From: Vicinamibacteria bacterium
GTDB taxonomy: Bacteria; Acidobacteriota; Vicinamibacteria; Vicinamibacterales; CAVVIG01
Assembly: GCA_041476545.1 (NCBI GenBank)
Contig: JBGOTP010000002.1
Coordinates: 1-54,599 of the forward strand
DNA length: 54,599 bases
Reading direction: 5' to 3'
Below the pieces are notes generated by a model, which saw nothing but the letters and a program-made list of their open reading frames with translations, was not told where the DNA came from and made no database searches. Both the position numbers and the translations under genes were made by a program. Positions within the stretch are counted from its first letter, which is position 1, and every line of letters starts with the position of its first letter. Below are positions 1 to 54,599 of the stretch, piece after piece.

Positions 1-28
1 CAAGGTCCCGGATAACAACGTGGATCAT
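1..28 (-). CDS. 5' end (9 codons, MIHVVIRDL) of a small ORF coupled to the antitoxin-like gene; candidate RelE/ParE-type toxin running off the window
   Basis: ATG at 28-26 overlaps the TGA stop (27-25) of the upstream ORF (ATGA overlap), the usual antitoxin-toxin arrangement. Too short to identify. Confidence 0.3.
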
Positions 29-267
29 TCCTTGCCCGAGGTTCCCTTCAGAAGTTCTGCCCGAACGTGTTCCCAGGGACGACTCGCATTCGGATTAGCT
101 TGGAGGTCGGCCAGTCGTTCGTCCAAGATCTCTCGGTGCCAGTCGGGAACCGGCAGACGGTCCTCTTTGGCGGCGATCCTGTCCCACAGCGCCTGGACGT
201 ATTCAATTTGCTCATCGATGTCGAGTTCGTCGAAGCCTTGGGGCGGAAGTGGTAAAGCGTTTCCCAT
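25..267 (-). CDS. putative addiction-module antitoxin component (TIGR02574-like)
   Basis: 80-aa acidic ORF. LPLPPQGFDELDIDEQIEYVQALWDRIA...VPDWHREILDERLADL resembles the putative addiction module component family. It is followed by an ATGA-coupled ORF. Confidence 0.7.
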   Translation of the reverse strand: MGNALPLPPQGFDELDIDEQIEYVQALWDRIAAKEDRLPVPDWHREILDERLADLQANPNASRPWEHVRAELLKGTSGKE

Positions 268-323
268 AGTTCATCCAATCTAGCATGGCACGTCGAATTT
301 CGTTCGTCGGGCTACGTGTCGCT

Positions 324-743
324 TCAGCCGGGCCGCTCAACCTGCCCGGCGTTGACTATCCACGGCGTGCCGAACTGGTCGATGAGCATCCCGAATCCCT
401 TCGCCCAGAACGTCGCCTGAAACGGCATTTGCACCGTGCCATTCTGCGCCAGCGCACTGAAGACGCGTTCTCCCTCGGCGACGTCATCGAATTCGGTGGC
501 CACACAAAATCCAGCGGGCTTCGTGAATTGTCCCGGAGGCGCGTCGGCTCCTTGCAACACTTGATCACCGATTTGCAGTGTCACGTGCATGATGCGGCCA
601 TGTGCCTCAGGTGGCATGCTTGATGCCATCGGCGACTCACCAATCGTCTGTATGAAGGAGATTTGGCCACCAAACGCCTTCTGGTAGAACTCGAACGCCT
701 CGCGGCAGCGGCCATCGAACGCAAGGTACGGATTGAGCTTCAT
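324..743 (-). CDS. VOC (glyoxalase-fold) family protein, PhnB/YjdN-like
   Basis: 139-aa ORF starting MKLNPYLAFDGRCREAFEFYQKAFGG and ending FWAKGFGMLIDQFGTPWIVN, typical of the PhnB-like 3-demethylubiquinone methyltransferase-domain VOC proteins. Confidence 0.8.
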   Translation of the reverse strand: MKLNPYLAFDGRCREAFEFYQKAFGGQISFIQTIGESPMASSMPPEAHGRIMHVTLQIGDQVLQGADAPPGQFTKPAGFCVATEFDDVAEGERVFSALAQNGTVQMPFQATFWAKGFGMLIDQFGTPWIVNAGQVERPG

Positions 744-854
744 TTAGTCTGCTCCCAGACTCGTGCATGCGATCCGGCGAACGGCCAGGGCTCACCAGCG
801 GCCGCTCACGATCGCGCGAAGCGGCCGGCGCAGCCGGTCCGCTTCATTCGCTGG

Positions 855-1859
855 TTATCCGGCTCTCCGCGTTTGATGCCAAGCCGATTCAACTTCCTTC
901 ATATATTCGTAGTTGACCTGCGCCCCGAAGATGTCTCGGAAGGCCTTTTCGAATTCTTCGCGGTCACCGTCAAGACTGTAATAGCGGAGGGTCGGCGAAT
1001 TGGTCACGTCTGGACGCTTTCGAACGGCCTCACGGAAAAGAAAACGCCCGTACGCATCCTCCTGAGGGAACCGGTATCCGACGACTTCAATCTCAGTGGC
1101 TTTCGAGAATACCTCGACGACTTGGCACCACTGATCGGAAATGGTTTCGTGAAGATGCGGCTGGCCGACCTGAATCTCCTCGAGAAGCTCGCTTTTGATC
1201 GGCACCGCACCGAGCACCAGGGGTTGGACAAACCAGCCAGGACCACCTTGAACTTCAGCCGACCTCATCGATTCGAGTCGTGGGCCTGAGCCATCTCGAA
1301 ACGATGGGGCCTTCCCGGATTCGTGTACCCATGAAAAGGAGCCGTGCGGCTTGATCAGTCGGATCGAGCTGTTCCCGCTGGGGTGCGGCGCCTGCACGAT
1401 ATTCTTGCCGAGCAAGCGTTGCAGAATGGTTTCGGCGAGAGTATCCCAGTTAAATGAAATGAGAGCGTCCCCGGATGTTAGCCCGCGAAGGACGCGCTTG
1501 AGCGTAAACTCGGTCGTCGTCGTGCAGACTCGAGCGATATCGTCGGCAAATGAGTACGCGTCCACAACGGCTTGGTGAAGTTGGATGGAAGCGGCAGCAC
1601 CATAGTCGCACCCGAGTATCCGTTTGAATTTGGAGTAGTAGTCGATACGTGTCCAGAGATGGTCCAAGCTGAGCTGTTCTGACCTGTCTGCGCAGTCCGC
1701 GACGGCTCGAGCTAGTTCCGGATATTCGGAGCTCCAGGTCGGGCGAGCAGCTGTGAGTCGCTGAATGAACCCTGCGACTCCGCCATCTGTTCGCAGCGTC
1801 CCGCTCGTCGCGCCAGTTCCGAGTACAACGACCTTCAAGATCCTCCCTGTACTCCCCAA
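855..1859 (-). CDS. SIR2-like (SIR2_2 family) domain protein, stand-alone
   Basis: 334-codon ORF with a TTG start at 1859 (alternative TTG at 1838, preceded by GGGAGG). SIR2_2-type motifs are visible: VVVLGTGATSG, ISFNWDTLAE (N-x-D), IRLIKPHGSFSW (K-x-HGS) and IEVVGYRFPQED. Three 60-nt lines inside it count 48, 57 and 60% G+C versus about 65-70% elsewhere. Confidence 0.65.
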   Translation of the reverse strand: MGSTGRILKVVVLGTGATSGTLRTDGGVAGFIQRLTAARPTWSSEYPELARAVADCADRSEQLSLDHLWTRIDYYSKFKRILGCDYGAAASIQLHQAVVDAYSFADDIARVCTTTTEFTLKRVLRGLTSGDALISFNWDTLAETILQRLLGKNIVQAPHPSGNSSIRLIKPHGSFSWVHESGKAPSFRDGSGPRLESMRSAEVQGGPGWFVQPLVLGAVPIKSELLEEIQVGQPHLHETISDQWCQVVEVFSKATEIEVVGYRFPQEDAYGRFLFREAVRKRPDVTNSPTLRYYSLDGDREEFEKAFRDIFGAQVNYEYMKEVESAWHQTRRAG

Positions 1860-2143
1860 AGTCAGTCCGGATAACCAGTAGTCGACGAAACTCTCTAGAC
1901 CAATATTTCGGCGGCGCCTGCAGTGTAGCGAGGTGAACGGTTGGATTCAACTTGCTCGGAACCGTTGGCGTCGTCGGGACTTGCCGTCGCGTGAGAGACA
2001 GCAAGGAAGCGGAACAGGCAGATCGTGATGGCGCGGAAAGTCCTGCGGGGCTCGCAGCGTATTCGGCGTGGACGGCCAGCGTCTTCCCTGACGACTCGTG
2101 CCAGGCGCGAATCGATCGAATCGGACTCTGTTGTTGCCGATGT

Positions 2144-3589
2144 CTACCGGCTGGCGCCGGCAGCCACGGGCTGAACGGATCTGGCGATGTCGTCGATGTC
2201 GAGCAAGGGCCTGAGCGGCACCTCGCGCGGGACTTCGGTCGGATACGTCTCCGCAAGGGGCGCTCGATTGAACACGCCGCCCTTCAGACAATAGTTCGTC
2301 CAGACGCGATTCCAGAGAAACGCGTGCCACGCCGCTTCCGGCGACACGGTCTCGTACGTCCGCCAGTACCGCGCGGCGATGTGGTCGGGGCGGAAATACT
2401 GCAACACCTGGACGTACCGGCGCATGAGTCCGGCACCCGTGACGTTCGGCATGCTCGTCACCGGAAACGCGAGCGTGTACTTCTCCCAGTCCTCGGGATA
2501 GTTCTTGAAGAGGATGCGTCCCTCCGCGTCGTAACGCGCGTAGTCGCGCGTGCCCGGCAGCGGCGTGAGAATGGTCGGGTTCAGTCCGTCGAGGTCCGAT
2601 TCCTCCGCGAACCGCAGAATGTCGGACGCGATCGTGTTCATGTCCTGGGTGTCGATGCCCAGGATGAACGAGCCGACGACGCCGATGCCGTGGCTGCGGA
2701 TGCGCGCCACGTTCTCGCGGTAGTAGGCCAGGCCGCGGCGCTGTGACTGCCCGTCTTTGCGAATGAGCGCCAGTGATTTCGTGTCGGTGCTCTCGAGGCC
2801 GATGAAGACGCCGGCGCACCCCGATGCCCTGGCCAGCTCTGGCAACTCGTCGTCGTCTCCAAAATTGATCGTGACCTGCGTAATCCAGCTCTTGTCGAGC
2901 CGGGCGTCAGCCATGGCACGGAACAAATCGAGGCAGCGCTGTTTGGCCTTGCGGGAAAAGCCGTTCAGATCGTCGTCGACGAAGATGATGTCGCGTTCGG
3001 GAATGGCCGCCACCTCGGCGACGACATCCTCGACCTCGCGCATGCGGAAGACCCGGCCGTTGAACGCGGTGACCGAACAGAACGAGCAGTCCATCGGACA
3101 CCCGCGCGAGGTCTGGGCCGACACGTATTCGTACCGGTACTTCGCGAAGATGCGCCGGTCGGGCACGTGCAGCGAGCCGCCGGTCGTTCCGCCGTCGTAC
3201 CGCTTCGCCAGTTGTCCCTGCTCGACATCGGCCACCACCTGCGGCCACACCAACTCGCACTCTCCGAAGAAGAGGGAATCGACGTACCGCGCGGCCTCGT
3301 CCGACACGAGCGAGGCGTGGATGCCGCCCATGACGACGGGAATGCCCCGGGTGCGGAACTGCCTTGCGATTTCGTACGCCCGCGTCGCCTGCGTGGTAAA
3401 CGCCGTGAGGCCCACCAGGTCGGCCTGCACATTCGTGTAGTCGAGCGCGCCCTCGCACTGTTCGTCGATGAGTTCGACCTCCCAATGGGGAGGCGTGGCG
3501 GCGGCGACGTAGCCGAGCGCCAGCGGCTGCCACAGGTAGTCGCCGTACAGAGAGACGCGGTTACGCGGGTTGATGAGAATGAGTTTCAT
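2144..3589 (-). CDS. B12-binding domain radical SAM protein (class B)
   Basis: The start at MKLILINPR (ATG 3589) was chosen inside the longer 2144..3898 ORF. The N-terminal Rossmann-like B12-binding region (LVGLTAFTTQATRAYEIARQFRTRGIPVVMGGIHAS) is followed by the CxxxCxxC cluster motif SRGCPMDCSFCS. It overlaps the upstream gene by 29 nt. Confidence 0.85.
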   Translation of the reverse strand: MKLILINPRNRVSLYGDYLWQPLALGYVAAATPPHWEVELIDEQCEGALDYTNVQADLVGLTAFTTQATRAYEIARQFRTRGIPVVMGGIHASLVSDEAARYVDSLFFGECELVWPQVVADVEQGQLAKRYDGGTTGGSLHVPDRRIFAKYRYEYVSAQTSRGCPMDCSFCSVTAFNGRVFRMREVEDVVAEVAAIPERDIIFVDDDLNGFSRKAKQRCLDLFRAMADARLDKSWITQVTINFGDDDELPELARASGCAGVFIGLESTDTKSLALIRKDGQSQRRGLAYYRENVARIRSHGIGVVGSFILGIDTQDMNTIASDILRFAEESDLDGLNPTILTPLPGTRDYARYDAEGRILFKNYPEDWEKYTLAFPVTSMPNVTGAGLMRRYVQVLQYFRPDHIAARYWRTYETVSPEAAWHAFLWNRVWTNYCLKGGVFNRAPLAETYPTEVPREVPLRPLLDIDDIARSVQPVAAGASR

Positions 3590-4784
3590 GAATGATGGCC
3601 ATCGCGTGTCCGACCTGTTTGAAGATCGCCAGCGCGCGGTCGATGTCTTCCGATGTGTGGGCGGCCGAATAGCTCGTGCGCAAGAGACAGGCGTCGGGCC
3701 GGCAGGCAGGCGGAAGCACGATGTTGGCGTAGAGGCCGGCCTCGAGGAGCGCCCGCCACATCGCGACCGCCCGCTCGGCGGCGCCGACCTCGATCGACAC
3801 GATGGGCGATTCGGTCTGTCCGATCGTGAACCCGAGGTACGAGAGTCCTGCCCGCACGCGCCGTACATTGTCCCAGAGGCGTGCTGTGAGAACAGCATTG
3901 CCCGCGACGTCGTGCAGGAGAATCTTCAGCGCCGCTTCTGCGCCGGCAATCGTGGCGGGGGAACCCGACGCGGTGAATACGTACGGACGTGCGGCAAAGT
4001 GGAGCAGTGTCAGCGCTCGATGGTCCGTGACGCAATACCCGCCGATGCCCGCGAGCGCCTTCGAGAACGTGCCGACGACAAAATCCACCTGATCGAGCAC
4101 GCCCTGGGCATCCGCGCACCCGAGTCCCCGGGGCCCGTACGCGCCGAATGAGTGCGCCTCGTCAACCAGGAGATACGCGCCGGCCTCGCGACAGACCGCA
4201 ACGATGTCCGCCAGCGGGGCCACGTCTCCGCTGATGGAGTACAGGCCTTCGACGATGACGAGGCAGCGCCTGGGGTTGGACACGCGCGCGAGCTTGCGGG
4301 CGAGATCGCCGGCCGAGTTATGGCGGAAGGCAAAGAGCTGCGCGCCGCTCAGCCGCGCGCCGTCGTAAATGCTGGCGTGGCTCTCGAGATCGAGCAGCAC
4401 CGTGTCGTCCACGCCGCAGAGGCCCGAGATGACGGCGAGGTTCGCCTGGTAACCGGTCGTGAAGACCATCCCGTGCCGCTTGCGATGCGCGTCGGCGAAC
4501 GCCTGCTCGAGCCGCCGATGCGCGGCGTAGGAGCCATTCGCGGCCCGCGATCCGGTGGTACCGGTGCCTTCGCGCGCGATGGCCTCGCGCGCGGCTGTGA
4601 TGACGTCCGGGTGGAAGCTCAGGCCGAGGTAGTTGTTCGATCCGCACATCAGCGTGCGGCGCCCGGCGATCATCACCTCCGTCGGACTGCACACCTCGTC
4701 AATGACCGTATCGAAGGGGACCGGGCCGTCGCCGAGTGCGCCAAGGCGATCGGCGAACGGCTGCAGCTTAGCGAGCAGATCCAT
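3561..4784 (-). CDS. PLP-dependent alpha-oxoamine synthase family enzyme (serine palmitoyltransferase / 8-amino-7-oxononanoate synthase-like)
   Basis: 407 aa. Has NNYLGLS, TGYQANL, VDEAHSFG and the PLP-lysine motif GTFSKALAGIGG. It overlaps the FAAL gene by 17 nt. Confidence 0.9.
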   Translation of the reverse strand: MDLLAKLQPFADRLGALGDGPVPFDTVIDEVCSPTEVMIAGRRTLMCGSNNYLGLSFHPDVITAAREAIAREGTGTTGSRAANGSYAAHRRLEQAFADAHRKRHGMVFTTGYQANLAVISGLCGVDDTVLLDLESHASIYDGARLSGAQLFAFRHNSAGDLARKLARVSNPRRCLVIVEGLYSISGDVAPLADIVAVCREAGAYLLVDEAHSFGAYGPRGLGCADAQGVLDQVDFVVGTFSKALAGIGGYCVTDHRALTLLHFAARPYVFTASGSPATIAGAEAALKILLHDVAGNAVLTARLWDNVRRVRAGLSYLGFTIGQTESPIVSIEVGAAERAVAMWRALLEAGLYANIVLPPACRPDACLLRTSYSAAHTSEDIDRALAIFKQVGHAMAIIHETHSHQPA

Positions 4785-6537
4785 CGGCGACTGATCCTCT
4801 GCCCGCGGTCAACAGCGTGCCCGCCTGGAAGCGGGCGCGCGTTTCCGATCGTCGAACCTTTCCGGACGTCGTCCGCGGAATCGTACCGGGTGGTGTCAGA
4901 ATCACCTGATCGAGTTCGAGCCCCGCCGTTTCACGCACCCGGCGTCTGACATCTTCCACGATGTCGCTCGACGTACTGCTCGCGCGTGCCTCGAGTACCG
5001 CGACGACTTCATCGGCGTCCTCGACATGGTTGATGCCGAACACGACGACGCCCGACGACCGGATGCCGTCGACGCTCGCGATGGCCGACTCGAGATCCGG
5101 CGGGTGGTACTTCCGTCCGTGCCGGATGATGAGATCTTTCGTCCGGCCGCAGACGAAGAGCTCACCGTCGGCCATGTAGCCCAGATCGCCGGTCTGCAGC
5201 CATCCGTCGTGCAACGCCTCGGCGGTGGCCACCGGATCCTCGAAATAGCCGCTCATCACCGACGGTCCGCGCGCGACGATGTGACCGACGTACCGTTCGG
5301 GCAGCGCCTGCCCGTCGTCGTCCACGATCCGCACCTCATGGCCCGGAAAGGGGCGCCCGCAGGCGACGAGGCGCACGGGGGCGGTCGGAGCCGTGTGGCC
5401 ATTGAGGGGGAGTAGGTTCACGGGGTTCGCGGGTTTCACCAGGTTCATGGGTGCGATGGGTATCGCCCGTGAGTCGCGCACCAGATGTCCGGCATCGACC
5501 GAGTCGACGGAGATGCCGTCCCGCGCGAATGCCACCGCCAGGGAGTGCTCGGCCAGCCCGTAGCTCGGGACGAAGCTCGAAGCCCGAAACCCGGCGCATG
5601 CGAAGCGCTCGGCGAACGCGGCAAGCGTGTCGCATCGGATCGGTTCAGCGCCGCAACCCGCCACGCGCCACCTCGACAGGTCGAGGGCCGCGATCTGCGA
5701 GGGCTTCACCCGTCGCAGGCAGAGTTCGTAGGCGAAATTTGGGGCGAACGAGATCGTGCCTCCATAGCGGGAGATGGATTCGAGCCAGACCGTTGGCCGC
5801 TTGAGAAACAACACAGGCGACATGATCACGAGCGACAACCGTGCGTAGACACCGGCGAGCAACGCCCCGATGAGGCCCATGTCGTGGTACAACGGCAGCC
5901 AGCTCACCCCGACGTCGGCCGGACCCGCAGCCAACCCGGCGGGGCCCGTGATGGCCGAGAGATTCGCGTGCAGGCCAGCATGCGAGAGCACGACGCCCTT
6001 GGGCACCGCCGTCGAACCGGATGTGAATTGAATAAGCGCTGCCGCGCTGCTCGGCACCGCGACCGGCGCGGCCATTGCCGGTCCATTCGCCAGTTCCTCG
6101 ATGGTCAGGACATGACAAGTGGCCACGGGCCGCGATGGACCCTCCTTATTGCTGAGCAGCGGCACGATATCGGCGCTCACCACGACGGCGGCGACGCGGC
6201 TGGCTGCGAGCAGTTCACGCGACTGCCGGGTAAACGTCGCGATATCGCCCGCCTGGGCCGGTGGGCACAGGGGAACGGGCACCAGCCCGGCGGCCGAGAC
6301 TCCGAAGAACGCGCGGATGAAGCCGCCCACCTCGGGGACCACGATGGCCACGCGATCCCCGGTTGCCAGGCCCTCGGCCCGAAGCGCCCCGGCGATGCGC
6401 AGCGACTCCTCGAGCAGCCACTCGTACGGCATGTCGACGACCCGCCCGTCGTGCTCGATCGCGCGGATGCCGCGGGACGTTGCGGCAGCCATCGCGAGGG
6501 TGCCCGCGATGGAGTGGCCCGTGACGTTCGGAATCAC
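4768..6537 (-). CDS. fatty acyl-AMP ligase / acyl-ACP synthetase-like adenylating enzyme
   Basis: 589 aa with adenylation cores FTSGSTAVPKGVVLSH, TGDLGY, GRTKDLII and PRTTSGKVRR. The GTG start overlaps the ACP stop (GTGA at 6534-6537). Confidence 0.88.
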   Translation of the reverse strand: MIPNVTGHSIAGTLAMAAATSRGIRAIEHDGRVVDMPYEWLLEESLRIAGALRAEGLATGDRVAIVVPEVGGFIRAFFGVSAAGLVPVPLCPPAQAGDIATFTRQSRELLAASRVAAVVVSADIVPLLSNKEGPSRPVATCHVLTIEELANGPAMAAPVAVPSSAAALIQFTSGSTAVPKGVVLSHAGLHANLSAITGPAGLAAGPADVGVSWLPLYHDMGLIGALLAGVYARLSLVIMSPVLFLKRPTVWLESISRYGGTISFAPNFAYELCLRRVKPSQIAALDLSRWRVAGCGAEPIRCDTLAAFAERFACAGFRASSFVPSYGLAEHSLAVAFARDGISVDSVDAGHLVRDSRAIPIAPMNLVKPANPVNLLPLNGHTAPTAPVRLVACGRPFPGHEVRIVDDDGQALPERYVGHIVARGPSVMSGYFEDPVATAEALHDGWLQTGDLGYMADGELFVCGRTKDLIIRHGRKYHPPDLESAIASVDGIRSSGVVVFGINHVEDADEVVAVLEARASSTSSDIVEDVRRRVRETAGLELDQVILTPPGTIPRTTSGKVRRSETRARFQAGTLLTAGRGSVADGSAR

Positions 6538-6827
6538 GACTTCGGCTCCTGGTCGCCAGCGAGACGCCGCACTTCAGCGACAATCTGATCGACGGTTCGA
6601 ATGTGAGTCAAGGCGTTTAAGGGCACGGCGATATTGAAATGATCCTCGAGTTCACCCACGAGCTCGAGTACTTGGAGCGAATCGAATCCCAAGTCGGCCA
6701 GTAATTCGCTCCCGGGTCCGGGATCGATGGGGCGCCGGCTCAACCGTTTGAGAATGTCGAGCGTGTCGCGTTCGAACCGATCCGGGGAAGATGCGGCTTC
6801 TGCACCCGGGGCGGACGTGCCGCGCAC
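6534..6827 (-). CDS. acyl carrier protein
   Basis: 97 aa with the phosphopantetheine attachment motif LGFDSLQVLEL. GTG start. First gene of the coupled operon. Confidence 0.85.
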   Translation of the reverse strand: MRGTSAPGAEAASSPDRFERDTLDILKRLSRRPIDPGPGSELLADLGFDSLQVLELVGELEDHFNIAVPLNALTHIRTVDQIVAEVRRLAGDQEPKS

Positions 6828-6976
6828 GGGGTCGGATGTATGGGCCAGGCCGGCAAATGTAACACGAATGTAATGTGCGCGTCATCAATTAGGGCCACAC
6901 ACCGTGAACCCTGCTCGAAATCTCCTTAGGATTTCGTTGCGAAATCTTCTAGGCACTTCGTTATAGGATACTTGGC

Positions 6977-7732
6977 ATGCCACGTTCGCTGCCCGTGACC
7001 CAGACCATCATCCTTGCCGCCGGCTACGGCTCCCGCCTGGGAAGCGCCGAAAGCGGGGTGCCGAAGCCACTGATGACGGTCGGCGGCCTGCCGCTGATAG
7101 CCCATGCGTTGGAGCACGCTCGCGCCAGCGGGTGTGCACAGGCGGTTATCGTCGTCGGCCATGAAGGGGATCGGGTGCAAGCGGCCGTGGAACAGATGGC
7201 TCCTGGCCTCGACCTCCGCTTTGTCGAGAATCCGGACTTCACGACGCCGAACGGCCTGTCGCTGCTCGCGGCCGAACGGATGGCCGCCGGGCGTTTCTAC
7301 CTTCAGATGGTCGACCACGTGTTCGCCGGTGTGGCGCTCCCCAAGCTGGCCGCGATCCCGTTCGTCAACGGGGAAGACGGACGGGTGCTGGTCGACAACG
7401 CTCCCGGCGACGACATCGATCTCGCGGACGCCACCAAAGTGCAGTTGGCCGGCACCCGGGTTCTGTCGATAGGCAAGGGCATCGGGCTGTGGGATGCCAT
7501 CGACACCGGCTGTTTTGTCCTGACGCCCGCGATTTTCGATGCGCTCCGGCGCGTGCCGGCGGGCGAAGGGCTGACGGTTTCTTCAGGCATGCGGCAGCTG
7601 GCGGCGTCCGGATCCCTCGGTGCCGTGGATGTCGACGGAGTCGAGTGGATTGACGTGGATACGCCGGCGGACCTGGAAACCGCCGAGCGCTTGCTGCTCA
7701 CCGCCGCGGCGCCGATGACACGGACGGCGTAG
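6977..7732 (+). CDS. NTP-transferase; IPCT-like (CTP:inositol-1-phosphate / alcohol-phosphate cytidylyltransferase-like)
   Basis: 251 aa. Has IILAAGYGSRLG...VPKPLMTVGG and NGLSLLAAERMAAGRFYLQMVDHVF. From memory, the latter resembles the NG(Y)SLL...(R)F(I)L.MGDH(V)Y block of archaeal IPCT domains. Confidence 0.8.
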   Translation: MPRSLPVTQTIILAAGYGSRLGSAESGVPKPLMTVGGLPLIAHALEHARASGCAQAVIVVGHEGDRVQAAVEQMAPGLDLRFVENPDFTTPNGLSLLAAERMAAGRFYLQMVDHVFAGVALPKLAAIPFVNGEDGRVLVDNAPGDDIDLADATKVQLAGTRVLSIGKGIGLWDAIDTGCFVLTPAIFDALRRVPAGEGLTVSSGMRQLAASGSLGAVDVDGVEWIDVDTPADLETAERLLLTAAAPMTRTA

Positions 7733-7744
7733 ACGCCGACCCGA

Positions 7745-8980
7745 TCATCCGCGTTCGAGAACTGCTGCGGACTCCAGTTCCTCGCGATATGCCCACAGCG
7801 TGACATTCGCAAACACCACACCGAAGGCGACAAGCCCCGGAAACACCTCGCGGTGGCCGGCGAGCGACACAAATAGAAATACGAGCGCGAACAGATCCCG
7901 CCGGAACAGCTTGAAGCCGCCGGCCGCCATGCGCAGCGCGACCGTGTCGGATTCCCTGGCGGCGCGGCGCACCGTCCGATCGATGAACACAAACGAGGCG
8001 TCCGGCGCGTGGCGTGCCACGAAGAAGGCGCCCCGCACCAGGCTCAGCACCAGTGCGACCGTGACCGTCGTCATCCAGAACAGGGCCTGCGCACCACCCC
8101 CCTCGCGCGCCCACCCGATCGTGACGCCAATGAGACACGCGACGTAGGTGAGCTGATCGACGACGGCGTCGAGACGGGCCCCGGCCTCCGATTCGGTGAG
8201 CGTCGCGCGCGCGATTTCGCCGTCGACGCCATCGAGCACGGACGCGAGCTGAAACAGCAGTCCCATGGCGACGAGCGCGGCATAGCCCGGCCGCATCGCC
8301 ATGACCGCCGCCGCCAGGCCCACGAGCAGGGTGATGACCGACGCGTGCGACGCATTCACGCCGAGGGCGAGCAACACGAAACTAAAGACGCGGCTGATCG
8401 GCCGGTTGAGATGGCGCGCGATCCAGCCGTCGGTTGGCTTGGCCGAGCGCTTGAGCACGTCCCATGTCGCCTGCCGGCGCGCCGTTGCTGTCGACACATC
8501 AAACAGGGCGCCCGGCGTCACCGTCTGTGTCGGCAGGTCGGTACAGTCGTAGTGCAGGCCTTCCGCCTTCGCGTGAAGCTTCCGCCTCCGCAGCGCTTCG
8601 GCGGATTCGTCGTAGCCCTTGTGGCGAAGGCGAATCGGCGGACCGCCGTAGCCTTGGTGTAGGCTGTCAGGCCTGCCTGACACGGCAGGGCTAAAGCCCT
8701 GCGCTACGACTGAGGCGACGTCGCCGACGGGCCCTGCGAGAACGGCTCGCCGAAGCCCTGGCGGAGCGACGGCGGGCTCCAGCCATGCCGGCGACGAAGG
8801 CATCTGCGAGTCGAAGAGTGCCGTATCGATGAGCACGAGCGGCGGCACGACGATCGCGGTGCCGTCGGTGAGACCGGCCAGGGCCGACAGATCGACGACG
8901 GTCGCGCCCACGCGGGCGGCCACGCGGGCGTTGCGCACCCGTACGGACCCACCGAGGACGTGGGGGTCCGCGCCGGGCAT
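7745..8980 (-). CDS. CDP-alcohol phosphatidyltransferase family membrane protein (start uncertain)
   Basis: Exact family signature DGVDGEIARATLTESEAGARLDAVVD (DGxxAR x8 G x3 D x3 D) and multiple TM segments. The ATG at 8980 is the first ATG clear of the divergent rSAM gene. Alternative GTG starts at 8521, 8497 and 8458 lie downstream of an embedded repeat element. Confidence 0.8.
   Translation of the reverse strand: MPGADPHVLGGSVRVRNARVAARVGATVVDLSALAGLTDGTAIVVPPLVLIDTALFDSQMPSSPAWLEPAVAPPGLRRAVLAGPVGDVASVVAQGFSPAVSGRPDSLHQGYGGPPIRLRHKGYDESAEALRRRKLHAKAEGLHYDCTDLPTQTVTPGALFDVSTATARRQATWDVLKRSAKPTDGWIARHLNRPISRVFSFVLLALGVNASHASVITLLVGLAAAVMAMRPGYAALVAMGLLFQLASVLDGVDGEIARATLTESEAGARLDAVVDQLTYVACLIGVTIGWAREGGGAQALFWMTTVTVALVLSLVRGAFFVARHAPDASFVFIDRTVRRAARESDTVALRMAAGGFKLFRRDLFALVFLFVSLAGHREVFPGLVAFGVVFANVTLWAYREELESAAVLERG
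8556..8712. repeat. composite of REP-like hairpins embedded in-frame in the 7745..8980 ORF
   Basis: CCGCCTTCGC (8564-8573) pairs with GCGAAGGCGA (8623-8632, 9 of 10). Hairpin GTCAGGC-CT-GCCTGAC lies at 8666-8681 and hairpin GCAGGGC-TAAA-GCCCTGC at 8685-8702. The latter is the same stem as the intergenic hairpin at 29039-29056. Confidence 0.6.
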
Positions 8981-9097
8981 CAGCACCACGAAGGTGGACG
9001 TCGAGGATGGGGTGGTCACGGAAGCTGAAGTATCATACCAAGTAACCCCGTGTTTCTCCCGTCCCATCCGCTGACGAGCGTTCGACGAGGCGTGCTC

Positions 9098-10015
9098 ATG
9101 CTGACGTCGCCGCGGCGCCCGCTGCTCGTCCAGCTCGTCGTGACACGGCAGTGCAACCTCTCGTGCGGCTACTGCGACGAGTACGACAGCGTGTCGCCGC
9201 CGGTCGACGTGTCGCTTCTCGAGCGGCGCATCGATCACGCCGGAGCGCTCGGTACGGTCGTGCTGACGCTCACCGGCGGCGAACCGCTGCTGCACCCCCG
9301 GCTCGACGCGCTCATCGCGCGTGTGGTATCGCGCGGAATGGTTTGCACGCTCATTTCGAACGGCTACGCGCTCACGCGCGAATGGGTGCGACGGCTGAAC
9401 GACGCGGGTCTGACCGCATTGCAGATGTCGGTCGACAACATCGAACCAAACGGCTACTCGCAGAAGTCCTGGACGAACGTCCGCAAGAAGCTCGAACTGC
9501 TCAAGGAGCACGCCCGCTTCGGCGTCAACATCAACGCCGTGCTGGGGTCGTCGACCTTCGAACAGACGCAGGAAGTCGTTGCGGCCGTGCGCAAGATTGG
9601 CTTCTACATGACCGTGGGCCTCATGCACGACAAAAACGGCCAGATTGAGCCGGGCCTCCTTGGCGACCGGCTCGCGTCGACCTACGCCGAAATGCAGCGG
9701 GCGAGCCGCAAGAGCGTGTTCCACATGACCGGCGAAGGGTGGGAAGGCGACATGCTGCGCGACGGCTCGTCGCCGTTCAAGTGCCGCGCGGGCGGCCGAT
9801 ACCTGTATGTCGACGAGTTCGGCCTGGTGTCCTACTGCAGCCAACGCCGCGGCTCACCGGGCATCGATCTGCTCGACTACACGCCGGACGATGTCGAGCG
9901 TGGATTCTACACGCCGAAGGGGTGCGAGTCGCGCTGCACGATTGGCTGCGCGCGCCGCGCGTCCGCGTTCGACGAATGGCGAGCCCAGCCCGCGGTCGCG
10001 GGAGCGGCCGTCTGA
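9098..10015 (+). CDS. radical SAM protein (MoaA/PqqE-like fold, Cys-rich C-terminus)
   Basis: The start at MLTSPRR (ATG 9098) was chosen within ORF 9050..10015. Has the CxxxCxxC motif RQCNLSCGYCDE, LTGGEPLL, and C-terminal cysteines (FKCRAGG, SYCSQ, GCESRCTIGC). Confidence 0.85.
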   Translation: MLTSPRRPLLVQLVVTRQCNLSCGYCDEYDSVSPPVDVSLLERRIDHAGALGTVVLTLTGGEPLLHPRLDALIARVVSRGMVCTLISNGYALTREWVRRLNDAGLTALQMSVDNIEPNGYSQKSWTNVRKKLELLKEHARFGVNINAVLGSSTFEQTQEVVAAVRKIGFYMTVGLMHDKNGQIEPGLLGDRLASTYAEMQRASRKSVFHMTGEGWEGDMLRDGSSPFKCRAGGRYLYVDEFGLVSYCSQRRGSPGIDLLDYTPDDVERGFYTPKGCESRCTIGCARRASAFDEWRAQPAVAGAAV

Positions 10016-10024
10016 GCACGTGCA

Positions 10025-10048
10025 GGACGGACCTTATAAGGTCCGTCC
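10025..10048. repeat. perfect 24-nt palindrome GGACGGACCTTATAAGGTCCGTCC (REP-like, possible terminator)
   Basis: Read directly in the sequence. It lies 10 nt after the rSAM stop and has the same GGACC..GGTCC core as the copies at 13032-13118. Confidence 0.7.
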
Positions 10049-10080
10049 CGCCCGTGAGTCGCCATAGGGGCCGTCCTCCA

Positions 10081-12549
10081 GTGCATCACGTTTGTTCCAC
10101 CGCGCCCCTGGCCATTCTCCTCCTGCTCACAACGTGCCTCGCTCATCCAGCGGCCTCAATGGCGCAGCAGCGGCCCGCCGCCGCAACCGGCGCGATTCAA
10201 GGCGAGGTGACGACCCAGGGCAGCAGGATCACGCTCGGTGGCGTGCAGGTGCTGATCTTCACCGGGGCCACGCGCGTGGGCAACGTCAACACCGAAGGCG
10301 ATGGCACGTTCAAGGTCGAGAATCTCGCACCCGGCCCGTACCGCGTGACGGCGCTTCTCGACGGCTTCGAGCCGATTACGGCGACCGCCGTCGTGACGGC
10401 CGGGCAGGCGGTGACGTTGAAGTTCGATCTGCATCTCGCGGAAACCATCGAGGTGAGGGCTCAGATCAACGTCGTTCCGAGCACCGGCACGCTGAGCGCC
10501 GGCGACACTGTGAGCAGGGAAGAGCTCGAGCAGATTTCCCCAGGCGGCGGCGTGCAATCGGCGCTGCGGCTGCTCATCAGTGTGATCGAAGTGCCGGGTG
10601 GTGTCGCGATCAAAGGCGGGCGGCCGAGTCAGGCGAGCCAGCAGCTCGGTCCCGGCAATTTCGTCGACCCGGCGACCGGTCTCACGCAGGTTTCCCTTCC
10701 AGACGATGCGATTGATTCGGTGACGGTGCTGCCGAACCCCTACGCGGTAGAGTTCGGCCGCTTCTCATCCGGACTGGTGCTGATCCAGACCCGCCGCGGG
10801 GCCGACAAGTGGAAGATGCGGTTGAACAACCTGGAGCCGTCGCTGCGGACAAAGCGGGGGCAGCCGCTCAGTATTATCGGCGTCTCGTCGTTCTCGCCGC
10901 GGGCCGAGATCGGCGGTCCGCTCATCAAGGACAAGCTGTTCATTCAACACGCGGTGCAGTACCGCTATCGCACCAATGACGTGCCCAGCCGTCCGCAGGC
11001 CGAACTGCGCCGGTCGTACCGCTTCAGCTCGTTCACGCGCCTCGATGCCAACCTGTCCCCGCGGCACTCGCTCGTGGCGATTGGCGGGACGTTCCCGAGT
11101 AAGTCGACGCTCACGACGCTGGCCACCTTCACGCCTCCAGACGCAACGGTCGACACCAAGGGCCGCGTCGACACCATCGCCGTGACGGAGCGGTCGCTCC
11201 TGACCGACACGCATTTCCTGGAAACGACCGGCGAGATCAACGGCTATCACGGGCGCGTGCGGCCCCAGGGATCCGCGCCGATGGAGTTGCTGCCCGACAC
11301 CACACTCGGAAATTTCTTCAATCGTCAGGATCGGACGACCTCGACGTATCAGTTCGTGCAGACGCTGACCGGGACGCGCACGACGGGCAGTGGCCTGCAT
11401 ATGTACAAGGGCGGCATCGACCTGCTCCACAGCCGCTTCAGTGGGGCGAGCGAGAGCACGCCGGTGCTGATCCGCCGAATCAACGGCACCCTGGCCCGGC
11501 GTCTCGACTTCACAGCCGGCGGGGCCCAGGAGATCCGCAGCACCGATCTGGCCCTCTTTGCGCAGGATCGCTGGCAGCCGAATTCGCGCTGGTATACGGA
11601 GTTCGGCGGCCGGCTCGACCGGGATGGGGTGATTGACAATTTCAACGTCACGCCCCGCGTCGGGACGGCGGTGCTGCTGAACAAATCGGGTGCCGCCGTC
11701 ATCCGCGGCGGCTACGGCCTGTTCTACGAGCGAACGCCCTCGGCGGCGGGCGTGTTCGGGCAGTATGAGGCCGCGACGGAAACGCGATATCTGGCCGACG
11801 GGATCACGCCGATCGGGCCGCCGCGGTTCTTCCGGCACGTCACCGCCCCGGACCTCCGGACACCTCGTGGCGCGACCTGGGATCTCGCCTACGACCAGCG
11901 ATTCAACCGGCGATGGTCCGTGCACATCGGCGCGATCGATCGCCGTGGATCCCACGAGCTCATCGTGGACCCGGTCACCGGGCCGTCGGGGTCCCAGCTG
12001 CTGTTGAGCAGCGGCGGACGGTCGAAGTATCGGGAACTGGAAGCGGGCGTTCACTTCACGGGCGGACCGGGCGCCGATGTCAACGTGTCGTACGTCCGTT
12101 CGATCGCGCGCGCGGATCTGAACGCGTTCACCACGTTCTTCGATTCAGTGCTGGCGCCGGTCCTGGGCCCGAATGCGTACGGGCCCTCGCGATCGGATAC
12201 GCCCCACCGCGTGCTCGCGCGCGGTCGCGCGATGCCGACGCCCACGTGGTTGTTCGTCGGCGTCTTCGACTGGCGCGTGGGGGCGCCCTATTCGGTTGTC
12301 AACGAGTCGCTCGACTTTGTCGGCCCGCGCAACAGCGAGCGGTTTCCGCACTACTTCCGTGTCGATCTCGGCATCGAGCACCGGTTCAAGATCGGCAGGA
12401 ACAGGCCCTGGATTGGCGTGCGGGCCGACAACGTGTTCGACTCGTTTCTTCCGGCCGACGTGCAGGCCAACATCACATCGCCGGCGTTCCGCACGCTCTA
12501 CAATTCCGAATACCGCCAGTTCCGCATCCAGATTCGCTTCGAGCGCTGA
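10081..12549 (+). CDS. carboxypeptidase-regulatory-like domain / TonB-dependent-receptor-like outer-membrane protein
   Basis: A GTG start at 10081 gives the signal peptide VHHVCSTAPLAILLLLTTCLAHPAASMAQQ. The CarboxypepD_reg-like segment is GAIQGEVTT...GDGTFKVENLAPGPYRVTALLDGFEP. A long beta-rich C-terminal region ends in FRIQIRFER. Confidence 0.75.
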   Translation: MHHVCSTAPLAILLLLTTCLAHPAASMAQQRPAAATGAIQGEVTTQGSRITLGGVQVLIFTGATRVGNVNTEGDGTFKVENLAPGPYRVTALLDGFEPITATAVVTAGQAVTLKFDLHLAETIEVRAQINVVPSTGTLSAGDTVSREELEQISPGGGVQSALRLLISVIEVPGGVAIKGGRPSQASQQLGPGNFVDPATGLTQVSLPDDAIDSVTVLPNPYAVEFGRFSSGLVLIQTRRGADKWKMRLNNLEPSLRTKRGQPLSIIGVSSFSPRAEIGGPLIKDKLFIQHAVQYRYRTNDVPSRPQAELRRSYRFSSFTRLDANLSPRHSLVAIGGTFPSKSTLTTLATFTPPDATVDTKGRVDTIAVTERSLLTDTHFLETTGEINGYHGRVRPQGSAPMELLPDTTLGNFFNRQDRTTSTYQFVQTLTGTRTTGSGLHMYKGGIDLLHSRFSGASESTPVLIRRINGTLARRLDFTAGGAQEIRSTDLALFAQDRWQPNSRWYTEFGGRLDRDGVIDNFNVTPRVGTAVLLNKSGAAVIRGGYGLFYERTPSAAGVFGQYEAATETRYLADGITPIGPPRFFRHVTAPDLRTPRGATWDLAYDQRFNRRWSVHIGAIDRRGSHELIVDPVTGPSGSQLLLSSGGRSKYRELEAGVHFTGGPGADVNVSYVRSIARADLNAFTTFFDSVLAPVLGPNAYGPSRSDTPHRVLARGRAMPTPTWLFVGVFDWRVGAPYSVVNESLDFVGPRNSERFPHYFRVDLGIEHRFKIGRNRPWIGVRADNVFDSFLPADVQANITSPAFRTLYNSEYRQFRIQIRFER

Positions 12550-12611
12550 GCGGATCCCGATCACGGACCGGGAGAAGGCTCCTCGATGGTAGGCTGAGCA
12601 CGAACAAGAAG

Positions 12612-15600
12612 ATGTTCCGCCTCGTCACCTCGCCGTCGGCGTCCGCCCGGCTCGCCGCCGCTGCGCGATTTCTGCAGGCACGTCCCCCGTCAACCGAAGC
12701 GCTCATTGTCGGCGCGTCTCGCGGTGCCGCGGACGATCTGGCGCGGGCACTCGGACGACGACTCGGCGCGACGTTTGGTCTCTCGCGATTCAGCCTCACC
12801 GAGCTGGCCGCGCGTGTGGCAAGCACCGGGCTCGCAGGCGTTCATCACGCGCCCGCTGGACCGGCGGGCAGCGCGGCCGTCGCGGTCCGCGCGGTGTTCG
12901 ATGCCACGGCGGCCGGCGAACTTCGCTACTTCGCCCCGGTTGCGTCGATGCCCGGGTTCCCGAACGCGCTGGCCCGAACGCTGCACGAGCTTCGGCTTGC
13001 CGGGCTCACCAGTGAGCAGTTGATTGACCATGCCGGACCTAATAAGGTCCGGCCCGCAGGGATCGGCAGCCGGCCGGACCTGGGGATCGCTGGCGGGCCG
13101 GACCTGATCAGGTCCGGCATCACAGCAATTGCTGATATCGGACGGCTGTTGGCGAGGGTTGAAGAACAACTCGAGCGCGCCGGCGTGGACGATCGCGCCG
13201 CGTTGTTCCGGCTCGCATCCGAATCCTGCGCGGCAGGACCCACGCGTTGGACTGGTCTGCCGCTGCTCCTCCTGGATGTGGCGGCCGATTCCCGCGCCGA
13301 GATCGACTTCGTCGCGTCGCTCGTTCGACTCGCGCCCGACGTGCTGGCGACGATCCCGGACGGCGACGACCGCGTCCTGCGCGGACTCGCCGCCATCGGT
13401 GGCGTGGTGGAGGAGGCGGATGCGGGCGTGGCATCAGAGAGCGACCTCGCCCATCTGCGCCGCTACGTGTTCACGAGCGAACCGCCGCCCGTTCGGGAGC
13501 CGGCGGGAGACGTCCGCCTGTTCTCCGCACCCGGCGAAGGCCGCGAAGCGCTCGAAATCGTGCGTCGCGTCCTGAGCGAAGCCGGGCGCGGCGTCCCGTT
13601 CGACGAGATGGCGGTCTTCCTGAGAACGCCGCAGCAGTATCTCGGTCTCCTCGAACACGCCTGCGCGCGCGGGGGCGTGCCGGTGTATTTCGATCGCGGC
13701 ACGCGACGTCCGGACCCCGCCGGCCGCGCGTTGGTCGCGCTGCTGTCGTGCGCCGTGGAGGGACTGTCGGCGAAGCGCTTCGACGAGTATCTGTCGCTCG
13801 GCCAGGTGCCGCGGCTCGACCCGCGCGCGCCGGTGGCAGCCGTGTCGGTCACGCCTCGCGACGAAGTCTTCGCGGGATCGGGCAGGCCCGACCGCCCTGC
13901 GGACGACGGCCCGGAGACCGCGGTGCCTGACGCGCCAATCATCGACTCAGACGAGGATGCCATCGTCGCCGGCACGTTGCGATCACCCTGGAAGTGGGAG
14001 GAGCTCATCGTCGAGTCGGCGGTGGTGGGCGGGCGGACGCGACAGGACGGCCAGGGACGCTGGCGCCGCCGGCTGGATGGATTGTCGGCCGACTACCACT
14101 ACCGCCTTGAGGAGATGCGTCGCGAGGAACCCGAGTCGCCCCGCGCTGCGCGATTTGAGCGTGACCTCCGCAACCTGTCGCACCTGCGCGATTTCGCGCT
14201 GCCGATCGTCGACGCGCTCGCCGAATGGCCCGACCGGGCGACCTGGGGGGCATGGCTCGATCGCTTCTCCGCGCTGGCCTCCCGCGCGCTCGATCGGCCG
14301 ACGCGCGTGCTGCAGATGCTCGCGGACCTGCGGCCGATGGCGGACGTGGGACCGGTTGGGCTCGAAGAGGCGCGCGACGTGCTGCGCGATCGACTCGTCA
14401 CCCTGGACTGGGATCCGCCATCGCGGCGTTACGGGCGCCTCTTCGTCGGGACGCCCCATCAGGCGCGCGGCCGCGTCTTCCGTGTGGTCTTCGTGCCCGG
14501 GCTGGCCGAGCGCGTCGTCCCGCAGCGTCCGCGCGAAGATCCGCTGCTGCTCGACGAGGCCCGCCGGCACCTGGATGCGGCGCTCATGGATCAGGAGCAG
14601 CGGGGGAGCGCGGAGCGTCTGCTGCTCAAGATCGCGATCGGCGCCGCGGGCGAGCGGTTGTACCTCTCGTATCCGCGCATGGACGTCGCCGAGACGCGCG
14701 CGCGGGTGCCGTCGTTCTACGCGCTCGACGTCATGCGCGCGATCACGGGACGTGTGCCCGATCACCGTGTGCTGGCGGCCGACGCGGCGGAGGAAGCCGG
14801 AGCCACGCTCGCCTGGCCCGCGCCACGGGATCCCGATGACGCCATTGACGACCTCGAGCACGATCTCGCGGTGCTGAAGCCGCTGCTCGATTCTCACGAT
14901 CCGGCGGACAAGGGCCGGGCGCACTACATGCTCGATCTGAACGACACGCTCAAGCGATCCGTCACGGCTCGATGGCTGCGCGACAAGCCCAAGTGGTCGT
15001 CGAGCGACGGCATTGTCAAGGTCGCCCCAGCCATTGCGGGCGCCATTGATGCGCAGCGACTGGCGCACCGCCCGTACTCGCTGTCGGCGCTCCAGCGCTT
15101 CGCGACGTGTCCCTATCAGTTCCTGCTCGCCACGATCCATCGCCTCGAGCCATGGGACGAGCCGGAGCCGCTGTTGCGCATGGATCCGCTCACGCGTGGC
15201 AGCCTGTTTCACACGGTGCAGGCGGAGTTTCTTCGCGCCTTGAAGGATCAGCACGCCCTGCCGGTGGCGAGCGCGTCGATGCCGGAAGCCGCGCGGCTGC
15301 TCGACACCGTGCTCGTTCGCGTGGCTGCCGATTACGCTGAACGGCTGGTGCCGGCGATCGATCGTGTCTGGCGCGACGAGATTGCCGAAATCGGCCGCGA
15401 TCTTGCCATCTGGGTGCGCAAGATGGCCGACGAGACGGTCTGGTGCCCGGAGTACTTCGAGTTCAGTTTCGGACTGAACGACGAAGGGCGCGATCCGCGC
15501 AGCGTGAAGGAGGCTGTGCTCGTCGACGGGCGGTTCCTGCTGCGCGGTTCAGTGGATCTCATTGAAGAACGAGCGGATCGTTCGGACGTTCTGCGCGTCA

Positions 15601-15986
15601 CCGACCACAAGACGGGTAAGAACCGGTCGAAACCCGGCCTTATTGTCGACGGTGGCAAGGTGCTTCAGCCGGTCCTCTACAGTGCCGTGGTCGAACTGGC
15701 GCTACAGAAGAGCGTGAGCGAAGGGCGGCTGTTCTACTGCACAACCGCGGGCGGGTTTGCGGATCACAAGATCCCGCTCGACGACTACAGACGCGGTCAG
15801 GGTCTCGAGGTGCTCACGATCATCGATCGGGCGATTGAGCGCGGATTCCTGGTTGCCGCGCCCGCGGATGGCGCCTGTCGCTGGTGCGACTTCCGTGCGG
15901 TCTGCGGACCGCGCGAAGAGGAGCGACTCGAGCGGAAGAACAAGAACGAGCTCGCGGATCTGCAGGCGTTGAGATCGATGCGGTAG
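12612..15986 (+). CDS. addB: AddB-like PD-(D/E)XK nuclease subunit with Fe-S cysteines
   Basis: 1124 aa from ATG 12612, within the longer ORF 11913..15986. The C-terminal nuclease has VLRVTDHKTGK and LQPVLY. Four Cys are arranged as in AddB (FATCPYQF ... CRWCDFRAVC). Confidence 0.75.
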   Translation: MFRLVTSPSASARLAAAARFLQARPPSTEALIVGASRGAADDLARALGRRLGATFGLSRFSLTELAARVASTGLAGVHHAPAGPAGSAAVAVRAVFDATAAGELRYFAPVASMPGFPNALARTLHELRLAGLTSEQLIDHAGPNKVRPAGIGSRPDLGIAGGPDLIRSGITAIADIGRLLARVEEQLERAGVDDRAALFRLASESCAAGPTRWTGLPLLLLDVAADSRAEIDFVASLVRLAPDVLATIPDGDDRVLRGLAAIGGVVEEADAGVASESDLAHLRRYVFTSEPPPVREPAGDVRLFSAPGEGREALEIVRRVLSEAGRGVPFDEMAVFLRTPQQYLGLLEHACARGGVPVYFDRGTRRPDPAGRALVALLSCAVEGLSAKRFDEYLSLGQVPRLDPRAPVAAVSVTPRDEVFAGSGRPDRPADDGPETAVPDAPIIDSDEDAIVAGTLRSPWKWEELIVESAVVGGRTRQDGQGRWRRRLDGLSADYHYRLEEMRREEPESPRAARFERDLRNLSHLRDFALPIVDALAEWPDRATWGAWLDRFSALASRALDRPTRVLQMLADLRPMADVGPVGLEEARDVLRDRLVTLDWDPPSRRYGRLFVGTPHQARGRVFRVVFVPGLAERVVPQRPREDPLLLDEARRHLDAALMDQEQRGSAERLLLKIAIGAAGERLYLSYPRMDVAETRARVPSFYALDVMRAITGRVPDHRVLAADAAEEAGATLAWPAPRDPDDAIDDLEHDLAVLKPLLDSHDPADKGRAHYMLDLNDTLKRSVTARWLRDKPKWSSSDGIVKVAPAIAGAIDAQRLAHRPYSLSALQRFATCPYQFLLATIHRLEPWDEPEPLLRMDPLTRGSLFHTVQAEFLRALKDQHALPVASASMPEAARLLDTVLVRVAADYAERLVPAIDRVWRDEIAEIGRDLAIWVRKMADETVWCPEYFEFSFGLNDEGRDPRSVKEAVLVDGRFLLRGSVDLIEERADRSDVLRVTDHKTGKNRSKPGLIVDGGKVLQPVLYSAVVELALQKSVSEGRLFYCTTAGGFADHKIPLDDYRRGQGLEVLTIIDRAIERGFLVAAPADGACRWCDFRAVCGPREEERLERKNKNELADLQALRSMR
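13032..13118. repeat. cluster of GGACC..GGTCC palindromes inserted in-frame in addB-like gene
   Basis: GCCGGACCT-AATA-AGGTCCGGC at 13032-13053, a half-site GCCGGACCTGG at 13073-13083, and the perfect 22-nt palindrome GCCGGACCTGATCAGGTCCGGC at 13097-13118. Translated as GPNKVRPAGIGSRPDLGIAGGPDLIRSG. Confidence 0.75.
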
Positions 15987-16104
15987 GGTGTCAGCGAACG
16001 CCCTGCCGCGCACCCGCGTCACCGTGACCAACACCTGCGGGATCGCGCGGGGATGAACCCGTGGCGAAGCGTCGCTCCATGAATACGCTAGACTCCCTCG
16101 CAGC

Positions 16105-17709
16105 ATGACGGGCGCGCAGCGTCTCGCTCGGGTGGCCGTCGTCCTGGCGGTGGCAGCCATCGTCATCTTCGGTGTGACCCGGGGCCTCTTTGTCGCCGCC
16201 GCGGCGGATGCCTACGGATACGTGAGCCAGGCCGATCTCTGGGCCAGAGGCAGCCCGATCGTGCACCAGTCCTTTGCGCGCGAGATGACATGGCCCAACG
16301 CCGCCCAGACGCTGGCGCCGCTCGGCTACCGTCCGCGCACTGCTGATCCACGTGACACCGACATCGTGCCGACCTATTCGCCGGGACTGCCGATGCTGAT
16401 GGCGGTATTCAAGCTGGCCGGCGGGCCGCGGGCCGTGTTTCTCGTCGTGCCGCTCCTCGGCGGACTCGCCGTATGGGCCACCTATCTGATGGGGACACGC
16501 CTGGCCGGATCCCTGGTCGGCGCATCAGCCGCGATTCTCCTTGCCGCCAGCCCCACGTTTCTCTTCGAGGTCGTCTCGCCCACGAGCGATGTGCCGTGCA
16601 CCGCGTGGTGGGCGCTCGCGCTGGCGTGGCTCATGGTCGAGCGCCGATCGGCCGCGTTCGGCGCCGGCCTGGCCACGGGCCTGGCGATTCTGACCAGGCC
16701 GAATCTCGCGCCGCTCGCGGTGATTCCGGGCGCCGTGCTCGTGTGGCGCGCCGCAACCGAACGACTTCGCGGATCCGGTGGCTCTCTTCAGGCCACCCGG
16801 ATGCTGCTTTTCGCCGCCGGCTCCATTCCTGCCTGCATCGTTGTCGCGCTGATCAACCGGCGCTTGTACGGCGCGCCGTTCGCATCGGGGTATGGCCCGC
16901 TCGATGCTCTGTACAGCTGGTCGTACCTGTGGCCGAATCTTGCGCGCTATCCGCGCTGGATCGTCCAGACAGAGACGGTGGTCGTGCTCCTCGCGCTGGT
17001 CGCGCCGTTCGCGCTGCGAGCACACGCGTCGGCACCCGGCCGCGAAGGGTGGCCGCGCAGGCTTGCGATTGTCTGGTGGTGCTTCATTGCCGCAAACGTT
17101 CTGTCGTACATCTTCTATCTCCCGTTCGACGAGTGGTGGTACGTGCGGTTCCTGATGCCCGCGTATCCGCCGCTGCTCGTTCTGAGCTGCGCCGCGTTGT
17201 GGAGGCTGGTGTCGCCCCTCACGCGTCTGGCGATCGGCGCGAACGACCTCGCGGCGGCCACCGTCGTGGGGGCCGTCGCCTGGCACGGTGTGGCCTTTTC
17301 GACCGATCGCGGCGCGCAACTCCAGTGGATCGCCGAACAGCGCTACGCGACCGTCGGCAGATACATCGCTTCCACGCTTCCGGAACGCGCTGTCCTCATC
17401 TCCATGCAGCACAGCGGCGGGATCCGGTACTACTCGGGCCGGATCACGGTCCGGTACGACGTGATGCGGCAAACGGATCTTGATCTTGTGGTCGAGGAGT
17501 TACGGCGTCTCGGGTACTCGCCATATCTTGTGCTCGACGACTGGGAAGAGCCGCAATTCCGCCAGCGCTTCGAGGGACAGAGCGCGCTCGCCGGACTCGA
17601 TTGGATGCCGGTCGCCCGATTGGCTTCGGACCACGTGAGAATCTATGACACGGCCGACCGGCAGGCCGGCCGTCCGGATCGCCAGCGCATCCCGGAGACT
17701 ATTCCGTGA
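16105..17709 (+). CDS. polytopic membrane protein, GT-C-fold glycosyltransferase-like (GT39/ArnT-type)
   Basis: 534 aa with more than 10 hydrophobic segments. N-terminal loop AADAYGYVSQADLW, then TYSPGLPMLMAVF and ILTRPN, typical of PMT_2/ArnT-like enzymes. Confidence 0.6.
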   Translation: MTGAQRLARVAVVLAVAAIVIFGVTRGLFVAAAADAYGYVSQADLWARGSPIVHQSFAREMTWPNAAQTLAPLGYRPRTADPRDTDIVPTYSPGLPMLMAVFKLAGGPRAVFLVVPLLGGLAVWATYLMGTRLAGSLVGASAAILLAASPTFLFEVVSPTSDVPCTAWWALALAWLMVERRSAAFGAGLATGLAILTRPNLAPLAVIPGAVLVWRAATERLRGSGGSLQATRMLLFAAGSIPACIVVALINRRLYGAPFASGYGPLDALYSWSYLWPNLARYPRWIVQTETVVVLLALVAPFALRAHASAPGREGWPRRLAIVWWCFIAANVLSYIFYLPFDEWWYVRFLMPAYPPLLVLSCAALWRLVSPLTRLAIGANDLAAATVVGAVAWHGVAFSTDRGAQLQWIAEQRYATVGRYIASTLPERAVLISMQHSGGIRYYSGRITVRYDVMRQTDLDLVVEELRRLGYSPYLVLDDWEEPQFRQRFEGQSALAGLDWMPVARLASDHVRIYDTADRQAGRPDRQRIPETIP

Positions 17710-17738
17710 TTCGCCGTGACACGGAAGGAATCGAGATC

Positions 17739-19892
17739 ATGAGAACTCTGACCGTCGCTGTCGGTGTGTATGTGCTTGTCGCGATTGTGCCGGCGTGCCG
17801 CTCGGCAGTCGACGCCCCACGGCCCGTGGACATGCAGCGGATCGTCGCGGCCGACACTGAGCCGGGCAGCTGGCTCACGCACGGACGGACCTTCGGCGAG
17901 CAGCGCTTCAGTCCGCTTGCGCGCGTGAACGGTGACACGGTCGGCCGGCTCGGCCTCGCCTGGCAGTACGAATTGAAGACCAGCCGCGGTGCTTCGGCCA
18001 CGCCGATTGTCGCCGACGGCGTAATGTACGTCACGTCGGCGTGGAGTCTCGTGTACGCCTTGGACGCGAAGACCGGCCGAGAAATGTGGGTCTACGATCC
18101 CAAGGTGGATCGAACCGTCGGTACCAGTGCTTGCTGCGACGTCGTAAACCGCGGCGTCGCGATCTACGAAGGCAGGATCTTCGTCGGTGTGCTCGACGGC
18201 CGGCTCGTGGCGCTCGATGCCAAGAGCGGTTCGGTCGTGTGGGAGAAAGCGACCGTCGATCAGTCGCTGCCGTACACGATCACGGGCGCGCCGCGCGTCG
18301 CGAACGGCCTCGTCTACATCGGCAACGGCGGCGCCGAGTACGGCGTCCGTGGCTACGTGTCGGCGTACGACACGACGACCGGCGACCTGAAGTGGCGCTT
18401 CTATACGGTGCCCGGCGATCCGGCGAAGGGGCCCGACCACGCGGCTTCGGACACCATCATGGCGAAGGCGACAGCGACGTGGACGGGCGAGTGGTGGAAG
18501 CTCGGCGGCGGCGGCACCGTCTGGGATGCGATCGTCTACGACCCGGACTTCGATCAGCTGATCATCGGCGTCGGGAATGGTTCGCCGTGGAACCGGCAGA
18601 TTCGATCGCCCAAGGGCGGTGACAACTGGTTCCTCTCGTCCCTCGTGGCCCTCGATGCGAGAACCGGCGTCTACAAGTGGCACTATCAGACGACGCCGGG
18701 GGATTCGTGGGATTTTACGGCCACGCAAGCGATCATCCTCGCGGATCTCACGATCGATGGGACGCGCCGGAAGGTCGCGCTTCAGGCGCCCAAGAACGGG
18801 TTCTTCTACGTGATCGATCGGCAGGACGGTCGCCTCGTGTCCGCCGCTCCGATCCTGCCGATGTTGCAGGCCAAAGACACACCACCTGGCGCTCCGCTCA
18901 GTTGGGCGTACGCCGTGGACCAGGCGAGCGGGCGTCCGATCGAAAATCCCGGGGCGCGTTACGTCGGCCAGACGGCGGTCGTTCGCCCGTCGCCGCTTGG
19001 CGCGCACAATTGGCACCCCATGGCGTTCAGTCCAGAGACAGGCCTCGTGTACATCCCCGCGCAGGACATGGCGCTCGACTTCACAACCGACTCAAAATTC
19101 CTCGTCCGGCCCGGGCGATGGAACACGGGCACGGTGCATGCGCCGCTGCCCGATGATCCGAAGGTCCGGGAGGCGATCAGGAACGGATCGAAAGGGTTTC
19201 TCATCGCCTGGGATCCGGTGAAGCAAAAAGAAGCGTGGCGCGTGGAGCACAAAGGTCCGTGGAATGGCGGCACGCTCGCGACTGCTGGCAACCTCGTGTT
19301 CCAAGGCACCGTCGATGGCCGTTTCGTCGCGTTCGACGCGAAGACCGGCCGGCAGCTCTGGGAATACGACAACCAGCTGGCCACGCTCGCGGGTCCGATC
19401 GCCTACGAGATCGATGGCGAACAGTACGTCGCAGTGCTTGGAGGGTACGGGAGCGTCTTCTATCTGTACGCCGGCGCGCTCCTTCCCACTCCAGGAGCAG
19501 GGGCCTCCGTGAACGGACGCGTCTTTGTCTACAAACTCGGCGGGACGGCCGAGCGGCCCGTGATTTCGAAGCCGGCGTCGCCGATGCCGCAGCCTCCCGC
19601 GATCGTGGCGTCAGCGGCGGACGTGGCGCGTGGCGCGGCGCTCTACTCGCAATTCTGCGCGGTGTGCCATGGGGCGGGGGTTGTCTCTGCGAATGTAATC
19701 CCGGACCTTCGTCGATCCCGGCGGCTGCAGGACGACACCGCGTGGCAGCAGGCTGTCTCGGGTGGAACGCCAGGGATGCCGGCCATGCCGCGCTTCAAAG
19801 AGTTCCTGACGCCAGCTGACGCCAGCGCGATCCGCGCCTACGTTGCCAGCGAGGCGGCCCAGCAGTACGCGGCAGGTGCTGCGACGCGCTAA
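17739..19892 (+). CDS. quinohaemoprotein alcohol dehydrogenase (PQQ methanol/ethanol family with C-terminal cytochrome c domain)
   Basis: ATG 17739 is preceded by GGAAGGA. Has a signal peptide, the vicinal disulfide motif SACCDVVNRG, then GGAEYGVRGY, GNGSPWN and DSWDFTAT. The C-terminal haem motif is FCAVCHG. Confidence 0.9.
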   Translation: MRTLTVAVGVYVLVAIVPACRSAVDAPRPVDMQRIVAADTEPGSWLTHGRTFGEQRFSPLARVNGDTVGRLGLAWQYELKTSRGASATPIVADGVMYVTSAWSLVYALDAKTGREMWVYDPKVDRTVGTSACCDVVNRGVAIYEGRIFVGVLDGRLVALDAKSGSVVWEKATVDQSLPYTITGAPRVANGLVYIGNGGAEYGVRGYVSAYDTTTGDLKWRFYTVPGDPAKGPDHAASDTIMAKATATWTGEWWKLGGGGTVWDAIVYDPDFDQLIIGVGNGSPWNRQIRSPKGGDNWFLSSLVALDARTGVYKWHYQTTPGDSWDFTATQAIILADLTIDGTRRKVALQAPKNGFFYVIDRQDGRLVSAAPILPMLQAKDTPPGAPLSWAYAVDQASGRPIENPGARYVGQTAVVRPSPLGAHNWHPMAFSPETGLVYIPAQDMALDFTTDSKFLVRPGRWNTGTVHAPLPDDPKVREAIRNGSKGFLIAWDPVKQKEAWRVEHKGPWNGGTLATAGNLVFQGTVDGRFVAFDAKTGRQLWEYDNQLATLAGPIAYEIDGEQYVAVLGGYGSVFYLYAGALLPTPGAGASVNGRVFVYKLGGTAERPVISKPASPMPQPPAIVASAADVARGAALYSQFCAVCHGAGVVSANVIPDLRRSRRLQDDTAWQQAVSGGTPGMPAMPRFKEFLTPADASAIRAYVASEAAQQYAAGAATR

Positions 19893-20038
19893 GGACCAGG
19901 CGCCAAGCGCGTTCTTTGCCATGGCGCGTGCAAGCGCTGCGGCAAGCCCGTCGTCTCAACAAACTACGTGTCGCTCTGGGTGGCCGGACGTATTCATCCC
20001 AGGTCACCCTACACAACATCCAGAGAATGGCCAGAAGA

Positions 20039-20087
20039 CGAGCGCGCGCTTGATCGATGCGTTCAGCACCGGGCCGGATGCCCGGTC
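20039..20087. repeat. 49-nt degenerate copy of the 3' coding end of the MBL gene (partner at 21808-21855)
   Basis: CGAGCGCGCGCTTGATCGATGCGTTC (26 nt) is identical at 20039-20064 and 21808-21833. Weaker similarity follows, including GATGCCCG. The two copies are direct repeats bracketing the tannase gene. Confidence 0.7.
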
Positions 20088-20154
20088 CATCCCGTAATTC
20101 CGACCGCTCGCGGTCGCGAGGTGGTAGGCTGCTCTGGTTACTCAGAGGAGACTC

Positions 20155-21744
20155 ATGAAGCGTCTGCAATTGCCAGCTCTCATCGCCGCCGCGGGGTTCT
20201 GTCTCGCCGCTCGCGCGGAGGCCACCTCATGCGAGGACCTCACCAAGCTCGTGTTGCCCGCGACGACAATCACGAGCGCGCAGATGGTCGCCGCCGGAGC
20301 GTTTACCCCGCCGCCGCGGCCGCCCGGGCCGGTCGACGACGATGTGAACGCGCCGACTGGTGGGGCCGGAGCGCGTGGCGGCGCGCCGGGGGGACGCGGC
20401 CGCGGCGGTCGCGTTGTGAGCTATCGGACGCTGCCCGAGTTCTGTCGAGTGGCGGCGATGCTCAGGCCGTCGAGTGACTCGGAGATCAAGGTCGAAGTCT
20501 GGATGCCCGCCACCGGCTGGAACGGGAAGTTCGAGGGCGTCGGCAACGGCGGATGGGCCGGCACGATCGGGTACGCCGCGATGGCCGCGGCGGTCGCCGG
20601 AGGCTACGCGACGGCGAGCACCGATACCGGCCACGTCGGCGGCAGCGCGTCGTTCGCCCTCGGTCATCCGGAGAAGCTGGCCGACTTCGGCTATCGCGCC
20701 GTGCACGAGATGACCGTGCAAGGCAAGGCGATCGTCGACGCGTTCTACGGCGGGGCGCCGAAACTCGCGATCTGGAACGCGTGCTCGACCGGCGGCCGGC
20801 AGGCGATCACCGAAGCCGAGCGGTATCCCGCTGACTACGACGGGATTGTGGCCGGGGCGTCCGCTATCTACAGCATGGCGATTCACGCCGCGCGCGTGGC
20901 GATCAACGTGATCGCCCATCGAACGGACGACAGCTACATCCCGCCTGCGAAGTACGCGATGGTGCATGCGGCCGTCCTCGAGGCCTGCGACGCGCTCGAT
21001 GGCGTCAAGGACGGCGTGATCGACGATCCGCTGCGGTGCCGCTTCGATCCGAAGGTTCTCAAGTGCAAGGACGCGGACGCCCCGACGTGTCTGAACAACG
21101 CGCAGGTCGAGACCATGCGTGCGTTGTATGCACCGCTCAAGGAGATTCCCGGACAGCCACCGCTCCTGCAGCCGGGGACCGAGCTTGGATGGGCGACGCT
21201 CGCCGGTCCGAGCCCGTTGAGACTTTCCGTCGATGCGTTCAAGTTCGTGGTGTTCAAGGATCCAAGCTGGGACTGGCATCGGTTCAACGCGACCACCGAC
21301 ATCGCTCGCGCGCTCAAGGCCGACACCGGCGCGGTCAGCCTCACGGACCCGAATCTGAAGCCGTTCTTCGATCGCGGTGGCAAGCTCCTCATGTATCACG
21401 GCTGGGCCGATCCTCAGGTCCCGGCGCAGAACAGCGTGCGCTACTTCAATGCCGTCGTGAAGACGGCGGGGCAGAGCGTCGTCGGCAAGTCGATTGAACT
21501 CTACATGGTGCCGGGCATGGGCCACTGCCGCGGCGGCGCGGGCGCCGACACGTTCGACAAGATGGCCGCGATGGAGCAATGGATCGCGCAGGGGACGGCA
21601 CCCGCCCAGATCGTTGCCTCTCACTCCACCGCTGGCGCGGTGGACCGCACGCGTCCACTGTGCCCGTTCGGTCAGGTCGCCAAATGGAAGGGCATTGGAA
21701 GCACTGACGAGGCGGCGAACTTCGCCTGCGTCGCCGAGCGTTGA
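20155..21744 (+). CDS. tannase / feruloyl esterase family alpha/beta hydrolase (exported)
   Basis: RBS AGAGGAG upstream of the start, and a signal peptide. Has WNGKFEGVGNGGWAG, ASTDTGH and the nucleophile motif NACSTGGRQ, with family-typical cysteines. Confidence 0.88.
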   Translation: MKRLQLPALIAAAGFCLAARAEATSCEDLTKLVLPATTITSAQMVAAGAFTPPPRPPGPVDDDVNAPTGGAGARGGAPGGRGRGGRVVSYRTLPEFCRVAAMLRPSSDSEIKVEVWMPATGWNGKFEGVGNGGWAGTIGYAAMAAAVAGGYATASTDTGHVGGSASFALGHPEKLADFGYRAVHEMTVQGKAIVDAFYGGAPKLAIWNACSTGGRQAITEAERYPADYDGIVAGASAIYSMAIHAARVAINVIAHRTDDSYIPPAKYAMVHAAVLEACDALDGVKDGVIDDPLRCRFDPKVLKCKDADAPTCLNNAQVETMRALYAPLKEIPGQPPLLQPGTELGWATLAGPSPLRLSVDAFKFVVFKDPSWDWHRFNATTDIARALKADTGAVSLTDPNLKPFFDRGGKLLMYHGWADPQVPAQNSVRYFNAVVKTAGQSVVGKSIELYMVPGMGHCRGGAGADTFDKMAAMEQWIAQGTAPAQIVASHSTAGAVDRTRPLCPFGQVAKWKGIGSTDEAANFACVAER

Positions 21745-21796
21745 CTCGCGCCTCGGAAGGGTGGCTCGCGCTGAGGTGCGAGGATGGTGCGTTCGT

Positions 21797-22873
21797 TTAG
21801 CGGAATCCGAGCGCGCGCTTGATCGATGCGTTCGGCAGTAGCCTGATGCCCGATCGATCGAGCCGCCACTTGTCCATGTACTGCTCGGGCTTGATCAGCT
21901 TCACGCCAGACGTCGACAGCAACGCTTCGAGTCCCGCATCGACGAACGGCCGCTGGACCCCCGAGAGAAACGGCGTGAAGTAGCTGTCCCAGTGGACCGG
22001 CAGGTACGCCTTTGGTTTCAGAACGGGCAGCACCAGTTTCGCGACGGCCGATCCGCCGGTGCCGATCCAGAGGTCGACCGACTCCAGTCCGGCGTCGCGC
22101 AGCGCGGCCTTCAGGTTCTCGACCGGCGCGCCGTAGTCGACGCCGTCAACGACAATCGGAACCGTGAGGTCCACCGCGCTCGCGGAGTTCTGGTAGAACC
22201 AGCTGAAGTGTCCATCGGGTCCGTCAACAGTGAATAGAAATCCACGGACCCCGCCGCCATTGGGAAAATCCTCGGCGACCCCCGCGCGCAAACCGCCTGT
22301 CGCCGGATCGAGCCGAGGTGGTCCCGGTAGTTCCACCGCGTTGTGCTGCTCGGGATTGGTCGACGGGCTGCCACTGTGGTTCCAGCGCACAACCCTCATC
22401 GTCACGCCCTCGGCGAGCTCCACCCTTTCGCCGCCGTTGACGGCCGTGCACCGTTCGGCTGGCACGCCCTGCGCGACCGCCTGAAAGCACGTCGTCTTCG
22501 GCCCGATGATCCGTGCGCCCGAAAGCTTCGACCAGGCGGCCGTGTCGAATGAATGATCGAAATGGCTATGGCCGCTCAAGAGCAGGTTGACGCTGGATGG
22601 TCCGCCGAGCGCGGTCAATACGTTGGTGACCGCGGGAACATCCGACGAGAACATCTGCCGAGTGTTGGCGAGGCCTCCGCCGCCACCGTAGAACGTGTTC
22701 TGCGGGATGCGGGTGACGAATCCATCCGTGATCACACGAAGGGGCCCCAGCTCGTAGTAGAGGTTGCTCACCGAGAACCAGGTGATGTCCACGAACGAAG
22801 GCGCGGCGCCGCCGGCCGGTACGGTGACCGCGAGGGCGGCGACAAGTGCGCCAGCGCAAGCCGCCTTTCGCAT
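21797..22873 (-). CDS. MBL-fold metallo-hydrolase (exported)
   Basis: A start at MRKAACAGALVAALAV (ATG 22873) gives a signal peptide. The metal motif is LLLSGHSHFDHSFD (HxHxDH). Confidence 0.7.
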   Translation of the reverse strand: MRKAACAGALVAALAVTVPAGGAAPSFVDITWFSVSNLYYELGPLRVITDGFVTRIPQNTFYGGGGGLANTRQMFSSDVPAVTNVLTALGGPSSVNLLLSGHSHFDHSFDTAAWSKLSGARIIGPKTTCFQAVAQGVPAERCTAVNGGERVELAEGVTMRVVRWNHSGSPSTNPEQHNAVELPGPPRLDPATGGLRAGVAEDFPNGGGVRGFLFTVDGPDGHFSWFYQNSASAVDLTVPIVVDGVDYGAPVENLKAALRDAGLESVDLWIGTGGSAVAKLVLPVLKPKAYLPVHWDSYFTPFLSGVQRPFVDAGLEALLSTSGVKLIKPEQYMDKWRLDRSGIRLLPNASIKRALGFR

Positions 22874-22940
22874 GACGCCTATCTCGCGCCGGACTCGCGC
22901 TCCTGCAGCCGGGCGCCCCGCAGGATGTCGCCGATCATCA

Positions 22941-25097
22941 TCATCCGCCAATCTTGAACGCGACGAGTTCGCCGCTGTAACCCGACCCGCCGATGGCGAC
23001 GACGATGTATTGTTTGCCGTTCAGCATGTAGGTCATCGGACCGCCGCCCTGGGGCGCCGGCATGTAGACGGCGCCGACTTCCTTGCCGGTCGCCTTGTCG
23101 TACGCGCGAAGCATCGCGCCGCGCTGACCGGACGGCGTGGGACCAAAGCCCGCCTCGCCCGCGACGACCAGGGTCTTCGTCACCAGTTGACCCACCGTGC
23201 CGGGGCGACCTGTGCGAGGAATCGTGACGTCCTTGAGTGCGACGTTGCTCGTGATGTTGGCGGGCGTGTCGCCGTGCGCGATTTGCCAGAGGATCTCGCC
23301 TTTGTTCAGATCGATCGCGGTGATCGACCCGTACGGGGGCTTCATGATCGGCAGACCCTTCACTGTCAGCCCTGCGCCGCCTCCGCCCTCGCCGCCGCCC
23401 TCAGCCGCTGCTGCCGCAGGTCGCGCTGGTGGCGCTGCAACGGTGGGTTGCGCCGATGAGGCTGCGACGGCGGGTCGTGCTGTTGGTGCCGCGGCCGTAG
23501 ATCGCGCCGCCGGTGCCGGCGCGGTGAGCGCGCCCCCGCCTGCGCCAGCCGTCGTTCGCGCGCCAGAGGCCGCGTTACCCTGGACATAGGCCAGATCGTT
23601 CTTCGACGGATCGCGCGGCGGCACGAGTCCCAACTGGCCGAGTGATTTGTTCGACGAGACATAGAGAATGTGCGTGTCCGGATCGTACGAGCCGCCCGGC
23701 CAGTTGGTCCCGCCGCCACCCGATCCCAACACCAGCGTCGCGAGTGGCCCTTCGATCTTGCTCACGACCGGCGGCGTGAAGACGGGACCGAGCTTGTACT
23801 TGGTCATCATCTGCATCGCCTCGGCGCGCAGTTCCGGCGTGAAGTCGATGAGATCGTCGGCGACAAATCCCTGCCGGTCGTAGTTGAACGGTTTGCCGTG
23901 CGCGTCGAGCGGAAACGGCTGTGTCGGCGAGTACCACTCGCCGGGCACGTCGCCCCTGGCGACGGGTCGTTCCTCAATCAGCCACACCGGTTGCCCGGTT
24001 ACGCGATCGAGCACGTACATGAATGCCTGCTTGGTCGGTTGCGCCAGGGCCTTGACCGTCCGGCCGTTGACCACGAGGTTGACGAGGATCGGCGGACACG
24101 GGATGTCCATGTCCCAGATCCCGTGGTGCACGAGCTGATAGTGCCACTTCCGTTTTCCGGTTTGCAGGTCGACGGCCACGATGCTCTCGCCAAAGAGATT
24201 CGCGCCCGGCCGGCTCGCGCCGAAGTAGTCGCCGGTCGGCAGTTCCACCGGCAGGTAGGCCAGGCCGAGTTCCTCGTCGACGCTCATCTGCGCCCACACG
24301 CCGGCGTTGCCGGTGTACGACCACGAGTCTTTTTCCCACGTGTCGTTACCGTACTCGCCCGGTGTGGGGATGGTGTGAAAGATCCAGAGGCGCTTGCCCG
24401 TCTTCACGTCGAAGCCGCGGACGTACCCTTTGACGTTCGACTTGCCCGTGGGCACGCCGCCGGACTTGTGCGCGGCGCCGACGATGACGACGTTTTTGGC
24501 GATCGTCGGCGTGGCGTGCAGACCGATTTCACTGCTGAGGGGATCAATCGCTTGGTCCATGTCCTGCTTCAAATCGACCGAGCCGTTTCGCCCGAAGGTC
24601 CGGATCACCTCGCCGGTCGTGGCGTCGAGCGCGATCAGCCGGTAGCCGGGTGTGACGTAGAGGATGCGCCGCTCGCGACCGTCGGTCCAGTAGGCCAGGC
24701 CCCTGCCGGAAAGCTGACGCGGCGCCGCGGCGCCCCGCGCGCCCTCGTTCTCGCTGTGCATCCACAACAACTCGCCCGTGGCTGCGTCGATCGCGACAAC
24801 CGCTCGCCGGGAGCCCCCGGTGGAATACAACACGCCGTTCACCATCAGCGGTGTGGATTCGAACTGATACTCGGGCCGTGGACCGAGGCTGTCGGTCTTG
24901 AACCGCCACGCGACTTCGAGCGTGCTGAAGTTGGACGCGTTGATCTGGTCGAGGGGCGAATAGCGCGTGTTGCCCAAATCGCCGCCATACGTCGGCCACT
25001 CGCCGTTCTTCGCGCCCGACTGCGCCAGGAGACCTGCGCCGCCAGCGAGCAGGCAGGCGACGATCCAGAGCGCGGAGGGTCGAGGGTGTCGAGTCAT
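22941..25097 (-). CDS. PQQ-dependent dehydrogenase, glucose/quinate/shikimate-type propeller, exported (no N-terminal TM bundle)
   Basis: Start at MTRHPRPSALWIVACLL (ATG 25097). Has WPTYGGDLGNTRYSPLDQIN and HHGIWDMDIPCPPIL, which resembles the mGDH block HHDLWDMD. It carries an unusual Ala/Pro/Gly-rich insertion. Confidence 0.8.
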   Translation of the reverse strand: MTRHPRPSALWIVACLLAGGAGLLAQSGAKNGEWPTYGGDLGNTRYSPLDQINASNFSTLEVAWRFKTDSLGPRPEYQFESTPLMVNGVLYSTGGSRRAVVAIDAATGELLWMHSENEGARGAAAPRQLSGRGLAYWTDGRERRILYVTPGYRLIALDATTGEVIRTFGRNGSVDLKQDMDQAIDPLSSEIGLHATPTIAKNVVIVGAAHKSGGVPTGKSNVKGYVRGFDVKTGKRLWIFHTIPTPGEYGNDTWEKDSWSYTGNAGVWAQMSVDEELGLAYLPVELPTGDYFGASRPGANLFGESIVAVDLQTGKRKWHYQLVHHGIWDMDIPCPPILVNLVVNGRTVKALAQPTKQAFMYVLDRVTGQPVWLIEERPVARGDVPGEWYSPTQPFPLDAHGKPFNYDRQGFVADDLIDFTPELRAEAMQMMTKYKLGPVFTPPVVSKIEGPLATLVLGSGGGGTNWPGGSYDPDTHILYVSSNKSLGQLGLVPPRDPSKNDLAYVQGNAASGARTTAGAGGGALTAPAPAARSTAAAPTARPAVAASSAQPTVAAPPARPAAAAAEGGGEGGGGAGLTVKGLPIMKPPYGSITAIDLNKGEILWQIAHGDTPANITSNVALKDVTIPRTGRPGTVGQLVTKTLVVAGEAGFGPTPSGQRGAMLRAYDKATGKEVGAVYMPAPQGGGPMTYMLNGKQYIVVAIGGSGYSGELVAFKIGG

Positions 25098-27172
25098 CGG
25101 CGCGCTCCGGCGGACGTCTGGTCCACGGCCGCGGACGTGAGGCCCTTGGCCTTCCGCTCTTGCACCAGCCGGTTGTACTCCGCATCGTCCAGATACACTA
25201 CGTTGATCCAGAGCTGTAGCATGTCGTCCACGCTGCGTTCGCCAAACCCCGCCCACATCGCGGGATCAGGATTCCGCCGGTTCGCCGACGTGTTGTCGTG
25301 CGTGCCGATGATGTGGAGAACCGTTCCGGCCGGCAGCAACGGCGACACGTCGTCGGCGTACAGATACGAGACGTGCCAGTTGAAATCGAAGTGATCCACG
25401 GAGCTGAGCACCTCGACGGCGTTGTCGAGTTTGATGGCTTCGAGCGTCATCCCGCGACCGCGCATGTGCATGTGCGGCTGAAACGCGTCGATACGTGCCG
25501 CGCGCGGCAACCGGAAGTAGCCGTCGTGGCGGACGACGGAATTGGGCGGGATCTCCAGTTCGTCGTTCGGCACGTTGCGGAAGTTGATCGAGCGGACCTC
25601 GTACTTCGGTGTCACGCCTTTCGGATAGAAGATGAACGCGATCTGGGTCTGATCCGTTTCTTCTTTGCCGATGGCGAAGTAGTGCATGTCGAATCGCAGG
25701 CGCGTGCCTGCCTTGAGGAGTCGTCCGGTGTTGTCGTTGAAGGTGTCGCCGTACTTCCCGACGGCGTACTCGTGCAACTGGATGCCTGTTTCCGGCGTGC
25801 CGGCCGGGGCGTCTGGCTCAATCGCGTAGACCACCGTGTGGTGGACGATGCGCCGATTGCTCGGGCGCACTTCCATCGCCTTGATCCAGCGGTCCTCGGT
25901 CAACTTCGTGTCGGCGAAGTAGTCGATCCACCAGTCCGGGCCCTTCGGATACATCGTGTGCATCTTGTCCATCTTCACGACAAGATCGGGTTTGCCGATA
26001 TGCCACACGTCTTCGGGACCAAAGACCTGAAGCGACGGCATGTCGGCGGCATTGCCCCGCGGCGCCTCGGCGTCCACCCAACGGACGATGGTCGCCACCT
26101 GATCGTCGGTCAGCGATAGATCGTTCTTGTACTGCCGGATGCCGACGCTCCGATCCAGGTGCCACGGCGGCATTTCCCGGCTGGACACACGCTGCTTGAT
26201 GGACCGGGCCCACGGCCGCACTTCCTCGTAGGTCGTGAGCGCCATCGGTGCACCCGTGCCCGCGTGGTGACACTGCGTGCATTTGGCCTGGAAGATCGGC
26301 GCGACGTCTTTGGTGAATGTAGGCGTCGCGCGCGACAGTGTCGACACTACTGACCGGGCCGTGTTCCTGTCGGATGCGCCACCGACAACGACTTTCAGTT
26401 GAACGTTCGTCCAGCAGCAGTGGTAGCCGAAGTTCCCCGCGGATTCACCGGAGCCGTCGTCGACGACCGCGAGCAGCGTGTATTCACCCGGGGCGCTGAA
26501 ACGAGCCGTGGCTGCGGCCTGTCCGTCGCGCACATTCTGGACGGCTGGCGTCATCGTGACGGTCCCGGGTCCGCGGTACTTCGACCACTCCACTGTCATC
26601 CCAATCGGCGCCCCTCGCCGGCGCGGCAATCCGTCGTCGGTCGCCTTGATGGCGAGCGTCGCGGTTTCGTCGGCAGCGATGCGGAGATCGGGCTGCACCG
26701 TGACGACGGGAGGTGTGTTCGAGTTGATGTTCTCGCTGTTGCCGCCGCGCGTCGTGCGGAGCCGGTCGATCTGCCAGACACGGTTCAGCGTGCCGGCAAC
26801 CAGTTCCGTGTTGCCGCGTATCGTGAGGGACCACACGAGCTTGGTGGTCTCTCCGAAGTTTTTCGGGACGACCACGCGAAAGACGTCCTTGTGCCTCCGC
26901 GTGTCGAAGTGCGTGGGCTGACCGCGATCGGGTCCCGGTTCGAAGCGATTCTCCGGCCCGACGGGGACCTCGACCGCCTCTTCGTAGTTCCGATTCAGAT
27001 AGCCGAACCACATGTTGTACGAGCCGTCCGGGTTGATGTCGAACCCTTCGTATACGGGTGCGACGCCCTGGCCCGTCCAGTGGCGCGTTGGCGCAACGGC
27101 CTGACCCTTGACCAGCGTGGGCACGACGAGGCCGGCGATTGCGAGGGCGGCGATGATCCGGGTGATCTTCAT
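25094..27172 (-). CDS. exported multidomain protein: N-terminal beta-rich/Ig-like region, CxxCH haem-c motif, C-terminal PHM/DBH-like copper-monooxygenase-type domain (hypothetical function)
   Basis: Start at MKITRIIAALAIAGLV (ATG 27172, GGAGAGGAG upstream). CTQCH is encoded at 26281-26267. IVHHTVVY has its HH at 25843-25838, followed by FDMHYF. HMHM lies at 25474-25463, followed by DDMLQLW. The stop overlaps the next gene's start (ATGA at 25094-25097). Confidence 0.65.
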   Translation of the reverse strand: MKITRIIAALAIAGLVVPTLVKGQAVAPTRHWTGQGVAPVYEGFDINPDGSYNMWFGYLNRNYEEAVEVPVGPENRFEPGPDRGQPTHFDTRRHKDVFRVVVPKNFGETTKLVWSLTIRGNTELVAGTLNRVWQIDRLRTTRGGNSENINSNTPPVVTVQPDLRIAADETATLAIKATDDGLPRRRGAPIGMTVEWSKYRGPGTVTMTPAVQNVRDGQAAATARFSAPGEYTLLAVVDDGSGESAGNFGYHCCWTNVQLKVVVGGASDRNTARSVVSTLSRATPTFTKDVAPIFQAKCTQCHHAGTGAPMALTTYEEVRPWARSIKQRVSSREMPPWHLDRSVGIRQYKNDLSLTDDQVATIVRWVDAEAPRGNAADMPSLQVFGPEDVWHIGKPDLVVKMDKMHTMYPKGPDWWIDYFADTKLTEDRWIKAMEVRPSNRRIVHHTVVYAIEPDAPAGTPETGIQLHEYAVGKYGDTFNDNTGRLLKAGTRLRFDMHYFAIGKEETDQTQIAFIFYPKGVTPKYEVRSINFRNVPNDELEIPPNSVVRHDGYFRLPRAARIDAFQPHMHMRGRGMTLEAIKLDNAVEVLSSVDHFDFNWHVSYLYADDVSPLLPAGTVLHIIGTHDNTSANRRNPDPAMWAGFGERSVDDMLQLWINVVYLDDAEYNRLVQERKAKGLTSAAVDQTSAGARR

Positions 27173-27283
27173 GATGCGGATTGTGCCACTCCTCTCCGGC
27201 GCCTTCAAGATATTCAGGCGCGAATCGATGCCCGATTCCGCTACACTTTCCGGCAGGACTTCTACCTTAAGGGAGAACGAGCC

Positions 27284-29029
27284 ATGCCAGTTCGCACGCG
27301 GATCGCGATGACTCTTGCCTGCGCCCTGGCCGCTTCGGCGGTCATCGGCGCGGCTGACTACACGCTGACGGTCAGCCAGGACCGCCTCAACAACGCGATG
27401 AACGAACCGCAGAACTGGTTGCTGATGAATGGCGACTACGGCTCGACGCGGTACTCGAAGCTCACCCAAATCAACCGCGAGAACGTGAAGAACCTGCGGA
27501 TGGTCTGGGCCATGGCTCTTGGCGGGATGCAGGACGTGGGACAGAACGGTCCGGAGAACGAAGTGAATCCGCTCATCGACAACGGATTCATGTACACGAC
27601 CGATGGCTGGGGGACGGTCTACAAGATCGACGTTCGTACGCCGGACCACGGAGAGTTCAAGTGGGTGGCGGACCTCGCGGTGCAGCACGAGGGCAACGCG
27701 TCGAGGACCCGCGGAATCGCCCTCTGGGAAGACCGTGTGCTCGCGAACCTGCCGGACGGTCGCGTCGTCGCGCTCAATCGCGACACCGGCGAGATTGTGT
27801 GGGACAAGAAGCTCACTGCCAAGACCGAGTTCGGCGGCCAGGAAAAGTTCTTCACGGCGCCGCTCGTCGCCGACGGTAAGGTGATCGTGCAAAACGGGGC
27901 CGGAGACGCCGGCACGCGCGGGTGGGTGGCCGCGCTCGACGTGAAGACGGGCAACGAACTGTGGCGCTTCTACACGGTGCCGAAGCCGGGCGATCCCGGG
28001 AGTGAAACCTGGAAGGACGACCACAACGCGTGGAAGACCGGCGGGGGCGGTATCTGGCAAACCGGATCGTACGACCCGGTCCAGAAACTTTATATCGTGG
28101 GCACCGGCAATCCGTATCCGATCTACGATCCGCAGTTCCGTCCTGGCGACAACCTGTACACCAACTCGGTCATCGCGCTCAACGTCGACACGGGCAAGCT
28201 GGCGTGGCATTTTCAATACACGCCCAACGACTCCTGGGACTTCGACGAAGTGGGCGTCCACATGCTGTACGACACGACGATCAACGGCGAGAAGCGCAAG
28301 GTCGTCGGCCACTACGGGCGCAACGGTTTCTACTACTCGCTCGACAGGACGACCGGGAAGTTCATCAAGTCCGAGAAGTACGTCAACGACCTGAACTGGA
28401 CGAAGGGCATCGATCAGAAGACCGGAAAGCCGATGGAGTACAGCGCGAAGCTCGACGTGCAGCTCTATAACCCCGAGGCGCGTGCCTTGCGCGGGGACGG
28501 GATGAAACGCACGTGTCCGACCTGGCACGGGGGGATTGCCCACCAGCCGCTCGCGTTCAACCCGGTCAAGGGCATCGCGTACGGCGTCGGGACCGAAGGG
28601 TGCTTCTCGCAGAACGGCGCGGAGGTGAAGTCACGATCTCCGGACGGCGGGATCGACAACCGCGGAAGTCAGCAACGCAAATACACGAGCGACCTGTATT
28701 ACGGCGCGGTCACCGCGTTCGACGCCGTCAATCACAAGGTGCTCGCCAAGGCGGTCACCGGCATCGAGATCCGATCCGGCGTCACCGCGACAGCGGGCGG
28801 CGTCGTGTTTACCGCATTGCAGGACGGGTGGATTGTCGCCTACAACGACGAGACGCTCGAGGAACTCTGGCGCTTCAATCTGGGCACGCCGCTCAAGGGA
28901 TCGCCAGTGACCTACGCGGTGGGACCGAAACAGTATCTGGCGGTGCAGACGAGCGGCCGGCATCAGCATCCGGTGAAATTCGACAACCTCCAGAACTCGA
29001 GCTACCTGTTCGTCTTCGCCCTGAACTAA
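27284..29029 (+). CDS. PQQ-dependent dehydrogenase, methanol/ethanol family, divergent (not canonical MxaF/XoxF/ExaA)
   Basis: ATG 27284 is preceded by GGGAGA, and a signal peptide is present. Has WLLMNGDYGSTRYSKLTQIN, GTGNPYPIYDPQFRPGDN and NDSWDFDEVG. There is no Cys-Cys pair at the expected position (HEGNASRTRGIALW). Confidence 0.85.
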   Translation: MPVRTRIAMTLACALAASAVIGAADYTLTVSQDRLNNAMNEPQNWLLMNGDYGSTRYSKLTQINRENVKNLRMVWAMALGGMQDVGQNGPENEVNPLIDNGFMYTTDGWGTVYKIDVRTPDHGEFKWVADLAVQHEGNASRTRGIALWEDRVLANLPDGRVVALNRDTGEIVWDKKLTAKTEFGGQEKFFTAPLVADGKVIVQNGAGDAGTRGWVAALDVKTGNELWRFYTVPKPGDPGSETWKDDHNAWKTGGGGIWQTGSYDPVQKLYIVGTGNPYPIYDPQFRPGDNLYTNSVIALNVDTGKLAWHFQYTPNDSWDFDEVGVHMLYDTTINGEKRKVVGHYGRNGFYYSLDRTTGKFIKSEKYVNDLNWTKGIDQKTGKPMEYSAKLDVQLYNPEARALRGDGMKRTCPTWHGGIAHQPLAFNPVKGIAYGVGTEGCFSQNGAEVKSRSPDGGIDNRGSQQRKYTSDLYYGAVTAFDAVNHKVLAKAVTGIEIRSGVTATAGGVVFTALQDGWIVAYNDETLEELWRFNLGTPLKGSPVTYAVGPKQYLAVQTSGRHQHPVKFDNLQNSSYLFVFALN

Positions 29030-29038
29030 CGTCGCGTT

Positions 29039-29056
29039 GCAGGGCTGAAGCCCTGC
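29039..29056. terminator. GC hairpin GCAGGGC-TGAA-GCCCTGC between convergent genes
   Basis: 7-bp GC-rich stem with a 4-nt loop, located in the 28-nt gap between the stops at 29029 (+) and 29058 (-). No U-tract, so it may be a REP element rather than an intrinsic terminator. Confidence 0.45.
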
Positions 29057-29057
29057 A

Positions 29058-29648
29058 CTACTTAGGAAACTCGCTGCAGGTCTCGACGTCCGATCCCCAG
29101 AAGGCGATGCAGGCCGCGCGATCCATCGCGCCCTTGCCGATCACCTTGGCAAAGAGAAAGTCGGTGAGCTGCTCGATCTCGCGCGGCTGCAGCGTCGCCG
29201 CGGGATCGGGCAGCTCCAGGTTGAGCCGCTTCAGATCCGCCGCCGTGATGTTGTTGCATCGACCGTCGCTATAGGCAAGGCGATCGAAGGCCGGCATCTG
29301 CTTTCCCGGTCGTCCGCATTTGATGGCGCGGACAATGGCGTCGCGATCGAGGCGAGTGATGCGGAGGTTGGCGCCGTCGGGCATCTGCGTGTCCATCTTT
29401 CGTCCATCGCCTGCCCAGCCGTGGCACGACTGGCAGTCGGCCTTCTGGCGGTAGATTCGCATGCCGGCGGCCACGTCTGTCGGGTCTGGCGCGGGCGCCT
29501 GTGCGTGCGCGACCGGCCCGCCAACCATTACGATCCCGGTGACCCCGGTGACCCCGGTGACAACGACGAGGAGCGACAGCGCAAGCGCGCGACGCGGTGG
29601 CGTCAGCGACCGTGTCCAGAAGCGAAGAGCTCGCGTGCGTGTGTTCAA
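29058..29648 (-). CDS. c-type cytochrome (mono-haem, membrane-anchored or exported)
   Basis: 196 aa with a TTG start at 29648 (uncertain). Has a hydrophobic N-terminal segment and the haem motif DCQSCHGW. Confidence 0.75.
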   Translation of the reverse strand: MNTRTRALRFWTRSLTPPRRALALSLLVVVTGVTGVTGIVMVGGPVAHAQAPAPDPTDVAAGMRIYRQKADCQSCHGWAGDGRKMDTQMPDGANLRITRLDRDAIVRAIKCGRPGKQMPAFDRLAYSDGRCNNITAADLKRLNLELPDPAATLQPREIEQLTDFLFAKVIGKGAMDRAACIAFWGSDVETCSEFPK

Positions 29649-29788
29649 GCGTGTCTCCTGTCTGCCGCCGACGCTATCATTCCTCTTGCGTGCCCGGCAA
29701 GCTTGCAGGCTTTGGCTCTAGCGGGATGCCACAGACCATCGAGCCACGGGCATTGCTCACCAGACAGAGACCCTCTACTCTTAGCCCG

Positions 29789-32700
29789 ATGCCGGCCAGC
29801 CGCCCGTTCACAGCCGACGCCGCCGCGCGCCGCGCCATCGTCGAGGATCTGCAGCAGACGCTCGTCGTCGAAGCCGCGGCGGGTACCGGCAAGACCACCG
29901 AACTCGTCAACCGGATCCTTCGCATCCTCGAGAGCGCGCCACCGATTGGCGCGAAGATGAAAGAGATCGTCGCCGTCACGTTCACGGAGAAGGCGGCGGG
30001 TGAACTGAAGCTGCGGCTGCGCGAGCGGCTGGAAGAGGAACGCGCCCGCCTTCGCTCGCCAGGTGGGCCTGGTGGGGCGGGTGAGCCGGGTGGGGCAGGC
30101 GGGGCGGGCAGGGCAGGCACAGACACCGTGCTCGCGCGGTTGGACAACGCCCTCGAGACGCTCGAAGAAGCGCACGTCAACACCATTCACGGTTTCTGCG
30201 CCGAGCTGCTGCGGGAGCGTCCCGTCGAAGCGCGTGTCGATCCGCTGTTCACCGTGCTCACCGAAGCGCAGGCCGATCGCCTCTATCAGCGTGCGTTCCA
30301 CGGCTGGCTGCAGCAGGCGCTGGCCGATCCACCAGAGGGGCTGCGGCGCGCCCTGCGCCGCACGAGCGCCGCGACGTTCGGCAGCGGCGACGGCGATGGA
30401 CCCGTGGACCGCGTGCGGGGAGCCGGCCGGATGCTGGCCGAGTGGCGCGACTTCGACGCGCCGTGGCGGCGTCCGCCGTTCGATCGGGTCGCGTGCCTCG
30501 GTCGTCTCATCGCCAGTCTTCATCACCTGGCGGACCTCACCGCGAAGCCTTCTTCGGAGCGCGACAACCTGTTCATCGACACAGACGCGGTGCGCCGGCT
30601 GAGTCAACAGATTCGTCTCGAGGAGTCGTTCGGCCACCGCGATCTCGATGGGTGGGAAGCCCGGCTGGTCGACCTGGTTCGCGATCGCGGTCTGTCACGG
30701 ACGCGGAAGGGCAGCGGCTATAAGTTCGGTCCGGACGCGACCCGAGTGGACGTCCTCTCCGCGAGAGATGCCTTCTTCGCTGGCCTGCAGCAGTTCAAAC
30801 GCGACGCGGACGCCGATTTGGCCGCCTGCCTTCAGCAGGAACTGGTGGGAGCGACCGCTCGCTATCAGGCCCTGAAGGTCGCCGCCGGCGCGCTCGACTT
30901 TGCCGATCTGCTCGCGCGCGCCCGCGATCTCATCCGAGACGACGGCAGCGTGCGCCGGCATCTGCAATCCAAGTTCACGCGCGTCTTTGTCGACGAGTTC
31001 CAGGACACGGATCCGATTCAGGCCGAGATCGTGATGCTGCTCGCGGCCGACAATCCGGACGAGACCCGCTGGGAAGAGATCGCGCCGATTTCCGGCAAGC
31101 TCTTCATCGTCGGCGATCCGAAGCAGGCCATCTATCGTTTTCGCGGCACCGACGTCGGCACGTACTGGCGAGTCAGCCGGCAGATTGAGCGCCGCGGCGG
31201 GCAGGTGCTGCAACTCACGAAGAGCTATCGCAGTGTGCCGGAGATTCAGCGATTCATCAATGCGGCGTTCAGTGTGGAGATGACCGCCGACGAATATACG
31301 TTGCAGGCGGGTTACGTGCCGCTGTCCGAGCATCGTCTTTCGGAGACGTCGCAGCCGCCGATTGTGGTGTTGCCAGTACCGCGGCCCTATTCCTCGTACG
31401 CGTCCCGTGGGTTTGTCAAAGCGTCAGCCAAGGCGATCGAGACATCTCTTCCCGACGCGGTCGGCGCGTTCATTGCCTGGATCGTGGACGAAAAGAACGG
31501 CTGGACCGTTGCCGAGCGCCAGCCGGATGGTGTAGAGGCCCGCGTGCCGGTCCAACCGCGTCACGTCGCCGTGCTCTTTCGGCGCTTCGTGAATTTTGGC
31601 GAGGACATTACGCGTCGCTACACGGATGCGATCGAGGCGCGCGGGATTCCGCATCTGCTCGTGGGCGGCAAGGCGTTCCACGGACGAGAGGAGGTCGAAA
31701 CGATGCGCGCGGCGCTCGCCGCTATCGAGTGGCCAGACGATGAGCTGTCGGTGTTTGCGACGTTGAAGGGCTCGCTCTTCGCCATAGACGACGAGAAACT
31801 CCTCGAGTTCCGCCACCGGTTCAAGACGTTCCACCCGTTCCGCGTGCCGAAGGAGCTCGGTGGCAATCGTGGCGAGGACCTCGTGCTCACCGCGGAACCG
31901 ACGACACATCTGATGCCGATTGCCGAGGCGATGCGGCTGCTGCAGCAGTTGCACCGGGCGAGAAACTACCGGCCCGTCGCCGACACGATCGGCCGGTTGC
32001 TGTCGGAGACGCGCGCGCACGTCGGTTTCATTCTGCGGCCGGCGGGGGAGCAGGCGCTCGCGAATGTGCTCCATGTGGCGGAGCTCGCGCGGCAGTACGA
32101 AGCGAACGGTGGCATTTCGTTCCGCGGATTCATCGACGAGTTGCGCGAGGCGGCCGAGTCCGAGGGAGCGGAGGCGCCCATTCTCGAGGAGAGCAGCGAC
32201 GGCGTCCGGCTGATGACGGTCCATAAGGCGAAGGGGCTCGAGTTTCCTGTCGTGATTCTGGCCGACATGACCTGCAAGATGAACCGTCCCGACGCCAGCC
32301 GGTATCTCGATGCGAGCCGGCGGCTGTGCGCGATGAAGATCGGCGGCTGGACACCGGACGAAGTTCACGAACACGAGGCTCAAGAAGTCGCGCGCGATCA
32401 AGCCGAAGGCGTGCGGCTGGCGTACGTCGCGGCGACGCGCGCACGCGATCTGCTCGTCGTGCCGGCGCTTGGCGACGAGCCGTGGGAGGGCGGATGGTGC
32501 GGTCCGCTCAATCGCGCGATCTACCCGCCGATGGCGTCGCGCCGGACGGCCGGGCGCGGGCCCAAATGTCCCGCGTTCAAGTCGAAGGACACCGTGCTGC
32601 TGCGGCCGAACGACGAGCCTGCGGGTCCGTCCACGGTCTGTCCCGGGCGGCATGACTTCCCGGAGTCCGGCTATTCCCTCGTCTGGTGGGACCCCACGCC

Positions 32701-33430
32701 GAGCGGCGGCCTCGATCTCGGACGGAAGGCGCCGTTTGGCGTGCGGCGGGAAGAGCTCATCGTCAAGGACGTGGCGAAGAACGTCGTGGCCGATGGCCGG
32801 ACCAACTATGATCGCTGGCGCCTCGCACGCATAGATGCCATCACCGCCGGATCGGAGCCGTCGATCCGGTTCGACACCGTACGTCAGTGGAGTGATCGCA
32901 GGCCCGAGCTTGAGTTCGGGCGCCCAATCGGGCGTCCGGATGCCGTCGAAATCATCACCGTGCCCGCGGCGGCGGAGGCGATCGATCGGCGCGGGGGCGC
33001 CGCATTCGGCGTTCTCGTCCATGCGATTCTCGCGCGAGCGCCGTTTGATGCCACGCGGCCTGTGCTCCAGGAGATTGCGGAGATGGAGTCGCGCATCATC
33101 GGACTCACCGACGAAGATGCGACGGCCGCCGCCGCGACCGTCGAGGGCGTCCTTCGCCACGATCTCCTTGTTCGCGCGCGTGCTGCGTCGAGCCGTGGCG
33201 CCTGTCGTCGAGAGACACCGGTCACGCTGACCCTGCCCGACGGCACGCTCGTCGAAGGCATCGTCGATCTCGCGTTCGAAGAACACGGCGTGTGGACGGT
33301 GGTCGACTACAAGACGGATCGTGAGCTGGAGGTTGGCGAGGAGTCCTATCGCCGCCAGGTCGCGTTTTACGCCGCGGGGATCGCCGCAGCCACCGGAAGC
33401 ACTGCGAAGGGCATCCTCGTGCGTTTGTAG
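29789..33430 (+). CDS. addA: AddA-like UvrD/Rep-family helicase with C-terminal PD-(D/E)XK nuclease
   Basis: Start at MPASRPFTAD (ATG 29789; alternative ATG 29726). Walker A is EAAAGTGKTT. Has FVDEFQDTD, LTKSYRS and VHKAKGLEFPVV. The C-terminal nuclease has GIVDLAF and VVDYKTD. Confidence 0.8.
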   Translation: MPASRPFTADAAARRAIVEDLQQTLVVEAAAGTGKTTELVNRILRILESAPPIGAKMKEIVAVTFTEKAAGELKLRLRERLEEERARLRSPGGPGGAGEPGGAGGAGRAGTDTVLARLDNALETLEEAHVNTIHGFCAELLRERPVEARVDPLFTVLTEAQADRLYQRAFHGWLQQALADPPEGLRRALRRTSAATFGSGDGDGPVDRVRGAGRMLAEWRDFDAPWRRPPFDRVACLGRLIASLHHLADLTAKPSSERDNLFIDTDAVRRLSQQIRLEESFGHRDLDGWEARLVDLVRDRGLSRTRKGSGYKFGPDATRVDVLSARDAFFAGLQQFKRDADADLAACLQQELVGATARYQALKVAAGALDFADLLARARDLIRDDGSVRRHLQSKFTRVFVDEFQDTDPIQAEIVMLLAADNPDETRWEEIAPISGKLFIVGDPKQAIYRFRGTDVGTYWRVSRQIERRGGQVLQLTKSYRSVPEIQRFINAAFSVEMTADEYTLQAGYVPLSEHRLSETSQPPIVVLPVPRPYSSYASRGFVKASAKAIETSLPDAVGAFIAWIVDEKNGWTVAERQPDGVEARVPVQPRHVAVLFRRFVNFGEDITRRYTDAIEARGIPHLLVGGKAFHGREEVETMRAALAAIEWPDDELSVFATLKGSLFAIDDEKLLEFRHRFKTFHPFRVPKELGGNRGEDLVLTAEPTTHLMPIAEAMRLLQQLHRARNYRPVADTIGRLLSETRAHVGFILRPAGEQALANVLHVAELARQYEANGGISFRGFIDELREAAESEGAEAPILEESSDGVRLMTVHKAKGLEFPVVILADMTCKMNRPDASRYLDASRRLCAMKIGGWTPDEVHEHEAQEVARDQAEGVRLAYVAATRARDLLVVPALGDEPWEGGWCGPLNRAIYPPMASRRTAGRGPKCPAFKSKDTVLLRPNDEPAGPSTVCPGRHDFPESGYSLVWWDPTPSGGLDLGRKAPFGVRREELIVKDVAKNVVADGRTNYDRWRLARIDAITAGSEPSIRFDTVRQWSDRRPELEFGRPIGRPDAVEIITVPAAAEAIDRRGGAAFGVLVHAILARAPFDATRPVLQEIAEMESRIIGLTDEDATAAAATVEGVLRHDLLVRARAASSRGACRRETPVTLTLPDGTLVEGIVDLAFEEHGVWTVVDYKTDRELEVGEESYRRQVAFYAAGIAAATGSTAKGILVRL

Positions 33431-33492
33431 GTCCGTGCCGGCCAGCCTCTTCCGCGTCGACGAGAAGCCTCATCGTTGTTGGGAAACCGATC

Positions 33493-34488
33493 TCAGCGCT
33501 TCTCTTCCGCGCGGGCTCCGCTCAGAATGCCCGTCATGGCGTAGTTGCCTTCGTGGCAGGCGACTTCATAGATCTGTTCCGTCGTCCGCTTCAGCGGCAC
33601 GGCCGCTGTCCACGGTTGCGTCCATGCCGTCGGATCGTCGAGGGTGACTTGGTAGCCGATTCCGCCCGGACCCGTGCGCGTGAAGCGCTCGACGAGGTGC
33701 AGGTTCTCGCCTGACCCGAACACATTGTTCAGTGGTGTGAAATTCGTCGTGTCGACGACGAGGGTCTGGCCTTCCCAATGACCGCGCGAATCGCCGGCCC
33801 AGCGCCTGATGCGCGGCGAAAGATGCGGTCCGCCCTGCAGGGGAATGACGCGGGCCTCGTGGATGTTTTCCATCAGCAGCACGACATACCCTGGACTCTG
33901 AAGGATTTGGACATAGGTGAGGTTGCCGCCGCGCAGGCGTGGGACTTCGTACGTGAGACAGCGCACTTCGTTGGCGAGCGCCTCGGGATCGCTCGGCGAC
34001 GCGACACGCGCCCGCAGGAGCGCCGACTGTCGGGCCTGGCCTCGTGCCGTGTAGGGGATTTTCCCATCGGGCGGATCAACAATCACCGATGTCCGGTTGT
34101 CGAATTCCCGACGCTCGATCGCGAGCGCGTTGTCGGTGGTATTCGCGTTCTTGTACCGATCAACATTCGCGAGCGCCGCAAGAAATACACTGTCGCCGAT
34201 CCCGGCGTCGCTCGCGTCCTTACCAAAGATTCGATCTGCCCTGCGCTGGAGGTCAGCCACTTCCGCGTCACTCAGCAGGACTTTCCCTTCGAGTTCCTTC
34301 GGCCGCTCCAAGGGTGTCGCGCTGTTGTTCATCCACACGCCCTGCAGATCGGGCTGACCGTCCGGGGTGAGCGGCGCGACCCATTTGCCGGCGTTCGCCT
34401 TCTGTCCGGCACGCGCGGATACGGATGATCCAGGTTCGATCAGGACCAGCACAGAGAGCATGACCAGGAGCGCGCGCACGGGACGCAT
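33493..34488 (-). CDS. exported hypothetical protein
   Basis: A start at MRPVRALLVMLSVLVLIE (ATG 34488) gives a signal peptide. The composition is coding-like. I do not recognise any family. Confidence 0.55.
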   Translation of the reverse strand: MRPVRALLVMLSVLVLIEPGSSVSARAGQKANAGKWVAPLTPDGQPDLQGVWMNNSATPLERPKELEGKVLLSDAEVADLQRRADRIFGKDASDAGIGDSVFLAALANVDRYKNANTTDNALAIERREFDNRTSVIVDPPDGKIPYTARGQARQSALLRARVASPSDPEALANEVRCLTYEVPRLRGGNLTYVQILQSPGYVVLLMENIHEARVIPLQGGPHLSPRIRRWAGDSRGHWEGQTLVVDTTNFTPLNNVFGSGENLHLVERFTRTGPGGIGYQVTLDDPTAWTQPWTAAVPLKRTTEQIYEVACHEGNYAMTGILSGARAEEKR

Positions 34489-34571
34489 GATGACCACCTT
34501 CCAGTTCAGAGTAAGGACAACTGTGAGATTGCGCCGAGTATACTCGGGGCGGTCGTAGTACAGTCTGGCGC

Positions 34572-35174
34572 ATGCGTATCCGACAAGCGACACACATACT
34601 GGCGGGATTGGTGTGCATCGCGACGATCGCGGCGCCGGCGTGGGCGCAGCCGGCTGCGACGGGAACGCCGGGCGGACAGCTGCGGGGCGAAATCGGGCTG
34701 ACGTTCAACGTCCTGCGGTATGAGGGAGAGACCTCCAGGGCCGGTTTCGGCGTTGATGTCTCCAGAACGATTGGTCAGCCTGGGAACGACGTGAGTGTTC
34801 AAATTGCCGGGGATCTGGGCGTCAGCTATTTTGCCGGCGCTTCCGACGCCACGTACACCTATTCCGGCGCGACGCAGACCTCACTCATGGGTGGCATCCG
34901 ACTCGTCGTGCGTGGCCGGTCCAAGGCGACGCTCTTTGCCCAGGCGCTCGCGGGCGCGATGCGCTGCTGCAGCGAGACCGACGCGGCCACGATGTTCGGA
35001 GTCGGCGTCGACGTGCCCGTCAGTGGGAGACGAGTCAATTTACGGTTGCAGGCCGATGTGCCGGTGGTCTTCTTCAAGGCCGGCGTCAACGACGACGGCA
35101 CGGCCTACGACGCCGGTCACGACTTCGGGTTTCGGGTCAATGTTGGTCTCGCGATTGCCCTCGGCGGTCGATAG
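34572..35174 (+). CDS. small outer-membrane beta-barrel protein
   Basis: 200 aa with a signal peptide ending APAWAQ. Alternating beta-strand pattern (VGVDVPV, LRLQADVPVVFF, GFRVNVGLAIAL). Confidence 0.6.
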   Translation: MRIRQATHILAGLVCIATIAAPAWAQPAATGTPGGQLRGEIGLTFNVLRYEGETSRAGFGVDVSRTIGQPGNDVSVQIAGDLGVSYFAGASDATYTYSGATQTSLMGGIRLVVRGRSKATLFAQALAGAMRCCSETDAATMFGVGVDVPVSGRRVNLRLQADVPVVFFKAGVNDDGTAYDAGHDFGFRVNVGLAIALGGR

Positions 35175-35231
35175 GGCCGGGCGAGCTCGCCCGCCGTCAG
35201 GGCGACTGCCGTTGCGGCGTGAGATGCGTCG

Positions 35232-35879
35232 ATGATTCCCGCGCGAGAAGCCCTCGAACGGCTGCGAGACGGTAACGACCGCTTCATGTCCGGCGTTCGA
35301 ATGAGCGACACGCTGGCGAGCCACACACGCCGCAGCGAAGTGGCGGGTGGCCAGGAGCCATTCGCCATCATTCTCGGATGTTCCGACTCGCGAGTGCCGG
35401 CGGAGATCGTCTTCGATCAGGGGCTGGGCGATCTGTTTGTCATCCGCGTCGCCGGCAACATCGTCGCATCTTCTCAAGTGGGCAGCGTTGAGTTCGCCGC
35501 GGCGCGGTACGGCACGCGCCTGGTCGTCGTACTGGGGCATTCTCAGTGCGGGGCGATTCTGGCCACACTCGAAGAGCTTCAGCGGCCCACGGAAAACCAG
35601 TCACGGAATCTGCGTTCGATCGTTGATCGCGTGCGGCCCTCGGTCGAATCGCTGCTGGCGACCGATCTCCGGCACGACGCGGAAGCGCTGGTCGGGCACG
35701 CCGTGCGGGCCAACGTCCGCGTCTCGGCCAACCATCTGCGGCACGGATCGGAAGTCCTCGAGCAGCTGATCCAGGGCGACGGGCTCCTTGTCGTGGGCGC
35801 TGAATACTCTCTCGAGACCGGCCGGGTTGATTTCTTCGACGGTGTGCCGGCCTACGATCCTTCCGCCGCCACGAATTGA
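35232..35879 (+). CDS. beta-class carbonic anhydrase
   Basis: Has the zinc ligand motifs CSDSRVPAE and GHSQCGA, and FVIRVAGN. Confidence 0.88.
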   Translation: MIPAREALERLRDGNDRFMSGVRMSDTLASHTRRSEVAGGQEPFAIILGCSDSRVPAEIVFDQGLGDLFVIRVAGNIVASSQVGSVEFAAARYGTRLVVVLGHSQCGAILATLEELQRPTENQSRNLRSIVDRVRPSVESLLATDLRHDAEALVGHAVRANVRVSANHLRHGSEVLEQLIQGDGLLVVGAEYSLETGRVDFFDGVPAYDPSAATN

Positions 35880-37168
35880 CGCCCGCGCGTCTCCGGCCCG
35901 AGCCAGAGCATCGCGACCACGATGATGAGTGAAGACGCGATGCACACCGCCATCGCGTTCGGCAACGTCCAGCCATGGTCCTGAAGCGCGCCGACCGCAT
36001 AGGGCGTGAGCGCGCCGAGCGCGGCTCCCGCGTGGTAGGCGAATCCGGAGCCGACGCCGCGGACGGCGGTGGGAAAGCGCTCCGAGAGGTACGTCGGCAC
36101 GACGCCCCACATCCCCACGCCGAACAGTCCCATGAGCAGCGCGCCCACGACGAGCATGCGCGCGTCCGTGGAGAACAGGTAGATCGGAACCACCACCAGA
36201 CTCGCCAGCGCCGCCATCGTTGCCGCACCTCGGCGTCCCGGTTTGCCCTCGGAGACGTGTCCCCAGACCGCGTCACCGGCGATCCCCCCGAGGTTCAGGG
36301 CGACCAGGTAGGGGAGCGTTGAACGGCCCGCCTCACGCAGGAATGTCGCGTACCAGAACGTGATCGAGTAGTAGGAGAACATGAAGCTGCCGACGAGCAC
36401 CGACGACTGCACGGTTGTCGGAAGCAGGTCGCGGCGGAAGATCCGCAGCAGCGAGACGCTGTCGTGTTGTGCGGTGTCCTGCAAATGCTGTTGCCGCTCG
36501 AGCCAGATCGGGCTCTCCTTCACGTTCTTCCGAATCCAGAGCACGAGCAGCGCCGGCCCAATCCCGATCCAGAACATGGCCCGCCACGCGAGTTCGCCGT
36601 GCGCCGCGAGCGACGGATAGATGAAGGCGAAGACGAGGGCCGACAGCATGAAGCCCCAGTTGTAGCCGCCCTGGAGGAGTCCCGACGCGATGCCGCGCAG
36701 ATGCGCAGGCCAGTGCTCGAGGACCAGGGGCATGCCGGCCGCCCATTCGCCGCCCATGCCGATACCGAAGAGCGCCCGGAACCCGAACAGCATCGCGTAC
36801 GACGTCGAGAACCCGCTCAGTCCCGCGAAGAGCGAGAACCAGAGGATCGAGAACATGAGGGGAAGACGGCGTCCCCACTTGTCGGCCGCCGTGCCCGCCG
36901 CGGCGCCGCCGACAAACCTCATGAGCAACGTGACGGTGCCAAGCGCCCCGGCCAGCGCCCGGTCCACGGTGAACGAACGCTCGATGTCGATCAGGATGAA
37001 GGTGACGATGGTGAAGTCGAAACCGTCGAGGACCCAGCCGAGGAACGTGGCCCAGAAGGCGCGCCACTGGGTCGCGTCGACCTGGCGGTACCAGGGCTCG
37101 GCGTTGGAATCAGAGCTGAGAGCAGAGGGCTGAGGGCTTGGCCTGGGTTGGCCGGTGGATGTTGCCAC
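35852..37168 (-). CDS. MFS transporter
   Basis: 438 aa with 12 predicted hydrophobic segments. Has GWVLDGFDF and AADKWGRRLPL (MFS signature). The GTG start at 37168 is uncertain. The 3' end overlaps the carbonic anhydrase gene by 28 nt (convergent). Confidence 0.8.
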   Translation of the reverse strand: MATSTGQPRPSPQPSALSSDSNAEPWYRQVDATQWRAFWATFLGWVLDGFDFTIVTFILIDIERSFTVDRALAGALGTVTLLMRFVGGAAAGTAADKWGRRLPLMFSILWFSLFAGLSGFSTSYAMLFGFRALFGIGMGGEWAAGMPLVLEHWPAHLRGIASGLLQGGYNWGFMLSALVFAFIYPSLAAHGELAWRAMFWIGIGPALLVLWIRKNVKESPIWLERQQHLQDTAQHDSVSLLRIFRRDLLPTTVQSSVLVGSFMFSYYSITFWYATFLREAGRSTLPYLVALNLGGIAGDAVWGHVSEGKPGRRGAATMAALASLVVVPIYLFSTDARMLVVGALLMGLFGVGMWGVVPTYLSERFPTAVRGVGSGFAYHAGAALGALTPYAVGALQDHGWTLPNAMAVCIASSLIIVVAMLWLGPETRGRQFVAAEGS

Positions 37169-37170
37169 GT

Positions 37171-37229
37171 TCAGCCCTTATCCCTTGACCCTGAGCCCTG
37201 ACCCTTAGCCCTGTAGCACTCAGCCCTGC
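37171..37229 (-). repeat. heptad repeat (minus strand GGGCTNA-like x7) filling the whole VOC-MFS intergenic gap
   Basis: The plus strand reads TCAGCCC TTATCCC TTGACCC TGAGCCC TGACCC TTAGCCC ... TCAGCCC. The minus strand therefore carries seven GGG tracts, six of them separated by 3-4 nt. Confidence 0.8.
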
Positions 37230-37230
37230 A

Positions 37231-38046
37231 CTAGTACTTGTCGTAACCCTCGGTGAGCTGGATGTAGGTGCCGAGCGGATCGGTGAGGAAGGCGGATTTG
37301 AGCCCGGTGACCGCGTCCACGTGGTACGGGATGTCGAACTTGACCCCCTTGGCTTCGAGCTTCTTGCAGTACGCCTCGAGGTTCTTGATTTCGAAGCCGA
37401 TGTGATCGATGGCCCGGCCCTTGGTCGGTGGTGCGACGGCGCGCGCGGTGCCGAAACTGAAGTTCATCCCAGGCGCGTTGGCGGTTGTGGTGATCGTGCC
37501 GCGCTTGAACGGCTCGAGGTTGAACGTCTGGACGTACCAGTCCATCAGCTTCACGTAGTCGGGCGTCAGAAAGTGGAGGTGATACCCAATCACGTTCTGC
37601 TTCATCGTCTTGTCTTCCTGCAGTTCGACGCGGATGCCATCGGGCGTCACGAGGTACGCGTTGGGGAACCCCTCCGAGCCGGTGAACACGTTCTCCACCT
37701 CCATGCCCGCGGCCTTCCATCGGTCGAAGAGGGCCTGGGTATCCTTCACCTTGAACCCGAAGTGATCCATCACCGTTCCCCGCGAGACGCCGGTCGGCTC
37801 CTGCTTGTGCAGAATGAGCAGCATGCCGGGGAACTTGATCGCCGTCACGGGGCCCTTCTGCACCACCACGCCTTCGAAGTACTCGACCCAGAGCTTCTTG
37901 TGCACGTCGATGTCGCGGACGTTCACTTCCACGATCCCGTAGGTGAGGCCGTCTTTGTTCGGCGGCGCGAGCTGGGCGTACGCGGGCGAGGCCAGCACGA
38001 ACGCCAGGGCAGCGGATAACAGCAGCTTCATCGAACTCCTCCGCAT
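37231..38046 (-). CDS. exported two-domain VOC (glyoxalase/dioxygenase-fold) protein
   Basis: A start at MRRSSMKLLLSAALAFVLASPAYAQ (ATG 38046; alternative 38031) gives a signal peptide. Two repeats of the VOC pattern are present (MDHFGFKV ... and IDHIGFEI ...). Confidence 0.75.
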   Translation of the reverse strand: MRRSSMKLLLSAALAFVLASPAYAQLAPPNKDGLTYGIVEVNVRDIDVHKKLWVEYFEGVVVQKGPVTAIKFPGMLLILHKQEPTGVSRGTVMDHFGFKVKDTQALFDRWKAAGMEVENVFTGSEGFPNAYLVTPDGIRVELQEDKTMKQNVIGYHLHFLTPDYVKLMDWYVQTFNLEPFKRGTITTTANAPGMNFSFGTARAVAPPTKGRAIDHIGFEIKNLEAYCKKLEAKGVKFDIPYHVDAVTGLKSAFLTDPLGTYIQLTEGYDKY

Positions 38047-38123
38047 CGGTGACTGAAAGCGGGATTGTAGTCCCTGGCGCCCAAAGACGATAGGGGCTGG
38101 GCTACACTGCCCCGGTGCAAACG

Positions 38124-39185
38124 ATGCGAACGTTCCGCTCCGACAACAACGCCGGGCTGTGCCCGGAGGCGCTCCAGGCGATAGCCGACGCCAACACGGG
38201 CCATCACGCCGCCTACGGCGACGATGAGTGCACGGAACGAGCCGTTGCGGCATTTCGCACCATCTTCGGGGCGGACGTGGAGGTCTTTTTCGTGGCGACC
38301 GGTACGGCGGCGAACACGTTGGCGATTGCCGCGCTCACCGATCCGTGGCAACAGATCCTCTGCCACGCCAACAGTCATGTGAATGTCGACGAGTCCACGG
38401 CGCCCGAGCGAATCACGCACTGCCGTGTCGCCGCGATTCCCTCGGACGCGCCCACGCTCACGCCTCAGGACATCCGACACGCTGCCGTTTCCACGCGCGG
38501 CGACGTCCACCAGCCGCAGCCGGGCGTGCTCTCGATCGCGAACTCCACGGAGTTGGGGGCGATCTACACGCCGGCCCAGATCCGTGAGCTGTGTGAGACC
38601 GCGCACGAGTTGGGCTATCGCGTGCACGTCGATGGGGCGCGCTTTGCCAATGCGGTGGCGTCCGTCGGCTGCGATCCGCGCGAGTTGACGCGTGACGCCG
38701 GCGTGGACGCGCTGTCGTTTGGCGGCACGAAGAACGGGCTGGCGTTCGGCGAGGCCGTGGTGTTCTTTCCCCAGCCTCAGACATTCGCATGGTTCGCTCG
38801 CGCCGTTGAGACGTTTCCTTTTCATCGCAAGGGGACCGGCCATCTGCTGAGCAAGCACCGGTTCGTCACGGCGCCCTTTGAAGCGGTCCTTCGCGGTGGC
38901 GCGTGGCTCGCGCATGCGGCTCACGCCAACGCCATGGCCGCCCGGCTGGCACAGGGGCTTGTCTCGCTCGGGTACACGCTGCCGCATCCGACCGACGCCA
39001 ATGCCGTATTCGTCAGGCTCTCGCCGCCAGCCGACGCGCATCTGCGAAGCCGGGGCCACGGCTATTATCCGTTCGGTCCGAACGGATTGGTGAGGCTGAT
39101 GTGCAGCTTCAACACGAATCCCGCCGATGTTGACGCGCTTCTCGCCGATGCTGGCGATGTCGCGGCGGACCGTCGTGGAGTGTGA
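38124..39185 (+). CDS. ltaE: low-specificity L-threonine aldolase (beta-eliminating lyase family)
   Basis: MRTFRSDNNAG at the N-terminus, ATGTAANTLA, and the PLP-lysine motif SFGGTKNG. Alternative GTG start at 38115. Confidence 0.85.
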   Translation: MRTFRSDNNAGLCPEALQAIADANTGHHAAYGDDECTERAVAAFRTIFGADVEVFFVATGTAANTLAIAALTDPWQQILCHANSHVNVDESTAPERITHCRVAAIPSDAPTLTPQDIRHAAVSTRGDVHQPQPGVLSIANSTELGAIYTPAQIRELCETAHELGYRVHVDGARFANAVASVGCDPRELTRDAGVDALSFGGTKNGLAFGEAVVFFPQPQTFAWFARAVETFPFHRKGTGHLLSKHRFVTAPFEAVLRGGAWLAHAAHANAMAARLAQGLVSLGYTLPHPTDANAVFVRLSPPADAHLRSRGHGYYPFGPNGLVRLMCSFNTNPADVDALLADAGDVAADRRGV

Positions 39186-39200
39186 GGTCCAACATCCCGT

Positions 39201-39248
39201 CGATCGCGAAAGTGGAAATGCCAATGATCCACTTTCTGGTTGCGATCG
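39201..39248 (+). terminator. long imperfect hairpin after ltaE
   Basis: CGATCGC-GAAAGTGGA-[11-nt loop]-TCCACTTTC-[TGGTT bulge]-GCGATCG, starting 16 nt after the stop. No U-tract. Confidence 0.35.
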
Positions 39249-39363
39249 GGCTCGTCTGAAGAGTAGAGTCGGGGCTCAGGTACAGCCGCCTTTCGAAGCC
39301 GTCGTGGCAGATTCTGCCCGGCGGCTTTTGTATTTCCGTGAGTGTTTTCGAAGGGACAAGACC

Positions 39364-40203
39364 ATGAGTCAGGACGCATCTCGAACGGCCTCGGGGAGTG
39401 AAGCCCGGCATGATATGACGAAGCGACGAGTTCTCTACGACATGCCGGGTACGGACCGTGTGATTGTCCGGCGCGATCTCGAGTTCCGCGCGGCCGACGG
39501 GGGCGCTCTCACGCTGGATCTCTACTATCCGCCTGACTCGAAACCTGGAAGATCGATCCCGGCGACTGTCATAGTCGGCGGCTATCCTGGCGAGGGGGCC
39601 GAGAAGAAGCTCGGATGCCGGTTCACGGACATGGCGTTCATCGATTCATGGGGACGACTGATCGCGGCCTCTGGAGTCGTGGCAATCGCCTACACGAACC
39701 GGGCGCCCGAAGCGGACCTTCGAGCGCTGCTCGCGCACGTGAGGCAGGATGCCCGCGCCTTGGGCGTTGACGACCGCAGGATTGGTCTGTGGGCCGCCTC
39801 CGGCAACGTGCCGCTGGCCCTGTCATTGCTCATGGATGCCGACAGGGAGCACGTCAGATGCGCGGCCCTTTGCTATGGATACATGCTGGATTTCGACGAG
39901 GAGACGGGCGTGGCGGACGCGGCGCGGCCGTTCGGCTTCGTCAATCCCTGCGTGGGGAAGTCAGTCGAGGATCTGTCGACGGACGTACCGATCTTTCTGG
40001 CGAGATCGGGTCAGGACGAGTGCCCGCGCTTGAACGAAACGCTCGACCGTTTCGTGGCGGCTGCGCTGGCCCGCAATCTTCCCATTTCGCTCGTCAATCA
40101 CGCGATGGCCCCGCACGCGTTCGATCTCGTTCACGACAGCGAGACGTCGCGGGAGATCATCCGGCAGATTCTGGGGTTCCTCACTTTCAATCTCACGCAG
40201 TAA
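39364..40203 (+). CDS. alpha/beta hydrolase (esterase / dienelactone-hydrolase-like)
   Basis: Has LDLYYPP, VIVGGYPG and the nucleophile elbow GLWAASGN. Start at ATG 39364 (alternative 39415). Confidence 0.65.
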   Translation: MSQDASRTASGSEARHDMTKRRVLYDMPGTDRVIVRRDLEFRAADGGALTLDLYYPPDSKPGRSIPATVIVGGYPGEGAEKKLGCRFTDMAFIDSWGRLIAASGVVAIAYTNRAPEADLRALLAHVRQDARALGVDDRRIGLWAASGNVPLALSLLMDADREHVRCAALCYGYMLDFDEETGVADAARPFGFVNPCVGKSVEDLSTDVPIFLARSGQDECPRLNETLDRFVAAALARNLPISLVNHAMAPHAFDLVHDSETSREIIRQILGFLTFNLTQ

Positions 40204-40702
40204 AGGATGGGGCGGCAACACCGAGCCCTGACAGCGGGAGCGCGTTTGCGGATGCGGCGTCGCCCGTGACGACGCGGCGGTGATAGTCGATCTGGCCGAG
40301 GTGATACGCAAGGTGAGAGAGCAGATGCAGCAGGAACAGGCGCGTGGACATCGAGCGTCCACCTACGGCAACCGGAAACGGCGCCTCCAGCATGGACTCC
40401 GACAGATGCGACAGCCCGGCCTCGACCTCGCGGCGCGTCTCGACAATCAGCGTGAGGAGTTCGGCACGCGTGACGTCACGGACCGCAAACTCCGCCTCGC
40501 GGTCTCGAACATAGCCGCCCCGACCGATTGCCGAGCCGATGAAGTACCGAAGGTTCCCGACGAGGTGCAGGACGAGCGTCCCTCCGACGTTTGGCGCGCC
40601 TGGGATTGCGTTCCAGACGGACGCATCGGTCGGATAGAGATCCACCTCGCGGCGGAGCGCATCCAGTTCACGGATCAGCAGCACGACGAGATCCGACGTC
40701 AT
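40193..40702 (-). CDS. DinB family protein
   Basis: 169 aa. Histidine triad pattern LHLVGNLRYF ... LLHLLSHLAYHLGQI, typical of the DinB/YfiT fold. Confidence 0.75.
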   Translation of the reverse strand: MTSDLVVLLIRELDALRREVDLYPTDASVWNAIPGAPNVGGTLVLHLVGNLRYFIGSAIGRGGYVRDREAEFAVRDVTRAELLTLIVETRREVEAGLSHLSESMLEAPFPVAVGGRSMSTRLFLLHLLSHLAYHLGQIDYHRRVVTGDAASANALPLSGLGVAAPSFTA

Positions 40703-40709
40703 CCCACTC

Positions 40710-43556
40710 CTACCGTGTTGGCGCCACGGTCTCGGGCAGCAGCGTGACGACGGTGTAGCGATCGAGCGGGAAATATTTCTGGAGGGTCTCCTGCACGAGC
40801 GCCGGCGTGATGCTGTCGATGCGCTGGGGCCGCGTGAGTATTTCGTTCGGATCGGCGCCAGTCATGTGGATGTGCTGGAGGCGACCCATCCAGTAACCGT
40901 TTTCTTTCATGGACGTTTCGTAGGACCGTCGCGCCGCCTCTTTGGCCTTCGAGACGAGGTCGGCTGAGGGACCAGCCTGCTGCAGACGCCGGACTTCCTG
41001 CAGCACGCGATCGGACATGGCCTGGATGTTCTTCGGGGCGGCGCTGAAGTTCACTTCGACATGGCCGCCGCCCCGCTGGGGCGCCTCCTGCGCGAGGCCG
41101 ACGCTGACCGAATATGTCTGGCCGAGATCCTCGCGGAGCACATCGCGCAGCGTGATCTCCACAACCTGTGTCGCGGCGAGCATCTTCTCCTGCTCCAGCG
41201 CGTCGGGAGGCACGTCCGCCGCGAAACTGAGAACGGTCTCGGCCACCGGTTCGCGCCCCTTCACCACGGTCTCGCGGACGATCGTGGCCGGGAAACGCAC
41301 CCCCAGGTCTCGGAAATCCGACGTCCGTCGTCCGGTCGACGGGAGGGATCCCACGTAGCGAGCGAGGAGCGGAATGGCCGCGTCCGGTTTGAACGCGCCG
41401 ACCATGAAGAACGTGAAATCGGCGGCGTTCGCGAAACGGTCGCGATAGAAGCCGTACATCTTCGCGGGGTCGAGCGCCGCCACGCGCTCGGCGGTGAGCG
41501 GTGTCGACACGTAGTGGTTCGAGGTGTTGATCTGTTCGAGCCGCTCCCCGAACACGTCGTTCGGGCTCTGGCCTCGGTTGGCCACGGTTTCTTCGAGCTG
41601 CCGCTTGATGAACGCCATGGCACCCGGATCGCTATTGGGAGCGGTGAAGTCCTGGTACAGCAACTGGAGCGCCGTGTCGAGTTCGGCCGGGGCGGCCGCG
41701 CCAGAGATGCCATGGGTCGACAGCGAAATGAACGGGTTTGCTCCCGCGCTCTTGCCGGCAAGGAGCTTCGTGCGGTCGAGTGGTTTCAGTCCTCCGAATC
41801 CGGAAACGCCGACGTACTGAGTCGCCAGAGAGGCCTGCAGGAAGTCGGCCGGAGCGGCGAGCGACGCGCCGCCCTTGGCGTACATCGTGAAGACCACCTG
41901 ATCGTTCTGGAAATCGGTTGGCTTGAGCCAGGCTTCCACGCCGTTGGCGAATCGCACGATGGTCACGCCGAGGTCCGGAAGCTCGCGGCGCGACGCGATG
42001 GCGGCCGGTTCGGGAATTCTTTCGAGGAGCGCGCGGGTTGGGATGCCGTCGTTCCACGGCAGAACGGCGACTCGCTCTCCCGACGCGACCGCGGCCTGCA
42101 GCCCGGCCTCGGTCGGCGGCTGCAGCCCGGGCTTCTGCGGCATCACGGCGAGAATGACGCGGCTGTCATCCGACAGCCGCGCGCGTGCCAGCGCCGAGAC
42201 GTCGGCCAGCGAAATCGTGGGCAGCGCCCATTGCACGAGGCGGTATTCGTAGGCGATGCCTGGAATCGGCTCATCGTGGAGGAAGTGCCGGAGGTATTCA
42301 TCCGCGTATTGACCGCTGTCGGTCTTGTCCCGCTCGTTGTACGCCCGGTCGTAAAAGGCGAGGAGTCCGCGTTTCATGCGGTCCAGCTCACCGGGCGTAA
42401 AACCGAATTCGCGAACGCGCTGCGCTTCGACCACGAGCGCCGAGAGGCCTTCCGCGATCGTGCCGTCCTTGACGCTCGCCATCATCTGGAATGTGTCGAC
42501 ATCGTTGTTGAGATCGTCGCCACCCACACCGGCTTCCAGGAATCTGGCGTCGGGTCTCTGCGCCAGTTCGCCGAACCGTGCATCGAGCATTTCGTAGAAG
42601 AGACGCGCGACGAGAGAACGACGGTAGTCCCCCACGAGCCGGTCGCTTTCTTTCCGCCGCTTGCTGATCACCTGGACGGACGATTGCGTGACCTCGGGGT
42701 CCGACATGACCTTGACCATCAGGCCGCGCGCAAGCGGAATGGTGTTGTCGGGCGACGGTAGTGCGGCCGTGCGCGCCCGGAGTGGCCCAAAGGTCGATCG
42801 AATGGCCGCTTCCATCTGCTGCGGGTCGATGTCGCCAACGGCGACGACCCCCATCCGCTCGGGGCGGTACCATGCGTCGTAAAAGGCGCGCAGCCGCTGG
42901 GCCGGCGCGTTCTGAATGATGTCGGGTTTGCCGATCGGCAACCGATCGGCGTAGCGCGATCGGTAGAAGATGACGGGGATCTGCTGGTCGCGAATTCGGG
43001 AACCGGCGCCGAGCCCGCCGCGCCATTCTTCGATGACCACACCCCGCTCCTTGTCGATCTGGACCGGGTCGAGAGTGAGTCCTCCGGCGAAATCAGAGAG
43101 TGCGGTCAGTCCCCTGGCAACGACTTCCGGTTTGTCGGTCGGCAGGTCGAGCCGGTAGGTGGTCTCGTCAAAACCCGTCGCGGCATTGACGTGCGGACCG
43201 AGCTGAGCGCCGACCGATTCGAAATACGAGAAGACTTCGCCGGGCTTGAAATGCGCGCTGCCGTTGAACGCCATGTGCTCGATGAGGTGCGCAAGCCCCT
43301 GCTGGTCGTCGGCTTCCTGGATCGAGCCCGCCTTGATGGCGAGTCGCAGCGACACGCGCTTGGCGGGCCGGGTGTTCTGCTTGATGGTGAACTTCAGTCC
43401 GTTCGGCAACGTGCCCTCGTGGACGATGGCTTCGACCGGAATGAGGTCCTGCGGATTGAAAGTCTGCGGAGCCGCCGGCGCCTGAGCGCGGGGAAGCGCC
43501 GTCCACAGAACGCCCGCGATCGCGAGCGTTCCGAGCGAGCGTATGAGTGCCTTCAT
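40710..43556 (-). CDS. M16 family (pitrilysin/insulinase-like) zinc peptidase, fused double unit, exported
   Basis: 948 aa with a signal peptide. Inverted zinc motif GLAHLIEHMAFNGS (HxxEH). Confidence 0.88.
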   Translation of the reverse strand: MKALIRSLGTLAIAGVLWTALPRAQAPAAPQTFNPQDLIPVEAIVHEGTLPNGLKFTIKQNTRPAKRVSLRLAIKAGSIQEADDQQGLAHLIEHMAFNGSAHFKPGEVFSYFESVGAQLGPHVNAATGFDETTYRLDLPTDKPEVVARGLTALSDFAGGLTLDPVQIDKERGVVIEEWRGGLGAGSRIRDQQIPVIFYRSRYADRLPIGKPDIIQNAPAQRLRAFYDAWYRPERMGVVAVGDIDPQQMEAAIRSTFGPLRARTAALPSPDNTIPLARGLMVKVMSDPEVTQSSVQVISKRRKESDRLVGDYRRSLVARLFYEMLDARFGELAQRPDARFLEAGVGGDDLNNDVDTFQMMASVKDGTIAEGLSALVVEAQRVREFGFTPGELDRMKRGLLAFYDRAYNERDKTDSGQYADEYLRHFLHDEPIPGIAYEYRLVQWALPTISLADVSALARARLSDDSRVILAVMPQKPGLQPPTEAGLQAAVASGERVAVLPWNDGIPTRALLERIPEPAAIASRRELPDLGVTIVRFANGVEAWLKPTDFQNDQVVFTMYAKGGASLAAPADFLQASLATQYVGVSGFGGLKPLDRTKLLAGKSAGANPFISLSTHGISGAAAPAELDTALQLLYQDFTAPNSDPGAMAFIKRQLEETVANRGQSPNDVFGERLEQINTSNHYVSTPLTAERVAALDPAKMYGFYRDRFANAADFTFFMVGAFKPDAAIPLLARYVGSLPSTGRRTSDFRDLGVRFPATIVRETVVKGREPVAETVLSFAADVPPDALEQEKMLAATQVVEITLRDVLREDLGQTYSVSVGLAQEAPQRGGGHVEVNFSAAPKNIQAMSDRVLQEVRRLQQAGPSADLVSKAKEAARRSYETSMKENGYWMGRLQHIHMTGADPNEILTRPQRIDSITPALVQETLQKYFPLDRYTVVTLLPETVAPTR

Positions 43557-43580
43557 GGGGATCGATTATAGTCCGCGGTC

Positions 43581-43687
43581 ACCTGATGAGCCTTCCGGGG
43601 TCAGGTTGAACCACGACGACACGAAGGACACGAAATATCTTGTCTTCCAAGAAGATCTTCGTGCGCTTCGTGACTTCGTGATGTCGT
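43581..43687. repeat. structured intergenic element: ACCTGA/TCAGGT hairpin plus long imperfect inverted repeat built from CACGAAG / CTTCGTG units
   Basis: ACCTGA at 43581-43586 pairs with TCAGGT at 43601-43606. ACGACGACACGAAGGACACGAA (43613-43634) faces TTCGTGCGCTTCGTGACTTCGTGATGTCGT (43658-43687) across the palindrome GAAGATCTTC (43651-43660). Confidence 0.65.
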
Positions 43688-43693
43688 TCTGTG

Positions 43694-44527
43694 CTACCGG
43701 TCCGGCGTCAGGCTGATGTTGAGCGGCGCGGTCTCCCCTGCACGCAACTGAATCTCAGTCGTGAAGCGGCGATAGCCGTTCTTCGACACCTCGATCACGT
43801 GGCGGCCGTCTGAAAGCTGAACCAGAAGCCGCTCGTCGCTCGAGCCGCTGGTCCAACGTTCGCCGTCGATGATCACGTCGGCGTCGCCAGGTTGAACCCT
43901 GATGGACAGCGTTCCAACAGGTGATGGCGCCGGCTGATTCGGCTGATTCGGTCGATTCTGTCCGTCGGGGCCAGCTCCGGGACCTGGACCTGGACCTGGA
44001 CCTGGACCTGGTCCGCGGTCGGGCGGTGGCGGACCACGCCTCGCCGGCGGACCCGCAACGGGCGGCCTCATCCTTCCAGGATTCGGCCGTTCAGGACGGT
44101 CGACATTCTCTGCGGGAACCGGCGGCGCCTCGTTCGGTTCGCCGGCCGCGAGCCGCTCCAGCGTCCCCGAGATCTTTCGCGTTTGATTGGGACTGAAATA
44201 CAGCCGCTCGTGAATACTGCGATGGCCCTCGAGATAGACGACGATTTCGTGCTGGCCCGGCTCGAGGTGAAGCCGCTGGAACGTGCCGTCGAAGTCGTCG
44301 ACCCGACCGGCGAAGTATCCGTCCACGTAGACCGACGCCTCCTTCGGCTTGACGTTGACGCGAAGGCTGGCCTCGGATCCAGCATACCCGGCCCCGTACG
44401 GGTAGGGCGGATAGCGGAACTGGGCGACAGCGGGAACGGCGAACAGGCACGTGAATGCGGCGATCGTCAGCAGGCGGCGGATTCGGCAAGCAGTTGGACG
44501 CACGGTGTACTCCTGGGCAGATCGCAT
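43694..44527 (-). CDS. PEGA domain protein with Pro/Gly-rich linker
   Basis: Start at MRSAQEY (ATG 44527) with a hydrophobic anchor. Two PEGA-like modules are present (SLRVNVKPKEASVYVDGYFAG and TLSIRVQPGDADVIIDGERW). Confidence 0.7.
   Translation of the reverse strand: MRSAQEYTVRPTACRIRRLLTIAAFTCLFAVPAVAQFRYPPYPYGAGYAGSEASLRVNVKPKEASVYVDGYFAGRVDDFDGTFQRLHLEPGQHEIVVYLEGHRSIHERLYFSPNQTRKISGTLERLAAGEPNEAPPVPAENVDRPERPNPGRMRPPVAGPPARRGPPPPDRGPGPGPGPGPGPGAGPDGQNRPNQPNQPAPSPVGTLSIRVQPGDADVIIDGERWTSGSSDERLLVQLSDGRHVIEVSKNGYRRFTTEIQLRAGETAPLNISLTPDR
43979..44012. repeat. hexanucleotide microsatellite (GGACCT)5 inside the PEGA gene, encoding (GP)n
   Basis: GACCTG x5 reads exactly at 43981-44010. An adjacent 9-nt tandem repeat GGCTGATTC x3 (third copy degenerate) lies at 43932-43958. 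Confidence 0.9.
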
Positions 44528-44679
44528 GACAGGTGGTCTCAGCGGCTGGTTCGCAACGAATGTGCCAGTCGAGTTGGTCACAATTGCAGGGGAATTGCGC
44601 GAGGCCGTGCGAAATCTCCAGCGTCGCGTCACCCTCGGTGGACGCTCACCCATGTGGTGGACACGGAGCAACACCATGA

Positions 44680-45516
44680 TCAGGTGTGCAGGGTCAGGCC
44701 CGGTACGTCGAGGCCTTCAATCGCGGCCGTCCATACCTCGCCCGTCGCGATCGGCTGCGATTCGGTCAGTGTTCCCGAACTCACGATCTCTCCCGGCGCG
44801 AGCGGCTCAGCCGTGGCCTGGCGGGCGATTGCCGCCGCCAGCTCTCCCAAACACAAGGCTGGACTGCGCAGCGAATTCTTCCCGGAGCCTTCGTCGACGA
44901 GTTGTCCGTTCCTGAACAACCGCACCGTGAATCGGGGCAACCGGTCGACCCATTCCGAAATGTCGTCGTCGAGGATCAACCGGGGCTCGCCGACGACGAG
45001 CGCCGCGTGCAGTCCGCCTGCGGCCACGAAATCGGCCGGTTGAAATGTCCAGTCCGGGTACGGGCAGGCGATGATCTCGAACCCGATCGCCATCCACTCC
45101 ACAGCCTGCAGCACAGCCACCGGGTCGGGATCGGTGGACGACGGGGCCGTTTTCAGTTTGAAGACGATTTCCGGTTCGATCTTTGGCGCGAGGAGTCGCG
45201 CCACTGGCAGCGACGCGATGGCGCCGGCTGCGTAGTGAACGGTATCGTCGTACATCCGCGCCCACACGAGCGTGTCGAGCTTGAGCACCCGCCACATCGC
45301 CTTATTGGCGTACCCGACTTTGCGCCCGACCGTCGCGTGCCCGTCCGCCCGTCGCAATCGCGTCAGCTCCGCCTCGACGGCGTAAGCGGCGCGCAGGTCG
45401 AATCCCGCGTCGCGGGCGGAAGGCCGCTGAATCGTCCGGCCGGCCGCGTACGCGCCCATCAGCTCCTGTGCGAGCGTTGTTGGATTGATGGCAGACACAC
45501 TACTTCTGCGCGGCAC
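44680..45516 (-). CDS. 2-keto-4-pentenoate hydratase / FAH-fold hydratase-decarboxylase family protein
   Basis: 278 aa. Has GRKVGYANKAMW, PKIEPEIVF and GEIVSSGTLT, typical of the MhpD-like family. GTG start at 45516 (alternative GTG at 45498). Confidence 0.7.
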   Translation of the reverse strand: MPRRSSVSAINPTTLAQELMGAYAAGRTIQRPSARDAGFDLRAAYAVEAELTRLRRADGHATVGRKVGYANKAMWRVLKLDTLVWARMYDDTVHYAAGAIASLPVARLLAPKIEPEIVFKLKTAPSSTDPDPVAVLQAVEWMAIGFEIIACPYPDWTFQPADFVAAGGLHAALVVGEPRLILDDDISEWVDRLPRFTVRLFRNGQLVDEGSGKNSLRSPALCLGELAAAIARQATAEPLAPGEIVSSGTLTESQPIATGEVWTAAIEGLDVPGLTLHT

Positions 45517-46720
45517 TACTTCTGGTCCGCGAGGCGCGAAGTGCGACAGCGAGGCCCGCCGCCACGAGGGCCATCACCGCGCTCCCATACATACCCATCG
45601 CCCAGCTTCCGGACCGTTCGGCCAGCAGTGTGCCGAGCCCCGGGCCGATAATCGCCGCCACGCCCTTCGCGGTGTAGAGGACGCTGTAATTCGACGTGGC
45701 GTGGCGCGAGCCGAAATAGTCGCCGGCCGTCGACGGAAAGAGCGAATAGATTTCTCCCCACGTGAAATACACCAGCACGAGCGTGGCGGTGAACCACGCG
45801 GCGGAGACGTGGCCGACGAGCGTGACCATGAGCAGGCAGAACGCCTGCAACGTAAACGCGATGATCATCGTGGTCTCGCGACCGATTCGGTCGGAGACGG
45901 CGCCCCAGGAGATCCGGCTCGCGCCGTTGGCGATCGGACTGAGGGTCGCGGCCAGGGTGAGGGCCGCTGCCGGCAGCCCCCACGACTTCTGCATGGGGCC
46001 CTGGTTTGCGGTCACGAGGAGTCCACCGGTCGCCATGAACACGAACATCACATACATCACGTAGAACTGCGGCGTGCGCAGCATCTCAAGGGTGGTGAAC
46101 TGACGCCGCCCGACTTGCGAGACGCCGGTCGCCGCCACTGTCGCCCGGCTCGCAGGCTCGGCTGGCGGGTGCCTCAGAAACTGCGCGACCACGATGATGA
46201 CGAGGCCCTGAAAGAGCCCCGTGGCGATGAACGCCGACTGATACCCGCGCGACTTGATCATCGACTGGATGAACGGGATGAAGAGCGCCGTGCCGCCGCC
46301 GAATCCCGCCGCCATGATGCCGGACGCCAGTCCTCGGCGATCCTTGAACCATTTCAGCGCGGACCCGATCGATCCGCTGTACACGAAGGCGGCGCCGATG
46401 CCCGCCAGGCAGTACAGCGTGTACAGCATGGGCAGCGACGTGGCGTATCCCAGTCCCGCCCATCCCAGGCCGCAGAGCAGTCCCGCGGCGCTGATGAACC
46501 CGCGCGGACCCAGGCGGTCGATGAGCCATCCATCGAGCGGCTGCACCCAGGTCTGGAACAGGATGAAGAGCGTGAACGCGTACTGAATGTCCGACAGCTT
46601 CCAGCCCGTGCTGGCCTGCAGTGGATTCACGAAGAGCGTCCAGGAGTACTGCAGATTGGCGATCATGATCATCGCGATGAGCGATGCCACGAGCTGGAAC
46701 CACCTGTTGTTCAGATTCAC
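45500..46720 (-). CDS. OFA (oxalate/formate antiporter) family MFS transporter
   Basis: The GTG start at 46720 overlaps the upstream stop (GTGA). Has NRWFQLVASLIAMIMIANLQYSWTLF and KWFKDRRGLASGIMAAGFGGG, typical of the OFA family. Confidence 0.8.
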   Translation of the reverse strand: MNLNNRWFQLVASLIAMIMIANLQYSWTLFVNPLQASTGWKLSDIQYAFTLFILFQTWVQPLDGWLIDRLGPRGFISAAGLLCGLGWAGLGYATSLPMLYTLYCLAGIGAAFVYSGSIGSALKWFKDRRGLASGIMAAGFGGGTALFIPFIQSMIKSRGYQSAFIATGLFQGLVIIVVAQFLRHPPAEPASRATVAATGVSQVGRRQFTTLEMLRTPQFYVMYVMFVFMATGGLLVTANQGPMQKSWGLPAAALTLAATLSPIANGASRISWGAVSDRIGRETTMIIAFTLQAFCLLMVTLVGHVSAAWFTATLVLVYFTWGEIYSLFPSTAGDYFGSRHATSNYSVLYTAKGVAAIIGPGLGTLLAERSGSWAMGMYGSAVMALVAAGLAVALRASRTRSSAAQK

Positions 46721-47721
46721 CGCACGGCCTCCTCGGATCTCCTCACGACGCGCTCGCCCCGATGCACATCGAGCAGCTTGGCGCACGCATACACCGCCCG
46801 CGTCGCTGGCGTCGACACGCCCAGGCGCTCTCCCAGTTCGAGGACCGCGCCGACGATGGCTTCGATTTCCATCGGCCGGCCGGCTTCGTAGTCCTGCAGC
46901 ATCGACGTTTTGTGGGCGCCGACTTTCTCGGCGCCGGCCAGACGCTGATCGATTGAGACGGACAGCTCGATGCCGAGCTTGCCGGCGACCGCCTCGGCTT
47001 CCGCCATCATCTCGCGAATCAGGCGCGACGCGTCGGGGTGGCGCGCCATCTCTTCGAGCGTGCCGCCGGTCAGCGCGCTGATCGGATTGAATGCGACGTT
47101 CCCGAGCAGCTTCACCCAGATGTCGTGGCGGATGCGCGTCGTGATCGGACACCTGAAACCGGCGGCGATGAGCGCTTCAGCGATCGCTCGCGTCCTGTCC
47201 GATCGAGTGCCGTCAGGCTCGCCCAAGGTGATGCGATTCCCGTCTGTATGGTGAATGACGCCTGGCTCGGTGATATCGGTCGAGAAGTATGCCAGCGAAC
47301 CGACGATGCGCCGCGGCTCTATGGCCGACGCGATGATCCCACCCGGATCGACACGCTCGAGGCGCAGTCCGTCGAGCTCGCCGCCATGACCCTGGAAGTA
47401 CCACCACGGGATGCCGTTCTGCGTGCTCACGGCCACGGTGTCAGGTCCGAACAGAGGCCGAAGGGTCGGCGCCACCGTCGTCAGGCTGTGCGCCTTCACG
47501 CCGAGGAAGACAACGTCGGCCGTGCCCACGTCCGCGAGGTCGCCGGTCACGTCGGGCTTCACGTCGAAGTTGCCGTCTGGACTCTGGACACGCAAGCCGC
47601 GCTCCTGCATCGCGCGCAGGTGGGGTCCGCGGGCAAAGAGGACAACGTCAGCGCCGGCGCGCGCGAGCCGGGCACCGAGGTAGCCGCCGATGGCGCCAGC
47701 GCCTGCGATAACGATCTTCAC
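46717..47721 (-). CDS. ketopantoate reductase (ApbA/PanE) family oxidoreductase
   Basis: MKIVIAGAGAIGGYLGARLARAG is a Rossmann motif. Has KTSMLQD in the C-terminal domain. ATGA overlap with the upstream ligase gene (47718-47721). Confidence 0.8.
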   Translation of the reverse strand: MKIVIAGAGAIGGYLGARLARAGADVVLFARGPHLRAMQERGLRVQSPDGNFDVKPDVTGDLADVGTADVVFLGVKAHSLTTVAPTLRPLFGPDTVAVSTQNGIPWWYFQGHGGELDGLRLERVDPGGIIASAIEPRRIVGSLAYFSTDITEPGVIHHTDGNRITLGEPDGTRSDRTRAIAEALIAAGFRCPITTRIRHDIWVKLLGNVAFNPISALTGGTLEEMARHPDASRLIREMMAEAEAVAGKLGIELSVSIDQRLAGAEKVGAHKTSMLQDYEAGRPMEIEAIVGAVLELGERLGVSTPATRAVYACAKLLDVHRGERVVRRSEEAVR

Positions 47722-49229
47722 GACGTCTTCGGCGAATAGGCCTGCGCCACGATTCGCCGCTGAATCTTCCCGGTGGCGGTGCGAGGGATGGCGTCCGTGA
47801 TGTGAATCTGCTTCGGACGCTTGTAGTCGGCCAGCCGATCGCGGCAGTAGGCGAGGATCTCCGATTCGGTCGCCGCTTCACGCAGGACGACCGCTGCGGC
47901 TACTTCTTCGCCCCATGTCTGGTGGGGCACGCCGAAACAGACCGCTTCGGCGATCGCCGGATGCGTCAACAGCACCTCGTCGATTTCCCGCGGCGAGATT
48001 TTCTCGCCGCCGCGATTGATCAGCTCCTTCAGCCGGCCGACGAGGGTCAGATAGCCGGCCGCGTCGAGAATGCCCTGGTCACCCGTGCGGAACCATCCGT
48101 CGGTGAATGACGACGCGTTCGCCTCGGGATTATTCTCGTACCCCTTCGTGACATTCGGACCCTGAATGACGACCTCGCCGCGCTCGCCGGGCTTCAGGTG
48201 CCGTCCGCTGTCGTCCATGATGCTGATGCGAACGTCGGTGCCACGCCCGACTGATCCAGGCTTCCGTTCGCCGGGTGGCAGCGGATTGGAGCTCATCTGG
48301 TGGGCCGCCTCGGTCATGCCGTACGCCTCCAGCACGGGCGCGCCGAACGCCGCTTCGAGGTCGTGCATCACCTGTGGCGCCAGCGACGCGCTGCAGGATC
48401 GAATAAAACGTAAGTGCTCGGCGCCGGCGGGCTTTGCGGATCCCGGCTTCTCGCGCGCGAGGAGCAGTTGATGCAGGGTCGGCACCGCCGAATACCAGGT
48501 GACGCGATGATCGCGGACGATGCGCCAGAACGACAGCGGGTTGAACTTGCCCGGCACGACCACGGTGCCGCCCGTCGCCAGCGTCGCCAGGGTCGACGCC
48601 ACCAGACCGTGCACGTGGAAGAGCGGCATCACGCAGAGCGAGACATCGTCGGGCGTGAGCGCGTAGCTGCGCGCGACGTTCTGCGCCGAGATCGACAGGT
48701 TGGCGTGCGCGAGCGGCACGCGCTTGGGACGGCCCGTGCTGCCGCTCGTGTGCAGAATCAAGGCGATATCGTCGACCTCCGGGGAGGCGACCGACCGACC
48801 GCGGACCCCTCCTGAGATGGTGACGGTCCCAACGGCGTCCATGCCAACCGTTAGAACGGGCACGCGATCGCCCGCTGCATGCCGCGCGTCGTCGGCGCCG
48901 TCAGGCGGCAGCAGAAGGACCTTCGCTGAGGTGTCTTCGAGATAGAAGCGGAATTCGTCCTCTTTGTATGCCGGGTTCAGCGGGGCTGCCGTGCCGACTT
49001 CGGACGCGGCGAGGAAGCAGACGATGGTCGGAAGACCATTGGGAAGGGCCATGCCGACGCGATCGCCGCGGCCGATCCCGGCGGCAGCCAGGGCTTCCGC
49101 GACGCCGTTCACCTGCGATCGCAATCCTCCGTACGAGATGCGAACACCCTGTTCAGGGAGGATGATGGCCGTCTGGTCCGCTGGAATCGAGCTGAGCAGG
49201 CCGAGGAGTGTCGTGGGCGCCGGTGTCAC
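47718..49229 (-). CDS. AMP-dependent CoA ligase, AAE3/Pcs60-like (candidate oxalate--CoA ligase)
   Basis: 503 aa with a GTG start. Has LHTSGSTGRPKRV, TGDQG, GRLKELINRGGEKISP and IPRTATGKIQR. From memory, the N-terminal block PNGLPTIVCFLAASEVGTAAPLNPAYKEDEFRFYLEDTSAKVLL resembles plant AAE3. Confidence 0.75.
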   Translation of the reverse strand: MTPAPTTLLGLLSSIPADQTAIILPEQGVRISYGGLRSQVNGVAEALAAAGIGRGDRVGMALPNGLPTIVCFLAASEVGTAAPLNPAYKEDEFRFYLEDTSAKVLLLPPDGADDARHAAGDRVPVLTVGMDAVGTVTISGGVRGRSVASPEVDDIALILHTSGSTGRPKRVPLAHANLSISAQNVARSYALTPDDVSLCVMPLFHVHGLVASTLATLATGGTVVVPGKFNPLSFWRIVRDHRVTWYSAVPTLHQLLLAREKPGSAKPAGAEHLRFIRSCSASLAPQVMHDLEAAFGAPVLEAYGMTEAAHQMSSNPLPPGERKPGSVGRGTDVRISIMDDSGRHLKPGERGEVVIQGPNVTKGYENNPEANASSFTDGWFRTGDQGILDAAGYLTLVGRLKELINRGGEKISPREIDEVLLTHPAIAEAVCFGVPHQTWGEEVAAAVVLREAATESEILAYCRDRLADYKRPKQIHITDAIPRTATGKIQRRIVAQAYSPKTS

Positions 49230-49283
49230 GCGACTAAATCTCTCCTACTCGGTCCGGCACGTCAACCAGATTCGCCTTCCTCC

Positions 49284-49347
49284 GGCTCCGGCTGAAGCCG
49301 GAGCCCACGAGAATTGTGGCCCACGTAGCTCCGGCTGAGGCTGGAGC
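49284..49347. repeat. two REP-like hairpins of the GGC-TGA(A/G)-GCC family
   Basis: GGCTCCGGC-TGAA-GCCGGAGCC at 49284-49305 (perfect 9-bp stem). An imperfect second hairpin, AGCTCCGGCTGAGGCTGGAGC, lies at 49327-49347. Confidence 0.7.
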
Positions 49348-49349
49348 AG

Positions 49350-49374
49350 TTAGTCTATAGATGTGATAGTCTAA
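49350..49374. promoter_or_regulatory. AT-rich inverted repeat TTAGTCTAT-N7-ATAGTCTAA; candidate Rrf2 operator / divergent promoter
   Basis: 9-nt arms with one central mismatch. It ends 7 nt before the rrf2 start and is the only AT-rich patch in the 151-nt divergent intergenic region. Confidence 0.35.
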
Positions 49375-49380
49375 TCGCCG

Positions 49381-49833
49381 GTGTTGTCGAACAAATCGAA
49401 ATATGCGTTGAAGGCGCTCCTCGTGCTCGCGCGGGAGGCGGGGCGCGGCCCGGTCCTCGTCGCCGAACTCGCACGGCGCGAAGCGCTGCCCAAAAAGTTC
49501 CTGGAGACGATTCTCCTCCAGTTGAAACATCACCGGCTGGTCGACAGCCGGAAAGGCCGCGGCGGCGGCTACGTCCTGCGCAGGAAACCCTCCGAGATCA
49601 CGTTCGGCGAAGTGATTCGCGCGCTGGACGGCCCGCTCGCGGCCGTGTCCTGCGTGAGCGAGACCGCATACATGCCCTGCGCCGAGTGCCTCGACGAGGA
49701 CACGTGCGGCGTCCGGCTCGCGATGAAGAAGGTTCGCGACGCGACCGCGCGGATTCTCGACGGTACAACCCTGGCCCAGGTGAATACGCAGGTCGCGCGG
49801 CGGCGCAACAGGGCCGCGGGTGTTCACGCATGA
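49381..49833 (+). CDS. Rrf2 family transcriptional regulator (three Cys, possible Fe-S sensor)
   Basis: LSNKSKYALKALLVLA with a winged-helix region, and cysteines in AAVSCVSETAYMPCAECLDEDTC. GTG start. Confidence 0.85.
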   Translation: MLSNKSKYALKALLVLAREAGRGPVLVAELARREALPKKFLETILLQLKHHRLVDSRKGRGGGYVLRRKPSEITFGEVIRALDGPLAAVSCVSETAYMPCAECLDEDTCGVRLAMKKVRDATARILDGTTLAQVNTQVARRRNRAAGVHA

Positions 49834-50046
49834 CGACGATGCGCCAGGCGTGTTGCTGTTGTTGTCGGGGCATCCTCTGCCTCCGGCTGCGCTGTTGTCC
49901 TCCGGGTGATCACGCGACGATCTAGTTCACGTCCACGCTGGAGACATCAGCCCGGAGGCAGTCGCTTTCGGGCTTTTGCTTTGTACGCCGTTCCCGTGAC
50001 TTTCAACCGACTCGCGCTCCAGCTCCACCGGAGCGCCTTGGACAAG

Positions 50047-51288
50047 ATGTGGAGACGCTCAATGACTTCGTTTCGATTCGCCGTACGCGCGACAGTGTTG
50101 ACAGTCGTCGCCGCGGTGTCCGTGCCTGACGTCGCTCAATCACAGACGACGGCGGGCGTTGAGGATGGCTTTTTCATTCAGTCCGCAAACGGGGACAACC
50201 GCCTGGTACTCGGCATGGTCGCGCAGACCGATGGCCGGTTCTCGCTGGATGATCCCAAGCCGATCATCGACACGTTCACCATCCGCAAGATTCGTCCGAC
50301 ATTCAGCGGCCAGGTGGCGAAGTACTTCACCTTCAAAGTGATGCCCGATTTCGGGAATGGCACCACGATTGTGCAGGACGCGTACTTCGACATCCGCTTC
50401 TCGCCGAAGTTCCGCGTGCGGACGGGCAAGGACAAGACCCCGATCGGTTACGAGTTGTTGGAGAGCGACGGGTATCTGCTGTTTCCGGAACGCGCGCTTG
50501 CCTCGAGCCTCGTGCCGAATCGTGACGTGGGCATCCAGGTGCAGGGAGATCTGTCGCCGAAGGTCTTCTATGCCGCGGGCGCCTTCAATGGGATTCCCGA
50601 TGGCACCAGCTCATCGACCGAACTCGATACCAACAACACCAAGGATCTTGCCGCACGCGTCGTCGTGCAGCCTTTCAGATCGATGAGGGCGTCCACCGGG
50701 GCGCTGAGCGGTGTTGGCTTCCAGGTGGGCGCGTCGAACGGCACGCAGATCGGATCGCTGCCGTCGTTCAAGACGTCCGTCCAGCAGACGTACTTCTCGT
50801 ACGGCACGGGTGTGACCGCCAACGGTGTGCGCCATCGCGTGTCGCCGGCGGTCTTCTACTACTACAAGGGCCTGGGCACGTTCGCCGAATACATGCGTTC
50901 CAAGCAGGCGGTGGCGAAAGGCGGCGTCACGACGGATGTCGACAACCGCGCCTGGGAAGTCACCGCGTCGTATGTGGTGACGGGCGAGGCGGCGTCGTAC
51001 AGCGGTGTGAAGCCGAAGAACAGCTTCGATCCGGCCACCGGGCACTGGGGTGCGGTGCAACTCCTCGGCCGCTACACGCGGCTGACCGCGGATCAGTCCG
51101 CGTTCGACGCTGGCCTGGCGGCAGTTGCCTCGAGCCGTGACGCGAAGTCCTTCACCATCGCGGCCAACTGGTATCCGGCCGCGTCGATCAAGATCTACGC
51201 GACGTTCGAGCGGACAACATTTTCTGGCGGCGGCTCCGCGCGTCCAACCGAAAACGTCATCCTCTACAGGACCCAGTTGGGATTTTGA
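50047..51288 (+). CDS. phosphate-selective porin O/P family outer-membrane protein
   Basis: Start at ATG 50047 (alternative 50062) with a signal peptide. Has FTIRKIRPTFSGQVAKYFTFKVMPDFGNG. The C-terminus ends in LGF. Confidence 0.75.
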   Translation: MWRRSMTSFRFAVRATVLTVVAAVSVPDVAQSQTTAGVEDGFFIQSANGDNRLVLGMVAQTDGRFSLDDPKPIIDTFTIRKIRPTFSGQVAKYFTFKVMPDFGNGTTIVQDAYFDIRFSPKFRVRTGKDKTPIGYELLESDGYLLFPERALASSLVPNRDVGIQVQGDLSPKVFYAAGAFNGIPDGTSSSTELDTNNTKDLAARVVVQPFRSMRASTGALSGVGFQVGASNGTQIGSLPSFKTSVQQTYFSYGTGVTANGVRHRVSPAVFYYYKGLGTFAEYMRSKQAVAKGGVTTDVDNRAWEVTASYVVTGEAASYSGVKPKNSFDPATGHWGAVQLLGRYTRLTADQSAFDAGLAAVASSRDAKSFTIAANWYPAASIKIYATFERTTFSGGGSARPTENVILYRTQLGF

Positions 51289-51310
51289 GTAAGATGATCG
51301 GTTGAAACAC

Positions 51311-52165
51311 ATGATGCCTCCGCATGCGCTTGCTCTGGGCCTCATCACGCTCGTCGCCGCCGCCGTCAACGGCGCGCTCGGGTACGGGTTCTCGTCCATC
51401 ACGGTCCCGCTCGCGCTGCTCTTTCTCTCGAATCGCGTGCTCAACCCGGCGCTGATCATCATCGAAGTGCCGCTGAACGCCTATGTGTTGTGGGTGAATC
51501 GCGAGGCGCTCCCAACGGTCTGGCGGCGTGTGTTTCCCATCATCATCGGTCTCGTGCCGGGTGTGATGATCGGGACGACGTTGATCTCGACGGTCAGTCC
51601 GGACTGGCTGAAGCTGTACACCTTCATCACGCTGCTGCCGCTGATTCTGTTTCAGGCCGCGGGATTCCGGCGACCGATTGCAGCGGAACGATCGGCGGGG
51701 CTGGTGTTCGGCGGGGCCGTCGGTCTCTTGTATTCGGTCACGACTATTTCGGGTCCGCCGCTGGCCATCGCGTTGAACAATCAGGGGCTGGCGAAGCGCG
51801 AGTTCCGCGCGGCGCTCGGTCTTGTGCGGCTGGCCGAATCATCCATGACCGCGCTCAGCTACATCTACGTCGGCCTCTTCACGCGCGAGAGCCTCGGGCT
51901 GGTCCCGTGGATTGTGCCGAGCGTCGCCATCGGCGTTCCGATTGGAGCGCAGATCATTCGCCGCATGCGGCCGGAAACGTTTCGCCGCATCTGCATGAGT
52001 TTCGACGCGTGGATCGTGGGGTTCGGACTCTCGAAGTTGACGCAGGCGCTCGGTCTCGTTCCCGGCAGCTCCGCCTACTTCATTCTGGCGGGCGCGATTG
52101 CCCTGGACGCGTGCCTGCTGTACCGGTTCTTCTCGGTGCGCGCGGCCGAAGTGACGAACGCTTGA
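51311..52165 (+). CDS. TauE/SafE family sulfite/anion exporter
   Basis: Polytopic membrane protein. Has VNGALGYGFSSITVPLAL and SGPPLAIAL, typical of TauE. Confidence 0.75.
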   Translation: MMPPHALALGLITLVAAAVNGALGYGFSSITVPLALLFLSNRVLNPALIIIEVPLNAYVLWVNREALPTVWRRVFPIIIGLVPGVMIGTTLISTVSPDWLKLYTFITLLPLILFQAAGFRRPIAAERSAGLVFGGAVGLLYSVTTISGPPLAIALNNQGLAKREFRAALGLVRLAESSMTALSYIYVGLFTRESLGLVPWIVPSVAIGVPIGAQIIRRMRPETFRRICMSFDAWIVGFGLSKLTQALGLVPGSSAYFILAGAIALDACLLYRFFSVRAAEVTNA

Positions 52166-52184
52166 TGCTGATGCGCCAGAAACC

Positions 52185-53192
52185 TTACCGGCTCGCGACG
52201 CGCGCTGGTTCAACGGCCGCCGCGATGGCCATCGTCGCGTAGGCCGCGCCAGCGGACGAGATCCATTGGTCGTGCGCGTATGGATAGCCGCTCTCGAAGT
52301 ACGGCTGGACCGGGAGCGCGCGGCTCTTCACGTGCCAGGTGCCGTCGGATGCCTGTGTATCGAGGAGGTAGTGCAGGCCCGCCTGATACGCCGGCTGATG
52401 CGGCTGGACCTTCCCTTCAGACATGGCCCACAACGCGAGGCCCGTGGCGTACGCGTCGCTCGGCATGGCCGGGAGCTGCGACCAGCCGCCGTCCTTGCGC
52501 TGCGTCGCTTGCAGCCCTCGAGCCGCGCCATCAATCGCGCCGCGATCCGCCTTCGACCACACCAGTCCGAGCAGATGGAACGCCCGCTCCTGCGTGGTCT
52601 GCGGCGTCGCCTTGAGCAGCCAGGCGCGGGCGCGCGCGATGCGCGCGTCGGTATCGGCACGCTGCGGCGCCGGTGCGTAGGCGTTCAGCGCGTAGATCAC
52701 GTACGCCGTCGTGTTGAAGTCGTCGAACGTAAGCGGCGGCCGGTTTCCGCCAGTCCGCCAATAGCCTTCCGGTTGCTGCATCGATTTCAGCGAGTAGACC
52801 TGAGCTTCGATACGCGGCGTGGCCTTTTGGTGCGCTGCAGCGGACGCAAAGAGCTCATACCCGACCGAATTGGGGTTTCCGCCCGCCGCAGCCGAGTACT
52901 CGATGATGCGTTCCGTCGTCGTTTCTGAGACCTCAGGCGGCAACTGAACGATCGTGCCGCCGGTCGGAATGCCGCGATCGCGCGCGAACGCCTGCGCCGC
53001 CGCTGGAAGCATCTGGTTGTGGCAGGAGTTGCAGCCGCCCTGCTTGATGAAGCTCGGACTGGTCTGCTCGAGCAGCACGAGTGCTTTCTGTGCGGCCGTC
53101 CGAAGCGTGGCCGACGGAATATCCTGGGCCGCCGCAACACCGGGAGCGAGCAGCAGCGATGCGATGACGGCGTAAGTGATGCGCATGAACAA
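52185..53192 (-). CDS. exported prenyltransferase/squalene-oxidase-repeat (alpha-alpha toroid) protein with N-terminal CxxCH motif
   Basis: Signal peptide and GGCNSCHNQ. Repeated toroid motifs are present (QQPEGYWRTGG, QRKDGGWSQ, QASDGTWH). Confidence 0.65.
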   Translation of the reverse strand: MFMRITYAVIASLLLAPGVAAAQDIPSATLRTAAQKALVLLEQTSPSFIKQGGCNSCHNQMLPAAAQAFARDRGIPTGGTIVQLPPEVSETTTERIIEYSAAAGGNPNSVGYELFASAAAHQKATPRIEAQVYSLKSMQQPEGYWRTGGNRPPLTFDDFNTTAYVIYALNAYAPAPQRADTDARIARARAWLLKATPQTTQERAFHLLGLVWSKADRGAIDGAARGLQATQRKDGGWSQLPAMPSDAYATGLALWAMSEGKVQPHQPAYQAGLHYLLDTQASDGTWHVKSRALPVQPYFESGYPYAHDQWISSAGAAYATMAIAAAVEPARVASR

Positions 53193-53197
53193 CTCCT

Positions 53198-54523
53198 TTA
53201 TCGAGTGCCGGCAACGGTGGCCGACTGCGGACGGGTCTGTGCTTCGCGGAGTACGCGGGTCGTTTCGGTTTCTCCGCGCTTGGCGGCAAGACTGAGCGGG
53301 GTCTCTCCCTCGCCGGTCGCGTTGATGTTGGCGCCGTGCGCGAGCAGCAGGCGCACAAGCTCCACCGGGCCATCGTCGGCGTACGCCGCCTGCATCAACG
53401 GTGTGTAGCCACGGTAGTCGACGGCGTTGACGTTGGCGCCCTTCTCAATCAGGAGCCTGGCCGACGCGAGGTCGCCATGATTCGCCGCATTCGCCAGCGG
53501 CGTTTCGCCACGCTTGGTCGGGAACGTGACGTCGGCGCCGCGCCCCACGAGCAGCACGACGGCGGCCGGATTGTTGGCTGCCGCGCCCATCAAGGGCGTG
53601 GCGTTCGTGTCGGACTTGGCATTCGGGTTGGCGCCTTTGTCGAGAAGCAGCCGGACCGAATCGGCGCTTGCCGTGACGGCGGCGAAGAGCGGCGTCTGAC
53701 CGGTCAGGTTGCGGGCGTTGATGTCTGCTCCGCCTTCGATCAGGAGCTGCACAATCGAGACGCCGTCGGGGCGCGCCGCGGCCAGGTGAAGCACGGTGCG
53801 GCCTTCAACGGTTTTCGCGTTCAGGTCGGCGCCCTTCGACAAGAGCAGTTTCAGTTTGACGGTATCCGCGACCGCCCAGTGCAGCGCCGTCGCTTTGCGG
53901 TCGTTACCGGCGTTCACATCCGCGCCCGCATCGAGCAGCGCCTGCATCATGTCGAGCGTGCCGGCATAGGCCGCGTGCATCAGCGCCGTGGAGCCGGCCC
54001 CGTCAGACTGCCGAGCCAGAAACCGGTCGGCCGCGAGCGCCCTCCGCAGGCCCGCGGCATCCTGGCGGTGAATGATGTCAATCACGTCCTGAAACCGTGG
54101 GTCCGTGACTTTCGCAATCGTCGCCGAGTCTGTCGCCCGGCCGGGCATCTCCGCGCCCTGATCGTTCCAGGCGCGCAGAATCCCCACCTCGTCTGGAGAC
54201 AGTGCGCCCGTCGGCGGCATCTGCAGTCCGGCGTTCGAGCCCGCTACACGGTGAATCAACTTGCTCTCGGCGCTCTTCCCCGGAACGATGACCGCGCCAT
54301 AGTCGCCGCCGCGCAGTGCATTCTGGCGAAGATCCAGCCGGAGGCCTGACTGCTGCTGCGTTTGTCCGTGGCACGAGAAACACTTGGAGAGGATCGGCTT
54401 GACGTGCTGCTCGTAGTTGATCATAACGGCCGCAGCGGGTGGTAGAGGAGTAGGAGTTTGGGCGTGGACGGCTGATGTGGCCAGCACCCATGACGCCAAC
54501 GTCAACCAGGAGGCTCGTCTCAT
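53198..54523 (-). CDS. PSCyt1-type cytochrome c domain fused to ankyrin repeats (exported)
   Basis: Start at MRRASWLTLASWVLATSAVHA (ATG 54523; alternative 54559). Has HVKPILSKCFSCHG...LRLD...SKLIHRV...MPP, then about 8 ankyrin repeats (TALMHAAYAG, ATALHWAV, RTVLHLAA, QTPLFAAV, ATPLMGAA, ETPLANAA, YTPLMQAA, ETPLSLAA). Confidence 0.75.
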   Translation of the reverse strand: MRRASWLTLASWVLATSAVHAQTPTPLPPAAAVMINYEQHVKPILSKCFSCHGQTQQQSGLRLDLRQNALRGGDYGAVIVPGKSAESKLIHRVAGSNAGLQMPPTGALSPDEVGILRAWNDQGAEMPGRATDSATIAKVTDPRFQDVIDIIHRQDAAGLRRALAADRFLARQSDGAGSTALMHAAYAGTLDMMQALLDAGADVNAGNDRKATALHWAVADTVKLKLLLSKGADLNAKTVEGRTVLHLAAARPDGVSIVQLLIEGGADINARNLTGQTPLFAAVTASADSVRLLLDKGANPNAKSDTNATPLMGAAANNPAAVVLLVGRGADVTFPTKRGETPLANAANHGDLASARLLIEKGANVNAVDYRGYTPLMQAAYADDGPVELVRLLLAHGANINATGEGETPLSLAAKRGETETTRVLREAQTRPQSATVAGTR

Positions 54524-54599
54524 GACGCATAGTATCGGGCTGAACCTTGACATCCGCAAGCCAAAACGCTACAAGTAGATACAGAAATATGACCGTGGC

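Follow-up and report, generated by a model that had tools for sequence, protein, structure and literature searches.

Gene organisation of the locus

Within the window, by which we mean the whole 54.6-kb stretch of DNA analysed, seven intact genes occupy positions 2144-10015 as claimed in a preliminary description made from the sequence alone, and all carry the Pfam domains expected of them (PF00155, PF00501, PF00550, PF02310 with PF04055, PF12804 and PF01066). The genes and associated features are listed below with the evidence used for each.

1..2143, minus strand: non-syntenic flank of lower GC, replacing the CerR-bCerS operon of relatives (GC, blastn)
2144..3589, minus strand: class-B radical SAM enzyme with B12-binding domain (B12 rSAM; PF02310 + PF04055), 481 aa (Pfam)
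3561..4784, minus strand: serine palmitoyltransferase Spt (PF00155), 407 aa (Pfam, NCBIfam, PDB search)
4768..6537, minus strand: fatty acyl-AMP ligase / acyl-ACP synthetase FAAL (PF00501), 589 aa (Pfam)
6534..6827, minus strand: dedicated acyl carrier protein ACP (PF00550), 97 aa (Pfam)
6977..7732, plus strand: IPCT-like cytidylyltransferase (PF12804), 251 aa, divergent from the ACP operon (Pfam, NCBIfam, PDB)
7745..8989, minus strand: DIPPS-like CDP-alcohol phosphotransferase (PF01066), ~414 aa, with vestigial N-terminal nucleotidyltransferase-like domain (Pfam, NCBIfam, PDB)
8537..8719, strand not applicable: palindromic element, lying in frame within the CDP-alcohol transferase linker (inverted arms, absent in relatives)
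9050..10015, plus strand: second radical SAM enzyme (PF04055), 321 aa, divergent from the CDP-alcohol transferase (Pfam)

The reading frames of the ACP-FAAL-Spt-B12 rSAM operon overlap as had been described, by 4 nt at a GTGA (6537-6534) between ACP and FAAL, by 17 nt between FAAL (stop at 4768) and the oxoamine synthase (ATG at 4784) and by 29 nt between the latter (stop at 3561) and the B12 rSAM (ATG at 3589), all read directly from the sequence. In L158, the closest relative, the gene calls show the same 4-nt and 29-nt overlaps. The oxoamine synthase is of the Spt type and not BioF, KBL or CqsA, passing the NCBIfam cut-off for NF047599 (506 bits against 500) and scoring 317 bits with the bioF model, for which the cut-off is 426. 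A PDB search matched the Sphingomonas (S. wittichii) Spt over its full length at 363 bits, a margin of 150 bits over other oxoamine synthases (KBL 207, CFAT 186, BioF 175, ALAS 171 and CqsA 132 bits), and the SHASIYDG, LVDEAHS and GTFSK (PLP-Lys) motifs together with the LLR arginine are all conserved. FAAL contains PF00501 (198 bits) together with a C-terminal AMP-binding domain, its best NCBIfam match being the fatty acyl-AMP ligase NF006624 at 495 bits, below the cut-off of 600, while ACP (PF00550, 45.5 bits) retains the DSL phosphopantetheine serine motif.

Conservation of the operon and its probable ceramide context

The ACP-FAAL-Spt-B12 rSAM block is syntenic in 21 non-redundant loci from Vicinamibacterales, Gemmatimonadales and one other Acidobacteriota MAG, and the recurrence of four genes in 21 independent loci of two phyla indicates that the arrangement is not due to chance. 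ACP is the first operon gene in all relatives, FAAL is syntenic in 20 loci and orthologues of the B12 rSAM (69-89 % identity) always lie directly after Spt; homologues of the enzyme with at least 69 % identity are always linked to Spt and those with 48 % or less never are. Synteny of all seven genes was found only in part, the four-gene block being conserved, the IPCT/DIPPS-like pair linked but shuffled and the second rSAM present in a subset of loci. The B12 rSAM is accessory, since in 13 related loci CerR comes immediately after Spt with no rSAM in between; in the Spt tree these loci are interspersed among rSAM-positive ones.

In every Vicinamibacterales relative with enough flanking sequence, the rSAM is immediately followed by genes for a CerR-like reductase of the epimerase family and a bCerS-like acyltransferase of the GNAT type, and both families also occur beside Spt in Sphingomonas (bCerS-like 36 % identity over the full length, CerR-like 35 %). 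In published work, bacterial ceramide synthesis is recognised by the clustering of Spt, CerR and bCerS (PMC11334938; PMC11087976). The retention of both genes in relatives speaks against the earlier view that the product is probably not a textbook ceramide. In the whole window, tblastn detected neither a CerR nor a bCerS homologue; this absence is no property of the pathway but results from synteny being broken locally at the rSAM stop codon, which lies 2.1 kb from the end of the contig. The blastn synteny with L158 ends at 2169, and the flank beyond it (1-2143) has a GC content of 0.58 compared with ~0.65 elsewhere; its ORFs specify a VOC/YjdN-like protein, a protein of 334 aa that matches SIR2 weakly and a small product resembling antitoxins. 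The Gemmatimonadales loci contain no CerR or bCerS within 10 kb. An independent hint comes from soil, where ceramides correlate with a Vicinamibacteraceae ASV (PMC9969633).

Radical SAM enzymes

The B12 rSAM contains PF02310 (39.7 bits), PF04055 (47.8 bits) and the cluster motif CPMDCSFC. It came near the cut-off of no NCBIfam family, the best scores being PhpK 87, HpnJ 80 and HpnR 67 bits, where the cut-offs are 578 for HpnJ and 650 for HpnR. HpnP and HpnR, the hopanoid methylases, are B12-binding rSAMs acting on lipids. An AF2 model of the enzyme (pTM 0.81) matches AprD4, MgmA, TsrM, CysS, OxsB and TokK; since the best of these, AprD4 (TM 0.62-0.66), is a cobalamin-independent diol dehydratase, methylation is not favoured by the fold. 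The reading as a class B methylase names just one of several chemistries compatible with the fold. Further precedent for B12-binding rSAMs acting on lipid chains is provided by Hgm and by GrsA/B, which form rings (bioRxiv 10.1101/2023.10.20.563219). In the literature searched, we found no radical SAM enzyme for the presumed substrate, a sphingoid or acyl chain.

The second rSAM (PF04055, 73 bits) has a CNLSCGYC motif and a Cys-rich C-terminal region resembling SPASM/twitch domains, matches NCBIfam families weakly (MoaA 62, PqqE 55 and viperin 54 bits) and has BlsE as its best PDB match. It is a divergent gene as described, limited to a subset of clusters: orthologues with 76-78 % identity were found in six non-redundant loci (L005, L008, L009, L012, L086 and L107), including L086 which is negative for the B12 rSAM, and a homologous radical SAM gene is called at the same position in L158. 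The gene adjoins a flippase gene in five of these seven loci.

Putative head-group genes

In NCBIfam the IPCT-like enzyme matches the IPCT half of the IPCT/DIPPS model NF041135 best (126 bits over model positions 2-221), with AglF next at 76 bits, and its best PDB matches are the A. fulgidus IPCT/DIPPS (4mnd, 96 bits) and IPCT (2xme, 94 bits). The block NGLSLL...RFYLQMVDHVF, previously likened to IPCT domains, aligns with NGYSLL...RFILTMGDHVY of the A. fulgidus IPCT. The CDP-alcohol transferase matches the DIPPS half of NF041135 best (86 bits), followed by families including archaetidylinositol-phosphate synthase (44 bits) and PIP synthase, and AF2299 and 4mnd are its sole PDB matches. Both genes score far below the equivalog cut-off of NF041135 (580 bits), a threshold chosen for the fused enzyme of thermophiles. 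By NCBIfam and PDB the pair is IPCT/DIPPS-like and not PgsA/PssA-like. The transferase has the perfect CDP-alcohol signature reported for it (DGVDGEIAR...GARLDAVVD, fitting DX2DGX2AR...GX3DX3D) and is a membrane protein as stated, although the gene (7745-8989) encodes more than the membrane domain: an N-terminal domain of ~100 aa is conserved in the eight aligned relatives, the L158 gene encoding 396 aa. This degenerate nucleotidyltransferase-like domain fits descent from a fused enzyme.

The palindromic element within the transferase reading frame (39-nt inverted arms, 74 % complementary) is single-copy in the window; the stretch is missing from all eight aligned relatives, and the blastn alignment to L158 is interrupted at 8495-8888. 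We count this insertion against the best explanation of the locus.

Of the 21 rSAM-positive loci, 16 have an IPCT-like gene, among them every one of the four Gemmatimonadales loci that exceed 5 kb; the five loci that lack it are short or truncated, or L018. In two phyla the IPCT-like/DIPPS-like pair is found no more than 10 kb from Spt, though in shuffled positions, and some relatives also have GT4 and flippase genes in the cluster. Neither the window nor any of the loci retrieved showed a myo-inositol-1-phosphate synthase (MIPS) gene.

Proposed pathway and alternatives

We interpret the block at 2144-10015 as the visible half of a bacterial sphingolipid (ceramide) cluster of a soil Vicinamibacterales (Acidobacteriota), an explanation to which as a whole we assign a probability of roughly 60 %. 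The cluster is unusual in having a cobalamin-type rSAM in its core operon and head-group genes resembling archaeal CDP-inositol enzymes. By analogy with the ACP and ACP synthetase of Caulobacter, FAAL would adenylate a long-chain fatty acid and load it onto the dedicated ACP, and Spt, whose family membership is clear, would condense the acyl-ACP with serine to 3-ketosphinganine. N-acylation by bCerS and ketone reduction by CerR would complete the ceramide, the genes lying off the contig here, if present. The B12 rSAM would be an optional tailoring enzyme for radical C-H functionalisation, its substrate presumably the sphingoid or acyl chain and its chemistry most likely cobalamin-dependent C-methylation, though other reactions are possible. 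The IPCT-like enzyme would make a CDP-activated alcohol, most likely CDP-inositol, and the DIPPS-like transferase would move the phospho-alcohol onto ceramide, or onto lipid-borne inositol, yielding an inositol-phosphoceramide-type lipid; the second rSAM would be an optional gene associated with this head-group module. The most likely product is an inositol-phosphate-type ceramide with a radical-SAM-modified chain. A CDP-activated sphingolipid head group has precedent in CpgD and the CDP-glycerate of Caulobacter (PMC12275187), and a CDP-inositol route has been proposed in Bacteroidetes (PMC9246714).

The operon might instead make an amino-ketone other than a sphingolipid, serving as a signal or natural product, with the window copy working without ceramide enzymes. 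ACP/FAAL/AOS logic also serves CqsA/LqsA-type and other pathways, and neither the window nor the vicinity of the Gemmatimonadales loci holds bCerS or CerR; however, the HMM cut-off and score margin identify Spt, the orthologous operon abuts CerR and bCerS in all Vicinamibacterales relatives and synteny in the window is lost together with a lower-GC insertion at the contig end, which makes this quite improbable. A more serious contender, if still the weaker one, is that the class-B rSAM is no methyltransferase and carries out AprD4-like diol dehydration, Grs-like ring formation or Mss/Tes-type tail-to-tail C-C coupling on the lipid or head group. The dehydratase AprD4 is its best fold match, GrsA/B form rings in lipid chains, the head-group module accompanies the rSAM in all rSAM-positive loci with adequate flank but L018, and Acidobacteria subdivision 6 produce iso-diabolic acid yet lack mss (PMC13159169). 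The majority of characterised members sharing its architecture are however methylases, its next fold matches are MgmA, TsrM, CysS and TokK, and it is coupled to Spt and not to head-group genes. It also occurs in Gemmatimonadales, for which we know of no report of membrane-spanning lipids.

Doubt also attaches to the head group, which may not be inositol phosphate if the IPCT-like enzyme activates another cyclitol, an aminocyclitol, glycerol or a sugar phosphate for transfer to ceramide. The sub-cut-off scores, the lack of MIPS in every locus checked and Caulobacter CDP-glycerate (PMC12275187) are consistent with this, and modified or amino-cyclitol head groups are suggested by the genes that relatives co-transcribe with bCerS/CerR, namely a GFO/IDH/MocA oxidoreductase, a class-III aminotransferase and a second NTP-transferase/HAD/CDP-OH set. 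Both proteins nevertheless independently match inositol-specific enzymes best, the NTP-transferase by 126 bits to 76 for the next family and the transferase with inositol-lipid synthases (archaetidylinositol-phosphate, PIP) as its next matches, and we regard a different head group as rather unlikely. Least probable of all is that the pair makes the soluble osmolyte di-myo-inositol phosphate (DIP) as a mere chance neighbour of the sphingolipid operon, even though no characterised system is closer to either gene than IPCT/DIPPS and inositol-1-phosphate is the natural DIPPS acceptor. Linkage to Spt survives several rearrangements in Vicinamibacterales and Gemmatimonadales, the genes are split with a degenerate N-domain in the transferase, and flippase and GT4 genes co-cluster. 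DIP is mainly a solute of (hyper)thermophiles, whereas the hosts here are soil mesophiles.

Comparison with known systems

The locus shares with the Caulobacter/Sphingomonas ceramide pathway the Spt family (45-51 % identity to the alphaproteobacterial enzymes), a dedicated ACP with an adenylating loader and, in relatives, adjacent CerR-like and bCerS-like genes homologous to the neighbours of Sphingomonas Spt. It differs in that bCerS and CerR are missing from the window itself, in the class-B rSAM placed between Spt and CerR and translationally coupled to Spt, and, compared with Caulobacter, in its IPCT/DIPPS-like head-group genes in place of cpg genes. The IPCT/DIPPS of A. fulgidus and the Thermococcales, which makes di-myo-inositol-phosphate, is the system that both head-group proteins match best; the complete CDP-alcohol motif is shared and the transferase retains an N-terminal nucleotidyltransferase remnant. 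Here, however, the two activities are split between convergent genes inside a lipid cluster of mesophilic soil hosts, and the acceptor is probably a lipid.

A putative inositol-lipid cluster of Bacteroides vulgatus/Prevotella comprises an NTP-transferase, a CDP-alcohol phosphatidyltransferase and a HAD hydrolase (Heaver et al. 2022, PMC9246714). Unlike that cluster, the window has no HAD or MIPS gene. Likened by gene description, both combine a Kennedy-type cytidylyltransferase with a CDP-alcohol transferase for a proposed inositol-phosphoceramide, the bCerS-CerR operon of the window's relatives includes an NTP-transferase/HAD/CDP-OH trio, and both have a nearby outer-membrane protein with a CarboxypepD_reg domain. 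The B12 rSAM lacks a family-level match, in which it differs from Hgm, GrsA/B, HpnP/HpnR, AprD4 and MgmA, but has in common with them an N-terminal B12-binding-type domain, an rSAM barrel and a C-terminal helical domain, and with the lipid-modifying enzymes Hgm, GrsA/B and HpnP/HpnR a lipid-related genomic context.

Gene organisation of the cluster

The cluster is made up of seven intact open reading frames (ORFs), all with high third-position GC:

2144-3589, minus strand: class-B (B12) radical SAM enzyme (B12 rSAM)
3561-4784, minus strand: alpha-oxoamine synthase (AOS), assigned below as serine palmitoyltransferase (Spt)
4768-6537, minus strand: acyl-ACP synthetase/fatty acyl-AMP ligase (FAAL)
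6534-6827, minus strand: ACP
6977-7732, plus strand: IPCT-like NTP-transferase
7745-8989, minus strand: DIPPS-like CDP-alcohol transferase, a membrane protein
9050-10015, plus strand: second rSAM

ORF, junction and Pfam checks confirmed these seven genes and their overlaps as given in the preliminary description. The GTGA read from the sequence at 6537-6534 contains the ACP stop and the FAAL start, FAAL (stop 4768) and the AOS (ATG 4784) overlap by 17 nt, and the AOS (stop 3561) and the B12 rSAM (ATG 3589) overlap by 29 nt; identical 4-nt and 29-nt overlaps are present in the called genes of L158, the locus most closely related to the window. All of the Pfam families named for the cluster were found (PF02310 with PF04055, PF00155, PF00501, PF00550, PF12804, PF01066 and PF04055). 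A scan for promoters and terminators returned nothing above chance. The window, which represents an entire contig of 54,599 nt, has a GC content of ~65 %, and the closest relatives of its proteins come from MAGs of Vicinamibacterales, Acidobacteriota.

Adjoining the cluster is a gene (10100-12549, plus strand) for an outer-membrane protein that resembles TonB-dependent receptors and contains a CarboxypepD_reg domain; its synteny extends to several Vicinamibacterales loci, with 63-68 % identity. In Bacteroides, too, the inositol-lipid clusters have a CarboxypepD_reg-domain protein (BT_1527 homologue) as a neighbour (PMC9246714). Elsewhere the window encodes an AddB-like PD-(D/E)XK nuclease (~12.6-16.0 kb), three PQQ-dependent dehydrogenases, of which one carries a fused cytochrome c domain, as well as a free-standing cytochrome c (17649-29717), and a UvrD/AddA-like helicase-nuclease (29.6-33.4 kb).

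Assignment of the oxoamine synthase

The AOS passes the cut-off of the NCBIfam serine palmitoyltransferase equivalog NF047599 (506.3 bits, cut-off 500) and falls below those of the bioF, Kbl, ALAS and CqsA-type models. In a PDB search it aligned end-to-end with Sphingomonas Spt at 363 bits, compared with 207 for KBL, 186 for cysteate acyltransferase, 175 for BioF, 171 for ALAS and 132 for CqsA. Identity as BioF, KBL or CqsA was rejected on these NCBIfam and PDB scores, as was a BioF belonging to a biotin operon, TIGR00858 giving 317 bits against a cut-off of 426 and the window containing no biotin genes. Alignment with Spt of S. paucimobilis and S. wittichii located the motifs SHASIYDG, LVDEAHS, GTFSK with the PLP-lysine, and the LLR arginine. 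The sphingomonad R378 in the RPPATP loop is Leu in the window protein, but as this Leu is common to Caulobacter-clade and gammaproteobacterial sequences it is no argument against Spt function. The genes adjoining Spt encode a dedicated ACP (PF00550) carrying the DSL serine and an acyl-ACP synthetase (PF00501) closest to fatty acyl-AMP ligases.

Ceramide genes in related genomes

Searching species-representative genomes with the B12 rSAM as query, we identified 21 loci in which an orthologue (69-88 % identity) directly follows ACP-FAAL-Spt. These belong to Vicinamibacterales, five Gemmatimonadales and one other Acidobacteriota MAG, and none of the rSAM homologues of ≤48 % identity is linked to Spt. 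In each Vicinamibacterales locus with enough flanking sequence the rSAM is followed by two convergent genes, one for an NAD-dependent epimerase-family reductase resembling CerR, the ceramide-pathway reductase, and one for a protein of 370 aa that shows a faint GNAT signature and resembles bCerS, the ceramide-pathway acyltransferase. In Sphingomonas both families likewise occur beside Spt; in S. oligophenolica (L122) a CerR-like gene precedes ACP and Spt, and the GNAT-like protein, 36 % identical over its full length, is encoded 6 kb off. Spt, bCerS and CerR, often clustered, constitute the published signature of bacterial ceramide synthesis (PMC11334938, PMC11087976). The Caulobacter loci fetched with Spt gave no CerR or bCerS matches, so the tie to characterised ceramide genes is made through the Sphingomonas loci and the literature.

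Within the whole window no CerR or bCerS homologue was matched by tblastn at E ≤0.01, and searches of the window for flippase, GT4 and PMT_2 homologues found none. Nucleotide alignment of the window with L158 covers only 2169-8494 and 8889-10005, synteny ending at the stop codon of the B12 rSAM, 2.1 kb from the contig end, and at that of the second rSAM. Positions 1-2143 have a GC content of 0.58, occupy the place of the relatives' CerR-bCerS operon and contain the following:

25-267: antitoxin-like 80-aa ORF
324-743: VOC/YjdN-like protein
855-1859: 334-aa protein with a marginal SIR2 match only (PADLOC)

At this end of the contig the segment may represent a mobile or defence islet. The preliminary description had considered the product probably not a textbook ceramide, a view that has to be abandoned since the Vicinamibacterales relatives carry CerR and bCerS after the rSAM, and their absence from the window reflects a local rearrangement or the assembly boundary. 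As predicted from its genes, the pathway in these relatives corresponds to standard ceramide synthesis supplemented by further genes.

Other arrangements were seen downstream of the B12 rSAM. In the Gemmatimonadales loci L014 (7207-8739), L013, L016 (11429-12943) and L017 the position of CerR is taken by either a PMT_2 (GT-C) glycosyltransferase or else a type-I phosphodiesterase, and no CerR or bCerS was found within 10 kb. In the deep acidobacterial locus L018 the frame at 11331-13766 joins a CerR-like N-terminal region to a cytochrome P450 domain, and may represent either a fused gene or two genes that share the frame. Clusters of the acidobacterial type also appear under MAGs named Betaproteobacteria and Bifidobacterium (L007/L085, L010 and L086), probably through binning or labelling errors.

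The Spt-coupled class-B rSAM

Among 35 non-redundant acidobacterial and gemmatimonadal Spt loci the rSAM is present in 21, and in 13 Spt is followed directly by CerR; the rSAM is an accessory component of the cluster. A rough NJ tree of Spt shows loci without the rSAM dispersed between the positive ones, and both the Gemmatimonadales and the deep acidobacterial L018 are positive, a distribution which suggests that the association of rSAM with Spt is old and has been lost repeatedly.

The protein matches PF04055 and PF02310 above their gathering scores and carries the CX3CX2C cluster motif as CPMDCSFC. It reaches the cut-off of none of the curated families, its scores for PhpK (87 bits, cut-off 600), HpnJ (80, 578), HpnR (67, 650) and ladderane rSAM (60, 360) all lying far below. 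Full-length Foldseek matches of its AlphaFold model (pLDDT 76.8, pTM 0.81) were restricted to class-B enzymes, namely AprD4, MgmA (PDB 9ccb; PMC11796369), TsrM, CysS, OxsB and TokK. The top match, AprD4, is a cobalamin-independent diol dehydratase and is followed by the cobalamin users MgmA, TsrM, CysS and TokK, so that the fold, matching both AprD4 and methylases, does not separate a methylase from a dehydratase.

Distant homologues of the rSAM (36-48 % identity) lie in Bacteroidales beside FAAL-ACP fusions, sulfotransferases and glycosyltransferases, which weakly suggests carrier-bound acyl chains as substrates of the wider family. In the Bacteroidales and Lentimicrobium loci L041 (1416-12953), L043, L044 and L045, one to several B12 rSAM paralogues (36-45 % identity) are accompanied by up to four FAAL-ACP fusion genes, a sulfotransferase and sugar-nucleotide enzymes, forming an uncharacterised type of acyl-modifying cluster.

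B12-binding rSAMs that modify lipids include HpnP and HpnR. Hgm and GrsA/B likewise bind B12 and methylate or cyclise lipid chains (bioRxiv 10.1101/2023.10.20.563219). In the literature searched we found no paper on an rSAM enzyme in bacterial sphingolipid synthesis, the role to which the present cluster points. Acting on the sphingoid or acyl chain, the enzyme would C-methylate an unactivated carbon or, with lower probability, form a ring or couple chains tail to tail. Members of the Acidobacteria, those of subdivision 6 among them, produce iso-diabolic acid while lacking an mss homologue (PMC13159169), leaving room for a speculative coupling role of the rSAM.

Head-group genes and the second rSAM

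Against the bifunctional IPCT/DIPPS model of NCBIfam, whose equivalog cut-off of 580 bits is set for the fused protein, the NTP-transferase scores 126 bits over the whole IPCT half (next family 76) and the membrane protein 86 bits over the DIPPS half, followed by archaetidylinositol-phosphate and PIP synthases. The best PDB matches of the NTP-transferase are A. fulgidus IPCT/DIPPS (4mnd) and IPCT (2xme), and those of the membrane protein are A. fulgidus DIPPS-type proteins only (AF2299 and IPCT/DIPPS). The latter has a perfect CDP-alcohol motif, DX2DGX2AR...GX3DX3D (DGVDGEIAR...GARLDAVVD). Alignment with eight relatives extends its gene to 8989 and includes a conserved N-terminal domain of ~100 aa resembling a degenerate nucleotidyltransferase start, as would be expected of a descendant of a fused IPCT/DIPPS enzyme. 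The linker of this protein is interrupted in frame by one further feature:

8537-8719: palindromic element with 39-nt arms, 74 % complementary

The element resembles in-frame MITE/REP insertions, makes the protein ~34 aa net longer than that of L158, is absent from all 8 aligned relatives and has no second copy in the window.

In both Vicinamibacterales and Gemmatimonadales the IPCT-like/DIPPS-like pair lies no more than 10 kb from Spt, with varying position and orientation, and its retention in both lineages despite this shuffling argues for a functional link to the sphingolipid genes and against a fortuitous neighbour. Neither the window nor the fetched Vicinamibacterales and Gemmatimonadales loci yielded a MIPS (myo-inositol-1-phosphate synthase) domain. 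Inositol is the best-supported, putative, head group.

Relatives add a GT4 glycosyltransferase and a Polysacc_synt flippase to the cluster. L158 (9450-17058), and also L159, L005 and L003, contain a tightly packed eight-gene operon that starts with CerR and bCerS and continues with a GFO/IDH/MocA oxidoreductase, a class-III aminotransferase, a 290-aa protein, a second NTP-transferase, a HAD hydrolase and a PIP-synthase-like CDP-OH transferase, pointing to another head-group module in addition to the first, possibly of the amino-cyclitol kind.

The C-terminal region of the second rSAM (9050-10015) is rich in Cys, and the protein has generic family matches only. It is present in a subset of the clusters, including one without the B12 rSAM, and mostly adjoins the flippase, a loose tie to the module for head group and export.

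Interpretation and comparison with known systems

Vicinamibacterales are abundant and largely uncultured soil bacteria, and the hits obtained here included no cultured strain. In soil lipidomics, ceramides track a Vicinamibacteraceae ASV, raising the question of whether Acidobacteriota make sphingolipids (PMC9969633), and the cluster provides a concrete genetic basis for that question. The core of the cluster encodes a known pathway, and such lipids had already been suspected in this phylum (PMC9969633). The sphingoid pathway, the CDP-activated head group, which we regard as probably inositol-phosphate, and the rSAM tailoring of the preliminary description are retained, and only its denial of a ceramide is not. 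The class-B rSAM coupled to Spt is an undescribed variant, as is the head-group module with its split IPCT/DIPPS-like genes, and the products of both are predicted. We put at roughly one in three the joint reading that the rSAM modifies the sphingoid or acyl chain by an undescribed radical reaction and that the IPCT/DIPPS-like pair acts as a CDP-inositol-dependent inositol-phosphoceramide synthase. If this holds, Acidobacteriota (Vicinamibacterales) and Gemmatimonadota, both of them abundant phyla of soil, would contain a new class of inositol sphingolipids with tailoring, and a product whose chain is altered by the rSAM could be used as a lipid biomarker for the two phyla.

The cluster offers a candidate Kennedy-type CDP-inositol route to inositol-phosphoceramide, so far only proposed, for Prevotella and B. 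vulgatus. The NTP-transferase/CDP-OH transferase/HAD trio of the relatives mirrors the alternative inositol-lipid cluster of B. vulgatus and Prevotella, itself unconfirmed (PMC9246714). Caulobacter CpgD is a confirmed cytidylyltransferase that activates a sphingolipid head-group precursor (PMC12275187). In IPCT/DIPPS both activities are contained in one polypeptide, whereas in the window the two halves are encoded by separate, convergent genes.

Follow-up and report, generated by a model that had tools for sequence, protein, structure and literature searches.

A predicted periplasmic protein joining cytochrome c to a PHM/DBH-like two-copper core, encoded next to PQQ dehydrogenases in a soil acidobacterium

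Results and Discussion

Organization of the locus

The window, a 54,599-nt stretch of DNA from a soil acidobacterium, carries on its minus strand an ORF of 692 codons plus stop (25094..27172), here called the copper-haem gene; the coordinates given in the original prediction were verified. The order along the protein is signal peptide, Ig-like domain 1, Ig-like domain 2, cytochrome c, CuH and CuM subdomains and a C-terminal helix. The Sec-type signal peptide (residues 1-23, MKITRIIAALAIAGLVVPTLVKG, then QA; 27104..27172, minus strand) was read from the sequence, and the model has a helix at residues 2-15. The N-terminal beta-sandwich domain 1 (residues ~35-130; 26783..27070, minus strand) is family-specific and has no Pfam match. 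Its AlphaFold N-terminal model (pLDDT 82) gave generic Ig-like matches only in Foldseek. H31, located just before this domain, and H94, inside it, were near-invariant in the conservation analysis. Domain 2 (residues ~153-265; 26378..26716, minus strand) is Ig/PKD-like according to weak PKD_4, Big_1 and Ig_3 matches, its modelled fold and Foldseek. Residues 171-183 of the protein read ATLAIKATDDGLP, and the C-terminal end of domain 2 is a conserved GYHCCW motif with the vicinal cysteines C252-C253. The domain 2 stretch also resembles repeats of giant proteins (P0134, P0137). Both the signal peptide and the Ig-like region that had been predicted for this ORF agree with the sequence reading and the model.

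The copper-haem gene runs directly into a gene for an exported PQQ beta-propeller dehydrogenase of 718 aa (22941..25097, minus strand; PF01011, E 1.2e-180). As predicted, the TGA of the former overlaps the ATG of the latter in an ATGA at 25094..25097 (minus strand, read as cgATGAct). The predicted glucose-DH-like character corresponds to the best NCBIfam match, TIGR03074 (glucose/quinate/shikimate family), which scored under its cut-off; the closest solved relatives are PQQ alcohol dehydrogenases. Inspection of the sequence revealed neither CxxCH nor a membrane anchor, and residues 507-578 form an Ala/Gly/Pro-rich insert. An exported MBL-fold hydrolase of 358 aa (21797..22873, minus strand) starts at 22873, the predicted 67 nt downstream of the PQQ stop codon. 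It has a signal peptide and an HSHFDH motif, a Lactamase_B_2 match (E 0.04) and weak NCBIfam matches to metal-dependent hydrolase and UlaG lactonase. Two related loci likewise have an MBL-fold gene 3' of the PQQ gene, but neither is an orthologue of the one in the window.

On the other side, after an intergenic gap of 111 nt, a divergent gene encodes a 581-aa PQQ dehydrogenase of the alcohol/methanol family (27284..29029, plus strand), identified by TIGR03075 (E 4e-128), PF01011 and its PDB relatives. Its TIGR03075 score of 428 bits is slightly under the 480-bit cut-off, and it has no haem domain. Convergent with it is the gene of a small mono-haem cytochrome c of 196 aa with a CQSCH motif (29058..29648, minus strand; PF13442, E 2.7e-8). 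A type-II-like quinohaemoprotein alcohol dehydrogenase, consisting of a PQQ propeller and a C-terminal cytochrome c (17706..19892, plus strand; TIGR03075, E 1.6e-188, above its cut-off; PF13442), belongs to the same periplasmic redox island as the copper-haem gene. An exported protein of the tannase/feruloyl-esterase family is encoded at 20155..21744 (plus strand; PF07519, E 3.8e-101). The earlier idea of a plant-phenolic or polysaccharide substrate drew no support from anything tested.

Cytochrome c domain and copper core

The CxxCH motif noticed earlier (CTQCH, residues 298-302, nt 26281-26267) belongs to a real class-I mono-haem cytochrome c domain (residues ~283-370; 26063..26326, minus strand). 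C298, C301 and H302 make up the haem motif, and the axial ligand M334 lies within MPPW. As an isolated piece the domain matched PF13442 with 27.0 bits (E 5.9e-6); the full-length protein reached 21.7 bits, the cut-off being 27, and 33/49 relatives matched the family. Among 88 representatives at 32-52% identity, C298, C301 and H302 are kept in 98% and M334 in 100%.

The cytochrome domain is followed by an N-terminal catalytic subdomain with the CuH site (residues ~390-516; 25625..26005, minus strand; Foldseek, profile alignment, conservation) and a C-terminal one with the CuM site (residues ~520-662; 25187..25615, minus strand; PF03712 E 0.012, profile alignment, conservation), both PHM/DBH-like. 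All six predicted ligands are present: H444, H445 and H497 for CuH, and H567, H569 and M651 for CuM. They lie in the motifs HH (residues 444-445, nt 25843-25838), FDMHYF (residues 494-499), HMHM (residues 567-570, nt 25474-25463) and DDMLQLW (residues 649-655), with M651 82 residues past H569. In the same 88 representatives the five His ligands are invariant (98-100% band) and M651 is kept in 97%, while most remaining His/Met positions are not conserved. Judged from these alignments, conservation of His, Met and Cys in the copper-haem family is far above background.

Such a His/Met pattern could have arisen by chance in a non-catalytic beta-sandwich, for example a binding module or a copper storage or chaperone protein. 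In line with this, the window protein alone stays under the Pfam cut-offs (15.6 bits against PF03712, cut-off 23), and a PDB search with this single sequence gave no sequence-level match. The fold search argues strongly otherwise. The AlphaFold model of the full-length protein has a mean pLDDT of 78, and of 80-97 across most of the copper core. The top 30 Foldseek matches to it were led by DBH (4zel, E 4.7e-13) and included about 28 PHM entries (E 8e-12 to 3e-8, TM ~0.6 over ~300 columns), with a DBH/PHM probability of 1.00. Furthermore, a profile built from 49 diverse cassettes reached DBH at E 6.9e-10 and PHM at E 1.3e-7 with the five His ligands in register. HH falls on 'VHHM' of PHM and DBH, H497 on 'QVHYG' of PHM and 'EVHYH' of DBH, and HxH on 'HTHHLGK' of PHM and 'HTHLTGR' of DBH. 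PF03712 was matched by 27/49 relatives, and no residues of the family are better conserved than the ligands. A chance resemblance is therefore very improbable, and the C-terminal region is modelled as a PHM/DBH double beta-sandwich, as originally proposed. The likeness of the HH/H/HxH/M pattern to the CuH and CuM sites holds for the five aligned His and extends to distant homologues; the Met is less secure than the His, because the DDM motif aligns weakly with 'SSDEMC' of PHM.

Wider family and module variants

More than 2600 homologues of the 692-aa protein were found. The top 120, at 66-79% identity, are named 'hypothetical' except for one 'mono/diheme cytochrome c family protein'. Sequence comparison indicates that the conserved unit is the haem-c plus copper cassette, which is very widespread in bacteria. 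The cassette and its conserved ligands recur, at 32-52% identity, in bacterial proteins of ~420 aa annotated as 'cytochrome c' and in proteins of the architecture Redoxin-cytochrome c-Cu2_monoox_C; some of these database entries bear the JGI label 'Copper type II ascorbate-dependent monooxygenase, C-terminal domain'. Unlike them, members of the subfamily found in the window (mainly Vicinamibacterales, Bryobacterales and Terriglobia) have the Ig-like N-terminal half in addition. Fusion of this half to the cassette was seen in 31 genome loci; many Terriglobia and Bryobacterales instead encode it in a separate adjacent gene, each of the two genes having its own signal peptide. The Ig-like half is a dedicated partner of the cassette, with a probable role in substrate binding or in docking a partner. 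An AhpC/TSA-Redoxin (peroxiredoxin-like) domain is fused ahead of the haem domain in 7/10 long relatives; this thiol-redox domain is also an electron-donating module. In the literature searched we found no characterised member or published study of the cassette family.

Linkage with PQQ dehydrogenases

PQQ dehydrogenases were the sole neighbor family recurring in more than 10 of 83 loci (30 loci). One lies within 6 kb in 30/79 genome loci (38%; 62% are without), and in about 15 of the 79 it is directly adjacent on the same strand, in several independent arrangements. Within 600 nt of the cassette gene there are 1.84 PQQ genes per 10 kb, compared with 0.15 at a distance of 3-6 kb, a 12-fold difference (Poisson P ~1e-12, which overstates independence since the loci are phylogenetically related; the many PQQ-propeller paralogues of Acidobacteria are a further caveat on the adjacency statistics). 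At least four arrangements of the gene pair were seen, with differing gene orders and partner enzymes of at least three PQQ subfamilies. In the reverse test, the cassette family lay within 4 kb of 12/80 close relatives of the PQQ enzyme (15%; 85% are without) and was their sole recurrent neighbor, the next family reaching at most 5/80 loci. These figures refer to the Ig-bearing subfamily; for the minimal ~420-aa family three loci were checked and none had a PQQ neighbor. The association is thus non-random, as the original prediction required, and it is facultative, not obligate. Of the 'self-contained electron chain' proposed earlier, the link to PQQ enzymes stood and the self-containment did not, as the two genes are linked at only 30/79 and 12/80 loci.

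The absence of a PQQ neighbor at most loci, including the three of the minimal family, also fits a genuine haem-copper monooxygenase for which the neighboring PQQ dehydrogenases are not the physiological reductants. The bc1 complex or the periplasmic cytochrome c pool at large would then supply the electrons, and the genes would be adjacent because they are co-regulated or simply because Acidobacteria have so many PQQ paralogues. The window does hold other c-type cytochromes (the 196-aa protein and the quinohaemoprotein alcohol dehydrogenase), and the NCBIfam 'acido-empty-quinoprotein' family points to large families of propeller paralogues. We consider this doubtful in view of the steep rise in PQQ density beside the gene, the reciprocal recurrence of the two families, the 4-nt stop/start overlap and the repeated same-strand adjacency; moreover, the coupled PQQ enzyme lacks a haem domain and a membrane anchor of its own.

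Comparison with known systems

Like PHM, the catalytic core of PAM (PDB 1PHM, 1OPM, 1SDW), the window protein has a two-beta-sandwich core (Foldseek E ~1e-11, TM ~0.62), the order CuH HH...H, CuM HxH...M at similar spacing (52/70/82 here vs 64/70/70 in PHM) and a DEM-type methionine motif. However, the two share only 11-14% identity, and the window protein is bacterial and periplasmic. It has a c-type cytochrome fused directly before the CuH subdomain, two extra Ig-like domains and no PAL lyase partner. DBH, which we compared together with tyramine beta-hydroxylase and MOXD1 (PDB 4ZEL), is the best structural and profile match and likewise has an extra N-terminal beta-sandwich region before the catalytic core. 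In contrast to DBH, the N-terminal domains gave generic Ig-like matches and no DOMON match in Foldseek, the haem-c domain is placed between them and the core, and there is no DBH dimerisation domain.

Fungal CDH or AA12 (PQQ pyranose dehydrogenase with a cytochrome domain) acting with LPMO offers a functional analogy only, in which a cytochrome domain relays electrons from a sugar-oxidising dehydrogenase to a copper oxygenase. The window enzyme differs in its PHM fold and in having two mononuclear sites where LPMO has a single histidine-brace site; its cytochrome is of type c and is fused to the oxygenase instead of the dehydrogenase; and the PQQ enzyme is of the 8-bladed-propeller family (PF01011), unlike AA12. 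The proposed recycling of electrons from MDH to pMMO in methanotrophs follows the same logic, alcohol oxidation re-supplying a copper monooxygenase, but here the acceptor haem would sit in a soluble PHM-like enzyme and not in a respiratory cytochrome or membrane CuMMO.

Proposed function and electron route

PHM R240, N316 and Y318, which we take to be its substrate-carboxylate residues, correspond to Q565, Q653 and W655 of the window protein. Since the peptidylglycine-binding residues of PHM are not conserved, its chemistry cannot simply be transferred. The profile alignments revealed no conserved equivalents of the PHM substrate-binding residues, and the neighborhood surveys no conserved gene for the synthesis or use of a defined substrate. 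Both results would also suit an oxidase, that is, an electron sink in which periplasmic dehydrogenases or thiol-redox domains reduce haem c and the copper sites in turn reduce O2 or H2O2. The product would be water or peroxide, no organic substrate would be oxygenated, and the cassette would serve as a periplasmic overflow or detoxification route. The chemically unrelated donors of one cassette (three PQQ subfamilies and the fused AhpC/TSA peroxiredoxin-like domains) agree with such a role. We nevertheless think it unlikely. Conservation extends to every ligand of the PHM-type set, the CuM methionine among them, and the CuM site of PHM and DBH serves substrate C-H activation. The dedicated Ig-like domain or gene suggests that the substrate is specific and either macromolecular or bound, and bacteria already have dedicated periplasm-facing oxidases.

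Our preferred reading, to which we give a probability of roughly 55%, is that the ORF encodes a periplasmic haem-c-fused, non-coupled two-copper monooxygenase of the PHM/DBH superfamily with PQQ dehydrogenases as likely, facultatively coupled donors. It is built from sequence comparison and structural models. With a cytochrome c fused ahead of the CuH subdomain, ascorbate is presumably not the reductant, and by analogy haem c most likely replaces it. The covalent haem c would deliver two electrons to CuH, one at a time, as ascorbate does in the animal enzymes. CuH would relay them to CuM, which would bind O2 and hydroxylate a C-H bond of a substrate. PQQ propeller enzymes pass single electrons to c-type haem, as from MDH to cytochrome cL and in type II quinohaemoprotein ADH. 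The likely donors at this locus are the adjacent haem-less PQQ dehydrogenases, a type of enzyme that needs an external one-electron acceptor; the strongest candidate is the glucose/quinate-family-like one whose gene is translationally coupled. The oxygenation would in that case be driven by the oxidation of an alcohol or aldose (substrate -> PQQ -> haem c -> CuH -> CuM/O2). Overall, the original prediction is partly supported, and no refutation test that was run went against it. The haem-c plus copper cassette is a general module, elsewhere paired with a fused AhpC/TSA-Redoxin domain or standing alone. What the locus presents, in a bacterium, is a cytochrome c fused to a predicted two-copper core that resembles those of PHM and dopamine beta-hydroxylase, the hormone-making enzymes of animals.

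The ORF and its overlap with the PQQ gene

Translation of the minus-strand ORF at 25094-27172 gave the 692 residues of the copper-haem protein, which has a signal peptide, two Ig-like domains, a cytochrome c and a PHM/DBH-like core. The motifs that the original prediction had read in this ORF all lie exactly where it had put them: ATLAIKATDDGLP at residues 171-183, CTQCH at 298-302, HH at 444-445, FDMHYF at 494-499, HMHM at 567-570 and DDMLQLW at 649-655. As had also been claimed, the TGA of the gene overlaps the ATG of the following PQQ dehydrogenase gene, reading ATGA at 25094-25097. An exported MBL-fold hydrolase had been placed 67 nt past the PQQ gene, and an ORF that encodes a signal peptide and a metallo-beta-lactamase motif, HSHFDH, begins there (21797-22873, minus strand, 358 aa). 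Origin of the fused ORF by a frameshift artefact was rejected, since the same fused architecture occurs in 31 genome loci and 120 database proteins.

The C-terminal two-copper core

A 101-row alignment served to build an AlphaFold2 model with pLDDT 78; within the copper core, most blocks of 10 residues score 80-97. Among PDB entries, the top 30 Foldseek matches of the model were exclusively DBH or PHM, with probability 1.00 and E from 4.7e-13 to 3e-8. They comprise human dopamine beta-hydroxylase (4zel), at E 4.7e-13, and some 28 entries for PHM. For the PHM matches the target TM score was 0.53-0.65, around 0.6 over about 300 columns. The PHM-type fold proposed for the C-terminal domain is thus borne out by the model, in which it forms two beta-sandwich subdomains.

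Searches with the window protein alone gave no match in NCBIfam and nothing relevant in the PDB by phmmer, and a profile made from 24 of its close homologues (66-78% identity) did not match any PDB entry. The two enzymes were reached only once the profile was built from diverse cassettes (30-50% identity). The cassette is the haem-c and copper unit of residues ~280-680, and the profile of 49 diverse cassettes, named A3, matched DBH at 6.9e-10 and PHM at 1.3e-7. A3 aligns the family motif vvHH (H444, H445) with TVHHM of PHM and LVHHM of DBH, qlHY (H497) with QVHYG and EVHYH, and pHmHlrGk (H567, H569) with VHTHHLGK and LHTHLTGR. The PHM and DBH histidines in these alignments are those of the CuH and CuM sites in the solved structures. 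The motif of M651 (DDM here; family consensus DEM, tvdeM) lies over SSDEMC of PHM in a weak but collinear stretch of the profile of the C-terminal subdomain; on its own that profile gave a match too weak for significance.

In Pfam, the window protein matched PF03712 at the HMHM region with E 0.012 and 15.6 bits, where the cut-off is 23 bits, and PF01082 gave no match to it. At E <= 0.01, 27 of the 49 relatives matched PF03712 and two matched PF01082. The sub-threshold score could be read as a chance resemblance of the His/Met pattern. We consider this very improbable: H444, H445, H497, H567 and H569 are present in 100% and M651 in 97% of 88 representatives at 32-52% identity, among which the remaining His and Met positions of the protein mostly vary. 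The conservation foreseen for the HH/H/HxH/M set therefore holds in distant relatives, with its five histidines aligned to the PHM/DBH ligands. Given the Foldseek matches, the A3 alignment, the DEM stretch and the PF03712 matches of the relatives, the last 300 residues form a divergent two-copper core of the PHM/DBH type that has the complete ligand set. Judged by the sequence comparisons, the homology is at the level of the superfamily and lies beyond the bounds of the curated Pfam families. We hold the assignment of cofactors and fold with high confidence.

Two narrower identities were rejected. In PHM, R240, N316 and Y318 bind the carboxylate of the glycine-extended peptide; the corresponding positions here are Q565, Q653 and W655, which vary across the family, so the protein is not assigned as a peptidylglycine hydroxylase. 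A histidine-brace LPMO was rejected because the copper domain has the PHM/DBH fold and the first conserved His is residue 31, which lies about 8 residues into the predicted mature chain and hence not at its predicted N-terminus.

The cytochrome c domain

Directly ahead of the CuH subdomain, residues 283-370 form a class-I cytochrome c. C298, C301 and H302 are present in 98%, and the axial M334 (in MPPW) in 100%, of 88 distant relatives. PF13442 gave 27.0 bits for the isolated domain, equal to the cut-off, and was sub-threshold in the whole protein; 33 of 49 relatives matched it on their own. A signal peptide was read from the sequence of the window protein. The CxxCH motif had been proposed as a haem-c site, and the class-I features that go with this (CxxCH, distal axial Met, signal peptide) were indeed found and are conserved in the 88 relatives.

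The N-terminal Ig-like half

Residues 1-274, modelled separately, form two beta-sandwiches (pLDDT 82), and Foldseek matched them only to generic tandem Ig-like structures. A DOMON-like identity was rejected, as Foldseek returned no DOMON match, and no CBM or cupredoxin match was returned either. The second sandwich has weak PKD/Ig signals in Pfam and recurs as a repeat in giant proteins, while the first was not assigned to any family in our searches. H31, H94 and the vicinal C252-C253 of GYHCCW (YHCCW at residues 250-254, window 26411-26425) are near-invariant. C252-C253, together with H31 and H94, may mark an additional site for a metal or for redox chemistry, or the two cysteines may be joined in a vicinal disulfide; model confidence is low in the loop ahead of GYHCCW.

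In many genomes of Terriglobia and Bryobacterales (many of the homologous loci L020-L077) the N-terminal half is a separate gene. At L051 (5968-8095) a 277-aa Ig-like gene overlaps the start of a 437-aa cytochrome-copper gene, each with its own signal peptide. Their fusion in the window marks the Ig-like half and the cassette as functional partners. At L085, a locus of the minimal family of 420-aa cassette-only proteins, the upstream gene is unrelated to the N-terminal domain, and at L084 it is a tandem paralogue of the cassette.

Family size and other contexts of the cassette

A word-indexed search returned more than 2600 homologues of the window protein. The best 120 of these are 66-79% identical, about 690 aa long and, with one exception, annotated as hypothetical; wherever a taxon was given it was Vicinamibacterales. 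An exhaustive search of 50%-identity representatives gave 16755 clusters at E <= 1e-3, 9282 at 1e-10 and 1997 at 1e-30, part of which stem from the repeated Ig-like domain. Residues ~280-680, the cytochrome and C-terminal region, are the unit common to nearly all representatives, and the commonest architecture is the cassette alone, in proteins of 400-460 aa. One contig labelled as a Bifidobacterium breve MAG (L007, CALQBJ020000203.1) carries a 70%-identical copy followed by a PQQ dehydrogenase and is almost certainly mis-binned or mislabelled.

Other genomes commonly carry paralogues of the cassette in tandem or close by (L084 5539-8245; L024, L048, L058, L059), which indicates that the family expands within genomes. 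Seven of ten long relatives have an N-terminal AhpC/TSA-Redoxin domain ahead of the cytochrome (P0135, P0187, P0208, P0217, P0218, P0240, P0243), and further long relatives add EF-hands, an M56 peptidase, an alpha/beta-hydrolase or CBM48. This suggests that thiol- or peroxide-linked variants exist; the cassette behaves as a portable electron-accepting module.

The coupled PQQ dehydrogenase and its neighbourhood

The overlapping gene at 22941-25097 (minus strand, 718 aa) encodes a predicted PQQ beta-propeller dehydrogenase (PF01011, E 1.2e-180). Its best NCBIfam match was the glucose/quinate/shikimate model TIGR03074, with 371 bits against a cut-off of 833. Since the match starts only at model position 150, the membrane domain is absent from this enzyme, and its sequence has no CxxCH. 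A 72-residue low-complexity insert rich in Ala, Gly and Pro (residues 507-578, window 23364-23579) interrupts the propeller and splits the Pfam match into two stretches.

The copper-haem gene lies within a periplasmic redox island. Its members are a quinohaemoprotein ADH (17706-19892), a tannase-family esterase (20155-21744), the MBL-fold hydrolase, the coupled PQQ dehydrogenase, the copper-haem gene itself, a divergent haem-less gene of the PQQ alcohol-dehydrogenase family (27284-29029, 581 aa) and a small cytochrome c (29058-29648). A promoter and terminator scan gave counts at or below shuffled expectation. On the plus strand, an AddB-like gene (11913-15986, 1357 aa, with a C-terminal PD-(D/E)XK nuclease) and an AddA-like gene (29597-33430, 1277 aa, UvrD helicase and PD-(D/E)XK) are separated by about 13.6 kb, which hold the whole island and a PMT_2 glycosyltransferase. 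As AddA and AddB genes usually lie side by side, the island could have been inserted between them. Further away, a minus-strand cluster of three genes at 2144-6537 encodes a B12-binding radical-SAM enzyme, a class I/II aminotransferase and an AMP-binding (acyl-adenylate-forming) enzyme. The cluster may be an operon for modifying lipids or small molecules and has no connection with the copper-haem finding.

MBL-fold genes also come after the PQQ gene in the loci of P0003 and L038. The MBL hydrolase as a conserved orthologous third member of the operon was nevertheless rejected, because those two are Lactamase_B_3 proteins unrelated to it; its relatives occur at none of 80 loci of PQQ enzyme relatives. 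A role as lactonase is speculation, and sugar- or LPMO-like ideas are attractive but unsupported.

Association with PQQ dehydrogenases across genomes

PQQ dehydrogenases were the only widely recurrent neighbour family of the copper-haem genes (30 of 83 loci; the next family reached 10). The statistics on the copper-haem side cover 79 loci from different species genomes and refer to the flanks of the loci, not to whole genomes. Within the flanks, a PQQ gene was present at 17 of the 31 loci of the fused type and at 13 of the 48 that are split or partial, and it was immediately adjacent at 11 and three of them, respectively. The association with PQQ dehydrogenases in the original prediction proved non-random, in that the density of PQQ genes per 10 kb was 1.84 within 600 nt, 0.48 at 0.6-3 kb and 0.15 at 3-6 kb. 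Compared with the outer-bin rate, the density near the gene had a Poisson P of ~1e-12, computed over loci that are not phylogenetically independent.

Several arrangements were observed. In one, a cytochrome-PQQ gene lies immediately upstream, often with a CHRD-domain gene before it (8 loci); in another, a glucose-dehydrogenase-like gene overlaps downstream, as in the window. Elsewhere a glucose-dehydrogenase-like gene is found 2 kb downstream, or PQQ genes are convergent or divergent. The CHRD-domain gene (~150 aa; for example L016 516-971) is upstream of the PQQ-cytochrome gene in most of L003, L013, L016, L017, L029, L032, L040 and L076. It abuts the PQQ-cytochrome gene in L016 and L017, has one gene between in L003, and is present too in the loci of P0096, P0018 and P0062.

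Seen from the other side, the best 80 metagenomic relatives found for the coupled PQQ enzyme, at 63-73% identity, include only 12 with a cassette gene within 4 kb, and the cassette family was the only recurrent neighbour of these 80 (next family at 5 loci or fewer). No PQQ neighbour was found at three loci of the minimal family. With 30 of 79 and 12 of 80 loci, the part of the claim that stands is a link that is real but facultative. A genuine monooxygenase fed from the general cytochrome pool, and not by PQQ neighbours, is compatible with the loci lacking a PQQ gene; set beside the rise in PQQ density next to the gene, we regard it as unlikely. That the PQQ enzyme is the physiological donor in the window locus, where the two genes overlap, has in our estimate slightly less than an even chance.

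Proposed function

In PHM and DBH, ascorbate supplies electrons singly to CuH, and C-H hydroxylation is carried out with O2 activated at CuM. A PQQ propeller dehydrogenase that has neither a haem nor a membrane anchor of its own depends on an external acceptor to take up its electrons one at a time, as a rule a c-type cytochrome. Judging from the fused haem c and the periplasmic location, we infer a protein-borne reductant in place of ascorbate. The haem c would be a built-in substitute for ascorbate, reduced by the translationally coupled PQQ enzyme and possibly also by the divergent one, and the Ig-like half would bind the substrate or a partner. We give this picture as a whole a probability of about 0.55.

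The same set of haem and copper sites might instead serve an oxidase or electron sink without substrate oxygenation. The variable residues at the carboxylate-binding positions of PHM would suit such a role, and the homology of the core is to enzymes that hydroxylate C-H bonds; on balance we think it improbable. Within the reading in which haem c replaces ascorbate, a further and more doubtful proposal is an ascorbate-free, all-periplasmic circuit in soil Acidobacteria. The two electrons drawn from an alcohol or aldose would pass through the haem-less PQQ dehydrogenase and haem c to CuH/CuM, where O2 would be used to hydroxylate an inert C-H bond. The substrate with this bond would be extracellular or periplasmic and would be held in place by the Ig-like domain. 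The hydroxylated product might be the dehydrogenase's own substrate, giving a self-paying cycle. With such a circuit bacteria would have, on an unrelated fold, their own equivalent of the fungal coupling of dehydrogenases to LPMOs.

Comparison with known enzymes and significance

In its core, the window protein is homologous to PHM and DBH and probably works alike. It differs from the animal enzymes in its fused cytochrome c, its location in the bacterial periplasm, its Ig-like partner and its pairing with PQQ dehydrogenases or Redoxin domains. The likeness to LPMOs with CDH or AA12 is an analogy of logic only. In the literature searched, PHM/DBH-type enzymes are animal, ascorbate-dependent and involved in hormone and neurotransmitter synthesis, and the full-text search did not find a characterised bacterial PHM-like or cytochrome-fused member. 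The single bacterial mention in that literature reportedly discusses a PHM-like function for a polyketide cluster of a magnetotactic bacterium. A few relatives are labelled by JGI as 'Copper type II ascorbate-dependent monooxygenase, C-terminal domain', and since this PF03712 label is already on them, the bare homology is not new.

What we found no paper on is a very large bacterial family in which the two-copper core is hard-wired to a c-type cytochrome. If haem replaces ascorbate, the family would offer a natural self-reducing form of a mechanistically much-debated enzyme, in which the haem could be used to set off and monitor the long-range electron transfer from CuH to CuM. It would also be a tractable biocatalysis candidate, because the reductant would be a cheap alcohol or sugar. 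On the same premise, abundant soil bacteria would hold a new class of periplasmic C-H oxygenases, and many orphan PQQ dehydrogenases of Acidobacteria would gain a new physiological electron acceptor.
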